Origin: Yuukianura sp. NJ FZ-2021
Lineage: Eukaryota
NCBI GenBank assembly: GCA_046563655.1
Contig: CM102284.1
Location: 7,130,001-7,194,000, forward strand
DNA length: 64,000 nt
Direction of reading: 5' to 3'
Shown: piece after piece, positions 1 through 64,000 of the stretch
Position numbering within the stretch: position 1 is the stretch's first letter
Layout: the number at the start of each line of letters is the position of its first letter
Translations under genes and position numbers: made by a program
Notes under the pieces: model-generated
Told to the model about the DNA's origin: nothing
The model's input: only the letters and a program-made list of their open reading frames with translations
Database searches by the model: none

Positions 1-57
1 AGGCCGAAAAAATCATTAATTGGATCACACTCAAATGGAAACTATGATTTGACTTAC

Positions 58-593
58 CTGTCAAACGTCAGAGATACTCGATGCTTCGTTTCAGTCCTGC
101 TGCTAGTACCAACTGGAGGGTCAAGGACAGGGTCAGTCGTTGCCTCACTCGACGTTCTACTCGTAACACTTCCGGAAAGATGAAAACCTATCAGTGAATA
201 TCACATGTTCGGTCAGTTCTTAACATTAACATCACCAATTACATGTAAATACTTATGTTTATGTTTTTGTGAAGTGAAAGTTTTTTTGCGGTTTACCATA
301 CTATGATTTGTTTATATTTGATGAATCCATAGATTTGAGAGCTTACCGACTTGAACGACCTTGGCCACTCTTCCAGAATCCAGAATACTGAGACCACGTT
401 CCCAATTGGACAGACCACCTTCCCAGCCCCCTCCAGCATAAACTTTGACCTCAGTTTCATCCTGTGGAAACGCCTCTTTGACAATGGACAGGATCACTGG
501 AGTCGGTATTTGGGAGTACAGCTCTTCGATGTACTGGAACGGGAAGTTGCGGGCAACGACCCTGGAGCTAAGGTCAAGGAGCGAGGAGGTCAT
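58..593 (-). CDS. ZSWIM4/5/6-like SWIM zinc-finger cullin-adaptor protein, N-terminal part (exons 593-347 and 187-58; continues beyond the left edge)
   Basis: Spliced translation MTSSLLDLSSRVVARNFPFQYIEELYSQIPTPVILSIVKEAFPQDETEVKVY...[25 protein letters not shown]...HRVSLTFDR matches the ZSWIM N-terminal pattern (SLLD..A...PFQ..EE...IP.PV, QVGFHLSG, FDR). GTAAG donors at 346 and 57; TAG acceptor at 188. Start codon uncertain: in-frame stop upstream and a possible acceptor near 607. Confidence 0.8.
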
Positions 594-3500
594 CTCTTCA
601 GCCAAGCTGAACAAGGTAACCACCACTTCTTTTCTTCCCTAACCTTGCTTAAACTCTACTCTGCTGTCTTAAGCCACTTTCGCACTTCTGGAAGAGGTTG
701 AGTTGCGGAAGGTCATGACTCATTGGAATGAATCAGTTTGGTCACTCTTAATTCGGTTTTTCCCTGGACCAATACTGGCAGTAGTAAGTTAGTAAGCAGC
801 AGCAGTAAAGAATTCTACCCGTTTGATTAATATTCCGAAGAAGGGAGTCTCGTAGTGATAGTGGTGGTAGTGAATAATAAAAATCTAAAGGGGAGATCCG
901 ACGCATGGAAGGTACACTGCACAGAGGCTACACTAAAGTAAACGGGCTTAGCTAAGCCTCTGATGCTGCTGAACTGCAAAGAACAAGGAAAATTTTCCCC
1001 TTTTCATGAATTTTTTCTTCAAACTTTTGGTTTTTTCTTCAAACTAAAAGCTATACGGTCCATGGCTTCTTCGCTTCGGGTAAAAGTTTTTGTTCCGTCG
1101 AAATTTTTTTTCCTTCTGGTGTAGCCGGCCCTGATCTTTAGGGAAAATCTTTTTTTCAAGTCATAAACTTAAACCTGAACTCGGAGGTTGAGGACCAGAG
1201 AGAGGCTGTGATCTCTGAGAGAGTTTTAGAGAGGAGATACATCGAACAGTGTTAAGGTTTTGAACGATGTTGGAAGATGAGAATCCTTGAGAAAAAGCAG
1301 TTTAGTCCCAGTTCTATTGACCTCAGGAAAGGAAATCTCGATTGTCTTGTTGCAATTCAAAAGCAGGAGGCCCTTATTGTCCCAGCAAAAAGGCTCCCTC
1401 TTTTTTTCGAAAAGAGCTTTCAAAATTTGTTGAGAAAATTCAAGGGTCCCTGTGTCCTGGAAGATGCTTTGGCTAGGGCTAATACCTCTTCAAGCCTCCT
1501 CGAAGTCCCCTCTTGCTCTCTTTTTGCTAACCTTTTTTTGAAAATGGATTGCAGTGATTTAAATTTCAAAATTTCTTTGAGATTTCGAAAACCCTCTTCT
1601 TCGGGTATTCTCTGACTGAACGGCGTTTACCGTTGGTAGACCGTGATTTTAAAAAGCGGGCAACTGCCAACCGGTTCTAAATTTTTTGAAGATACGGTGT
1701 GGACCGCCGCGGTGGAGTAAGGGTGGGCCTGGAAGGAGCAACATTTGGATTGTATTTGATATTTGTTCCATGGGAGGCAGGTTGTGCCAAACGGAGAATC
1801 GATGGGAAAGGCAAAGGGAGGGAGAAGCCTCTCCTAATCATAAAACTTAATTGAACGAAATTGATCTCCGTTGGGCCCACGGTCATGCAAAGATCCTGGA
1901 AGGACTAGGGACAGGAGGAGTGTGGAGTAGAATGCTGGAAGTGGAACTGGAAGAACCGATTTTGAAATGCATTTCGAATGGGAGCGGCTTTTTTAAAATT
2001 TAAAATTCCAGAATGTTTAGAACAAGAGGGGAGCGAAATTGAAATCCAATGTTGATGGGAGAAAGCAGGAGAAAGGTCTGGGGAGAGAAAGATTTGGAAA
2101 TTTCGAATTTTGAAAGCATTGTAGAATGAATCAGCCACTTAAAAAACTACCGTAACTGGAAATTTCAAGTAATTTCAACTGCACAACAAAAACTAAAATT
2201 TTGTGCGGAGTTTAATAACATTTTCGTTTTTGTTTTTGATAAAATTTCGTCTAAAATTTTGAACTTCGTTGGCTTCCAGGCATGGCAGTGTACATAAATC
2301 TACAAAATTTTGGTATTTTACTGGGGAATAGAAATGCTTTTCTTCTAAACGGCGTGGCATCTCTGAGAAATTAGTTTTATGGGTAAAATTGAATTTGGAT
2401 TGAAAACTTTAGGATTTGCTGTGCTTCAAAATTTTGACTTAAACAAGATTAAGGTCAAGGAGAGCCTTAAGGGTACTGGAGTAGGAGTGCAGTGGATTGT
2501 CGGAATTAAGACACTTTGGATTTGGTTTTTGGACACTATCCAATCAATTCCTGTCACTTCGTGCATGTCCAGTTCCGTTTGGTATAGTTGGTGACATGAG
2601 GTCATGAATAAGGGAGGGCTACAAGGGAGTACTTGCTCAATTATTAAACGTTGCGTGTTTGATTTCCAAGACTTCTGAACAAGCGATGTGGTCCGACTAA
2701 GGGATCCTTCATCTCCTGGTCCACCCCTTGACTTTCACCACAATAATTACAGAGCTCGGAACGAAATTTTGAAGTTGTCCTCAATTTTTTGCAATTTTGA
2801 AGTAGACCTCAATTTTTTTTTACTCATTTTTGGAAGTAACACCACGAATATTGGCTCATTTTGGAAAATTTTGTTGTTCAAAGAACTAGTTACAAAATTT
2901 AAAAGTTAAAGTTAAACTAAACTCGAAGGAAAAAGATATGAAAAATTTGTGCCAAAAGAAATTGGGGTTTTAATTTTTGAGATTTTGAGGTTTGTTCTGG
3001 ATTTTCAGTTTCAATTTATGTCGATCATTTTTATGCTTGCAAATTCCATAAGTTTTTTGGCATAAAAACTCGGAATTTTTGGTCTGAAGAGTCGTTTTGG
3101 TATTTTTCTTGAAGAGGAAAATTGAGATTTATTCAGTTTTTTTTCGAAGGTTAATTAAAGGCGTAGGAGGACTGGAAACTTGTTTTCGTCTTTATAAGAG
3201 TGTTGAGGTGTGCCTTGCCATGCTTTGATATTCTGGTTGCTCATTTCTTATTAATCCTTGAACTAGTAAGTCCAAGTAAGGCGTCCTTCCAAAATGTCCA
3301 GAAAACCGGGTTTGAGAAGTTTTCCAATTGCCAATTCATGCTAATTAGCGTTCTTTCCTCCCCATTGTCCTTACCAAAGACACTTTTATGCACAGTACCA
3401 GAAAGTACCAGTGGTGCGACTAGATTCGCAACAAACCAAAACCTGAAGTGGTTTAGTCATGAAAGTCCGGTCTGTGCCAAAAGCAGGTTTGTCCTCCAAG

Positions 3501-5557
3501 CACATTGCAAAAGTTGCAATTTAATTGTACAACTTACCCAGTTCACCTTCTTTGCAACTCTTTCATTCCAATTCCAAACTCTCCAGAACAAACAACGTTA
3601 GGCGAAACCTATGTTAGTAACCTAAAAAACGAATCACGGAAGCGGTCCAACCCCCTTCTTTTCCGTCCCGCCTGTAGTGCGATTACTTGCCAAAATTGTA
3701 GTAATTTGCAACTGGAGCAACATCTCACGACAGAAGTGATCACAAGTGCTAGTGACGTGTTTTGCAAAATCAGAAAATGGGCAGGTCATAGGGCATAATC
3801 TATTCGCTTCAAGCGTCATTTTAGAACAAGAAGCGTGCCAGGGCAGCGACGAGGAACAGCCTTCCTGGCACGTTCAAATTTTTAAATTTACGTTTTGTTT
3901 TTAATTTGGATTTGATTCAGCGCCAGAGAAAAAATTGTGTTTTTCTAACGTGAATGAAAATATTTTTGGAACATTATTTGTTGGTGTTCGGCGTTAAAAC
4001 TTGACAGCTTACAAGTTATTTTAATTTACAAAATTTGAAAAATGCGCAGCCTCGGATCCTAATCTTGGAATGACTATTAGAATCTCCAGCTTTTCTGTTT
4101 AGGAAATCCTATTTTTCGTATTGTAAATATGAAACAAAGATTTTATTTTTTTTTTTGAAATTTTTGAAAACTGAACAGAACAGCTACGTTTTCTTTCATC
4201 AGCCTTGATCTCCTTTTCAGATTTGTATTGTTTTCAAAAAAAAGTGAAAGTGATGATAGACGCATCCAGTATTTTTCCGTCCGATGTTACAAAGTCTTAT
4301 CTGAAACTGAAGTTTTGAGTCATTTAGTGCAAGTTTTAGATAAAATTGCAAATTTTGTGCAAAAGTGAAAGTTGACAACAAAAACACTGATTAAGGCGAG
4401 AAAGAGGTAAAAACATAAACACGCATGTTTTTCACTGTCTGAAAGTGACACTTTAAAACACGTCATGGATTTTGGCACGAAGACCCTGATTTTTGCAAAT
4501 TGCAAATTTGGAAAGGTCGTTAATTCTGTTACAAATTTGACTCGGTACATCTTTCAAGATCATTATACTAGGAAGCACACGGACTAGGAACAAGCGGTTG
4601 ACATGAAAGGCTTTCTTCTAGATGCTAAAATTACTAAAATACTAAAAAGATCTGAAGCGTTATCTGGTTCTTGCTAAAAGGGCTAACTTCTTTAATAGAT
4701 TTAGATACAGTATGGTTACTCTCGATTTTCGAAAGAGGGTATTTAGAACAGGGTGGTTAGGTTTTTAGTATAGGAGTTATTGGCAATAATTCAACGGTGA
4801 GTCTTTTATTTTTTGCAAAAGATAGGCCGAAGTGCGTACAGTGTTTCTTAAGCTTTAGATTTTTATAGAATAAATGGGCTTAGCACATGTCTTAGTCAAA
4901 GCATTTCAGTTTTAGGACGACCAGAACACACATCACGCAAAGAATAAAGAAGATTTGTAAGGGTTGTTCTAAATTTTTAAAGTTTTTGGAAAGTTGCAAG
5001 TTTGGCTTTTCAATTTTTTCGAACTTTGGTTTTCTTTTTTTTCGCACTTTGTCATCGTAAAGTACTTAACACTAGACAGATATCTTCAGCTTCCTTGTTA
5101 AAAACGTCATGGCTTTAATCACTCTGTGTACAATTATGTCACCAATTTGTGGTGAAAATTTACGTTACTGAGTTATGTCAACACTGTTAATCTATTCAAG
5201 TATTATGTGTTGAGGTTAGGGCGTTTATTTGCCAAAAATCTACTTGAACTGTGCTTCTTCTTCCCCTGTCTTCCAACAAATCATTTCCTTTAGCGATTGC
5301 AATTTTCAATTTCAAGTACATTAGTGAATATTACTTAGCAAACTTTGCAAGTGGAAATCCTTGGTTGCAATTTACTCGCAAATATTAACAAATTTACACT
5401 TTCTCACACAGGTCAGCATTGTGGTTCCATTTCCGTTTGCTACCAAAGGATCCAAGGACGAAGCCCACCCTGTCTATTGTTCTCGCGTCTGCCCTGAGGG
5501 CTTGGAGGCTTCATCTTCTGTCTGAAGCCTATTGCTGTAAATTAGTGGAACTACAAA

Positions 5558-7626
5558 ATGGGGATCAAAGATGACGGCCTTGACCTTCATCGAAACAGTT
5601 ACAAATACCATCAACTGGATGAGGACGCCGGAGATGAGGTCAGCAAGGGGGCAGGTACAGGCTCATTCTTCAACGGGCACGGTCCAACTCACATCATCGA
5701 CTTGGAAGATCCAGACAGTGACATGGAATTGTTTGTTCAACCAAATTCCTTCGTAAGTTCTGGTTCATCTTTTTCCGAAAAAGCTATTCATCACTGTAGT
5801 GCCGATTTTTATGAGAGGAATTTCTTCAGAATGCTAACTTTGGCAAGCTCTTATTGAAACTTCCGGCGTGCTGAAAACAGCTCTCATTTAGTAGTATATA
5901 AAAAGTGATAGATTCGTTTTTTTCTTTTCTTTTTTACAGGATGTGAACAGGAACTGGTTTCGCAAAGGCACAGAAGATTTGTTCCGAAAGTTACCTGGTG
6001 GACTGGGGCATGAACAGATTCATTGTCCGCCTCCGTTCTCAACCCAGCCAAAGTATCCAAAGGAAAAGATGAAGACGGTCATGACCTTTGGCCTCGTTCT
6101 GGTCTCCCTCTTCCTGAACTCAATTTCAATTGCCTTGACGCATGACAGAGTACCGGACGGTCCGCCACTTCCGGACGTTATGCAATTCCTTCCAGAATTT
6201 CCGCAACTCATGACGCTTCCAGACGTTCTGGTCATGTTTACTATGGTCTCTTGCTTTTTAACGGTTATCATCCATCGCTACAGGTAAATTTTTGTAAAAA
6301 GAAAAAACAGAAGTGTGACATTTTTTTTGTTAGGTTTTTTGAGAAGATTTTATAGCTACAAATACACGCCATATAAAAATTAATTAAGCTAATCCGTGGC
6401 TTTCAAGCAGAAATTAGCGGTACAAGAACTGAAAATTTTTAAAAAGGCGTTAGGAAATAGCAAACGAAAAAAGATAATTTTCACTGAAATTCTTAATATT
6501 TTTTTTTGCTTTCATCTCTGCAAATTTTACTTCGTACTGGGCTGAAAGTCGTCCCTTGGCTAAAATTTTGAACGTCGTTTTTATTTTTCAATTTTGTTTT
6601 GTTTTTCGCAGATGGATTGTCGCTCGTCGAGTGTTCTTCATGCTCTCTATGTTATACACAATGCGCTCAATAACAATGTACTCAACGGTTTTGCCAGTAG
6701 CCAACTACACTGTGTACTGTTCTCCAAAATTAAATACAACGTCAGCATCAGTAGTACTGGCTCGTGCTGCAGAACTTCTTGGAGGCGGTGGAATGCAGAT
6801 TAGTGGACAAAAGAAATCTTGTGGAGACTACATCTACAGTGGCCAGTGAGTCAGTCTCACATCTGTAACTTTTTCTTAACAGTAATCGTCAATTAACACT
6901 TCAACATTCAATTTGAAAAATTTGTACAAGTAATCCTTGACCTAATTAATTTTTCTTTTCATTTCTTTTAGTACAGTGATTCTGGTGTGTGGATACCTCA
7001 TTCTCAAGGAGTGTAAGATCCAGCTTAAATGATTTTGAAATCTGTTCTTTGTATCAAATTCAAAAGCATTTCTGAAAAGACAGATCTGGAATCTCAAAGC
7101 TAACAGATCTCTTTAAATTTCTTACAGATTCGCCTCGCAAGTTTTCAATTCTACACTGGATCTCATGGGCAATGAGCTGGTGTGGTATGAGCGTTTTACT
7201 TTTGGCACGAGGCCACTACACTATTGATGTCTTAATAGGCTACTATGCAGCTACGCGTGTCTTTTGGACATATCATTCCCTATGTAATAATCAAAATCTG
7301 AAGGTAAACCTTAATTTAAACTTAACTAACCATTATGAATTTGGCTAGGATTTCGAATTGCTCAACCTGTGCTATTTCAATTCTTTAGAGGAAATGGACA
7401 CGAGACAGTTAATTAACGGGTAGCCGTTTGTTGAGAATGAATTAATGACAATGATTTATTGGATTGTGATTGACAGACAAGGACTGAGGACAACTATCAT
7501 TCCAACGTCTGGTGGTTTCCATTGTTCCAGTACTTGGAAGGAAATGTCACAGGTCGTGTACCTCGAGAGTACTCCTTACCGTGGTCACTAGAGAAACATA
7601 AACTGAGACACTGGATATTCAGATAG
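5558..7626 (+). CDS. Sphingomyelin synthase (phosphatidylcholine:ceramide cholinephosphotransferase), SMS1/2-type without SAM domain, 379 aa; exons 5558-5752, 5940-6283, 6612-6845, 6972-7012, 7128-7303, 7477-7626
   Basis: Six GT-AG exons join in frame (1140 nt). SMS motifs present: HDRVP..PPLPD, RRVFF...Y.MR.ITM..T.LP, CGDYIYSGHT and HYTIDVLIGYYAATRVFWTYH. A 5' UTR acceptor at 5411 implies an upstream non-coding exon (candidate donor GTGAGT at 4797). Confidence 0.93.
6348..6472 (+). repeat. Dispersed repeat fragment, copy A (SMS intron 2)
   Basis: TTTATAGCTAC...ACGCCAyATAAAAATTAATT...CAGAAATTAGC...CTGAAAATTTTT...GGCGT.AGGA.ATAGCAA aligns by eye with 7946-8070. Confidence 0.7.
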
Positions 7627-7945
7627 CCTTAATCAAGTTACTAACTATACTTGCATGTACTCAAACTCTGGATCTTCATTAGCCTTATTCTCATTTTTAA
7701 ATTCTAAACAAACGAAACTACAGTCTTCGTATTTTCTAAACAGAAAAATCCATTTTCTAAAATGCCTTCATCTTTACAGAGCTTTCCAGTGACAATGAAA
7801 TTAACAAAATAAAACAAATCTCAAGTCAGTTGCAGTAATAATTTTAACATTTATGATTAACTAAATTGCGAAAATAATTAATTAGGAAAAGGGGTAATTG
7901 TTTTGCTAAAAATATTTGATGCTGGCCGCTGGAGTAAGTGAGGAG

Positions 7946-8070
7946 TTTTTATAGCTACGACTAGACGCCACATAAAAATTAATTTATCTCATGTAAGGTA
8001 TTTAAACAGAAATTAGCAGCACGAAAGCTGAAAATTTTTTAAACGGCGTGAGGATATAGCAAGCTAAAAA
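7946..8070 (+). repeat. Dispersed repeat fragment, copy B (downstream of SMS)
   Basis: Diverged direct copy of 6348-6472. Confidence 0.7.
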
Positions 8071-8442
8071 ATTCTAATTTTGACTAGAATTTAATGGTTT
8101 AACAACAAAATATAAGCCGGCATACGAATATGTTGAGATCTTCAACTGTTTGAATATAAAAATTTGATTATTCCATGATTTGAACTTCAAAAATAATGAA
8201 TTCCGTGAAATTTTTGGAAACACATTTTGAAACTGCAATTTTTGCAAAATTTTTGCACTACAGTGTGCGAAATCCAGTTCTGCAACTTCATCTGATCGAT
8301 GGAGTCGAAGAAATTGCAAGAAAGTTGAAATTTTTGGAATTTTATGATTCCGGGGAATTGAAAAGTGACAGGAGTGGATTTTGACAATTTGAGATAGGGG
8401 ATTATACAAAGCAAAAGGGGCTTCCCCTTCTTTGGCTTTTTA

Positions 8443-8629
8443 GCTTTTTTGTATGGGAAGGCCGCCAGCGGGAAAAGAAATTGAGAAAGGTGAGGAGCCT
8501 TTCTGGTTCGCCTAATCCCCGCATAGCTCCGGACACTTTTTCAGAGAGCCTCCAACTTCACAATGGAAAATCTCTTTCCAAAATTTCACAAAATTCAAAA
8601 ACTTAAAAAATTTATATCTCAGGAATGGA
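8443..8629 (+). repeat. Dispersed repeat, copy A of a ~185-bp unit
   Basis: GCTTTTTGTATGGGrAGGCCGCC...GAGGAGCCTTT..GGTTCGCCTAAT..CCGCATAGCTCCGGACACTTTT...AATGGAAAATC...TTTCCAAAATTTCA...ATATCTCAGGAATGGA recurs at 10290-10470. Confidence 0.8.
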
Positions 8630-9083
8630 ATGCGTTATCAACCTAATCTCTTCACATCTAAATTCAGAATGATCTCTAGAATATTTTCAGCATAAAAAAC
8701 TGCAATCGAAAATTTGATTGATTTTTAACAAAAACCATGAACAATAGTCCAGGATTTTTTTTTTTTCAAATTTCATAAAAATTTTGAAGATGCGTTGAGT
8801 GCAAAATTTTCGTAGCCCGCTATGCAAAAAGAAGTTTTGCAAGTTTAATCAAGTGATGGATTCGGAGAAATCTCTGCAAGATTGAAATTTTTAAAATTTT
8901 GCAAAACGAGGACAAACGAATGCTGCCAGCATGTTTTGCAAATTTCTAAAGTGTATTATGTATATAAGATAGTCCGAGACGGAAGAGAAGACATAGATAC
9001 AGTTTTTTTAATTTCGAAATTTCGAAACATTTCAAATGTAAGATTGTTTGCAAATTTTTACGCGAAACTAACGATAAGTGTAA

Positions 9084-10089
9084 AGCGTCCCGCTCACCAA
9101 AGTGAAACGACAGCCGCCGACTGTCGTCGCCACTTTTTCGTCTGACTTTGGGCCAGCACACTGCCCAAAAAGTGAGACGACAACTTTCGTCTCAGAAAGT
9201 GAGACGAAAAGTTTCGTCTCACTTTGACTCATGACACCCGCACACCGGGAGTCAAGTCGCGCGACAACTTTCGTCAGACAAAAGTGAAAAGAATTTTTTC
9301 TTGTCACTTTTGTCGTCGCACCCAGCACACCGCCGAGAGAATCCCTGTCGGCGGCCAGAATCTTGTCGTTTCGGAAAGTTGAACTTTTTCAACTTCCGAG
9401 ACGAAAGTTGTCGGCGCCACTTTTTCTGTGCATACCGCACACCAAATGAGAAGCAAGAATTATCAAACCTCTTGCTTCTTTCAATCAAAACAGTACATTA
9501 TACCACTTATGTGATAGAAAATATGTTAAATATCTTTTTACAGTGTAAATACTACACAATTAAAGATCTCAGTGTTTGAAATTAATTAACCCTTAACTTA
9601 ATTAGTGCAGTAAATACCTATGTGATCCCCTTTGAAGTCACTTTAAAGTCACCTCGGCATAATTCATCAGTATACTAGTTACATACAAGATTCATCATTG
9701 TTGTCTTGTGTAAGCCAGGTATACTAGCATAGCTCTATGCTCCTATGTTTCCTACTCGGTATACTATAATAAGATTTGTAAACAAACCTTAATTTTGAAT
9801 TTATGAGAATGGCGCCAATCTACCCAAGACGGGATTTGGGATGTACAGCACACCAAGTGAAACGAAAGTTGGCCGCCGAACGTCGGTGCTACTTTTTCGT
9901 TTCACTTTGGCAGTGTGCTGTATGCAGAGAAAAAGTGGAGACGAAGAAAGTTCTGCTCCAAAAGTGGCACCGACGCGCCGTCGTTTGAGTCATGGCAGTG
10001 TGCTGTACTCAGATTCTGAAAAGACAAAGTGGAGCCGACAAATCGTCGTCGCCACTTTTTCGGGCCGAAAGTTTGGTGAGCGGGAAGCT
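9084..10089. mobile_element. Non-autonomous TIR DNA element (~1.0 kb), PIF/Harbinger-like from its TAA target duplication
   Basis: 18-bp TIRs, 17/18 identical: AGCGTCCCGCTCACCAAA (9084-9101) versus the reverse complement of 10072-10089. TAA on both flanks (9081-9083, 10090-10092). GC-richer subterminal arms with repeated CAGCACAC, GTCGTCGCCACTTTT and AAAGTGAGACGA motifs. No transposase ORF. Confidence 0.72.
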
Positions 10090-10289
10090 TAAGGATATTT
10101 GCAAAGGAGATGCGGGCGAAGTACTATCGATGGACTTGAGTCGTGAGTTGTACTAGCTGTGAAAATGAGTGTGAGCTCCAACTTCAAGTTTTGAAAGAGT
10201 CTTTTACATGGGAGGCCTTCGGGAGAGCAGAAAAGTAGATCGGAGATTATACGAGGCGAAGAGGCGAGATAGGTCTCCTTCTCTTGTGT

Positions 10290-10470
10290 GCTTTTTGTAT
10301 GGGGAGGCCGCCGCGCCAGCATGAAAAAAGTAGAGGAAGGAGAGGAGCCTTTTGGGTTCGCCTAATAGCCGCATAGCTCCGGACACTTTTCCAAGAGCCT
10401 CTCAAAATCAGAATGGAAAATCCATTTCCAAAATTTCAAAAACTTTCAAAATTCATATCTCAGGAATGGA
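10290..10470 (+). repeat. Dispersed repeat, copy B of a ~185-bp unit
   Basis: Diverged direct copy of 8443-8629. Confidence 0.8.
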
Positions 10471-10815
10471 TTGCAATAAATTGCCAATTCCTTCGCGACT
10501 GAGTTCGCAATAACTCAAAGAATTTTGCAAAGGTAAAAATTATTTTGCAACACACAACAAATTGCATTTTCTACAGTGTATCACTTTGTGCAAACGAGAA
10601 ATATTTCCTGGATTTCGCACACTGCCTCATCATCTCTCTTCACGCGAAAATCTCTGGCAGGGGCAGGACCAGGAGGGAAGAAGAATTCAAATAGAGAAGC
10701 TTAAAGGGAGTGTCCTGTTGTTTGCAATTTCAATTCAACCTGTGAAACAGCTGACATCGTTTAATTGTTAATTAACTTCGTTTGTAAGAATCAATTAGAA
10801 TATAACTGTTCTACT

Positions 10816-11242
10816 ATGGGTGCAGCCGTATTTCCAGTGTTATTCTTCACCATTCTTTGGGGAGCAGTTGGAATCGTACTTCCGTTTCTAGTTCCAAAAG
10901 GACCGAATCAAGGGTAACTAACTTCACAAGTTTTAAACATGAAATTTAAGAATCGTAGTTTATTTTGTACTGTTTTTATGAAGCTACATGCTTTAGCAAT
11001 TGTGTTTGCTTATATTTCAGAGTCCTTCGCCTTGTCCTTATGTTAACAGGAGCGACATGCTGGTTATTGTAAGTGCAACATGTAGATCTGGAATGATAAA
11101 CCTATACTGGAACTTAAGTGACGATTAATTCTTCAATTGCAGTTGGCTATGCTGTTACATGGCCCAGATGAATCCTTTGATCGGTCCCATCCTAAAGCAG
11201 AAGACGGCCCTGCTTATTCATCAGAACTGGAACCAACCTTAA
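10816..11242 (+). CDS. ATP6V0E: V-type proton ATPase V0 subunit e (M9.7), 81 aa; exons 10816-10913, 11021-11068, 11143-11242
   Basis: Spliced translation MGAAVFPVLFFTILWGAVGIVLPFLVPKGPNQGVLRLVLMLTGATCWLFWLCCYMAQMNPLIGPILKQKTALLIHQNWNQP contains the family signatures PKGPN.G and CWLFWL..Y.AQ.NPL.GP. Introns are canonical. Not in the ORF track. Confidence 0.95.
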
Positions 11243-11781
11243 ACCATTGCTCCATTCCAATAATTGTCGCAGTATCGTCGTCAGCATCACACATTTATCA
11301 GTCAACCTTAATGTGATTTCACTATCCATTCACCTTAGATTTATCGCTAAAACTTTAATGTAATTGCGATTTGCTATTTATGTTTTTGCCAGTCTTCATT
11401 TTCTAGATCTTGAGTAAAATAGACATCCGTAGACTCGCCAGGAACTTGTCATATTGAATTTATTCTTACAACACCCTATTTGAGCACCTCTCCTCAAGAA
11501 CGGGTAAAGGGAACCTAAAACTTGTAAACAAAATGAAATAGGAGTTAATTCAAAAAAGTTAACTGAAAAAAAATTAACACTAATTCTAACAGAATGACCC
11601 ACTCTCGGTCTCAACAAGTCAAAATAGTAAAGATAAAGCAAATTAAAGTGTAAGTAAATCTTAAAAAGTCAGCCTTAAGAAACTCGAACAGTGAACGGAC
11701 GTTGTAAGTGATGATGATTCTTCCTCAGTATTCTGGTGTCAGTCATGTTTGCAATAGTTTATGGAAGCTTGTTCGTTCAAC

Positions 11782-14700
11782 TTAGGTGTCCTTGTGTACG
11801 ACAGCATTGAAGGTCAAGTCATTCTTGATCCAAAGCACGACTTCCAAGTCTTCCTCGACACGTTCGGTAGGATCCAGCTGAAACAAATATAGGTAATTCT
11901 CGTACAGAGTTAGAAAATAACGAAAAACTACTTCGTAGCCGGTCTTAAAAAAATTACGAATAACGTCTGGCTTTAAAGCTTACAAACTCCAGTTGCATAG
12001 GTTCATTAATATATTCCGAAACGTCTCCAGTTACTTCCATGCCTTCAACCGGTTGTAACTTAGGCACCTTCACGTTCAATCCAAGGACAGGAACCTGCCA
12101 AAAAACGAAACCGGAAAATCGGTGCTAATATTGAATTTGAAATTGAAATAAAATATGTCCGAATGCTTTCAACCGGTTGTAAAGTTAGTAAAGCACTTAC
12201 AGCGATGATACTGGCATTCGGAATATACAAATTCTCGAATTTGTGCTCCGCCTTGTCACCGAAGTCAATGAATTCAAGCAACGCAGTTTTCGCAGCGATG
12301 TTGACGCTCCTCACAACTCCTCGGTAATATTCCCCATCGTATGGACCCAACAGCACCTCGCCCACAATTGGAACTTCGCTAGGCTTCAATTTGTCACCTT
12401 GAAAACAAGGAACGAAACAGTTAAAACAATTTTAATTAAACTAGGATTTCTCCTGACAGAAATTGAATAAACGAGTCTTACAAGTTTGATATTGTCCAGC
12501 AATAAGGGCCTGGAGTATGGGTCCTTGCTCTTCATGATCAGCTCCAACGAGTAGGTAGCGCGTAGTATTCCAAGTAAAAGCAATGAAAAGCTCCAAGTTC
12601 TGATTGATGTTTTCAGAGTAAGAAAGGTCCTTCAGCATATACTTCACCCGAGGAAGAGGAGCTGCAGCTTCAGATGGAACAGGAGTTTTAGCTCTAGTTA
12701 CCGCTGGTCGTGAACCAGTGAATCGGGCAGACGTAGGAGTTGCCGTTGTAGACGTTACTCCACTCTTTGTCACAGGCGCAGGAGTAGCGGGTGACTTTGG
12801 CATCGTCAGTTCAGCAGCTTGAGCCTCAATTGGAGTTGGAGGAGCTGGAGCTGGGCTTGGTGGTTCGGCAGAAACCGTTACCACTGGCACTACGACTGGA
12901 GATGCTGCTACAGGCGCTGCTGGAGGACTGGGCTCAGGGGCCTTCACAACAGTTGGTGGGGGTGTTGGTACGACCGGCACCGCTACAGGTTGTACTTTCT
13001 CGACAACTGTCTTCACTGGTTCATGGACGACTTGAAACGTTCCATTACCCACATAGCTTCCAAGTTGAACCACGTACTGTCCCGCAGCAACCTGAAAAAA
13101 AGACAAGTAAATTGTTAGAGCATAGGTTTTTATATTTTACGAGAATTTTGAATGAAGATAATTGTGAAGAGAAGGTATGATCCTAGTAGTTCAGTAATCA
13201 CGTAATGCATATTTTTGTTTACCTCGCATATAGGTGTAACTGGTAGACGTTCGTCCTCGAATAGCTCTTTCAGCTTTGCTTCCGAAAACAGCTTCGACAA
13301 AACAGCGTCCCAACGGCAGTGAGAGATGAGTCGAGGGACAGGGGCAAGAACGCTTGGGAGTTCAAAGAGTAACTCCATTCCAACGGGTTCGATGTTGCCG
13401 AAGTCTGAGAAGAAGATATCTACCTGATTGGTCTGGCCTACCGTACGTCCAAGAATCTCTCCACGATAAAAATCACCACAGAACGGGCCCAAGCATAGCG
13501 TATGGGTGTCAAACTTTCGGAGTTTAACGACAGTTCCATCCGCGACGAAAGCAGCTATCTGTTCCGCCATAAGATTTGCAGCTTTATGAATATGATGTCC
13601 TTGGACGAAGAAATCACCAGGACCGTTCGCGAAAGTGCGAACAACCTGAAATCAATGAGGAATAATAAATATAACGATTAACAGCGCTATTTACGGATCA
13701 CGTTCAAATCAGCGCGAAACTCACATATTTAGGCTAAACTTACCACAGAAGGCACTCCAATTTCCAGAGGCGTCCACTGAAGGGCTGTCGTCAATCCTGC
13801 AAGAAGAGTATCCGGCTTGACTTGTATTACTTTCTTTTCAGCTGGAGCAGTTAGAACTGGCTCGATTTTTGCCGCAGGTGCAACAGGGTCTTGCTTTGGA
13901 ACAGGAGCCTCTTGAACTTTCGGAACTTTTTCCTTTACGGCCAATTCAGCGAGGGAATCTCTGGCTGCTTCAAGTACTGCTGCTGTCGCTGTCGGCACTG
14001 GCTCCTTTGCTTTGGTCGGTTGTTGTTTGACAGCATTAGCAGGAGTTGTTGAGACGATCGGAAGGTTGGTGTCCTTATCCTTTCCCTTATCAACAATATC
14101 CACATTTTCCTAAGGTTCAAATAAGAAAATTAAAAAAGCGTTTGAGCCGAGCGAAATAAGCTAAACAAAAGTGATCCATATATCTTTGCAATAATCAGAA
14201 AATTCAAGTCATGAAGGTTGAAGCCAATTTTCTCTCTTTGAAATCTCCCTTGGATTACAAAAACGAAAACCTGACTTACCCACTCAGCGTCATCATCCCC
14301 AACGGCAAATGGATTTTTGTCTTTCTTTCCATAACTTGATCCGCCACGCCGATCACGATCTGATCCACCGCCGATTGAACTTCCAGGTCCACTCCCACCA
14401 CGGCTTCCACTATTTCGATCACGATTTCCATATCCAGTATTATTTGAGCCATTGTTGTAGTTCCCTGGTCGGCGGTCCATTTCTGATCTGTTGTTGCTTA
14501 TGCCATTGGCGCGTCCCATGGACCTACTGTCTCCAGATCCCCCTCTGCTCTGTCCTTGTTCTCGATCTCGAGACTGGAAGTTTCGAGGACCATTCTGGTA
14601 GTCATTGGCAAGCGACATCGAAGAGCTAAATGAGCCTCTCAGTGCATCCTGTTGCATTGGAGGCACTCCAAAACCACCGTATTGGGCTGGTGATATTCCC

Positions 14701-15954
14701 GTTAGTTGTTGGCTGGAATTGGGCATCCCAGACAGGAGTGGAGGAGTCGGAAGTAACGAGGCCGATAGCTGAGGCTTGATGTCTTCCTTCTCTTGGATAC
14801 TAAAACAACATGATTGAAATGTACGTAAACTCGACATTTTTTGCATCAAACAAGATTTTATAAATGGATTTGATCGGCTAATCGGCTTTCGACATTTTAA
14901 TGTACTTACGTTGGAAGACATCCAGCATGTTCGTCCATACATGACGCAGCGCAGAAAACTAATTCTTTTTTGGTCCTACTTTGATAACCGAAGTGCTGAT
15001 GGCACCCTGCGCATTCTAGGCTCCTAAAGTTCTTCAAAAGATCATCAGGACTCAATTTGGAAACCATGTTTGTTGGGATCTTCCTACTGTCTTTCTGTTG
15101 GTTGGTTCCAAGATGTGTGGATGATCTGAAATCATAAAGAAAATGTAAATTAAAAAAACAAGAGAACAAGACGGTTCAACATCAACTTATCATAAACCAA
15201 CCACCAAAAACCTGGAAATCATAAACCTGGCTTATAATTACAGACTCTTTCTACGCTTAGGTATAATTTCAATTGGCAGTAGCAATTGAAGAACAACAAC
15301 CCCCAATTGAATACCTTAGGAGCAAAATATGTAAAAAACGAACATTCGAACGAAAGTGTACATATGCTAATTAGTCGCATTTGCCGCAAAACCTGACTGC
15401 TTTAACAACTTTGAACTTTACCCTTGGTGCTGTTGATTTAGTTGCATGTTGTTTTGCAAGTAGCTCTGATTCTGATAGTTCGGTGGAACGGAATTTGGCC
15501 TAACATTATTAGAGGACACTGATCCAGAAGCTAGTTTTGAGGTCGAGGCTGACCTAGATCCAGTTACCCCTAAACCTGGTGACGTGTAACTGTCATAAAC
15601 CGATTGTCTGGGCACAAGATTCGTTTCGTCACTTTGGTACCCTTGTTGAAACTTTTGCATATTAGCGGAACTAGGGTATTGTTGTGGATGCATCTGCATC
15701 CGTTGTGACTGCATGACAGTACCCAGTAGCTGTTGGATTTGATCAACACTACCCTGTTCCTGCTGCTGACGAGCATTAGTTGCATACGACACAGGCGAAG
15801 TACTGTTGTAATTAGTTGAACGATATTGGTTCTGGTTCTGCTGACGACTATTTGACCTGTTGTTTGTCTGATCGGATCTCCCTTGACCTCCTTGATGAGA
15901 ACGACCTCCAGAAGATGACCCTTCCGAACCTCTCTTTTTCTGCTGGTTGTACAT
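11782..15954 (-). CDS. Tudor-domain protein (~1023 aa): Q/N/S-rich N-terminus, degenerate MYND/FCS-like Cys cluster, RG-rich region, two extended Tudor domains; TDRD1/Vreteno-like
   Basis: Nine GT-AG exons join in frame (3072 nt): 15954-15422, 15125-14910, 14799-14280, 14109-13744, 13645-13223, 13091-12482, 12397-12201, 12094-11984, 11877-11782. Tudor cores are LCLGPFCGDFYRGEI...IFFSDFGNIEPV and VLLGPYDGEYYRGVV...LEFIDFGDKAEH; the Cys cluster is CAGC-x16-CAASCMDEHAGC. Orthology not established. Confidence 0.85.
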
Positions 15955-16018
15955 TATAAGTTGAACTTAAAAAACTTCAACAATCGAAATACTCTTACTT
16001 TGTATTCAATTGCTGAAC

Positions 16019-16024
16019 GACTGA
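16019..16024 (-). promoter_or_regulatory. Candidate initiator (TCAGTC) of the Tudor gene
   Basis: Arthropod Inr consensus TCAGTY about 65-70 nt upstream of the ATG at 15954, with no intervening ATG seen. Confidence 0.45.
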
Positions 16025-16214
16025 CTACCCCAGTCCCAATTCCTCCAAGCAAAGCAAGCTAAACTCTCGAAATAGATGTTGAAAAAGCTTCTTTTGTTTT
16101 GATGGTTGAAGAGAGCGCGTTCTTTCTAGAGGGGTGAGATTGACAGAACGGTGTAGTGTAACCTACGTTTATAAGTTTGTATGGTTAATGGTTATAGTAA
16201 AGTTCCAATTTGAA

Positions 16215-16350
16215 ATTTTTTACGATTGACATGACCCCTGACAGCCCAAAGAATGACCTATACACTACAAAAATTATTCGGGTTGACGAGGAGATCATTT
16301 TTTGTCCTGTGACCTATGACCCAGTGACCAGCCCAACCCCTGATGTCGAT
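16215..16350. mobile_element. Older degenerate fragment related to the adjacent foldback element
   Basis: CCTGACAGCCCAAAGAATGACCTATACACTACAAAAATTATTCGGGTTGACGAGGAGATCATTTTT resembles CCTGACAACCTCAAAAATGACCCCTACGAAAGTTGTCGAGGTCAATGAGACGATCATTTTG at about 16448-16508. Confidence 0.55.
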
Positions 16351-16379
16351 GTGTTAAATCCAGTTGAAGGTTTCATCCC

Positions 16380-16753
16380 GGTTGGATACTAGCAAACGGG
16401 GCCCAGATGAAAAATTTTCTAAGTCCAGAAAATTTGACCCGGCGTCTCCTGACAACCTCAAAAATGACCCCTACGAAAGTTGTCGAGGTCAATGAGACGA
16501 TCATTTTGACATATCACACACGACTCTGTGACCACCGGTTTGGACTACAGGTCAAAGGTTAGGTTTTTAGAAAACCTAACCTTTGACCTCAACAGATGGT
16601 CATATAGCCAACTGTGATATGTCAAAATGATTGTCTCATCACACTGAACAATTTTTGTAGAGGTCATTTTTGAGGTTGTCAGGAGACGCCGGGTCAAATT
16701 TTTTGGACTTAGAAAATTTTTCATTTTTGCGCCCCGTTTGGTAGTATCCAACC
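16380..16753. mobile_element. 374-bp foldback MITE with 9-bp target-site duplication (Mutator/FB-like)
   Basis: The whole element is an imperfect palindrome, GGTTGGATACTAsCAAACGGGGC...GCCCCGTTTGGTAGTATCCAACC, centred on AGGTCAAAGGTTAGGTTTT/AAAACCTAACCTTTGACCT. Flanks TTTCATCCC (16371-16379) and TTTCGTCCC (16754-16762) match at 8/9. Confidence 0.85.
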
Positions 16754-18275
16754 TTTCGTCCCGATTTCCGGACTTTTCAAAAACCTAACCTATATAGCCT
16801 CTGGCAGTACTAAAAAGAGCAAAAACTTACGAAATCAACAGCTAAGAAACGATGTGCGTCGTAATTTTACGAATCCGTAGCCTTCTTTTGTCCGAAAAAC
16901 CGAAATTGATAGAAGGAAGGAAGGAACGTCCTATACTTCCAATGGTCACCACAACACTGACTGACAATGAATGGCGGGAGGAAGAGCAGTGCATGTGCTG
17001 CTGGTGCTTGCGGGTGGCCTTCTACTAGAAGAAGAATAAGATTCTGAACCAAAACGATAGAACAACGACAGTTGAAAGTTGATTGGTTGGAGAGCCTATG
17101 CTGCTGCAACATGAACTCTCCACACACCACCCACCTTACTAATCGTAGCATAATCGAATGGATTGGAATTCCTTCCATTCATTGAAATCATGCATGAATT
17201 TATGCGTAGAAATCTAAAGACGCTCAGCTAAAAGAAAAATTAACCAAAGATTTTAACCAAATTGCATCTAAAAGTTTTGCAGAGAAGCGGAATGAAGAAT
17301 TTGTTTTTGCAAGGCGTTCAACCAATTACATTTGGGAATTTAGTGGAACTCTTCCCACTCTTTACTAATTAACCTATATTTGATATGCAATTTTTATTAA
17401 TTCGAAATAATTATTCTCTGCATGATAATTATTAGAATTATAGCGCTTGTTAATACTTGCGTAATTACTAGTAGTTAAAAGTTACAACACATTTTTGGTT
17501 AATTTAGAACATGAAAATTGTCGTTTTTTTACACCTCTTGCTAATGCTACTAAACACTACTACGGTACTTTTCAAACATAAATCTTAGCAAACTAAATTA
17601 CGATATAAAACTGTAGAAACACTGAAAAACAACATAACATGATTATTCTCCCCCTAAATGACTAATTTCTGAGCCGCTTCGAGCTCCTTCTGAATTGTAA
17701 AATATAAAAAGTTGTTATTTCATAAGTTAGAATTATTTATGGCATTAAAATTTCCTTTAAATTATAAATTGTAAAATGAAACTTTCATGGGTTGAGGAAT
17801 ATCACAAAATAGTTTGAAAAACATAACCTTTACAGGATTAAAAAACAAACCAAACGTTAGTTATTGTCTTCAAATCGAAGGATTTGCGTTTTTCGGAAGT
17901 TGACAATTTTTCAAAAATCGAAAGATTTTGTAAATATTTGAACACACTATTTGTTTTAGATGCAAGCGGCTTGGGATATTCTTAGAGATCAGAGAGCGGA
18001 AGGATAAAAATTCATCATTACAAGTTGCTAATTAAAACCATCAATGTGAATTGAATTGATACTTCTCATCAGTTATACCAAAATTAATTTAAAAAACTAA
18101 AAACAATTATTAGCTCAACATCACTTTTAGAAATCAGTCTTAGAAAAATATAGGATTTCCCTTGTTAGATTTTGTGTAGTAGTTTTGTAGTTTTGTACAT
18201 GTAAGTACAAAGTTAACGATAATGGCCAAAGCTGCCCCGTTGAAAGGATTATGAATCATAAATGGCTGAAATTTC

Positions 18276-21200
18276 TTATGTGTACTGCTCATATGCCAAA
18301 TATTCCAGAGCAGATCTGTAACAAAACTCATACTGGTCCTAGAAAAAGTTCGAATAGTTTAGCAAAAATGAATCAAAGGATCAAAGTACAAACTCTAATG
18401 AAATATTTGTTAGAAAAAAGATGAATTACCTCTGTCTGTACCATTGCAGGTCTCTGCGTCCTAAGAATCCTAACAGTTTGGAACAAATCAATGAGATCTT
18501 CAGCCTGGATTCGGGCTAAAACGATGCTAAGGGCAATGAACACTCCAGTTTTCCCAACACCACCACTACAGTGGACTGTAATCGGCCCTTCTTGTCCAAA
18601 CTGCTCTTTCGTTTTATGAACTTGACCAATGAAGTCTATGAAGCCTTCTGAGGATTTAGGAACTCCTGGAATTTCCAAAATTTTGTAAATTTCAACATTA
18701 GTTTTTAAAATTTTGCAAGATTAAGGTCAATTTGGTCTTTACCTTGTTCTGGCCACTCTGAAAATTGGAATTGCCGAATTGTCCTTGACTGCCCGTCTCT
18801 AGCGTCGGTTATCTAAACAATAATTTCACGTTGGACTAAAAAACTAGACCACTTAAAGGTTGTATCTTTGTCTCTGTTGATATGATTCGAGATGGTTTAC
18901 CTTAAACTCCCGCAAAGTATACTGCGGCAAATTATACTCCGCAATTGGATCCACCACAAAACACTGGTATCGCTGAGAGCGATCGTTCGGCCAGTACAAG
19001 CAGCACTTGTCCTAAATCACACAAAATTCGTGTCAAGCAGCGGCAAGTAGTAAAACTAAAATATTTTGCTCACCTTCCCCAATTCTCTAAGCTTCGTGAG
19101 CATAACAACAATGTTAGAATTATGCTCCCAGAGCATTCGCCAAAAGTCTTCCACAGTTTCTGGAAGGGGACCCTGCGTAGCAATATAAGCAGCTCGATCC
19201 TTGTATCCGTCCACAAATGAAGCATTGATGTAATCGGATCCCTCGATTCCACGAATTGGTTGAAGGCAAACGCGTGTCACTTCAAAGGGAAGAATATTCA
19301 CAAGGCGATTCTTCCTTTGGTTGCAAGGCAGATTTGCGGTCACAAATCGATTAGAATCGATCTTCATATTTGATAATTTCTGCAAAACATAAACCATTGT
19401 AATAAGAAATTCAAACGAAACGCATTAGGAGTTTAACCACCAAAACGATTACCTTGAATTCAATATCCAGTCCACTGTACGTTTCTCCTGGATGAAGCGT
19501 CGTCAATATGTCAATGTGAATTTGGAGCTTGTCAGCAGGGACTTCCGTGTTTCCACAAATGATTGCTTCTAAAATTGCATCGTGTATAAAAATGTACTGG
19601 TCCTCAGTTTGAACCTGCAAATCGAAATTGGATAAGTTAATTGACTTACTTTTTTTCTAATTAAATATGCTCGTTCTCTCACCATATAATTCCGTTGTGC
19701 GCGTAGGCATGTAACGTGACCATAAATGTCAATTGTATTGTCGTATTTGATGCGTTCTAGCATCGAATCAATAACAACAAAGCAACCCGTGCGTCCCACT
19801 CCAGCAGAACAATGAACAATCATCGGCCCACAGTCTGGTGGGTTTAGAGCTTTCACTCTTCGGAGGAACATTAGGAAGGGGGCGGGATGATCCGGAACGC
19901 CTAAAAATACAACAATAGAGTTAACATGGCTAGTTGATTTTGACAAATTGAGTATTCGATTTTTCGTGTCAACGATGTGCTTACCATGGTCAGGCCAAGC
20001 AGTGAACAGTAGTTGTTTAATTTCTCTCGTTTGTTGCATTCCGGGCTAGAATTGAAAAATTTTGTGCAAAGTTTCCGTACTCATGCGTCAATTTCTGTAT
20101 AACCTTTTGAAAACTTTCTCTTACGGATATTCTTCGAACAAGGAAGCTTCGAATACAATAAGTGGCTAGTTCTTGTACTTCTCGTAGGGTTACTGTAATG
20201 TCACCGTACGTTTCTGACCCACGAGTTGGCCAGTACTGGTCACATTTCACTCGTGCTCTTTCTTCAAGTCGGGTCATCATTACGATCGTAGCAGTGTTAA
20301 CTTCCCAACACATTCTCCAGAAATCTGCAAAGGTTTCTGGAAGTGGCCCCTGAAAGTTGTCAATGCATCAATAAACGCCAGTACTTTCAATAGTAAACTT
20401 CCTACAAAAAGTAAAATCTCTTACCTGAGTTGCAATGTAGGCGTTCTGTCTTCTGTATCCGTCGCAGTAGTTTGCGTTGATGTAGTCTGAGCCAAGGATA
20501 TTGTCAATTGGTTGAAGAACAACTCGGGAGTGGTCATAAGCGACGACATTTGCATAGCGATTCTTGGGTTTGTTGACTTCGACGTTGGAACTTTCCCAAG
20601 TAAACTGCTGACCAGCATCAATACTTTCGTATTCCTGTGAAAACAGGTGGTTATCATTCGCTTTGAGTATTTCTATACGAGCTGCCAATTCGGGAATCAG
20701 GATTGGTGGGTGTTGCATCATTGCCTGAAATCGAAAATAAACAGGATCAAAATCATGAACCAAACATTCAGTTGTTTTCATTTTCAGTGAGACTGAAAAC
20801 CTAAAAAAATCTAAAGACATACCGGGGATTTGTAGTTCAAGCGTCTCATTTCGACTGGGTCGCTTGGGCTATCGTGACAACCTGGAAATTGGAGTAATAC
20901 AGTATGACGTACTAATAACAACTGTTACATTTAATTACAACAAGAATCGCGCCAATTCCTTACCAATTAATCCATCGGGACCAATGGAATGCATTCCAAG
21001 ACTTGACGTGATGTACCCTGTGGGCAGCATAATGTCACCACCTTCAGTCGCTGTCATCAATGGTTTCATCACACCGGACTGATCTAAATGCTTGTGAGTA
21101 ATTCTGCGTCTATATACACAATAATTCAACAGAAATGAAAATATTATTTCCAGTTTCTTCTCTCATTTCTGAATTTGGCAGTACTAAAACATTAAAACCT

Positions 21201-24200
21201 TACATTTTGACAAGCTTACCGTTTCAGAAGGAAGCACAAGAGCATACAACAGGCTGCAAAAACGACTGCAATGACAGGAGCCACAACCCACAGCATTCCT
21301 GGTTCCGCAACTTGTGTCTTTATAGAGATTTCATGATGATTCTGCGTCAGATCATTGGCTGGCCGAGTCGGAGGTTCACAAGCATGAGCTTCAGGCATGT
21401 TCAAGGAAATCGGATCCGAAAATGGACTTGACGTGTAAAGATGCTGCAAACAAAATATTAAGTTTTAAAACTGAATAAATTAGCAATGATGAGCTTCTGA
21501 TTCGTGTCAAGGAATGCTTACTTTTTGAGGTGTATCGACGACAGCTCTCAGAAAAATTCTATATCTTGCATTCTTCTCCAAGTGTTTATTGTCATATCCG
21601 TTGTAATTCAATCCATCTCCAAGGGTAAACTGCCGCGGAATCGCTCTCGGAAGGAATCTGGCAGCGATATAGGGCTGAACGAACACTTCATCTTCATCGT
21701 CACCAGAATAGTGTCTTCCGGCTGATGACACGACTCTTGTTGGAATGCCCGGAATACCAGCCATCTGAAAAAAATCAGTAAATTTCGTACTATCAACCAC
21801 AGCGCAACAGGTGATTCAACCTTTTGATGGACGTTTCACATGAAAATTATTATTTTCACTTACATTTTCAATTATGAAGTAATCGGGATACTTTTCCTCC
21901 AAATTTTTAGAATCAGGAACAACAACCAAATAGTAGTGAGAAATTGGGCCATACTCTTCAGACGCATGTGGAAGATACAGATTTACTTTTCCTTGGAAGC
22001 AAACGTCCGGTTTTACCATTGGCTGTGGAGCAGCCATTTGTGTCGTAACTGTGATTTTGGCTGGTGGTCGATATGAGTTATCCGAGGGAACGGCCGTGAC
22101 ACTAAAAATAATCAAAAGTTATTCCCAGAATTCGAAAATTCGAAACCACTTTGGTATAAACTCTTACTTGACATTGTAGGTTGTAAAGGGCGACAAGCCT
22201 TCAACAAGTAGTGACTCCTTGTCGGGCGACACCCTCTGCTCCTTCGATCTAGGCTTAAAGTACTGCGTCTGAGTAATTCCATCAGAGTCGACAAACTCCT
22301 TCATGGCATCATACGTAATCTGAGAGGTCAACAAGTCATTGAAAGTGCAGTGAAAGTGAATGGAGAAAGTCAATAACGAAGGAACTGAAAGCACTCAGGA
22401 CTTACTCTGTACTCAATGGGGTTGAGGCGTACGGGTCTAGCCCACTTGAGTAGCATGCTGTGTGTACTTAGATCTTCAGCTGTCAACTGGAGCGGAACCT
22501 GAATTTAACCATAAGGATTTAGACAGGAAACAGTCAACCGTTTCACAATTTGCTGCAAAAAACCAACTTACCTCTTCTGGCTTGAGCTTAACAATTACTT
22601 TCTCAGAAACTCTGCCCAGTCCTGACTTGGTCTTGGCACACACAATCACTGTATACTGAGAATGTTTTTCTAGGTTGATCAGATCCGCTGATTCTGTCAC
22701 TCCAACGGACGTACTTTGCCAAGTATCCAAATCTTCAATGGCCGTCGTCGTATAAAAAACTTGGTAACCAATTAGTCTTCCTCTCGCTGGAACTCCGTTC
22801 CACCAAACCTATCGAAAAACATGAATCAGTATTAGCTTCAAAGCACCAAAGTCAAATCAGTCTCAGTTTTGCATCATGTTTCGACATACCTCTACTGTTG
22901 AATCCGACGTCGGCATTGCTTGAACATGAGTTGGCGCCCGTGTCATTTCTTTCTCAGTCTTGATTGCATATTTTTCACTTAGCGGTCCACGTCCTTGACT
23001 TGTCGACGCTGAAATCTGGACCCAGTACTCTTGATTTTCTTCCAGTGACCAAAACACAGCTTTCGTCACAGTGACGTTTCGCTCAACAGAGTCTCCCAAC
23101 TTCCTATGAAATGTGATATGATATCGCAGGATTTGTCCATTTCTATGTTCAGGTACTGGAGGGTCCCACGTCACCGCAACAACATCCGTTGTCTGGAACT
23201 TCACAGCAATGTTCATTGGTGGACCTGACGGAACGCCTTCTGGAGTCGTATAATATTGAACTGCTTCTTGGCCATATCCCACGTGATTTTTAGCAGATAC
23301 TCGGAACTCATACGCCACTCCCAATTCTGCAACATAAAATTCATTATTGCCAATTTCCACAGTAGTTTGTGTGATAGTCCATCGTTCTGTGAACTAAAAG
23401 TTTCTAATTACCAAGTTTCTGGATTTTGTGCTGCAAAACTTGACCTCCTTCCAGCAGGATTTCTTGAAGTGGTCCAGACTTTGTTCCGTATTTGAGTCTA
23501 TAGCCTCTCAATTCTCCAAACGTTTGTAACGGCCGACTCCATTCCAATTCCATCGTCACACTTCCGTCTGCTCCAATTACTCTAAACATTGGCACAAAAA
23601 AGCAGAAATTAGTCAGTCACTCAATCAAAATCTTTGAAAAACGACTTGAATTTTGAAAGTTTTCATCAGTCTTACTTCAATCTAAGATCCGGTTTGGACG
23701 GAACACCGCCCGGCGTCCGAATAATAACTTTCTTGGACCGTTCTCCGTCTCCTTTTCGTGTCAGCGCAGCGACTTGAACTGCGTAGCGCGTATCCGGCTG
23801 GAGATCAGTTATGTTATAGTCTCTTGCATTTCCGTCCAACACATCATATCGAAGTGGATGATTCAAAAGAGTGTCAGTTCCCTCTTCCGTCAGTTCCTGA
23901 GCATGCAGTTGGTAGCCTCGAATGACTCCATGTTTTTCATTCTGATTCGGTGCTTCCCATCGGACACGAAGAGTCGTCGAGTTGATAGCCAAGGCTGAAA
24001 CGTTCTGTGGTTCACCCGGTACTACGGTGAAGGAGTATTCAAGAAATCAATTAGAAACGGATCACTTCATCAAAAACCAAAAACTTAATTAAAAAAAGCA
24101 TTCTTTTAAGAGAAATCCAATTAAATCAAGCTATTCACAAGAAGAGAAAAAAGTTTCCCATCACATGCAATAAGTTTCCCCTGTCCCTCGATTTTTTTTG

Positions 24201-27200
24201 TGGAAAGAAGTATAATACCAAAGCGAAGCTGCTTTTTCAAGATTTTTTTTAGAACAAGTTACCATTTAAAACCACACTTCCAATTAAAGTTAGTCAAAAA
24301 CCTGAGTTAGAAGTGCTTCAAGAAAATCTTCACTTTTTCTAACAATTTTCGCTAAATGTTTCATCCCAAGTTTACTTTAAAAAAAAACCGAAAATGAAAA
24401 AAACAGAAGGCACTGCACACAATTTTGAAGCCAAGGAGAGTCAGACGCCTAACACCAATTTTTAGGTTTTGTTGCCCGCTTTTTTTTTCTAAAGCTCTCT
24501 ATTTTTTGAAATTTTAGACTTTTTGGATTTTAGACAATTTTAGACCCCATTTTATGACAACCACTCCCTTAACATTATCATACTGGAAATTAATACTCTC
24601 ACTTACTGTTGGCTGAATATTTGGATCGATGCCGAAGAATTCAATAATTTTGAGTGTTGAAGGCGGGCGGGGGAGAGAAAGTCAAAAAACGGGAGTTTTT
24701 TCGGATTCGGATCAAAAATAGTTTTTTGATCGATTGATTGGTTATTTTAGTAGCATTGTCAGACAGACATTTTTTGTTTGTGTGTACAGACAGGAATTTG
24801 AGTGAGACACGCAGTAGGAACGTCAACCCAAACGCCCAAAGAAGATTCAGACAGACACAAAAATAAAGAACAAAATTACAAACCTTGTTTGTCATCTTCC
24901 AGTGAAAGTTCAAATTTTCAAATCAATTTTTTTGTGGTTAAAAAATTGATTAACAAAGAAATTGATTCTCATTCAAAATCCATTAAGAGAATCACGTTAT
25001 GTCAAAGAAATATTTGGAAATGTAATTACAGAAATTGGAAATTAAAAAATAATGAAAAGAAAGAGAAAGTAAAAGGATCAAGTGAACATAATTTGGAAAG
25101 TGGAAATTTTTTCTTTCAAAGCTCCAAAAAATCTACCACACCAAACTACATTTAAATTTCTACGAACAAGACTTTTAAGTGTAAGTCACAAAATCACACA
25201 AACTTTGCCTAGAAAGAAAGTGAAAGTGGCGATTAGTCATAAAACAATTAAAAGTGACAAAGTTAGGGTAACACACGGTTTTCAAAGTGAAAGTAGACGG
25301 TGGGCACTAGTGTAAAATTACAAAAAGACAATTTCAAAGAAAAAATATGAAAAACAGGCAAACCACCACACACGACACGTCCAAAAAAACAACAAACACA
25401 ATAGAAACGGGTGAAGTACGGGTCAAAGGTCATGGGAAAAAGTGAAGGTCGTGTCAAGGTAAGGGGTGGAATTTAGCATGCGTTTTTCAATCGTTAGGGG
25501 AAGAAAAGTAACCTTGGATGTGACCTCTGGATAAATTTTTAAACAATGTTCAATTAAGGTGTTGCAAAGTGAAAGTGCGACAAGTGGTGCAAGTGCCTTG
25601 TGTTGTAAAACCAGTATTCTTTAAACTGCTGTCTAAAAACATAACTTTTTCAGAATTTTTAAACTCTTTTTGTGAAGGTTTTTCTTGACTTAAATTTCTT
25701 GTGTCGTTAGTTTTTTAGTAGCAATTTGAATTGCATGAGGAACATTTTTCGTAGCAGTTTAGCAATTAGGCATAAAATTTGCAAAGTTTGCAGAAGTATA
25801 AAAAGAGAGAAAAATGAGCCAAACTACAGGAACAACTTTTTTTGAAAAGTTCAAAATTGCATGTAAATTGTAACAACTTGTTCTGATTATGTAATTTTGT
25901 TAAAAAATTTTGAGAAAAGAAAGCTCCTCATGCCAAACAAATGCAACAGGAAGTGTTACTGGAGTTTTCCTCAATGTAAAAAAAAGTTTCAAAAAACTAA
26001 ACAAGTTACGAATTACTGAAAATGAGGGAGAGAAATGTCTTTTGGTTACAAAAATGTTAGATTTTGATGAGGATATTTTGTGGAAATTTTTCACAAAAAC
26101 CGAATTTGTCATCAACAACATCCAACAACTCTACGTACTCAAAAAAGTTTAGCCAAAAATCCAACTTGTGCGGATTCTACTGCCGTAATTTCTACTTTTT
26201 GACCATCCAAATCATAATTTAGCGCAACAACGTCGACTGCATCACATTAAAAAATACCGACTTTTTGCAAACTCAAAATCGGATGCTGGCAAGCATTTTG
26301 CATTTAAAAATGTCAAAAATGCGCTACGAAAAACCAACACTACTTCACTACAACTAACTACATTTTTTAAGCCTGAAAAGTGAAAGTCAAAGTTAGTTTT
26401 TAGAAAATAGAGTAAAAGAAGGCGATAGGAAAGGAGTAGAAAGTGCAAAAGTGAAGTGCAGAAGATTAGTAATTAAAGTTAGTTGTAAAGTTTTGTAAGT
26501 TAGTGAAGACTCAGTTACTAAAAAAAATTAGTCATTGTTTTTTGAAATTAGTAAGTTTTTTTGGAAAAGTTTTTGAATTATGAATGAGAATGATTGTCTA
26601 AAGCTCTTTGTTTAGGTTTTTTGTTAATTGTATATTGTAAGTACCATCTTCATCCGTTCGCACAATGATGGGATCCGTTGGAGGGCCATCCCCTACGGAT
26701 GTTCCCGCCAAAATCCAGATCCGGTACTGACTGTACTTGCGTAATTGGTCCATTACGAAGTCTCTCGCATTGGGATCACTGATTGTGACCTGAGATGCTT
26801 CCGTATCCGCCATTGTGTTGTCCACAAAATAGATTTTGTAGTACATGATATCTCCGTGCTGTTTGTCTTGTGGTGGTGGAGACCAAAAGATCCGAATGGA
26901 CGTAGAGTCATCCGGTTCACCGTGAAAGTTTTGTGGTGGAGCTCCAGGAGCTGTGTGTGTACAGTGGATAATGTTTGTAACATTGAAATTATAACTTCTT
27001 TGAAAAAAATAAAAGTTTTTGGAACTGTGAGTTTTGTAACATTTTTGAAATGTGTTTTGTTCTGGCTAATGAAATTGAATTTTTGTTCTGGTCTTGGCTA
27101 ATGAAATGAAATTGAAGTTTTCCGTATTTTTTTTTTGTTCTGGAACGAGTGAAAAAGTTTTCTGCGAACCTGTAGAATCCTAAATTTTCAAAAGATTTTC

Positions 27201-30200
27201 CAACTTTTTTCTGAAAACTTCGTTTTGGAATGTAAAAGTGGTTACGAGTAGCACGAAAGTATTTTTTGTGGTTTTGAAGTGCCAGGAGAAAGGCTTAAGA
27301 GCATTATTGTGCTTGTGCAGTGCAGTGTGAAAAATAACGAATTCACATCACAAAAATACAAAAAATATAGGAAAATTAGCAGTAAATTTTTTAAAGTTCA
27401 ACAGAAATTCTGATTTTTCTAAAAAGAAGAAACTTCAGAAAATACCCCAATTCCGATAATTCTCACCGTCTCACGAAATCATAAGTTTTGGTAAGTCTGT
27501 CGCCCTTGACTTGATGCCTAACCGCGCATGAGTAGCTACTAAACTTTGACCTCTTGACCTCAACTCACAGAAGAGAAATAGACCACTCACAAAACACAAG
27601 TAAAAATGGACCAATAGGGCTTGCTGAAAGAAGATTGCGGTCAATTACAAAAGCAAACTCGGACTTACTGTATTGTTCAGTCCGAACAAGCATTGGCGGA
27701 GTCGCTGCTCCTTCCCCCTTCCTGGACTTGGCTGACAACCACATAAAATACACCGTGTTCGGATACAGTCCTGTCAGCGTCGTGCTCTCCGTCACTGGAA
27801 TACTTCGATGCTCCTTGTCCTAAAAAACAAAACAAAATTTGAACATCCGATTTCCAATTCTTGAACGTTTTTTAAAAATATTCAAAACACTCACTTTTGA
27901 AAACGTGTCGTTCCAGTACAGCTCATAACCAACGACATTGTCTCCAACATGAAACGGTAGTTTCCACTCCAGAGTCACCGAAGTGGGCGTGGTTGCAGTA
28001 GCTCTAAAATCTCTTGGTTGTCCCGGTACTCCTTGTTCCGTTTTGGCTTGAATTGCAGGACTGACCGGTCCTGGACCAATGGCCGTGTAAGCTTGAACAC
28101 GTATTGTGTAAATCGTTCTAGGAATTAGCTCATGAATCGTTGTCATTGCATTGCTCTCGACTCTCTTGGCATCCCACTGTGGAAGCGGCAGAGTTGGATT
28201 CGTTGTGTAGTACACCTTGTAGCCCGTAATCTGTCCATTCGGCATTTCTGAAAAACCAAAATTTCAAAAACTTAAAATTCAAAAAACTTTCCTAAAATTA
28301 TCATTTGTGGTCCATTTCATTTTAAATTCTGCTGTCTTACCCGGTTCTTCCCAGTTGACAAGCATTTGACTGGAACTGAGCGGTCTTGCATGGACATTCT
28401 GTGGCGACGACTTGGGTTCTGAAAGTTTTGTCAAAGAATTACTAGACACCCTTAACTTTAAAATGTCATCAGTGCCCTAGCGCTCAATTTCATTTTTACA
28501 CATTGGCACAGACCCGTGACAACTTTCATTTGACATTTGACCCTCAGTAAAAGCTATGTGAGGCTTACTTGAACTTCCAAAGGGTGTATCCACTGCAGAA
28601 GCGTGCATTGATTACAAGAAGCGTGTGACAATTAATTACAATTACGCAATTATACACAACACAGCACTTATACTGCCAGTGTTACTTTGAATTTTTTATG
28701 AATCAACTTACTCGTTTCTCCAGTCGTTGCTTCCACCGGTGCCGATGGATGACCTCGTCCCACTTTATTGAAAGCGATGACACTGAATTCATATTCAGTG
28801 TATGGATTGAGCGCGGTAATCATTTGGTCTTGACTCAAGACGCCGCTGATTTCGGCAAAGTCTTGATTAGAAAACTTTGGTTTGTACTGAATGACATAGT
28901 AGGTCACATCTTCCTGATCATCTCCCTCATACGACCAGGTCAATCGAACTGATGTCGCCGTCACGTCACTCACTCGCACTTTTGTCGGTGGTTTCGGAAG
29001 GGCTAACAATTAAAAACCAAAAACGTAACAATTCGCTGCAAATTAACAAATGCTATTATCAACGTTTCGTAGTGTTAAAACAAGTGAAAAAAGAAAATTT
29101 CGAAAACTTTGTCAAAAAAGTGTCCACTTTGAACCTTCAAAACAAAGTTTTTGGTTCATTTCACGCTTCCTGTGAACGTTCTTTTCGATTGGTGAATTTA
29201 TTAGTCTTTTACTTACATTGCACTTTCACCGTCGTATTGATTTCCTTTGTTCCAAGTTTTGATGCTGCTACGCACGTATAAATCGACGTCTCTCGGATAT
29301 TTGTCAAAACCAAAACATTTTTGCCAATCGGAATCGCATCATCCGGTGTCAAGTCTTCCACTCCTTTACGCCACCTACAACAAAATTTGTTCAAAATTAC
29401 TGAAAATCTCAACCAAACAGATTTGAACAAATTGCGCAAGACTTTCAGTTATACCTGACAGTCGGCATTGGTGACCCCACAGCTACACAGGTCACGTTCA
29501 AATCCGCTCCCAGCATAGCTTCATACAGAGGATCCGGCGGTAGTGAAAATGTCGGAGCAACTCTCCTCTCTACAATAAACACACACAAAAGTAAGAAAAA
29601 TTGAATCATTTCACTTTACTCTTCAAAATTTTCACCCTATGTTAAAAAATTCAACAGAAGCCATCCCCCAGCTTATTGTTTCTGACACCTTTCTTTTCTC
29701 AAGTTAAAAAAATACTACGCACTTGCAGCTTTTTTCTTTCAATATAAAAGTTATAAATAAAAAGTTCCCAAAACTTTCTCCGGTTTCATTTTTTAAAGTT
29801 TTTTTCCTCCAAAAAAAAGTCCCCAGTAAACAGAGGTAAAAAGCAGCAAAGAAGCTCCAGAAGCAGCCAAATATGAAGATTTATTGGGCACCTCCATCTT
29901 TAACTTTGTTCTGTTTTCACTCGGGACTTTCTGTGCCTTTCCCTTCATAAACATCCGCTTGACGCTATGAATATTAATAGTCTCCCAAAGAACCACCTGA
30001 GCATTCCCTCCCTTTAAACTTATGCGCGCATTCGCACCAAAATTTGGAAAAAAAAGTCTAAACACAAAAATTCCCCAAATGTTGTTTTCTGCCTACTTTC
30101 TCTCCGTATCGTTAACCAAGTACTACAAGCATGCAGCGTAGTTGCCTCAAAATTAACATAAATTAGACATAACCATTAAAGTTAGAACAGAAGAAGAAGC

Positions 30201-33200
30201 GGGAAGATTGAAACCACGGCCGCAGTGTGCCCTGTGTCCAATTTCATCCCGCCACTTTCTCTTCCTGGATATCATAAAATAAGCTTCCGTTTATGGGCCT
30301 GGGGATGTGAAACTAATCGATGGAACTCTGCATAATTACAATGATGATGACGAGAATGAGAGGCTTCTTTCTTCCCGCAGAAAAGTTAAAACTTTTTTCC
30401 TCTTTCAAAAAAACTCAAAATGGCTCAACTCTTGCTGCCACTTCTGCTGGTCTCTCAAAAAATGAAAATGGAAAAACTTTCTCTCTAAAGAGCCTCGCAA
30501 TTTCCATTTTTTAGCAAGGAAGACTTTCTAGAGGACAGCAAAAAAGCAGGGTCCTAGAAAACTAGGAGCAACAAAAACACCACGGCGGCTCTTATTTTCG
30601 TAACGGCTCAAAAACTTTGAAGCTGTTTCGCCTAATTAAGGATATTGACTCCAAGCTAATTGGACTATTTAGAGGAACAAGCACAGTGTTATGGAAGGAC
30701 TCATCAAAATAACTGGAGGCTGTTTTCTGTTTTATAACGCGCCAGGAGATCATCTACTTACTCCCACGTGCGTGCCTCCTTCCTAATGCTTTCTCTTTTA
30801 ATAATAACTGAATTCACTAGTTAGTCCATTAGATCTCAAAGTTAGTAACGGAGGGAGTAACTATTAGAAAAACAAAGTGAAATTACCTTTTACAAATAAT
30901 TTGGCATTTGGACTAGTTTCAAAACCAATTGGATTCTCAACGACACACTCGTAGCCACCAGCATCTGCCTCTCCTGCATCCGTAATTTGAAGAGTTTCTG
31001 AAAAAAAATGGAAAAACATCTTGTTAGTTTTATTTTCAAATTTGAATTTACATCAACGCCTGCTTATTGGCAAAAAAAATTCAAACCTGTCCGACAACCG
31101 CTTCAATCATTTTTCTGTTTTTGAAAACCACTTCAATCACTTCTAGTTTCGAAAATCATTTCAATCACTTCCATCGTTATGCCTCTCAAAACTGCTGCGT
31201 TTTTGATAACCCAATTTCTGAAAATTCTAAATTTCCATTCCAAAATTGGTGTGTACACTTCATGGCTTAGCATGTTACGTTTCGAAATTTCTTCTCTTCT
31301 GTTCTAATCTAACTTCTGTTCTAAACGGTTGATCCTGTTTTAGTTTTCCAAGATAATCCCATTTGTCAAAAGATAAACTTTGGAAATGACAAGGCACATT
31401 GCCATAAATAATTAGAATGGGTGTCGCTTCTGGTTCCCTCTCTGAGCAGCTACTCTGGGCGACATTGTCGCCTTGGCTCTAAAACTTATCTTTAGTAGGT
31501 GCTGGACATGCTGCCCCAGTAGTCACTACGACAGGAACAGACTGGAGAGGATGAATTAATGATGTTTGTAGGACTAGGACCCACTTAGCTTCTACAACCT
31601 CCTAGCTTAGTTTCTGTCTCAATGATCATGATAAGTGTTTGTTTTGAGTAACAGGGAAGGACTTGTCCACTTAGCCAAAAGTGGTCACAGGGTACTTCAA
31701 CAAGTGTAAGGGCTCACGTTACACTCATTGCTTAACAGAGATTGACCATCACTTAAGCTTCGTCCAGAATCGTTTCAACTTTTCAAAATCTTGTTCAAAA
31801 TTTCAAATTCAAAGTACCTCCGATTTCTCCGATGAACTGGAATCTTTCACTGGGTTGAATTGGTAACAAGTCCTTCAGCCAAACGATTTTCAAAGGTTGA
31901 TTTCCCGCTGCATTACAACTGAGAGTCGCCGTTGTTCCTTTTTCCACAACTTTTTGAACTGGTGGATCCACAATCACTGGAAATCCAGTAGGAACTTCTC
32001 CTTCTGCCAAAATCAAAATGAAAAACAAACAAAAACGAGAAATTAGCTTTCAAAATTTTAAAATTTAACTTCCCTCAATAAACTTTTACTGCTCTACTCC
32101 CCCTCCAATGTTTGTTTTCCAAAGGTTACTTTTCCCTTCCCAAAAAAACTTTCTCTTGTAACATTTTTTCATTTAAAAAAAGCAAAAGCTGTTCACATTT
32201 TTATGTCCTCTGTCTCCATTTTTCAATTTTGCAAAATTGCACTACTACCCGGAAAAACTTCAGCGCCTTCTCAGCTGACTTGGCAAATTCCTTCCGCTTT
32301 CTCTTTTCCAGAGAAAATGAATTGTTCTCACATTTATTTCAAATTCAAATTGCAACTATACGGCTATAGTCTAATCCCTCCGCTTTCTCTCCTTTTTTTC
32401 TTAAACGACCTCAACAATAAATTTCAAATCAAATCAATTCTGCTCTCGTTTTATCACTTTCTTCCTTTTCTTCCTCTTCCGTGAAATCCATTTCCAGAAA
32501 TATGAATAATCGAACAGATCGCTTCCGCACGAAGGAAACGTCTCTTCTTCTTCTTCCAGGTTTTTCATTTTGATTCCTTACAACTTGTACTACTCAAAAT
32601 TTCAAAATTTTACCAAAAAGAAAAAGGAAAAGCCTATAACTTTCTCCTTCTGAGTCTAAAAGCAGGAAGGAAGGAAACGACGACCAAAATTGTCTCATGT
32701 CGCTCGAAATAATGATTTCATTCGATGAGCAGAATTGGATTTGGCATCCCTCTTACTTGCTTTTTCTCTTCCACAGACTTATATTTCCAACAAAAGCACT
32801 TTAGTCACCACCTTCTCCCCCAAAAACCTAAGAAAACTATAATTTGAAATGACTCAAAAATTGGAAACGTCGAACTTCGTCAGAGTTCTTTCACCTCCTC
32901 CACTTCAAATTGAGTTCGACCAGCCGACAGCTTCCATCAAACTAACAAACAGCGAGTGAAACCATAAGTATGTTTCACAATTTCAACTTTCTAACCACCA
33001 AAAACCTCCAAAAAGCATTTTCATTTGTCTCATTTTCACCAAAAAAATTTTAAACCCAGCACATCGTTTTTAATCAAACTAAACAACAACACAGAAAACC
33101 AGCAACGAGTTTCAAATTTTTGATTAACTTTCTTCAATTTTCTCATTTCCACCCAAAATTTGAAAACTAGCACCTCCCAAAATGGTTTTCAATTTTCAAA

Positions 33201-36200
33201 ATAATTACAAAAAGTACAGAGTCCTTTCAGCCAGCTGCATTGCACAACTTTTCAAACAAGAAAAGCTGAGACTAAAGAGAAAGTAATTTGAAAAAGCCGC
33301 TTTTTCTTTCCATTTCCACCACACTTTACGTTCCCGTCTGGAACTTCACTTTTCCTATTCCTCGCAGTAAAGAAAAAGTCATCGATCTGTCATAAATCTT
33401 CAATTCTCCCGCTCTAATCTACTTACAACTTTCTTTCATTTTCAACAGCGAGAGACCAAACCAGACATCCTTTCACTGTTCCCACCCTACGTCATGCTTC
33501 TCTTTCAACTTCCATTTTTGAGTCGCACTTTCTCCCAAAGTCCCCAAAGTTAAAACTCATGTTTTCTAAAATATTTATTTCCTTCCTTCCTCCTTTGTAA
33601 AATTTTTTATAAAGTGAAAGTCCCGAAATTTCAAATCCAATTAGAACTAGTAGGTCCAAAACCTTTTCTAGTAAATAGACTTTCCTAGTCGACTTTTTTC
33701 AACTCTTTAAATTCCTTTTTGCTCAATGCCCAACTTTCAAATTTCGTTGCAAATTAAACTTAGCACTCAAAATTGTACACATTGTACTCAGCGTTCTCTC
33801 TCACTTTTTAGTTCCTCTGAAAGGAGTATAGTCAGAAAAACTAAAAGTCGAAATGACTCTTCTGAGAGCGCGGGAAAGTTGATGATACGGGAGCTTTGAA
33901 CGGTGACTTGCAGGAGAGCTAGAAGCATGGATTTAATTTCTCCACGAGGGATCTTCTGGAACCTTCCACTTTCCTCGAAGACTTCTTTGTAATGACGAAG
34001 GAGACTCAAATTGACTTGGACCAAAATCCGTCTTGGAGAATGAGTCGATAAAAAATTTAAGTCCACCTAGGGACGTACTTAACCCAAATTCAGATACAAC
34101 GCACACACTAGTCTTCAAAGAAGAAGAAGATTTTACTATTGAAAGCTGAGTGAGAAGATGAGGGAAGAAGTGGGCGTTGGAAACAAAATAAGACTAAAGC
34201 TTAGTCCTTTCATCAGTGCTCTCTCAAGTCCCTCTGGTCTATGGAAGATTGAAGTTAGGACGAACGAGGTCGTTTCCCACAACATTAAATGAATTTGCAT
34301 TGCTTCCTTCAATCCTTCTGGGACAAATTGAGCAGGAATGTGTCAAGGAAGCACAAAATTTCAACGAAACAGTATACCAAAAGCATCATCATCATTTCTA
34401 TCTTCTCCGTTCTAAATCTCTCCAGCTCAGCATCCTTCCCAGAAAAATTACGACACAGGAAAATCTAAACATGCTCAATACATCTTTCTCCTCCTACGTT
34501 TTCCGACTTTCAAAATAACCCACCGATTCAGCAAAAGCAACATCTCTAAATTAAAAAAAATTTCAAAACGAAAACCGGAAAACCACAACTTGAAAAAAAT
34601 CAACCAAAACCACCAACATCCGCTTCAAAAATTCTCCCTGTCGTGATTCCTGACTGGGCAATTCACCTGATTCAAAAAGTTCTAACACAAATTCGAAATT
34701 TTGCTTTTGAAATGACGACCCGAACTTTGGCATGGTCCAGTTTCTTTAACTTTTGAACTCGTAACATTATTTTTGAGTAGCCAAAATGCGAAAGGAAAGT
34801 AGGCCTAACTTACACCTCGCCTAGTAAAAATGTTTGACAAGATAAAGTGGTCTATGGGATTTCAAAGCTCTGAACTGAGAAAGAATGACTAGAAATATTT
34901 CACTTCCAAGAAAAGATTCTCACGCCTCTCCCCTGCTTCTCCCTTGTTCTTTACAAACCTGAAAAATCTTGACTCCTGTTTATCATTCCAAACCAAGCCG
35001 GAAATATTTTACCCGGAAAAGCCAAAAAAAACTCACTTTTTACTTTTCCTAAAAATGCCTCGCTTTTCCTTTAAACAGTAAAAAAAACCTTACTCCTAAG
35101 TTGCGAAAAAAAAGTTTTCCTTTTTGCCAAAAAACTGTATTCTCACTATCCAAAAAACCTTGGCCAATTTGATTTTTCTTGAAGAAAAAAAAAGAGAGAT
35201 CCCTCCGTTATCCTCTTTTTTTTTCTTTTGAAGAGGAGAAAGTCCCCTCTTCTAAAATGGATAATGGCTCTCCCCTTTTACCTTCTCCAGCCACATCACT
35301 TTCCTAACCTAACATTCTCCAGCAGCACCAACCTAACAGCAGCAGCAACCTACCCTAACTCGACGTTTCCAGCTTAGAAACGTAACTCTACGGTCCCAGC
35401 GATTCCAGCGTAGATTCTTCCAGTCGCAACAGTCCCGAGAGACTCGTCCCACATTCTACGTTTCTGCAGCTCCTTTCTTTTCCACTTTCCTTTTAGACCG
35501 TCTTACACTAAAAGAACACTATTAATGCACCATCCCTCAGCACAAGAACAAGAGCACGAGGAATTCAAAAACTCCAGAAAACCGCGCGCAGCCTCTCGAC
35601 GACAGAAGAAAAGCATCCACATTAGGTAAAATTACCAATTCCATCAACAAAGCCAAGAAAAACGAAATCATGGTCCTCACTTTCTCTCTGTCTCATCACA
35701 ATCAGAGAGACGCAAGACAAAGGAATTCCAACAATTTAGCAGCCACTTTCTCCCTCCCGCTCAAAACTTCTTTGAATTCAGTTGGAATTGAAACCCTCCT
35801 GCGTACTTTCTCTTCGCCGAAATTTTCCCGCCAAACTTGTACTGCCTTAAACAGAAAGCTTAGGAGAAAGTCAAAGGAGAAGGAAATTGGAATGCCGGTT
35901 TTAGAAAGACTTAAACTTTCTTCTCCTCCATTGTTACAAAGGGAAAATTCCTTTCCAAAAAAAAGAGAGAAGAAGGTTTTTTTTCGAAAAACCCTCCCTA
36001 AAAGTACAGTTTATGAAGACAAATAAGTCCCTTAAGGTTGTGTGGGTAAATTCTCCATCTCTGTTCCCTTCTTCAGTCTTTTTTGTTTTTCCCTTGAAAT
36101 TGATGTTATCCCAACTTTTTCTTACTTTTTTTCCTTTTTAGACAAAAAGCAACAAATAACGTATACGGCTGAAGAAAGAAAAGGAAAAGACGCCTTTGTT

Positions 36201-39200
36201 TTCTTGAGTTTGCAGATGAGAAAAACCAAAAAAGAAGAGAATAAACAAGAGATTTTCTTAATTATAATTTTCACTCTTCCCTTGTTAAGCTCCTCAACTT
36301 TCTCCTTCTGTCTACCCGCCTCTCCTTCTTTTCTTTTTGCTAACAAACTAGGGTTAGGACGCCAGCATAAGGAAAAAGTTTGATGCTAATGCTTAATAAT
36401 AAAGTAAGAGAAAGCGAGGAGGATGATGAAGACAAAAAGACAAAAGTTTTTGTCTTTTCCAAAGAGATTAGACAGGGAACAGGGACAGGGAGCGAAGAAT
36501 TCAGATTTCGTAGTTACTCCCTCCGCTTCTTTTCCTTTGTCTTCTGTGGGGACTTCATTTTGGAAAAAGATAATCATAGGGTCTTGACACACTTTTCACT
36601 CCACTTTCACTCAGTTTCTCCAACGAAACTTAGCACAAAATGCAAAAACAAAGACAGATCAAAGACCTTACAGAAAGCAAAATTTCAGAGGAAAAACGAC
36701 TACAAAAAATACGAGTTATATGGTCGCGTATTTCTAGTTGAATTTCAAATTTAGAAATCCTATCCTGCACAAAACAAAAGAAAATGAAAAACTGGGAGTA
36801 AATTACTGCACGGAGATTTTAACCAATATTAATTTTTTTTTTAAGAAGACACCCTCAACTCCAGAGTTTGCAAATTCAATACGACGGTCCCCATTAAAAT
36901 AAAAGTGTCAGCTAGGATAGACAGTTCCGCCCGTGCTTTTTGAAGTGCAATTTTGATTTGACGTGCTCGACGCACAATCGAACGCGGACTTTTTAACGTT
37001 TTGTACATTCAATTTTTTTTAACAACTCAAAATTCCATTTGACAGTTGAAAATTTGGCCAATTATTAAGCTTTTCCCTTCCCTTTCTCTCAACACCAGAA
37101 AAAAAGAGTGAGAAAATTTCACTTTTCTCCACTTTTTTCATCATTTTGAAACAAGCAACTGTACAAAAATAACAAGCAATTATCCATTATTTCACAGAAT
37201 TCGACGTGTGAAAAATGCATTATTCTTAGCACTTCCAAGTTTTTCTTCAAAAAATATAAAATCAGAGCAACTGTCTCTTTTTTAGTCACTTTCCGCGTTA
37301 AGGCAGCGAGACTCAGATTTCGGATTTTTTCCACAACTTTTTTTTTCTAGAAGTTTTCGAAGTAAAAAGAAAGAAAAGTGACAAGAATCTCAAGTTTTCG
37401 AATAATTTCTTTTCTATTTTCCCTCTCCACTTTTTTTTTATTTTATTTTATTTTTCAAGTTTACTTTCCCATTGAAAAATTTGAAGTTTTCTCTCCCCCT
37501 TTCTCCTTCCCTGGCCTCAGAAATATTCCTTTAGCAGCTACTGTAGTATCAGCTTCACTAACTTCAACTTAAAGTTCCGTCTCACGAAAAAAGAAAGTTT
37601 TCATTTCAAAAAAATCTCCAAAATCTCAAAATCCGCCTCCTATTTCTTTCGCTTCAAACTCTTTGCCAATTTTTTCCTCCCCTGCTCCGTATGCCTCTAA
37701 ATCCCAACATGGGGGTTCTATCCATTGCAACTTCATTGCTTACATTAAAAGAAAGCTTCCAAGCCCCCAAAAATCCGTTTTAGAAGGAAAAAAAGCGCGC
37801 CCTTTTTTCAAAAAACCACTTTTCGTTTTCTCAAAACCCATATTCGCAACTGTCAAAGTGGGTCTTCAGTCTCTTTTTCAAATGAAAGTAAAATCATGAC
37901 TTGGAGGTTCCAAGAATAATTCTATTCCATTTTCCATCATTTCAACATCTTTTCTAGAAAAATAGGCATTTCAAAACAAAGAGGATTTCACTGTTCTCCT
38001 CCATTTCAGATTACTCTTACCAAATGCTGGGGGACATGAAGATGGCAAACATAAAATTTAAATACGCCATTCATATTCACATATCCCTCAGACAGAAGAG
38101 TAAAAAACTACCGGGAAAACTCTAGTATTCAGCTCAACTTTCAAAATTTGAAGTCTCCCGCTGTTCCGTGAAAACTTTCTCCATAGCCTAAAAACTATTT
38201 AAGATTTAGACCCATACTGTACTTTTGTCCAAAAATCCAGAGGGATGACCACCACAATCCGTTTCAGGATTTATGTCAATCATAAAATTTCAAAAAACCC
38301 GCATTTTCCCACTTTTATTTTCTCCAGCCCTGCCCACCACAAATTCAAAACATCATTCCAGCCCTGTTACTTTCTCTTCAACTAAATTTCATCTCCTTCT
38401 GTCCAGAAAATTACAACTACTAAATTTCATATAATTCAGGGGAAAAAAATTGAAATTTTACATTTTCGAAAAGATTTCCAACACCGAAACACAAGAAAAA
38501 GTGGCTCTAGTCGCACTCCAGTTTTCGAAAATTACGAAAGAACAATAGTTTCAATAAAGAAGAAAGTATTTTCGGTTCAAAAGAAAAAAAGACATGCCAA
38601 CTTGTGCCAAAAATAAAATGAAGGACACAATCTGCGTTGTTTTCAAAATATTTCACATGTTTCTTCCAAAATACACGATTTGTGTTTTTGTCCAAATCCA
38701 GCCCCTTCCAAAACACTTTTCTCCCAGCCCTATTTTCAAAAACTTTTTTAAAAACCGCTTTCCCTCCAAAACTGCCAAAATCACAAGAGCGGGAACGAAA
38801 AGCTGGATAAGCATCAATGTTTCTGCCTTAAATTCTAAAATATTCCAAAAACAAAATCCCCAAAGACTGTTTCTGGAGCAGTACAAGAGCAGTCCAGCCC
38901 CACTTGAAATTCTGCAACAGCTGGAGAGATTATAGGACATTTTCGGGTGACAAGATTTAAATAAGCAGAAGCCATTTCTCGTCCAGGAGGGAAAATACAC
39001 AAAGATAGGAGCATTCAGTAGGAGATCATTAGGATCTAATCTCTAAAATCCAACACACTTTAACTTGGCAGAGGGACCATTTAAGTTCCTGTTCCAAAGT
39101 CCTCGACAGTCGCCAAATCCTCTTCCACAAGAGCCCAGCTCCACCCTAACCAAGTCTTTTCAAATGTCAGTGAAAACCATCTACACTAAAACCTAACAAA

Positions 39201-42200
39201 ATCCAAAAGAGGAGGAGAACAGCCGCTCTTATTCCCTTTTGCCAAAATTATTTCCAAAAACACAACACAAAAAAAATGCCCAAAAAGAATAACAAGAACC
39301 AACTGACCTGCAAAAAAAAACTCAAATTAAAATCTCATACATCATGTACAGTCATGACCAGAAAAGAAAAAAAAAGTTGCAAAAACTTTTACTTTTCTTT
39401 TTTTTCCAATTTTTCTCCAAAAATCAATAAATCCAGTTTTTTTTTCTCCATCCTCGGCCACTTTCTCATACTTTTTTGTCCCACAAGCCAAAGACTGTAA
39501 TTCAATTTATAATTTCCCTTTGCCAAAAAAAAATGAACTGCAACTAGCCTAACTTTTCCTTCCAGAAAAAAAAAGAACGTGAACACTCACAGTCTGCTGT
39601 GCAGTTAGACCATAAAAACTACAGAAAAGGAGAAATTAAGTACTTTGGACTTCCAGAAAATTTTGTGTTTCGTGTTTCAACTTTCTTCTGCGCCTTCCTC
39701 CAAATTCCTCTGTTGCCGTTTTGCTTTTCCAAAAAAGTAAATAAAGGCAATTTGGTCTTGTAAAAGAAGCAAAGGAAAATAAGTTCCATTTCATTTGAGT
39801 TTTCTGGAAGGACTCTCCACCAAACTGCCGCCTCCTCCGTCGGTTCACTTCCAAATCAAAGGGAAAAGTCTCAAAGTGAAAGTCAGACAAGTGGAAAAAA
39901 CCTATAAGACGACATTTGAGAACAAAATGAAAAGTGACTTCTGCGACTTTCTCCATCAACCACCCAAAATCCAATCCACCAACTCCTCTGAGGAATCTCA
40001 CCATCCAGAGTTCTACAACTTCAAAATTTCGAAAACAACAAAAACAAAAATCCACAAAAAAAAGACTTTTGGCATCTTCAGTTTTTTCCTTTCACAGTTC
40101 AAACAAAACTAGGACAAAACCTAACAATTTTTCTTCGAAAAAAACCAAAGAATCAGGAGTCTCAAGCATCATGTCCAAAAAATACAGCATTTGTCTTATT
40201 CACATTCTGCTTCTGTTAGGCTAAACCTAACCTTTTGTTCGCTTGTAACTCAACTTCATCTTAACATCCGATTAAACCCTGGTAAGATGAATTCCATAAG
40301 TTTTTCTCCTTTTTGATTAGGTTCTGATTTGATTTTGATTGATTCTCTCCAAGGACTTTCTCTTTTTCCTAAGGCTCTCCAGGTTTCCCAGTCTTTTTTA
40401 ACGTAAACCTTCTGCCTCAATTGTTCCGCAATTCGATCCTAGCAGTTTTCCGAAATTTTTTGAACAGGAGAGTAGTCGATATTTGGTAGGATCAGGAAGT
40501 AAGGAACCGAGATCACTATCTCCCCCCTCCTTTCTCTTCTAATTCAATTTTAGTTTCCACATGGGATTCAATTGGCCAAGAATCGAGTAAATAATGGAAA
40601 CCAACTGAATTAACGATCTACCACGGTCAGTAGACAGACAGCAAGGGAGAAAGTGCTTTGGAATGAAGGCACAATAGGCAGCAGAGGACAATGCTCAAAC
40701 AAAAGGAGCTCCACAACGCTAGTTGTGGACAACTCACCACAAAATACGCCCCTTCATCTAATTATTTACCAAAAATCCCCTGCAGCTTCCCCTCTTCAGC
40801 CTTTGTAGTCATCCAAACTGAGATTTTCCTACAAATGATCCACAATAAAACCTCCTACACATAATAATGCCCACACAAAAACTACCTACACAAAAAAAGG
40901 CCACACAAAACATAACAAAACGTGAGAACTCAAATAATCACATTGAAAATAAAACGAGGCAGATTGGAAAAAAAAAGTTTTATAAAAGTGAAAGTCGTTT
41001 TTCGGAAAACAAAAACCAGCCTATGCCTAACAAAATCTGATAACTTTTCCCGCCTAAATTGAACCTTGTGATGTTGTAATTTTAGGAATAGGCCAGGAGA
41101 ACTTTCCCTTCCAAAGTTCAATGTCCTCCCGCTTTCTCCAGCCACCAAAACGCACTTTCCCTCAACCAATGCTAATGACCAGCAGGAAGTTCTAGGAAAA
41201 AGGCTTTCCAAGGACCAGCACCAGCCTCAAACACACTTTCCACCGTCCTCCTTCCTTCTCTAGTTCAGTTTGGTCAAACGGAAAGAGAATTCATTTTAAA
41301 TTCACTTTCACAGTTTCCCTCTTTCCTCTCCTGGCACTGGAAAAAGCTGTTAGTATTACTTTCCAATTGGAGGAAGACGACGAGAAAGGAGAGGAAGGAA
41401 AAAGTGTTTCATGAAAAAATCAGGAAGAGAGGAAAGGCTTTCAAAAAAGAACCAAAGTGAAGGAAAACAGGAAAATATCGTAGATTCAAAAGGAAAGAAA
41501 ACTACACTTTTTTGTACTTTTTCTCCTGGAAAAGTTTGTTTCCTTGTAGTCAATATTCGATCACCGGTGTTAATGTTCCGGAAAGGAAAAGGAAGCAGAA
41601 AAATCCCGGACGCACAAAGTTGTTGGTTGACCATCATCTCTACACAAAATTCTCATCTTTCTATAAAAAAAAATTCTGAAAAAAATCCATTTTTATACAA
41701 TCTGCCCAAAACCTATGGAAGCTGAGGGGATAGAGCGGAAAAGTGAAAAAAATCTTCAACTGCTCTCACTTTCTCCTTCAAACTTTAACTTTTTCCTCAG
41801 CAGATTATCTTTCCTCTTCCGAAGAAATTTCCACTTTTTCTCCCCTTGGTGGTCACTCAATTGGATCAAAAACTTATTTCAAAAAAGTAGAAAAATCAAA
41901 AAATGAACAAATTTCGAAATCAACGAAAAAAATATTTTCCGCTAGATTCAATTCAAATGACATCAAATCCTCACTTTTTCAGAAAATTTTCCACTCTTTT
42001 TTTTTGCTTTCAGACTTCGAGAATTTTTTTACTGGCTCAACTTTAAAAAAAGCATGAAAAATTCTCTAATCGAATTCGTAATTTTTCTGAAACGGGTTCG
42101 TGATTGCCCAAAAATTTGTCATGCTTCACTTCATATTAAATTAGTAACTTGAACGTGTGAAATTGGACTTTGGTGTTTTAACTGGTTGAGTGACGTTAGA

Positions 42201-45200
42201 ACTGACTCGTCCCTTTCACCATTTCATTTTCCCTCCACCACAACTTTCTCTTTTGTTTTTGTTTTTCGCTATAAAAGTATAAAAGTAAAATCGATGATTT
42301 TTCATCAGGCTAAAATCCCTTTTGTGTTTAAGGGCTTCTGCCAGGAGTTGCCTGGAAAGTCATTCTCGGTCGTCAGTCAAGAGACAGCCTCCACAATGTC
42401 ATTCACTGTCTCGCCCAAACTCACTTTCCCTTTCACACGTTCACGCCAATGTTCTCCATCATACCCCACCACCCTCCAGGAATTGGCAATAACCAGGCCC
42501 CTGCCAAACACAATGGAAACCAATTGTCATCCGCACATCCTTCCCCCTTCTCCACTTTCACCGCCGCCCATCACTCTCCCACGCCAGAAAAGATGAATAC
42601 GGCCTTTTACGCAAATTATTCCACAAACATTTTAGCAAAGTGCTAAAAAAAGTTAAAAACCGACGCAACCCAGCCCACTTTGCAGTTGAGCTCACAAAAT
42701 TACGAAACATTGTTTGTACCTGCAAAAACAGTCAAGTTCGAACTGGCTGTCACTGGATCGCCAACTCCATTTTCCGCCAAACATTCATAAGTTGCATCGT
42801 CCCGTAAATGCCGAATTGGTTCTATCCGAAGCATCGACACTCCCGCGAAATTTTGAATTTGAATCCTAGAGTGTACGCTTGTCAACTTCTTTCCATTTTT
42901 CCGCCAGTGAACTGAAAATACAGAAATATTTCAATACTGTGCTCTTAGTATTTTTCAGTTTAATTTTGTCGATTGAATTCGTCACCAAAATTCAGATACA
43001 AAACCAATTGATTCAGAACTTTAATGAATGTTTTATTTTGAGACTTCCAAAACTCATGCAAAATTCACAATTTCCAAAAAGATTTTTATGCAAAATTAAG
43101 TTCGAAGGTTTGAAAATATTAAACTAACCTTGTGGCGGTGGATCACCAGTGACACGGCAGTAGAATGTCGCAATTGATCCAACACGAACCCGTTGATCCT
43201 TTGGTCTCTCCACTATTTGCGGCGGATCTGAAATTCACAAAAACAAAATTGTTAGTTACTCCTTCCACTTTCTATTTTTCGTGTCCCAATTTCACGTCGA
43301 TTTTTAGCAAATCCGACTCGGCCCGACGAATCGCTTCCATCATCAGTTGAGCCGAAAATTGCATTCCTTAACACTAAAATCATTATTGACTCTTCACTCA
43401 CGCGTCAAATACTGAATGTATGGGTAGAGAGCAGAGAAGTTTGAACCTACAGGGAGGAATGACATTTAGACTTTCACCTCAGTCCAACTGCTTTCTCCTG
43501 AACCCTTGACAAAACCAGGAAGAGAAAGGAAAGAACAAGATCATCAACCCAACCTCACTCAATCTCCAAAAGTAGGCTAAAAATCCCAAAGTCTGTTCAT
43601 AGCCTGGGATTTTTAGTGTAGGTAGGATAGTTACTCCCTCCATGTCCACATCATCCCAGCGGATGGAAGAAGAAGGCTTAAACCCCACCATCATTTCTCA
43701 TCCGTCTCTAAATCCAGCTCCACCACCACACAAAATGCTTCCACATCATAACTCAGACGAGGAATATCCGAGGACTTGAGAGGCATATCAATAAGCAAAA
43801 GACCATCAAGCATGAACCTACACAACACAATCTCAGGATAATCTTTACTTTCTCCTAAATACGAGAAGGGAGATAAGCAAAAGGCTTCTATACTTCCACT
43901 TTCCCCGCCAAATGATCTTGTTTAGAATACCACTTTTAGTACACCGAAATTTCAGTCTTACGTTAGATCTAAAACCATTATTACCCACATAAACAAAAAC
44001 TATAAAATAGAAAACAACAACAAAAAAGTGAAAAAAAAACTTGTAAACACAATTTGCAATTCTAAAGGTCAATTCTCAGAAATAATTTACGCGAGAAACA
44101 GGAATTCTAGGAACGTGCGAACTGTGGCGTGCGCAGGTTGGGGAGATTTTGAGCTCATTAACACTGCACCATACATTCGAACAGGTGAGAACCAGTTACT
44201 AAAATTAACGTTAAACCTCCATTTGACGATAATCATTAATACACATCATCATCATGATGCGCTGAGGGCTGTTTACAAACACATTGCCTAAACAATATTA
44301 GCATGCATTATGCAATTCCAAGGACCGGAAAATTTCACAAAATTGACAATTCAAAAACAAAAATAAAAAACATTACCAAGTGTGACGCACACAAGGAAAA
44401 CCTGTTTTTTGAATTCTGAGTATTGGAGGTTCCTCTTCCAAGAAATCTTAAGGGAAAGAAGCGGTTTCCTAACATCCTTCCAAAATTAACAAAACATTGT
44501 ACGCCCAAGTATCTCTCCATTTGGTATAAAACTACCGGCTTCGAGCCATGTAAATCAGTACGAAAATTACTTTCGAAAACCAAACTTCTCTGAAAAACCA
44601 AAACTCGCGTCCACTTCAACAAAATGGCTTCAAAACTTTTCGTCTTCTTGGCCGTCTTGGTCTGCGTTGCTGTTGTGGCCATCGGTAAGTTACTTTGTAT
44701 TAAGCTAAATTACAAACTTCAAAATCTCTAATTCTAGAAATGGTTTTTAAAAAACAAAAATATTTCCAATATTTCCAGGAGTCACTGAGGCCCAATCCTA
44801 CCACGGACCGTGCAGTGTTGACTGCGGTCGTAGTGCAGCGGAGATCTCCCAATGCTGTCGGGCTCATGGCAATAGCGGCGGATACTGCCGTGGTTCTTCA
44901 GCCTACTGTTACTGATCATAACTTCAAAACATCAAACTTCCTACCTCTTATCCTATTGTTCATGAACAAATAAATTGCATTTAAATTCCAAAATCTCTCG
45001 ATGCTATAAGAATTTCATTTTATTCCAAAACATTAGCCTAGAAATTATCACACCTAGAAGAGTGATGGCGCTAATCTAAGTTCTGGACTTGCTACTAACG
45101 TGGCATGTCACTTCTGTTTTTAAAATTGCAAAAAAATTTACGACACAATTCAGGGGCGCTCCACGCCCTTTGAACTTTATAATAGCCAATTGTCTTCCAC

Positions 45201-48200
45201 ATTTTCAAATACTTCGACGTCTTAACTCCAAAGTCAAGGCTACTCATAAATATTTCACAAAAAAAAATGAGAACCAAAAACCTAAGCGGTTGTGATTTTC
45301 GCAATTCATTTCAAACAACTCTTAAAAATTGGTTGGCAAAAAAAAATCCAATTGCAAAATGTCGAAATTCTCGGTTTTTTTGATCGTAGTAGCCTGCATT
45401 GCTGTTGCATTCATTGGTAAATTCATTTACAACATACGCATATTTACATTTACTTTCAATTACAAGGCAAAAGTTCATTATGTGATTTGGTCAATCATAT
45501 AGGTATCTCACAGGCTGTGTACGTTGAACCATGTAGCGTCGACTGTGACCGAAGTGCTCGAGAAATTGCTCAGTGCTGCAAGGCCCACCGTTACGACACT
45601 GGGTATTGCCGTAGTGGAAACGCCTATTGCTACTACTATACATAAGTTTTACTAATTCCAAAAAAGAATTAAATATTTATCACGTAATCGCAAAACAACT
45701 GATTTACATCAAAACCGTTGGGCCTGAAAATTTAACTTTTTGCAAATCTCAAGTCAAAAGCCCATAGCCTCTGCAAGCTCTTCTTTTTCTCATAATTTTA
45801 TTTCTAACCATTCAATAAATTTTGCCTAATCTAATTTTTTCTCCTCTACTTCCTTTCTCCGTCACTTTTTTGTTAAAAAAGAAAAGCGATATGCAAGCCA
45901 AAACCATGTTCTTTCACAAATAGGCTCCCCAACCTACCTAACAAAGGAAAGATTGCTTTCCCTGGTCCTGGAACCATGTGTACCCTTAGGAATAGAGCTC
46001 CAAGTCATTTATGCCCTTATTTCCCCAAGGGCCCACCCACCCCTTACCTCTCGTATAATCGGCTCATGAACCTAACCAAGTCTCTTCACAATCAAAATCC
46101 AAATACACTTCAATAACAACCACACTCTGCATCTACTCTCAAAATAAGTTTCACATCACCGGAAATCACATCACTTTCACTTCCCACTGCATAGTAAGAA
46201 GACAGGAAATTACGGAAGAGGAAGTGGGAATAAACAGATTTAAAGGCAAGAGACGAACACAAACCTCTGCTTTCACTCCCTCCTTTCACCAGCCACCAGC
46301 ATTCTAGTAAATAATTCCAAGTCAACAAACGCTACAGGCACCACGAGCTCTCAGGTCCACCGGGAAAACTTTTTTTAAAAAAGTCCCTCGTTCTAAAACA
46401 TGTACAGAATATTCAATTGGAATGCAGCCCCCCATGTGCTTTTGCTTTTCTAAAAAACGATTTTTCAGTATTACGATAAAAACATTTCCATTTCAATACA
46501 AAACACTTTTACTTTTGACCGAATTTCTTTTTAATCTCCTTAAAAAAACTTACTCGAGGTCGAGGTGTTGTGTTTTCATGTAAATGCTGGAACAGCTATG
46601 GCCATTTTTTTCAGTTTCCACTTTTTTTCTTGGAAATTTTTCATTACTTTACCTCAACGCTTCAAACCAAAACCAAAACTTCCTAAGAATCGAACCAACA
46701 GGTGAAAAATTAGACTTCCTCCAACTTATTTTCTACCACTTCCACAAAAATACCGCAAAAACAGTACTAGTCCGTTACATTTCATGACAAAAGCATGCAA
46801 TCCTACAAAAGTAAATTTAAAAAAAAACTCTTTCCTGTTTCTCTTAAAGTAAGGGCAGCGCCAAAGGAACTGTAATTAATGGAAATCTCAGCTCAAATTT
46901 CTTGGTTAAAAAAAAGCAGAGAAAGCACACAACGGGATATCGGTTGATTCGGAGTGTAAGTGGGAGACGAAAGACAGTTAGTGCTTTGTATCCCGCAGCC
47001 TTCGAAAAACTCAAAGCAATCCCGAATCAACTTGGATCTCCAGCAGAGCCAGCAGCAGCAGTCACCGAAAGTAGGCCTGCTGGAATCCCAAACTTATCAA
47101 AAGTCTTCCATTAGAAACCCAAAAGACACCAAACTTTTACTTTCTCCTCATGCTATCCCTGCTATTTAATTTAACACCCTCCTCCTTCCCCGTAAAACCC
47201 AAATGAAACGACACTTCAACCACCACACAACTTTAATTTTAGACACAATAATTAATTACAACTCCACCACCATCAGAGCACTTCTAATTGCAATCCACCT
47301 TACACAACAAAAAGCGTCAATTTTCACCTCAATTCTTCAATTTGCAGAAAAAAGCAGCGAAAGTCGAAAATAAATTCCTGTCATCCGAAAAATCACCGTA
47401 CACAAGTTAGCGCTCAGAAGCTTCCAAGAATTTCCGTCTACTCAACGTCCAACTTTTCGAGTTCCATCAACGCTAACATCCTCGACCTAACCAAAAAGCC
47501 TAACCACAAACTTGGAGAAAATGAAGACTGGTTCTGGAAAAGATCAAAGATTGGATGATCGAGTGAAAGTTGTGGTGACACGCTTGAGTTGATGGATCAT
47601 TTTCTCACTCTCCAGAGAGCAAAAGAGCGGCAAAAAGAGAAAGTCCCCTCATCTTTCAAATTCCAGGCCTTATGGAATGCCTAACCTTAGCTTCTCCCTT
47701 AGTCCTCCAGAATCAGACTCCGACAGAAGGAGCCACTCATCCACAAAAACCCATCAACGAACTCCACAAATCCTTTGGGAAAAAGGATTTCCAGTTCCCG
47801 CAACTCGACCAGTAGTGGACAAGCAGCCCATGTACACAAAGTAGAACAAGATTAGAAGAGTTAATCATCCAATACTGACCCAAAAGCACATCTTCCCGCC
47901 TCTGACTCATCTTCATCTCACCAACAAAAGAAACATTTCTCCAACAAAAACGTAGCCTAACTTAGAGAAAGTAGAAGAAAAGCACTAAGAACCTAACCTA
48001 ACTTTTAGAAAAGAGAAACATTTCTAATTCTGGACAGTGTATAGCTATTTTGTTACTTTCTCAAATGAACTTACACCTTCTTCCAAGTGAACTAAAAATG
48101 GGAAATGTGCCTTTCTCTTCCAATTACGACCCCATTGTGAAACCGCAATAGAAAAGTTAGTCTCCCATAAAATCCTTGGCTCTCTCTACGGCAATAGCAT

Positions 48201-51200
48201 TAGGTTAGGCACCTAACGTAACAGAAAAGAAGAAAAAGAAAAAAGAAATGAACTCAATGGATTTTCTTTTTCACATTAGAACCCTCTAACCACCGCCCCT
48301 TCATCATCCAAATAAAACTTAAAAAGCCTTGGCCAAACACCCTTCTTAAAAGGAAAAAAAAAACAATTTACTTCACTTCGAGAACCATCAGGCACCCCTA
48401 AAAACATTAACAAAAAAATCTAAGAGCGAGGGAAATTCACTCTAACAAAACTAACTTTTAGCATTCCATTTCATTTTCAATATAAAACTTTCTCTTTCCC
48501 CAACGCTTTTCACGTGATTACAAAAAAACCGTTCACTCAAGTAACTTTAACCATCTCATTCTCCAATTTTCAAAAAAATCTAGTTAGCCAGTATAAAAAC
48601 AAGTCCAGCAGAAGCAAAATTTTTTGTAACAAAGAAAAACTTAAGCCTTTAGCTCATCATTTTCCGAGTAATCAATTTCCATTTCCAAGAAAATTGTGAA
48701 TTAGCACCACCATCAGCCCTAGATTTTGCTGCTGCTCGAACTTCTTTTGAAATTAATGAGCTGCTTGTTTTTGTGCGTCCTAGCTTCAAATCCCAGAAAA
48801 TCTTTCTTGTTCGAAATCTCCTGATACCTTTTAGTAGAGCAACTCAAAATCTCCAGGTTCCCAAATTTCATGCCTGCTGAGCATCTCATTGCGTTTTATG
48901 CTGAGAGTAGCGTCTTTTGGGCAATGACATCAAAAGGACTAATCCCTTCGTCTCCCTTTCTCTGCAAATTGTTTCAAAGGAATCACAGAAAACCATAAGC
49001 TCTCTCATTCACTATCGTAGTCAAAAGGAATATTTTCCGATTAAGCTAAGCCAATGAATTGAAAAAACAAGTGGAAAATCAATTTCAACAAACAATAAAC
49101 TTCGCAAATTCATTTCTATGACCAGCGACAACTCCACTAAGCAAAGCCTAACCTAGCCTAACACATTTATATCTCACACATTATAACACATCTAAATATT
49201 TAGCATGTTTGTAAATTCCGAATATCATTTTAAGAATTTCAGATATAAAATTCTAAATTATTCAAAAACCTGCCAAAAAGTGGTCTGTGGTCACACGCTT
49301 TCTCTAGTTTTTGTAAAAAGTGATTACCTCTTCAATCATTGTCTCACATTCACAAAACCTACTTTCTGAGACTATGCTAATGTTAACGCTGAACAACATA
49401 CACGTCCAGAATCGAGGATCGAGCTGTAAGTGCCTTGACTTGAGCCTAGCAACTCCTTACTTTCTCCTTTGTGACTCAATTACATTATCCTACCACATTC
49501 TGATCCTTCCAGAAGACTCACTTCCGCTAATGGACTCCTTATAACCTCATTCCCCATGCACACAGACCCCGGCAACAGAATTCACAAAAACGTCAACTGC
49601 ACTCAACTTTCACCTACTTTCCCTCCCAACCACACTATCCAAAACCACTCTTCCAAATAACATGCAACCTAACCTGTCAACCTTCTCCTTAACATTATTC
49701 TGCTCCTCCAGTACCAGTTTTCAGTTTCATCACGACGAGGAAGCGATGAGCTCAAGCGGAGGATGGGCTTTAGACATGGAAATGACAGCCGATTACCCAG
49801 CTCCACTCCTCCACCTCCCTCCACAACTTTTTAATGTTATGACTAAGGGATCACCACTATGACTTTCTCCACAAAATAAAAAGGGCAAAGCCTCTTTTTC
49901 AAAAAAAAAATTCTCTCTTTTCCAAAAAAAAATTCTCACTTTCTCTTTCTAAGAAACCGCGCTTCTAAGTTCCAAAACGTGAAAGAAAAACTAGGAAGAA
50001 GAAGAGCAAGGTGGAAAATAATCATAAAGTGGAGCTTTCAAAAGAGCACACACTTATCGACTCTGCAGAAGGGATTCACTCTCTCTACTCTAACATATCT
50101 CTTCTATATTTCCCGCCTAACCTAACCTATAGCCTAACTTATAAAAAAAGGACCTGTATTGTAAGGGAAGCCTTTCACTCCTTTCTCCTGTCGGACCGTA
50201 AAGCCTCCTGCGGCATGCCTCCAGTATATTTCTTTACTAATCCCCGTAAACTGATCCCAGGAGACTCCCCACATTCCGCTCCACGGAAGAGGAAAAACCC
50301 ATTCCCCATCAGCCATAGTCTAAAACTCAGAACAGAGAAGGAGACATGTTTCACCTAATGAAAAAAGAACTCACACCACCATTTACTCCCCCAAAAAAGT
50401 TCAACTTTCTCCTTAAAACGCCTCTTCTCCCTTCCTTCACCAGAGATGCAAATTTTGGCGGGCTTTTACTCTCCCATTTTCCTATCCAACTCCTCAGAAG
50501 TTCTTTGCAACTTGCCTTTTAAGGTCTGGAAATGCTTTGGCCATTTACGCAAAAAGTGCTTTCACTTTTCACAAAAGACCACTTTGACCCAAATTCAAAA
50601 TTCCCGCTTGGTTTATCATAGACCGGCAAAGTCCTTTGCACTATTAATGAATATTATCTTTCTCCGATTAGACGCTCTTGCCAACACAAAAAAAACTTCC
50701 TTAACCTGGACTCAAAAGTGAACCGGGAGAAACTTTTTAAAACAAAAACGTCGGTTTTTGGCTGAGGCGGGAAAAAGTTTTTTAAACATCTTTATGACAA
50801 GCATAATTAATTAGGGTAGGTTTAGTTACTGCGGAGATAAGGAGAAACTCATCCCGGAGAAGATGAGAAGATCATATGAGGATCGACGACAAGTTCCAGC
50901 GAGAAAGCGGAGATGAGCTCACTTGATAGCGTTGCTTTAGCTTCGAAATTTCTAGCTTCAAAATTTCGCGCGGGCGGAAGAATAGAAAAAATCCCGTTTT
51001 TTTCTTTGTTCTTTTCCTTCTTCAGAAATCTGATATAACTCAGTAGTGTAACTCCCTCCAGGGAACCCCAGCCCCTGATTGGAATGGACAGACTGGCATT
51101 CTCAGGTAGAACAGAACAAAAACTTGAAAGGAAAAGAAAAAAGCCTCCTCTGCCCGTTTCCTGTGATCCGATTTCTATCCGAGTTCCAAAGGTTCCACTT

Positions 51201-54200
51201 TCAGGAAGAAAAAAGAAAGTAAGAGAAAGTCGTACTTTCCCAAGGGCCCCTTCAAAGAACCCACATTACCACATTTATTAACCAGGAAAGAATAGACTCC
51301 GCCCTGCTCCCCATCTAATTTATACTCAAACCCACACACCCACATACTCTCCACCACATTTCAACCTCGGAACAACAAAGGAACGAGAAACTACAATAAC
51401 CTAACGATAACCTAACCTAGAAACTACAATAACACAAAAAATAGGCTGACATAACTATCTTTGCTCTTAAACAGCTCCTCAAAGTCAATAGTTAACCTTA
51501 TCTTCACAAAATAACATAAACTGAATCTAACTAACTTAAACTTAAAGTTAGCCGAAGCTGTAATCCCAAAGCAATTTTTTAAAATTTACTTTGTATCAAA
51601 TTTATCAGAAAGAAAGCAAACAACTCAGAAATCCCTGATCACTTTTCTGATGTTGTTTTTGCCTTGAAATGTTAGGCACATTCCGAAATTTCGAAAACCG
51701 TCAAATCTCAAAATCTAGCGAATTAAATACTCTCGATTGCTCTCCGCCCATAACCCATTTCCTGGTCCCACGCGTCAGTCCATTTACAACTTTCCCGGTT
51801 ACACTAAAAACTTAGCCTTCCGTCTTCCAAAACCTGTCGTATTTTGGAAATGTTTTTCAAAAACCCATAAACCCAAGAAGTGAAAGTATGTCAGTTGTTT
51901 CCTTATTTCTAACTAAAAGTGAAGGTGATTTTTGAAGGTAGCAATTAGAGGCTCATAAAATGTCTCTGACAGGGACATGACCAAAACCCTGAACGAGTCC
52001 AGAAAACTCACCTGTCTCCCTGCGACGTGTACAGATTACAAAGTCCACAAACATTTCCTTCCAAGGACTTTCACTTTCTGAAACATACCCTATGCTTCCA
52101 TACAGTAACAACCTAACTATACTTCGATTCCATTTTCCACAATGGAAAACTCACTCCTGGTCATTACATGGTTCATGGACCAAGCTTCCGTGGGGTTTCG
52201 AATACCCCAAAATCTAGGCTAATGGCTTCTCCTCGCATGCAAACGAGACCTTTCACCTCCCGGGTCACCCCAACTCCTTTCTCTTTCCTAAGAATAATCA
52301 TAAGAATTACGTGACTCTGATATAACCTTAACGTTAGGCTAAGTTTTAAGCTAGGTTTTAGCATTAAGCCCTCCGTTTTCAACCTAACCAAACACCAAAA
52401 CTCCACTATTCTTACAAAACCTTAAGGAAAAAGTACAAAACAATGAGAAAGGGCAGAAGGAGGTTCTAAGGAGAAGCGCAATAAAGAAAACGAGCGTCTC
52501 CAAATTGTTTTCTCTCCATCGATCAAATTGTTAGACCATTCCGAACCTTGTTTCTTGCCATCCAGCTCAAGAGTTATCGTGTTAAGTATTGCAAAATAAA
52601 AGATTAGCAACTTGTGCACAAGAGTAAAAGAAGGAAAATACGCAAGATTTCCTTCTCTGCTCCACTTTCAAACTCTTTCAGTCACCCATAAATTTGGATT
52701 GTCCAGAACAAGCTCCAAAACTTTCTCCAAACGGGCCAAAATCCTGTGCAAAAAGCCCAATTCATGCAACTATGGTTCTTGAGAACCCAGAATGAACAAA
52801 ACTGAAAACATTTGAACACAACTGTTTCTATTGTGTCACAAAAATTCTTTACATCAAGTTTAAATAATTCTGAACTTTTAATTTCAGGAATTACACCAAA
52901 AAAAATTTAAACAAAAATTTCATCTTGAAAATTTCTAAGAACTTGGACGCTTTTACTCAAAAATTTTGAAAATAAAAAATTTTGAAAATGAAAATAACTT
53001 TTCGAATTATCTACAACACAGAAATAATTCATTTTCCAAGTTAATTACAATCCCAACTTATTTTGGATTTTTTTCCTCCTCCCAAATTGCGTTGTTCTGC
53101 AGTTTACTCTTCACAAAGCCAATTATGAATGAGAAAAGTAATTAAATTGGCACAAAAGCTAGAATGTCAACTCCCCTTCCTTCAAAACACTTCCTGCCAT
53201 AAGTCATTTCCATTCACAATGTGAATTTCACACAAAAAAAAATCGATATGCGTCGCCCCACATTCTAGTCGTACTTTTTAAGCTCTCCGTCCACGTGAGT
53301 TTACCATCAATCACTACGGATACGCAGTAAATCAAGACTTTACAGTTTGCAGTAAAAGTCGCTCAGCAAAAGCACTATTTTGTTCTAAAAAAAACTCTGT
53401 ACCTAGGAGACATGTGCTTTCTAATCTCTCTTTCTTCAGTCACTTTCACAACAACATTTTCATTTCCAACTTCCAGCGTACTCGTAAACACTTCTTACTT
53501 TCTTCTCCTTTTGTCGAAATGTGTTAATTAAAAATCCACTCTTAGTTTCTCCACTTTAATACACTTTAATAAGCACTTACTTTCAGCAGACTGCTTTTAC
53601 TTTTGGTAAACACAAAAGTAGTAAGCAAGTTCTAAGTTTCTAAATGTCAACACCAATTGTTGCCCTCATTTCACTTTCTCCCAAATTCCAAAATCCAATA
53701 ACTGTCCTTTTCCCTTATTTTCGAAATTTAGAACCAGAAAGTTCTGAGCAATTAGAATCCTAGGATCAATACTATTAGTCTCCTTTTCCCGTTTTACGTT
53801 AGAAGCACATCAGAGAAAGTCAGGACTAGAAAAGGCCAACTCCGGAATCATAATCAACGCTTTGTGATTATTAATTAAAAGACTCAGACCAATCAAAACT
53901 TGAGCCTCAAAAGGAGCCATATGGAGGAGAAATTAACTCAAAAATGAACTTTCTCCTTCCTCTCTCAATTGACACGACTTCTACTATAGTGAAAGTGTTC
54001 CCATTGAACAACAAAGGAGAAAGTATAGGCCGATAAGGAAGGAAGCAAAAGAAAGAAGAGCTAATATATTATTTCTCATCTCGGGTCCGCATCTTTCATC
54101 AGTAAATTCTTGTCGCGTTATTTTAGCTTAAAGAGGCACAAAGTGTCGACTTTTCACTCCTCGCTTTTCTTCGTCCAGAAAAAAGAGAAACCCGAAACCA

Positions 54201-56720
54201 AGGAAAAGAAGTAGGAAGACGGGAAGTCTGTCGAGAATAATAAGATTGGAGAGAACAAATGGACGAGGACTGACTCTAAATCTAGCCAAGTGTAGAAAGC
54301 AAAGGACGCAGGGTGACAAGACATTCTTCCTTTCTCCCTCTACCAACACAAGAGTCTTTGAATCTGTCAATAGACCCATTGTTTCCTCTACTTTCTAGAC
54401 AAGCGACTTGAGACCTTAGTTGATGAATCTATAAATTACCATCCACACCCTCCATCTCATCTCATTTCATTACGATTCAGCTAAATAATGCACAAACACT
54501 GAAAAGAAACAGGAGAAATGGGAAAGAAAGGGAATAAAAAGTTACCTAACCTAAACAAAATCAATGTTTTTCCTTGCTGTAATTTTGCGTGATCGATTTT
54601 TCATGTTTTTGATACGCCTTCTTGTTTTTGATTAGTCCAATCCTTAATTGTTAAGAAGAGCTTTGCTAACTAGGGTAATGAAGAAACTAGGTTTAGCGTT
54701 AGGAGAAGACACCGCAAAATAAGTTATTAGAAAGTTCCCAATTACGTTTAGACAACTTCGAAAAGAAAGTGAGTGTACTAGATGCCCCCTAAAAGTTAAA
54801 TAATGGAATCAAAACCGTAATTAACTACCTCGGTATTAGCTATAATTAACTTCACTCTAACAAGCTCTCAGTACCAATTCACTCTTATGCCTACCTGAGA
54901 AAATAAACTTTTAACTGTTTCCTCTAATTAAAACTAAAATTGGAAAATTTCGAAAAACAAAAACATCCGTGCGTTGCACAAAAGTTTTCCTAATTCTTCA
55001 CAAATACAAAAAACAACAAGTTTTTCTTTGCCAAAAGATTCTTTGCAGATCCAAAAATTTTCGGGTCAAAATTAAAGCTTTCCAAAATTAAATTTTTATT
55101 TAACTCATTGTAAATTGCACCGAAAAAAAAATTTTTTTTTGCAGGAAATGAGTGGAAATGGCTCAAGACCTCGTGAAAAGTGAAAAAGAAGGAAAGGAAA
55201 ACACAATTTTTTTTTTTGAAAAACTGTTTGAGGCTGTGGTTTCCACGGATTGAAAACTTCATTTCCATTCGACTTGAGCATATAGTTACTCCCTCCATTA
55301 TTTGTTCGCATTTCCTCTCCTCGACATTGGATTACTAGCTGTTCAAACGGAAGAAGCCTCAAGTGGAGCTCCTCTTCACACTTCCGGTTTACCCACATCT
55401 GAAAATCAAATTTCCTGCTCCTTTCACCCAACCAACAAAAAACTCTGACATTTTAAGCCTGTTGAATCCTCATTTTCATTATAATAAAAACATGAGCCAA
55501 AATTCTTGTTTCACGCCGCCTTCGCTCGCACTTTCACTTTTTCTTTTTCGCGTCCTTCGATTTCAACTGGGATGGCACCGAAAAAAGTGAATATGCCTCC
55601 AGCTCCCTGGATATTGAAACTTTAGAAACAATATTTTCTTAACAAGATCCAGCAGCATCCAGTACTTCGCGAGTAGACAAAAGCAAAAAAGCTTTCACAA
55701 GGGGCTCAAAAACAGAAGTTAGAAGTGGAGTGAGAGTAGTCGAATATAGGATTTTGAAAAACGCATATAAATAACATACTCAAATAATAAAAGCACTCCG
55801 CCAACCTCCCTCCTCCTCATCCCCCTTTCCATTTTGGTTAGGAAAACATAGAGGCTGGAGAAAGTAATTCATATTTATCTCCTCGGGTCATTCTCCCGCT
55901 CTGACGGTGAACTAAGCCTTCCACCCTACCTAACTCAACCAAACACCGAAACTAACATAAGATTTCAAAATTTTGAAAATTCTAACAAATTTTGTTTCTA
56001 GTTAACATCGATCCTCCAGTTCCATTGACTTTCACCCCTGATTACTCCAACTAATAGGCAGAAAATAGAGAGTCCTTTGACTTCATGGACATAATAAAGT
56101 ACCGCAACTCTGCATAATAACTTTGCACAAAAGATGAAATGCAGAGAAAAGAAGAAAGCTACAGCTTTCTCCATAATCCTCTTATCCTTCCATCCATCAT
56201 TCCCTCCATCTGTCAACCATCTTCCATTAAATGGATTACAGTCACAGAGTAGCAGCGGCAGTCTCCTTCAGGGAATCAAACACCAAAAGACTCAGCTTAA
56301 ATTACGCAAAAAAAAGTTTTAGCTTTTACTCAACGGGTAGCTTCAGGCGTCAGAAATTTTGAAACAAAAACTTTCAAAAAAGTTGTCATTCTATACGCCA
56401 TTTAGAAAAAAAGTCAATTCGAAATACATCGACAGAAATTGCAGAAGTTCTCCAACACTTCAATTCCTGTGCTAAACCGTTTTTTTTTAATTTTGATTTT
56501 TTAATTTTACGGCACCAAAAGAAATTGAAGCAAAATTTCTCTTGTGATTCTTTGAGTCTATCCTTTTCTCTTCCTGCTTTCACCAAGTCAAGGAGATGCA
56601 GATTTGTGGAAATTTTGAAACAGAAAAAAAGTTTTGGGACTTACCGTTTCCGAATGCCGAGGTGACTCCACAGACTAGAATGGCAAGGAGCCAGAGTCCA
56701 GTCCAGAAGCTTGGTGGCAT
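18276..56720 (-). CDS. Lar: LAR-family (type IIa) receptor protein tyrosine phosphatase, ~2070 aa: signal peptide, 3 Ig, 9 FNIII, TM, PTP D1 and D2
   Basis: 33 GT-AG exons join in frame (6213 nt): 56720-56645, 43227-43129, 42911-42720, 32003-31818, 30997-30887, 29569-29455, 29374-29217, 29002-28712, 28418-28341, 28247-27895, 27819-27669, 26950-26645, 24021-23676, 23581-23412, 23326-22890, 22808-22572, 22498-22406, 22319-22168, 22101-21864, 21764-21522, 21443-21220, 21109-20964, 20881-20823, 20724-20425, 20349-20125, 20045-19985, 19900-19683, 19614-19453, 19379-19074, 19011-18901, 18812-18743, 18665-18430, 18338-18276. Motifs: [70 protein letters not shown]. Assignment of the signal-peptide exon is the least certain part. 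Confidence 0.96.
24607..24612 (-). CDS. Lar: Candidate 6-nt Lar microexon between FNIII-4 and FNIII-5
   Basis: AAATATTCAG|CCAACA|GTAAGTGAG with a perfect donor, preceded by 269 nt with no AG on the sense strand; phase 1-1. Confidence 0.5.
25277..25306 (-). CDS. Lar: Candidate 30-nt Lar microexon (or alternative terminal exon) between FNIII-4 and FNIII-5
   Basis: TTTTACACTAG|TGCCCACCGTCTACTTTCACTTTGAAAACC|GTGTGT, preceded by 204 nt with no AG on the sense strand; phase 1-1. Confidence 0.4.
28569..28592 (-). CDS. Lar: Candidate 24-nt Lar microexon between FNIII-1 and FNIII-2 (inserts MDTPFGSS)
   Basis: Minus strand reads AATGCACGCTTCTGCAG|TGGATACACCCTTTGGAAGTTCAA|GTAAGC. Phase 1-1, matching the host intron; no stop codon. 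Confidence 0.75.
44525..44559 (+). promoter_or_regulatory. TATA box plus initiator of diapausin-like gene 1
   Basis: TATAAAA at 44525-44531 and TCAGT at 44555-44559 (30-nt spacing); the Inr ends about 65 nt before the ATG at 44624. AATAAA at 44969-44974 follows the stop codon. Confidence 0.75.
44624..44915 (+). CDS. Secreted six-cysteine diapausin-like peptide 1 (65-aa precursor); exons 44624-44684 and 44779-44915; nested antisense in a Lar intron
   Basis: [65 protein letters not shown]. Signal peptide ends in TEA; GTAAGT/TTTCCAG phase-1 intron; C-x3-C-x9-CC-x9-C-x6-C spacing with GPC, CCRAHG and YC..YC as in beetle/moth diapausin. Confidence 0.88.
45359..45645 (+). CDS. Secreted six-cysteine diapausin-like peptide 2 (66-aa precursor); exons 45359-45416 and 45503-45645; nested antisense in a Lar intron
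   Basis: [66 protein letters not shown]. Same intron position and phase, and identical Cys spacing, as peptide 1. Confidence 0.86.
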
Positions 56721-57262
56721 GCCCTTAAGGGCCTCTGCTCCTCGGCCCTGTCTCCAAGGGCTCAACTCCTGAAAATATTAAGGAAAAACAAAATGCCTTA
56801 CGATTTCTTCTACAAATGGTGTCAGAAGGAGAGCAGGGAACGCCAACGCCATCAATCCCACAGCACGCCGCGTCATTTCAAACATTTTGTTCTACTTTCT
56901 CTAGCTCCTGTTTTTCTTCCGGACATTGCATTACACCATTAAATTTTAGCATTTCAAAAAGTCGATTTCCAAAAACAACAACAACACTTTCACCATAACC
57001 CACTAATTCCTTCTTGATTTTTTCACAACACTGCGAAATTAAATTCACTCCAGATCATTTTCTCATCTAACTTTTACTTAAAAATAGCTAAAAACCACTG
57101 AGACTAAAACTTGACTGGCGTTTATGTTAGCACTACATAAACCGACTTCCAAATTTTCACCACACAACTTTTTACATTGCAATTGTTGCAAAAACCAAAC
57201 TCAACTCACAAAATACTTTCACCACCAGAACTTGAAAGTTCTGCCTTCGAGGCTCAGCCACT

Positions 57263-57268
57263 GACTGA
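57263..57268 (-). promoter_or_regulatory. Candidate proximal Lar initiator (TCAGTC)
   Basis: Minus strand GTTCAGTCAGTGG in a locally GC-richer stretch about 550 nt upstream of the signal-peptide ATG. Confidence 0.35.
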
Positions 57269-60200
57269 ACTCAAAGCTCTTCTCAGCGGCTCAACCTGCC
57301 AGCACAACCTCCCCTCCGCCTGCCCGCCACAGTTCAAATCCGAATAGACGCAGAGAAAGCACCGAAACTCAAATTCCGACAGGCAGAGTCTCTTTCCCCA
57401 CCGAAATTCGGAACATTACATGAGACACTTTCTTACACAACTGCCTAATCATAGTCATTTTTCAAAGAAATTATCTACATAATACAACTAATCTTATTTA
57501 TATAACACAATTAACTCCTAGAAACAAATATTCGCACTATAATTCCTTCCTAGGCTATGCTTGCTAACAAATATTAAGCAAATCAATCGATTTCATTTTC
57601 ATTTCAAATCTCCAGTTTGAGTTTGACCTCACGACCTTTAAAATTCCTGGTTCAAAACTGTGTATTTTATTTTATTATGAGAAATTTTGAGCACGCAGGT
57701 AGAGAACAATCAGGAAAATTATAGCAGGGTCCTTATTAGACGCTTTAGTCCCTGATTTTATTACTCCCTTGCAGGAAAAGAAAGTTTATGAGGAAAAAGG
57801 CTTAGGTCATAAAAATCCTTGGACTTGCCCCGTCCACCTCCTTCAGGCAGAAACCAGAAGGTTAACAAGGACTTTGACCCGCGTATGCTTTCTCTACTCG
57901 GTTTCACTTTTTTACTTTACTTTTTTCCTTGTTCCAAAACCAAATCAAATTCTCCTGGTTTCATAGTTTTAAGAACCAAATTGGTTGTGGTGTGGTTGGT
58001 TAGAATTTTTTTAACCTCCTAAACCAGTTTCACTCTAAACTAAAGTTATACACGAAAATCCCGCTAAATATTTGAAACTAATCCGCGAAATGTAAATGCG
58101 TCCTTTACGAAAGAAATTCAAACTTGACTTGGCAATACAATTTTTCAAAGAATTGATTTGCGGAGGTGAGAAATTCCGTCAATAAAGCGTATTTTTCAAG
58201 CGATGTGGCTTCTGCGTCTTATACGATGCCAATAAAAAGCCGTTTCCCAAACAAAACCTTCCAATTTGAAGAAAGCTTCCCACCGAAACCGAAAGTTCTG
58301 CTGCATGCAAAAATCGCATTAATAAAGAATCACGTAGAAATCAAGTCCAAATTGCATTTTCTCAACTCAAAACTGAACTCCTCGATAAATCAAGTTCCTT
58401 GACTAGTGAAGAGTAATATGAAACCGTCCCACACACAGGTAGCATAGCATTTCTATTCCCACAACGCAGAATACTCTCCAATTCTTGCGTGATCTCCTTT
58501 TGTTTTGATTATAAATCCATGAAGGCATGACTCCAGACATGGACAAAAGTATAAGAGAAAACATGAATGAATCAAATCTAAATCCAAAGGGATTCGGCAC
58601 ATGACCCTCTTCGGTTTCAAAGGCTCAACTCAAAATGAACTTCTATATAAAAAAAAAACTTTTTCATTCTATTTCTGTCCACAATTCCTCCCCTTTCCAA
58701 CTTATGACCACAACTATTCTTCTGCAATTTAATAGCCTCACTTTCTTTTTTCTGTTGCTTTCTCCCTCTTTTTTCTCCCCTTATCCATCCACCCACACGA
58801 TTTCCAACTGAGAATTACAGTGCAAGAAAAAAAAACAATTTAGAGCCACTTTTTTCAATCGACAATCAATGATTTTTTCATTCCCAAACGCAGACAAAAC
58901 CAGCACACCAAAAATACAAACCCCTCAAAATTCCAGTTCATTGATTATCTAAAATGTCGATTCCAAAAATTCCGACTTTCTCCTGCAAACTTTTTCCCGC
59001 TAAATCTAACAAAGTCTAAAACTTGTGCCCAGCAGCACCCTCCTGACCATCCCCTAGCCTAACTCCAAGCAGAAGATGACTCTTCCCGCGAAAAGTTTCC
59101 ATAAATCACAATTTGGTGGGAATTACTAGGCAACCACCTGCTGGGAGATTTTCCGCTTTTCTCCTTTCCAGTTTATTCCCCCTGCCCTTTAATACATTTC
59201 AATTTCCTGGAAAAGTCTTTCACTTTCTCCCGCCCTTCCAAAAAATCCACCCATAACTCACTCCCCAGTCCATTTCAACCTCATCTCTCCCGAAAAAAAA
59301 ATAAAGTCCACTAAATACCACAAAACTGCATTACTAACTTACAATTTTGTTCAAGCAAAATTTAAAAACCGTTTTTCCAAACTAAATTATACCAATTTTT
59401 CAAAGGAAAAACTCCACTTCTCCGATATTCCTTAAAAAAATTTCTGATGTATTCAAAAACAAACAGAAATTTCTCCTCATTAAAACTCACCTTCTTGCTC
59501 ACCTACATGTTAGGCCAAAAAATCAATTTCAAAAACACACACTCAAACATTTCCAAAAAGAAAAATTGCAAACCAGTCTCAGAAATTCAAAAAGTGAAAC
59601 AACAAGTAACTTTTATTTGTTTTTCTTGTAGTTTACACGTACTTCCAAAAAACTTCACTTAAAATTCTCGTTTTTCTCCGTTTTCTTGCTAAATTATAAT
59701 TTACCCTCCCACAGTAGCAATTATTTCCCTTTAAAAACCAACAACACGCTCCCGCTCTATTGATTTCTTCCGGCTTGTGTTTAAGGAAGGAAATGTTTTC
59801 CATTTTTATTTTTAAATTTTCCTAACCAACACCACTACCGCAATTTCCCTTTTTTCCTGCCAAAAAAAAAAACTCCGCTAGTGCTTCCTCTGGGCTGAAC
59901 TTTTTTGAAATCCATTAGACAAATTGAGTCTTGATTGTCCCGTCATGAATTTCTAGTCGAACTCAACTTTTTTTAGAGTCGGGAATCCTTAAAAGATTGC
60001 CTTCCGACTTTCTCTACTTTCATTTATCGCCTCTTTTCTCACTACCCGCCTCCAGAAAACCGTTCCTTTTCCCGCTCTTTCTTATTTTAAAGCCCTCCTA
60101 AAAAAAGAAAACACGTCTTGGCCACTTTCTTTTCCATAAAGACTTTCTCAAAAGGTAAAAAGAGCTACGACGAGGCTTTTATCCCAAACTGCCAACACCT

Positions 60201-63200
60201 AACATAGCCAAAACCACCATCTTCCTTCAAAAACCTAACATCAACGTAACCTAAGAAAAAGAGTTTCAACCTAACAAACTGCCTATCCTTCTCTCTTTTC
60301 CTTAGACACTTTTATGCATCACATAATCATATCCATCCTCCGCCTATAACTAACTCCCTCCTCATAAAGTCAGCCAAAAGTGGAAAGTTTAGAAGGCACT
60401 CCCTCTCCCTCCCGCCAACTTTCACCATTTATTTCACCATAACCTCAACTTAGGCCTTTCCAATACTAAATATAATAATAAAATACAATTTGTCTCTCCT
60501 TTTAAACCTAAAAGCTTCTTGCCTCAACTCCAACGACCAACAAACATAACCTAACAAAGTAGACAAGTTTCCGCTTTCTCGAAACGCGCAGGACAGTCAT
60601 TGTTTCCTTTGAATTTCACCGGAAGTTAAGGTGAGTCAACTACCGGAAGTGAAAACAACTTCAACTACTTTCTTGTTACACTTTGAACTTTACACGAGAA
60701 TCCAAACAAAAAACAACATTCTCCATTGTCCATTTTCATGAACCCGATTTGAATCAAGTTTCACCCGAAAACAAAGCTTAGGCTTTAGGTTAGTATAAAC
60801 TTAACCTAACCGATCCATAATTCAACTCTATCGCACTAAAGTGCATTGCAGCACATTCATTTTCCGAAAAACGACTTCCAAAGCCATCATTTTCCTCCAA
60901 ATGAATACTTTCTCCACTGTCCCACTCATTTTCCCGCTTTCGCGTTGTTATTTTCAAATTTAAATGCAAATCCAAATTACCAAAATCTCTAACTTCCTAA
61001 ATAATCAAAACAGCTATTAAACTTAGGCGTTGAGCCTTAGCCTGTACCCACAGCAGCTCTAATGATAATGTTACGCTTCTTTTTTTTTTCGTTTTGTGAA
61101 ATACTCTATGGAAAAATTAAGTTCTTGTTCTAAAAAGTAAGTTTTTAGAGTGAGGTAGTAACAGTCCAGAGTAGGTTGGCCATTTATGAGGGTCAAAGTA
61201 ATCGTTTGCTTCCAAAAAGAAGTTAGGAGCATGCGGATTTGAAAGTCTAGAAGCTTAAGGAACCTAGAGGAATAACGTTTTCTCCTTTCTCAGGCCACAT
61301 TATGTTTGCTTTCTCCAAAATTTAATGGACATTAAGGGACTTCCATGTTCGAACCTAAAGCAAAAAGGGGGTTGGGACTGGAAGTAAAAAAAATAATATT
61401 GAAGCGCCGGGAGTCAAAGAGGTAATTTTCTCAAAGTACATGATAACTTCCAACCGCCTATAATGCAAACACTAAATTGCGTGCTCTAAATTCACCAAGT
61501 CTCTACCGCCTCTACTAGTTACTCCCTCCACCATGAGCATAACATAGCCAGAGTACTGTCAGGCAGTTTAATCCCACCAGTTCGTCCTGGGCATTAGACT
61601 TCCAAAAAAAAACATACACGAGCGCTCAAATAACTGACTCTGAAACAGTGTTCGCAATCTAGCACTCATGTCGTGCTTCAACCATATTACATCCCATTTC
61701 ATAAAAGCAACAGCAAGTGACCAAAAAAAAAACGAAATGTGGACTTCGACTTTCACTAAATACTTTTCACTTAACGGAATTTCAAAACACCAAAAAAACT
61801 TTTTAAATCATAAACTTCGAAATACAAATAATAAACAATTCCTGTCCGGATCTGAGCAAAGTGCAATAAATCTAAAACTTTTTTAGCTTTTCTTTGTCTT
61901 GCGCAATTGAAAACGCCCGAAAACCGGAAATGAAGTCAATTAGGAAGTCAATTCAAATTGGGTTTGAATTCTTTCCAAAAATGTTGAAATCAATTCAGAA
62001 GAGCAACAGCTTTCCCTCAGGAGAAAGTGACTATTGCATAAAACTGAGCGGAAATCATTTTCGTAATTAGTCTTCAACTTTTTTTTCAAATTAACTTTAC
62101 TACTTTCTCTCTAGCAATAATCGAACTCAAATCAGGAAATTGTTACGAATGCCAATTATTTTCTTTCTAACTGATTGATGGACGAAATTTCCAAAAACAC
62201 GCAACTAGTGGTCATTCCCCTCTACCAAAATAAACTCAAACAACGAAAAAACCAAAACTTTCATGTTTTAGAAATAAAAAAAAACTCTTTCCAAAAAATT
62301 TCTCTCTACAACACATGTCCCAAAATCAAAATCGTTCCCATTTTTCTCAGAACTATTTTTGTTTCAAAGTCTTGACTTTCCCAAGCGACATTAACATTTC
62401 AGTAGTTTCCATTTCCAAATCTAATCCTACCTGCACAACTGCCACATCACCAGTGCAAAATCAATATTAACGTCATCTTCAAAAGCATCTCAACCTGAGA
62501 AGAAAAGACAAAGAAAAGCAAGAGTCTCTTCTATAATAGGAATATGATGGAACAATTTCCCACCGAAATCACAGTTATGTAAATGCAAGAAGAGGCGGGC
62601 GGAGAAGAGTCAACATCATGTAACTTCCACCACTACGACTTTCCTCCCAAATTGCTTTCACCCACAACCACACCAAAGAACTTTTCCTAAGGTAAAACCT
62701 AGCCTAACCACCTTATTTCCAGGACCTGTCTTCAACCTGATACGGAGTCTCTGTTACTATCCCTAGTCAAATATAATTAGCGTACCTCCTCCAACCACAC
62801 CAAATCCACTTTCTTCACTCCACTTTCAAAATGTCTTTGAAATTTTGGCAATAACGAAAAACGATCACCAACCAGCCTCCTCCACACTCCTGTCTCTCTT
62901 CCAAATCAGAGAAGGAGACGAAGAAAGCTTTTGTGCATAATATTTTATACTGGATTAAGTTTCTCTTCTGTTCCATCTGCTCACAGTTTCCAGTGTTCAC
63001 TAATGGACCGGAGGAGACAGAAGCCAAGAGCTTATGCATAAAAACAGTCACACTCAGGGAACTTAAGCTCATGTGAAAGTAAACAATATTTCTTCAACGT
63101 AAAAAGAGGTGTGACGGTGCAAGACTTTGTTGCAGAAGGGGACAGAAGACATAACAAAACATAGGTGGCCGCTATTAGCAATGAGGATATCCTCAAAAAA

Positions 63201-64000
63201 GAGAAAAAGCGTTTTCGACCAATTTTTACCTGCTCTCACCTCGCTTTCCTAAAAAAAAGTCAGGTTCGGCCAAGCAAAATTTAATCTCTTTTCTTCGAAA
63301 AATCCTCATTTGAGTCCTCTATCCTCAAAATGTCGCGGAACTATGCATGACAAAGTTAATTTTTCTCCCTTCTTCAATTCCTTTTCATTTGATCCTTGTA
63401 CAGCCGTGGGCTTAGCGACATTCCCACTCTAATAAATGAGACAAGGAAGGGAGGGGGTTGAATTGAAAAGAAAAAAAGTTTGGCAAGGTGACACTTTTCT
63501 CCAATTTATTTCCTCACACCCCCGCCTTTCCTTCTTAATGAATTTATACACAACAAACACGATTCTTCTAGCATAAAAACAAAAAACAACAAAAACCCAT
63601 TTTCCTATGCACCACGCTTCAAAATACTTTTCAAACTCCACGTTTTCTATTTCCTTAGATTTTTTCCAAGCCTCGGCTACAAACAACACAGAATGCGAGA
63701 TTTATTTTTATTGGAAATCTGCATTTTTACGTCCTGTTCAAAGTGACAAGACTGAATCAGTTTACAAAACACAAAACTGTAACACAAAAACAGTTCTAGT
63801 GGCAGTAGTCAAATAAATAAAAGACAGTCGACACAGATCAGATGCATTTTGAGAGCGACAAGCCGTAAAATACTCCAAAAGCTTCAAAAAACAGTCGTGT
63901 AGACACCGTTTGAATAACAAACGAAAAAAAAAATCAAGTTCCACCGCCATAAAATCCACAAACCGCATCCACATCTTTGTTATAATATTTACAACTTCAA

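Follow-up and report, generated by a model that had tools for sequence, protein, structure and literature searches.

A tandem pair of probable diapausin genes lying antisense within an intron of Lar in a probable springtail genome

The plus strand of the window, i.e. the whole 64-kb stretch of DNA that was analysed, carries two two-exon genes, gene A (44624-44915) and gene B (45359-45645), both of which were read and translated from the sequence (Table 1). In each of them a phase-1 intron splits a glycine codon (G/GA in A and G/GT in B), and the introns are AT-rich, as evident from a GC content of 0.22 (A) and 0.27 (B) against 0.56 (A) and 0.47 (B) for the exons. When left unspliced, exon 1 of either gene runs into a stop codon within the intron, and neither exon-2 frame has an in-frame ATG upstream; splicing is therefore required in both genes to link the signal peptide with the cysteine-rich domain. 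An earlier note on this DNA had claimed two two-exon genes, each with a signal peptide and a phase-1 intron at a glycine codon, and reading and translation bear this out, the junctions 44684/44779 and 45416/45503 being identical in the present gene models.

Table 1. Features of the diapausin pair and of the surrounding Lar gene, with positions in the window (a slash marks an exon-intron boundary)
Feature	Position	Strand	Details
kB-like site, one mismatch	44424-44433		200 nt upstream of gene A ATG
Gene A TATAAAA box	44525-44531	+	sequence motif, predicted
Gene A initiator-like TCAGT	44555-44559	+	~31 nt downstream of TATA; implies transcription start near 44557 and ~67-nt 5'UTR, both predicted
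Gene A exon 1, coding part	44624-44684	+	ATG at 44624; 20 codons and the G of the Gly codon; signal peptide
Gene A intron	44685-44778	+	94 nt, GT-AG, phase 1, GC 0.22; donor G/GTAAGT, acceptor TTTCCAG/
Gene A exon 2	44779-44915	+	end of signal peptide, diapausin domain, TGA stop; PF08036 30.7 bits
Gene A poly(A) signal AATAAA	44969-44974	+	54 nt past the stop codon
kB-like site GGGGCGCTCC	45153-45162	+	perfect GGGRNNYYCC match, 206 nt upstream of gene B ATG
Gene B exon 1, coding part	45359-45416	+	ATG at 45359; 19 codons and the G of the Gly codon; signal peptide
Gene B intron	45417-45502	+	86 nt, GT-AG, phase 1, GC 0.27; donor G/GTAAAT, acceptor CATATAG/
Gene B exon 2	45503-45645	+	diapausin domain, TAA stop; PF08036 27.7 bits
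Gene B poly(A) signal ATTAAA (variant)	45668-45673	+	23 nt past the stop codon
Lar first Ig-domain exon (Ig1)	43129-43227	-	directly downstream of host intron; acceptor CAG 43230-43228
Lar host intron	43228-56644	-	13,417 nt; between signal-peptide exon and first Ig exon
Lar start-codon and signal-peptide exon	56645-56720	-	followed by donor GT at 56644-56643

Computed translation gives precursors of 65 aa (A) and 66 aa (B) with one terminal stop each. Their N-termini are hydrophobic (mean Kyte-Doolittle value of 3.41 for residues 5-20 of A, and 2.90 for B), and the signal peptides were called from hydropathy and, by eye, from the -3,-1 rule (Ala at -1, Thr or Ser at -3). The putative cut falls after ..TEA in A and after ..SQA in B, which makes the mature peptides 40 and 42 aa long; they have the same cysteine pattern, C-X3-C-X9-CC-X9-C-X6-C, in agreement with the 40-42 aa and the common six-cysteine spacing given for them earlier. 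The disulfide connectivity of diapausin is C1-C3, C2-C5 and C4-C6. The predicted mature peptides are near-neutral (K+R against D+E of 3/2 in A and 5/5 in B); being hardly cationic, they would have a charge atypical for a membrane-active antimicrobial peptide.

Both exon-2 peptides match PF08036 (Diapausin family of antimicrobial peptide), with 30.7 bits for A and 27.7 bits for B, which is just 3-6 bits higher than the Pfam gathering score of 25 bits. A sequence search of the PDB returned 2e2f (Diapausin) as the top match for both of them (E 3.3e-6 for A and 5e-4 for B), and a profile of both window sequences matches 2e2f at E 7.8e-5. The diapausin assignment, which the earlier note had made and had proposed to check by HMM and sequence comparison, is thus supported on both counts, as both peptides pass the profile and both find 2e2f as the best PDB match. 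The motif of collembolan diapausins, C1-X3-C2-X9-14-C3C4-X9-11-C5-X6-9-C6 (PMC10051947), run as a regular expression over six frames of the window, gave exactly two matches, genes A and B, and none in 200 block-shuffled windows. In the AF2 model (pLDDT 75.5), residues 9-16 and 19-28 are helical, residues 34-37 and 40-43 form strands and a two-residue bridge is present at 6-7; its likeness to diapausin consists in the order of secondary-structure elements only. A Foldseek search of the PDB with this model gave nothing at E<=0.001, and 2e2f is absent from the best 50 of its 131 matches.

Alignment of the window peptides with 2e2f, the diapause-specific peptide of Gastrophysa atrocyanea, brings the six cysteines, the arginine after C2 and the CC(R/K)AH core into register, and outside this core the identity to beetle and moth diapausins is low. 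Gastrophysa diapausin, blapstin and Manduca diapausin-1 are secreted peptides of 40-42 aa, like the window pair, for which secretion is predicted. The C4-C5 spacing is 9 residues in the window peptides, whereas it is 10 in blapstin (CX3CX9CCX10CX6C, as given in the available text of PMC10269622). The accessible part of a 2023 survey records diapausins in all five Collembola species examined, with 23 genes in Holacanthella, Orchesella, Sminthurus, Sinella and Anurida (PMC10051947). The collembolan precursors are reported there to be 63-85 aa long and the mature peptides 39-64 aa, as compared to 65-66 and 40-42 aa for the window genes, whose peptides also carry the six-cysteine motif of that survey and whose likely host taxon, to judge by the neighbouring genes, is Collembola as well. 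Gene structure, tandem arrangement and Lar nesting, all of which are seen for the window genes, do not occur in the portion of the survey text that was available (PMC10051947).

No protein with more than about 50% identity was found in a collection of 15 billion proteins, and peptide A as query gave no candidate among 5.8 billion proteins searched through a word index. Among 1.84 billion representatives, HMMER found 8 matches at E<=0.001, and five of the six that were scanned against Pfam exceed the PF08036 cut-off; two of the relatives (P0004 and P0006) have two domains, as against one domain in two exons for the window genes. The strongest matches of the window profile include proteins of the tardigrade Hypsibius exemplaris and of the nematode Panagrolaimus, and the nematode and tardigrade diapausins belong to the same Pfam family as the window genes. 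In nematodes, 116 diapausin genes are reported from free-living soil species (PMC10506718, in its available part). A metagenome scan with alignment A3 gave 155 pattern matches, 6 of them confirmed, while 114 pattern matches with alignment A1 included no confirmed one. In two of the metagenomic relatives, L004 and L005, the first exon is 58 nt long and the phase-1 intron is located as in the window genes, and PF08036 matches their exon-2 peptides with 45.7 and 51.6 bits; the others (L001-L003 and L006) are intronless. None of the six loci carries Lar exons, but their contigs of 1.9-6.1 kb are too short to be informative on synteny.

We consider it very probable that A and B are genuine, intact, tandem protein-coding diapausin (PF08036) genes, the peptides of which most likely serve as antifungal effectors. 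Each gene would have a promoter of its own and be transcribed opposite to Lar, and each transcript would be spliced once, at the phase-1 intron where the exon for the signal peptide ends. Translation would then yield a precursor of about 65 aa, which would enter the secretory pathway, and signal peptidase would free a 40-42 aa peptide with three disulfides. By analogy with the characterized members of the family, such peptides would work extracellularly, and antifungal defence is their most likely role. That they are real diapausins with a different main role, namely Ca2+-channel block, heavy-metal tolerance or dormancy physiology, in line with proposals made for Orchesella cincta and the leaf beetle, is unlikely. 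Ca2+-channel block by the window peptides is possible; diapausin is reported to be both antifungal and Ca2+-channel-blocking and has been tied to metal tolerance in Orchesella cincta, where its expression is linked to a cadmium-tolerant phenotype (PMC4987106 and PMC10051947, in the text available from each). The near-neutral net charge also points to a role other than antifungal. However, the members with measured activity in the available text are all antifungal, i.e. blapstin, with MICs of 5.3-7 uM, and the Manduca and Gastrophysa peptides as cited in the accessible part of the same paper (PMC10269622). Moreover, the two kinds of role are compatible, and sequence does not discriminate between them.

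The diapausin pair, including its motifs, spans 44525-45673 and lies wholly within Lar's first coding intron, on the strand opposite Lar and 1.4 kb from the Ig1 exon. The antisense nesting and the 13.4-kb intron (43228-56644) had been described earlier and proved exact when exons, donor and acceptor were read; the host gene is confirmed as Lar. Ten ORFs of at least 100 aa in the host intron were compared with Pfam as candidates for further genes, and none reached the gathering score. A 124-aa ORF antisense to exon 1 of gene A is one of these ten. No repeat or transposon footprint flanks the pair, where just short low-complexity two-copy matches were found. Nesting and tandem arrangement are unremarkable in arthropod genomes, and the simplest view of the nesting is that a long intron happened to provide neutral space.

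A more far-reaching view would hold that the placement is non-accidental and reflects neural-immune coupling through Lar and, as a separate matter, that diapausins are of ancient ecdysozoan origin; the two taken jointly are quite improbable. If the placement of this old, conserved pair, with a kB-like site about 200 nt ahead of each ATG, were non-accidental, an immune response that switches on the peptide genes would lead to collisions with Lar transcription or would modulate it or, alternatively, neuronal transcription of Lar would silence the peptide genes, and such a regulatory coupling would be conserved across springtails. As for the origin, tardigrade and nematode proteins among the best relatives, together with the phase-1 intron shared by some metagenomic ones, would favour an ancient ecdysozoan gene with many losses, which, if true, would be preferred over the published idea of a beetle- or virus-to-nematode transfer.

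Start codons, reading frames, splice sites and all six cysteines are intact in A and B, and the two genes were further compared for their age. The proteins share 38 of 63 aligned residues, and the third codon positions are 38% identical in a codon-threaded comparison, which was adopted for the exons as segment-wise gapped nucleotide alignment is uninformative there. The pS of 0.89 is saturated against a pN of 0.24 (Fisher p = 1.6e-15), and the similarity of introns and flanks is no higher than that of shuffles. Synonymous saturation along with the low pN shows that A and B are old duplicates under purifying selection, with both copies still constrained at the protein level. Among 16 aligned diapausin domains, A and B are mutually the closest rows (65%), and in the tree of these domains 11 of the 13 inner branches are without support. 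A search for a third copy or a pseudogene with an HMM matched just A and B among 2835 six-frame ORFs (next E 0.2); the HMM was built with both window peptides, whose own scores are thus by construction.

It is very unlikely that one or both copies are untranscribed, intact-looking relics. Gene B offers some ground for this reading, as it has no convincing TATA-plus-initiator arrangement and a weaker acceptor, CATATAG, but the intactness of both genes argues against it, and so does the substitution pattern, since unconstrained copies of this age would have decayed. The two motifs in front of gene A we take to be a TATA box and an initiator on the basis of their consensus sequences. The kB-like sites upstream of both genes are statistically weak (expectation of 0.06 and 0.95 per 400 nt at the rate of the intron itself) and may be a hint of regulation at most.

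Recent horizontal or virus-mediated insertion of the pair into the Lar intron is highly improbable. Iridovirus-mediated horizontal transfer has already been proposed for the diapausins of Pristionchus (PMC3175473 and PMC10506718, as far as their available text goes), and gene A has a GC3 of 0.57, somewhat higher than the 0.43 of the Lar exons. Against such an insertion, none of 31 pattern matches in an IMG/VR scan was confirmed, a BFVD fold search gave 35 matches at E<=10 and none at E<=0.001, and tblastn against phages was without match. Rank 10 of the BFVD search is an iridescent-virus protein, with an E of 5.4 that is not meaningful. The genes also contain spliceosomal introns at a position common to other relatives, lack a flanking repeat or transposon footprint and are old duplicates, and the family is present in all five Collembola of the survey, according to its accessible part (PMC10051947).

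It is scarcely credible that A and B belong not to the diapausins but to the defensin- or toxin-like peptides of the CS-alpha/beta type. In favour of this reading, Foldseek of the AF2 model against the PDB has scorpion toxins and defensins of this class as its top rows (TM 0.5-0.57, E 0.5-5), and in sequence there is weak similarity to charybdotoxin, at E 0.07, and to gamma-thionin, at 13.2 bits. None of these matches is significant, however: the structural matches to the class all have E>0.4, and PF00304, with its cut-off of 25.1 bits, gives A 13.2 bits and B no match. PF08036 is passed by both peptides, and the adjacent CC with no C-terminal C-X-C fits the diapausin pattern, the CS-alpha/beta motif having C-X-C at the C-terminus.

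As diapausins are recorded from all five Collembola covered in the available survey text, genes A and B are additions to a known gene kind, an ordinary one for springtails, and their recognition is a sound annotation catch that leaves the knowledge of the diapausin family and of nested genes unchanged. The pair exemplifies how short two-exon peptide genes in long introns are missed by ORF-based annotation. It also documents an exon-intron structure for the family, with a phase-1 intron behind the exon for the signal peptide, which recurs in the two intron-bearing metagenomic relatives and is absent from the accessible text of the survey papers. Two well-supported and probably unrecorded diapausin genes are thereby added, with exact models, to a probable springtail genome, and their peptides are candidates for antifungal assays.

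Gene A and gene B, the two diapausin-like peptide genes for which a two-exon structure on the plus strand with phase-1 introns had been proposed in the earlier note, are borne out as intact genes by reading and translation of the sequence. Each possesses the anatomy of a secreted-peptide gene, with computed precursors of 65 (A) and 66 (B) residues, and the stop of gene A (44915) is separated from the ATG of gene B (45359) by 444 nt. When read unspliced, exon 1 of either gene runs into a stop within its own intron, and the exon-2 frames of both, as read in the window, are devoid of an in-frame ATG; the joining of signal peptide and Cys domain therefore requires the predicted splice, independently in A and in B. 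The exons are much richer in GC (A 0.56, B 0.47) than either their introns (A 0.22, B 0.27) or the host intron (0.38). The TATAAAA, TCAGT, AATAAA and ATTAAA elements at the two genes were recognised by their usual motif consensuses. A 124-aa stop-to-stop ORF (44335-44709, minus strand), antisense to exon 1 of gene A and its upstream region, has no Pfam match and was taken as chance.

Coordinates of the peptide genes, their associated elements and the host gene in the window
Feature	Position	Strand	Remark
Gene A exon 1	44624-44684	+	starts at ATG 44624; 20 residues and first base of Gly codon
Gene A intron	44685-44778	+	94 nt; GTAAGT...TTTCCAG; phase 1
Gene A exon 2	44779-44915	+	split Gly codon, then 44 residues, stop
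Gene B exon 1	45359-45416	+	starts at ATG 45359; 19 residues and G
Gene B intron	45417-45502	+	86 nt; GTAAAT...CATATAG; phase 1
Gene B exon 2	45503-45645	+	46 residues, then stop
TATAAAA, gene A	44525-44531	+	read from sequence
TCAGT, gene A	44555-44559	+	read from sequence
AATAAA, 3' of gene A stop	44969-44974	+	read from sequence
ATTAAA, 3' of gene B stop	45668-45673	+	read from sequence
Lar receptor tyrosine phosphatase gene	about 18282-56720	-	
Lar start-codon and signal-peptide exon	56720-56645	-	donor GT 56644-56643
Lar next exon, Ig1 start	from 43227	-	acceptor CAG 43230-43228

The placement of the pair on the opposite strand inside the Lar intron 43228-56644 agrees exactly with the flanking exons and splice sites of the host. 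The phosphatase-domain exon of Lar has Orchesella cincta Lar as its best named match (71% identity), the other named insect and mite matches listed being at 60-65%; of the eight Lar proteins tried in tblastn, that of O. cincta likewise has the top summed score (3484; next 3151). Nested genes are common in long arthropod introns. Examination of the host intron revealed neither a repeat footprint around the pair nor another recognisable gene, and these two inspections gave no sign of a function for the nesting. A strong, sustained strand asymmetry marks 32000-64000 (plus-strand GC skew −0.13 to −0.37, AT skew mostly positive). This is the region taken up by the long 5' introns of minus-strand Lar, so that the transcribed (coding) strand is G+T-rich. 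Neighbours of Lar in the window are a sphingomyelin-synthase-like gene (5546-7348, plus strand), an exon of which has two named matches out of five, both from springtails (Allacma fusca 71%, Orchesella dallaii 57%), and a multi-exon gene at 12060-15966 (minus strand) with Tudor-like and low-complexity Gln/Ser-rich exons, as read by eye. The matches of Lar and of the sphingomyelin-synthase-like gene make a springtail the most likely source of the window, one whose proteome is absent from the collection searched.

The assignment to diapausins made in the earlier note is upheld by profile, Cys motif and similarity to a known structure. The exon-2 peptides score 30.7 (A) and 27.7 (B) bits against PF08036, 'Diapausin family of antimicrobial peptide' (gathering score 25); the sole other Pfam family listed, gamma-thionin (cut-off 25.1), stayed under its threshold at 13.2 bits. 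In the PDB sequence search, 2e2f, the diapausin of Gastrophysa atrocyanea, was best for both peptides (E 3.3e-6 for A and 5e-4 for B), and the two-sequence profile of A and B matched it at E 7.8e-5. The Cys motif of Collembola diapausins (PMC10051947), run as a regular expression in six frames, has two matches in the window, exactly genes A and B, and none in 200 block-shuffled windows.

Peptides A and B share 66% identity across 38 residues, and 38 of 63 residues agree when the whole precursors are compared; identity at third codon positions is only 38%. The pS value is 0.89, hence saturated, and pN is 0.24 (Fisher p = 1.6e-15, rounded counts); the similarity between the introns and between the flanks does not exceed that of shuffled controls. 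Saturated pS, low pN and unalike introns and flanks point to an old duplication in which both copies have been held by selection at the protein level. Genes A and B are thus under long-term purifying selection.

A metagenome scan yielded six loci (L001-L006); the four distinct genes that these carry all exceed the PF08036 cut-off. In L004 and L005, the signal peptide is encoded by a 58-nt exon 1, equal in length to that of gene B and closed by a phase-1 GT donor; an intron (104 and 79 nt) and a Cys-domain exon follow, and the split codon is Val, as against Gly in genes A and B. The exon-intron plan of A and B is common to these relatives, a likeness that is supportive and not decisive because phase-1 introns right after signal peptides are common across secreted-protein genes generally. 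No intron interrupts the genes at the remaining loci, L006 and L001-L003 (the latter being one gene present on three separate contigs of very low GC, 0.28-0.30); a TATAAAA box lies upstream of the intronless gene at L001:1155-1337, repeated on L002 and L003.

In the AlphaFold2 model of peptide A, built from a 7-row alignment (mean pLDDT 75.5), a short bridge at 6-7 precedes two predicted helices (9-16, 19-28), which are followed by strands at 34-37 and 40-43; in their order, these predicted elements agree with the 'two alpha-helices and triple-stranded beta-sheet' by which diapausins are described in PMC10506718. A Foldseek search of the PDB with the model found nothing at E≤0.001. Among the best 50 of 131 matches, 2e2f is absent, and CS-alpha/beta scorpion toxins and defensins rank first (TM about 0.5-0.57).

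A perfect match to the kB consensus occurs at 45153-45162, 206 nt upstream of the gene B ATG (expected 0.06 per 400 nt), and a kB-like decamer with one mismatch at 44424-44433, 200 nt upstream of the gene A ATG (expected 0.95 per 400 nt). The two decamers lie at near-equal distances from their ATGs. Such upstream matches may at most hint at immune regulation. In the mechanism proposed, each gene would be transcribed antisense to Lar by a promoter of its own, and one intron would be removed from each transcript. Co-translational cleavage after ..TEA (A) and ..SQA (B) would then release peptides of 40 and 42 residues with three disulfides, which may exert an extracellular antifungal and/or Ca2+-channel-blocking action.

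PMC10051947 reports diapausins from each of the five Collembola species that it surveyed, 23 genes with precursors 63-85 aa long; A and B add new members to a known family that is already documented in this group. The words 'intron', 'exon' and 'tandem' are absent from the text of that survey. In the literature text available, diapausin combined with 'nested' or 'tardigrade' found nothing, and with 'intron' only PMC3175473, in another context. Other papers describe the O. cincta diapausins as a lineage-specific family with expression tied to metal tolerance (PMC4987106), 116 nematode genes from free-living soil species (PMC10506718), a proposed beetle-to-Pristionchus transfer, possibly via iridoviruses (PMC3175473), and antifungal activity of the beetle diapausin blapstin at 5-7 uM (PMC10269622).

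With the A+B two-sequence profile, HMMER retrieved eight matches at E≤0.001 from 1.84 billion representatives. For a 40-aa peptide this threshold needs about 36 bits, so that the low count is a matter of limited power rather than of rarity. Near-identical sequences were found neither among these matches nor by a word-indexed search of 5.8 billion proteins with peptide A, which returned no candidate; the products of A and B are thus absent from both collections. Named matches comprise two proteins of the tardigrade Hypsibius exemplaris (P0005 and P0009), proteins of the nematode Panagrolaimus and one of the fungus Ophiocordyceps. Five of the six matches scanned against Pfam, which included P0005 of the two tardigrade proteins, passed the PF08036 cut-off. 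Two diapausin domains with 12 Cys are present in P0004 (124 aa) and in P0006 of Panagrolaimus davidi (105 aa); such two-domain proteins in Acrobeloides are flagged in PMC10506718 as either erroneous annotations or a new type of precursor. The tree of 16 diapausin domains lacks resolution, as is likewise reported for this family in that nematode survey. The H. exemplaris protein P0005 carries a diapausin domain (PF08036, 34.6 bits), and P0010, a 293-aa partial protein of the ant-pathogenic Ophiocordyceps polyrhachis-furcata, carries diapausin-like Cys motifs (21.5 bits, below the cut-off). These tardigrade and fungal proteins bear on the debate between horizontal transfer and an ancient origin of diapausins.
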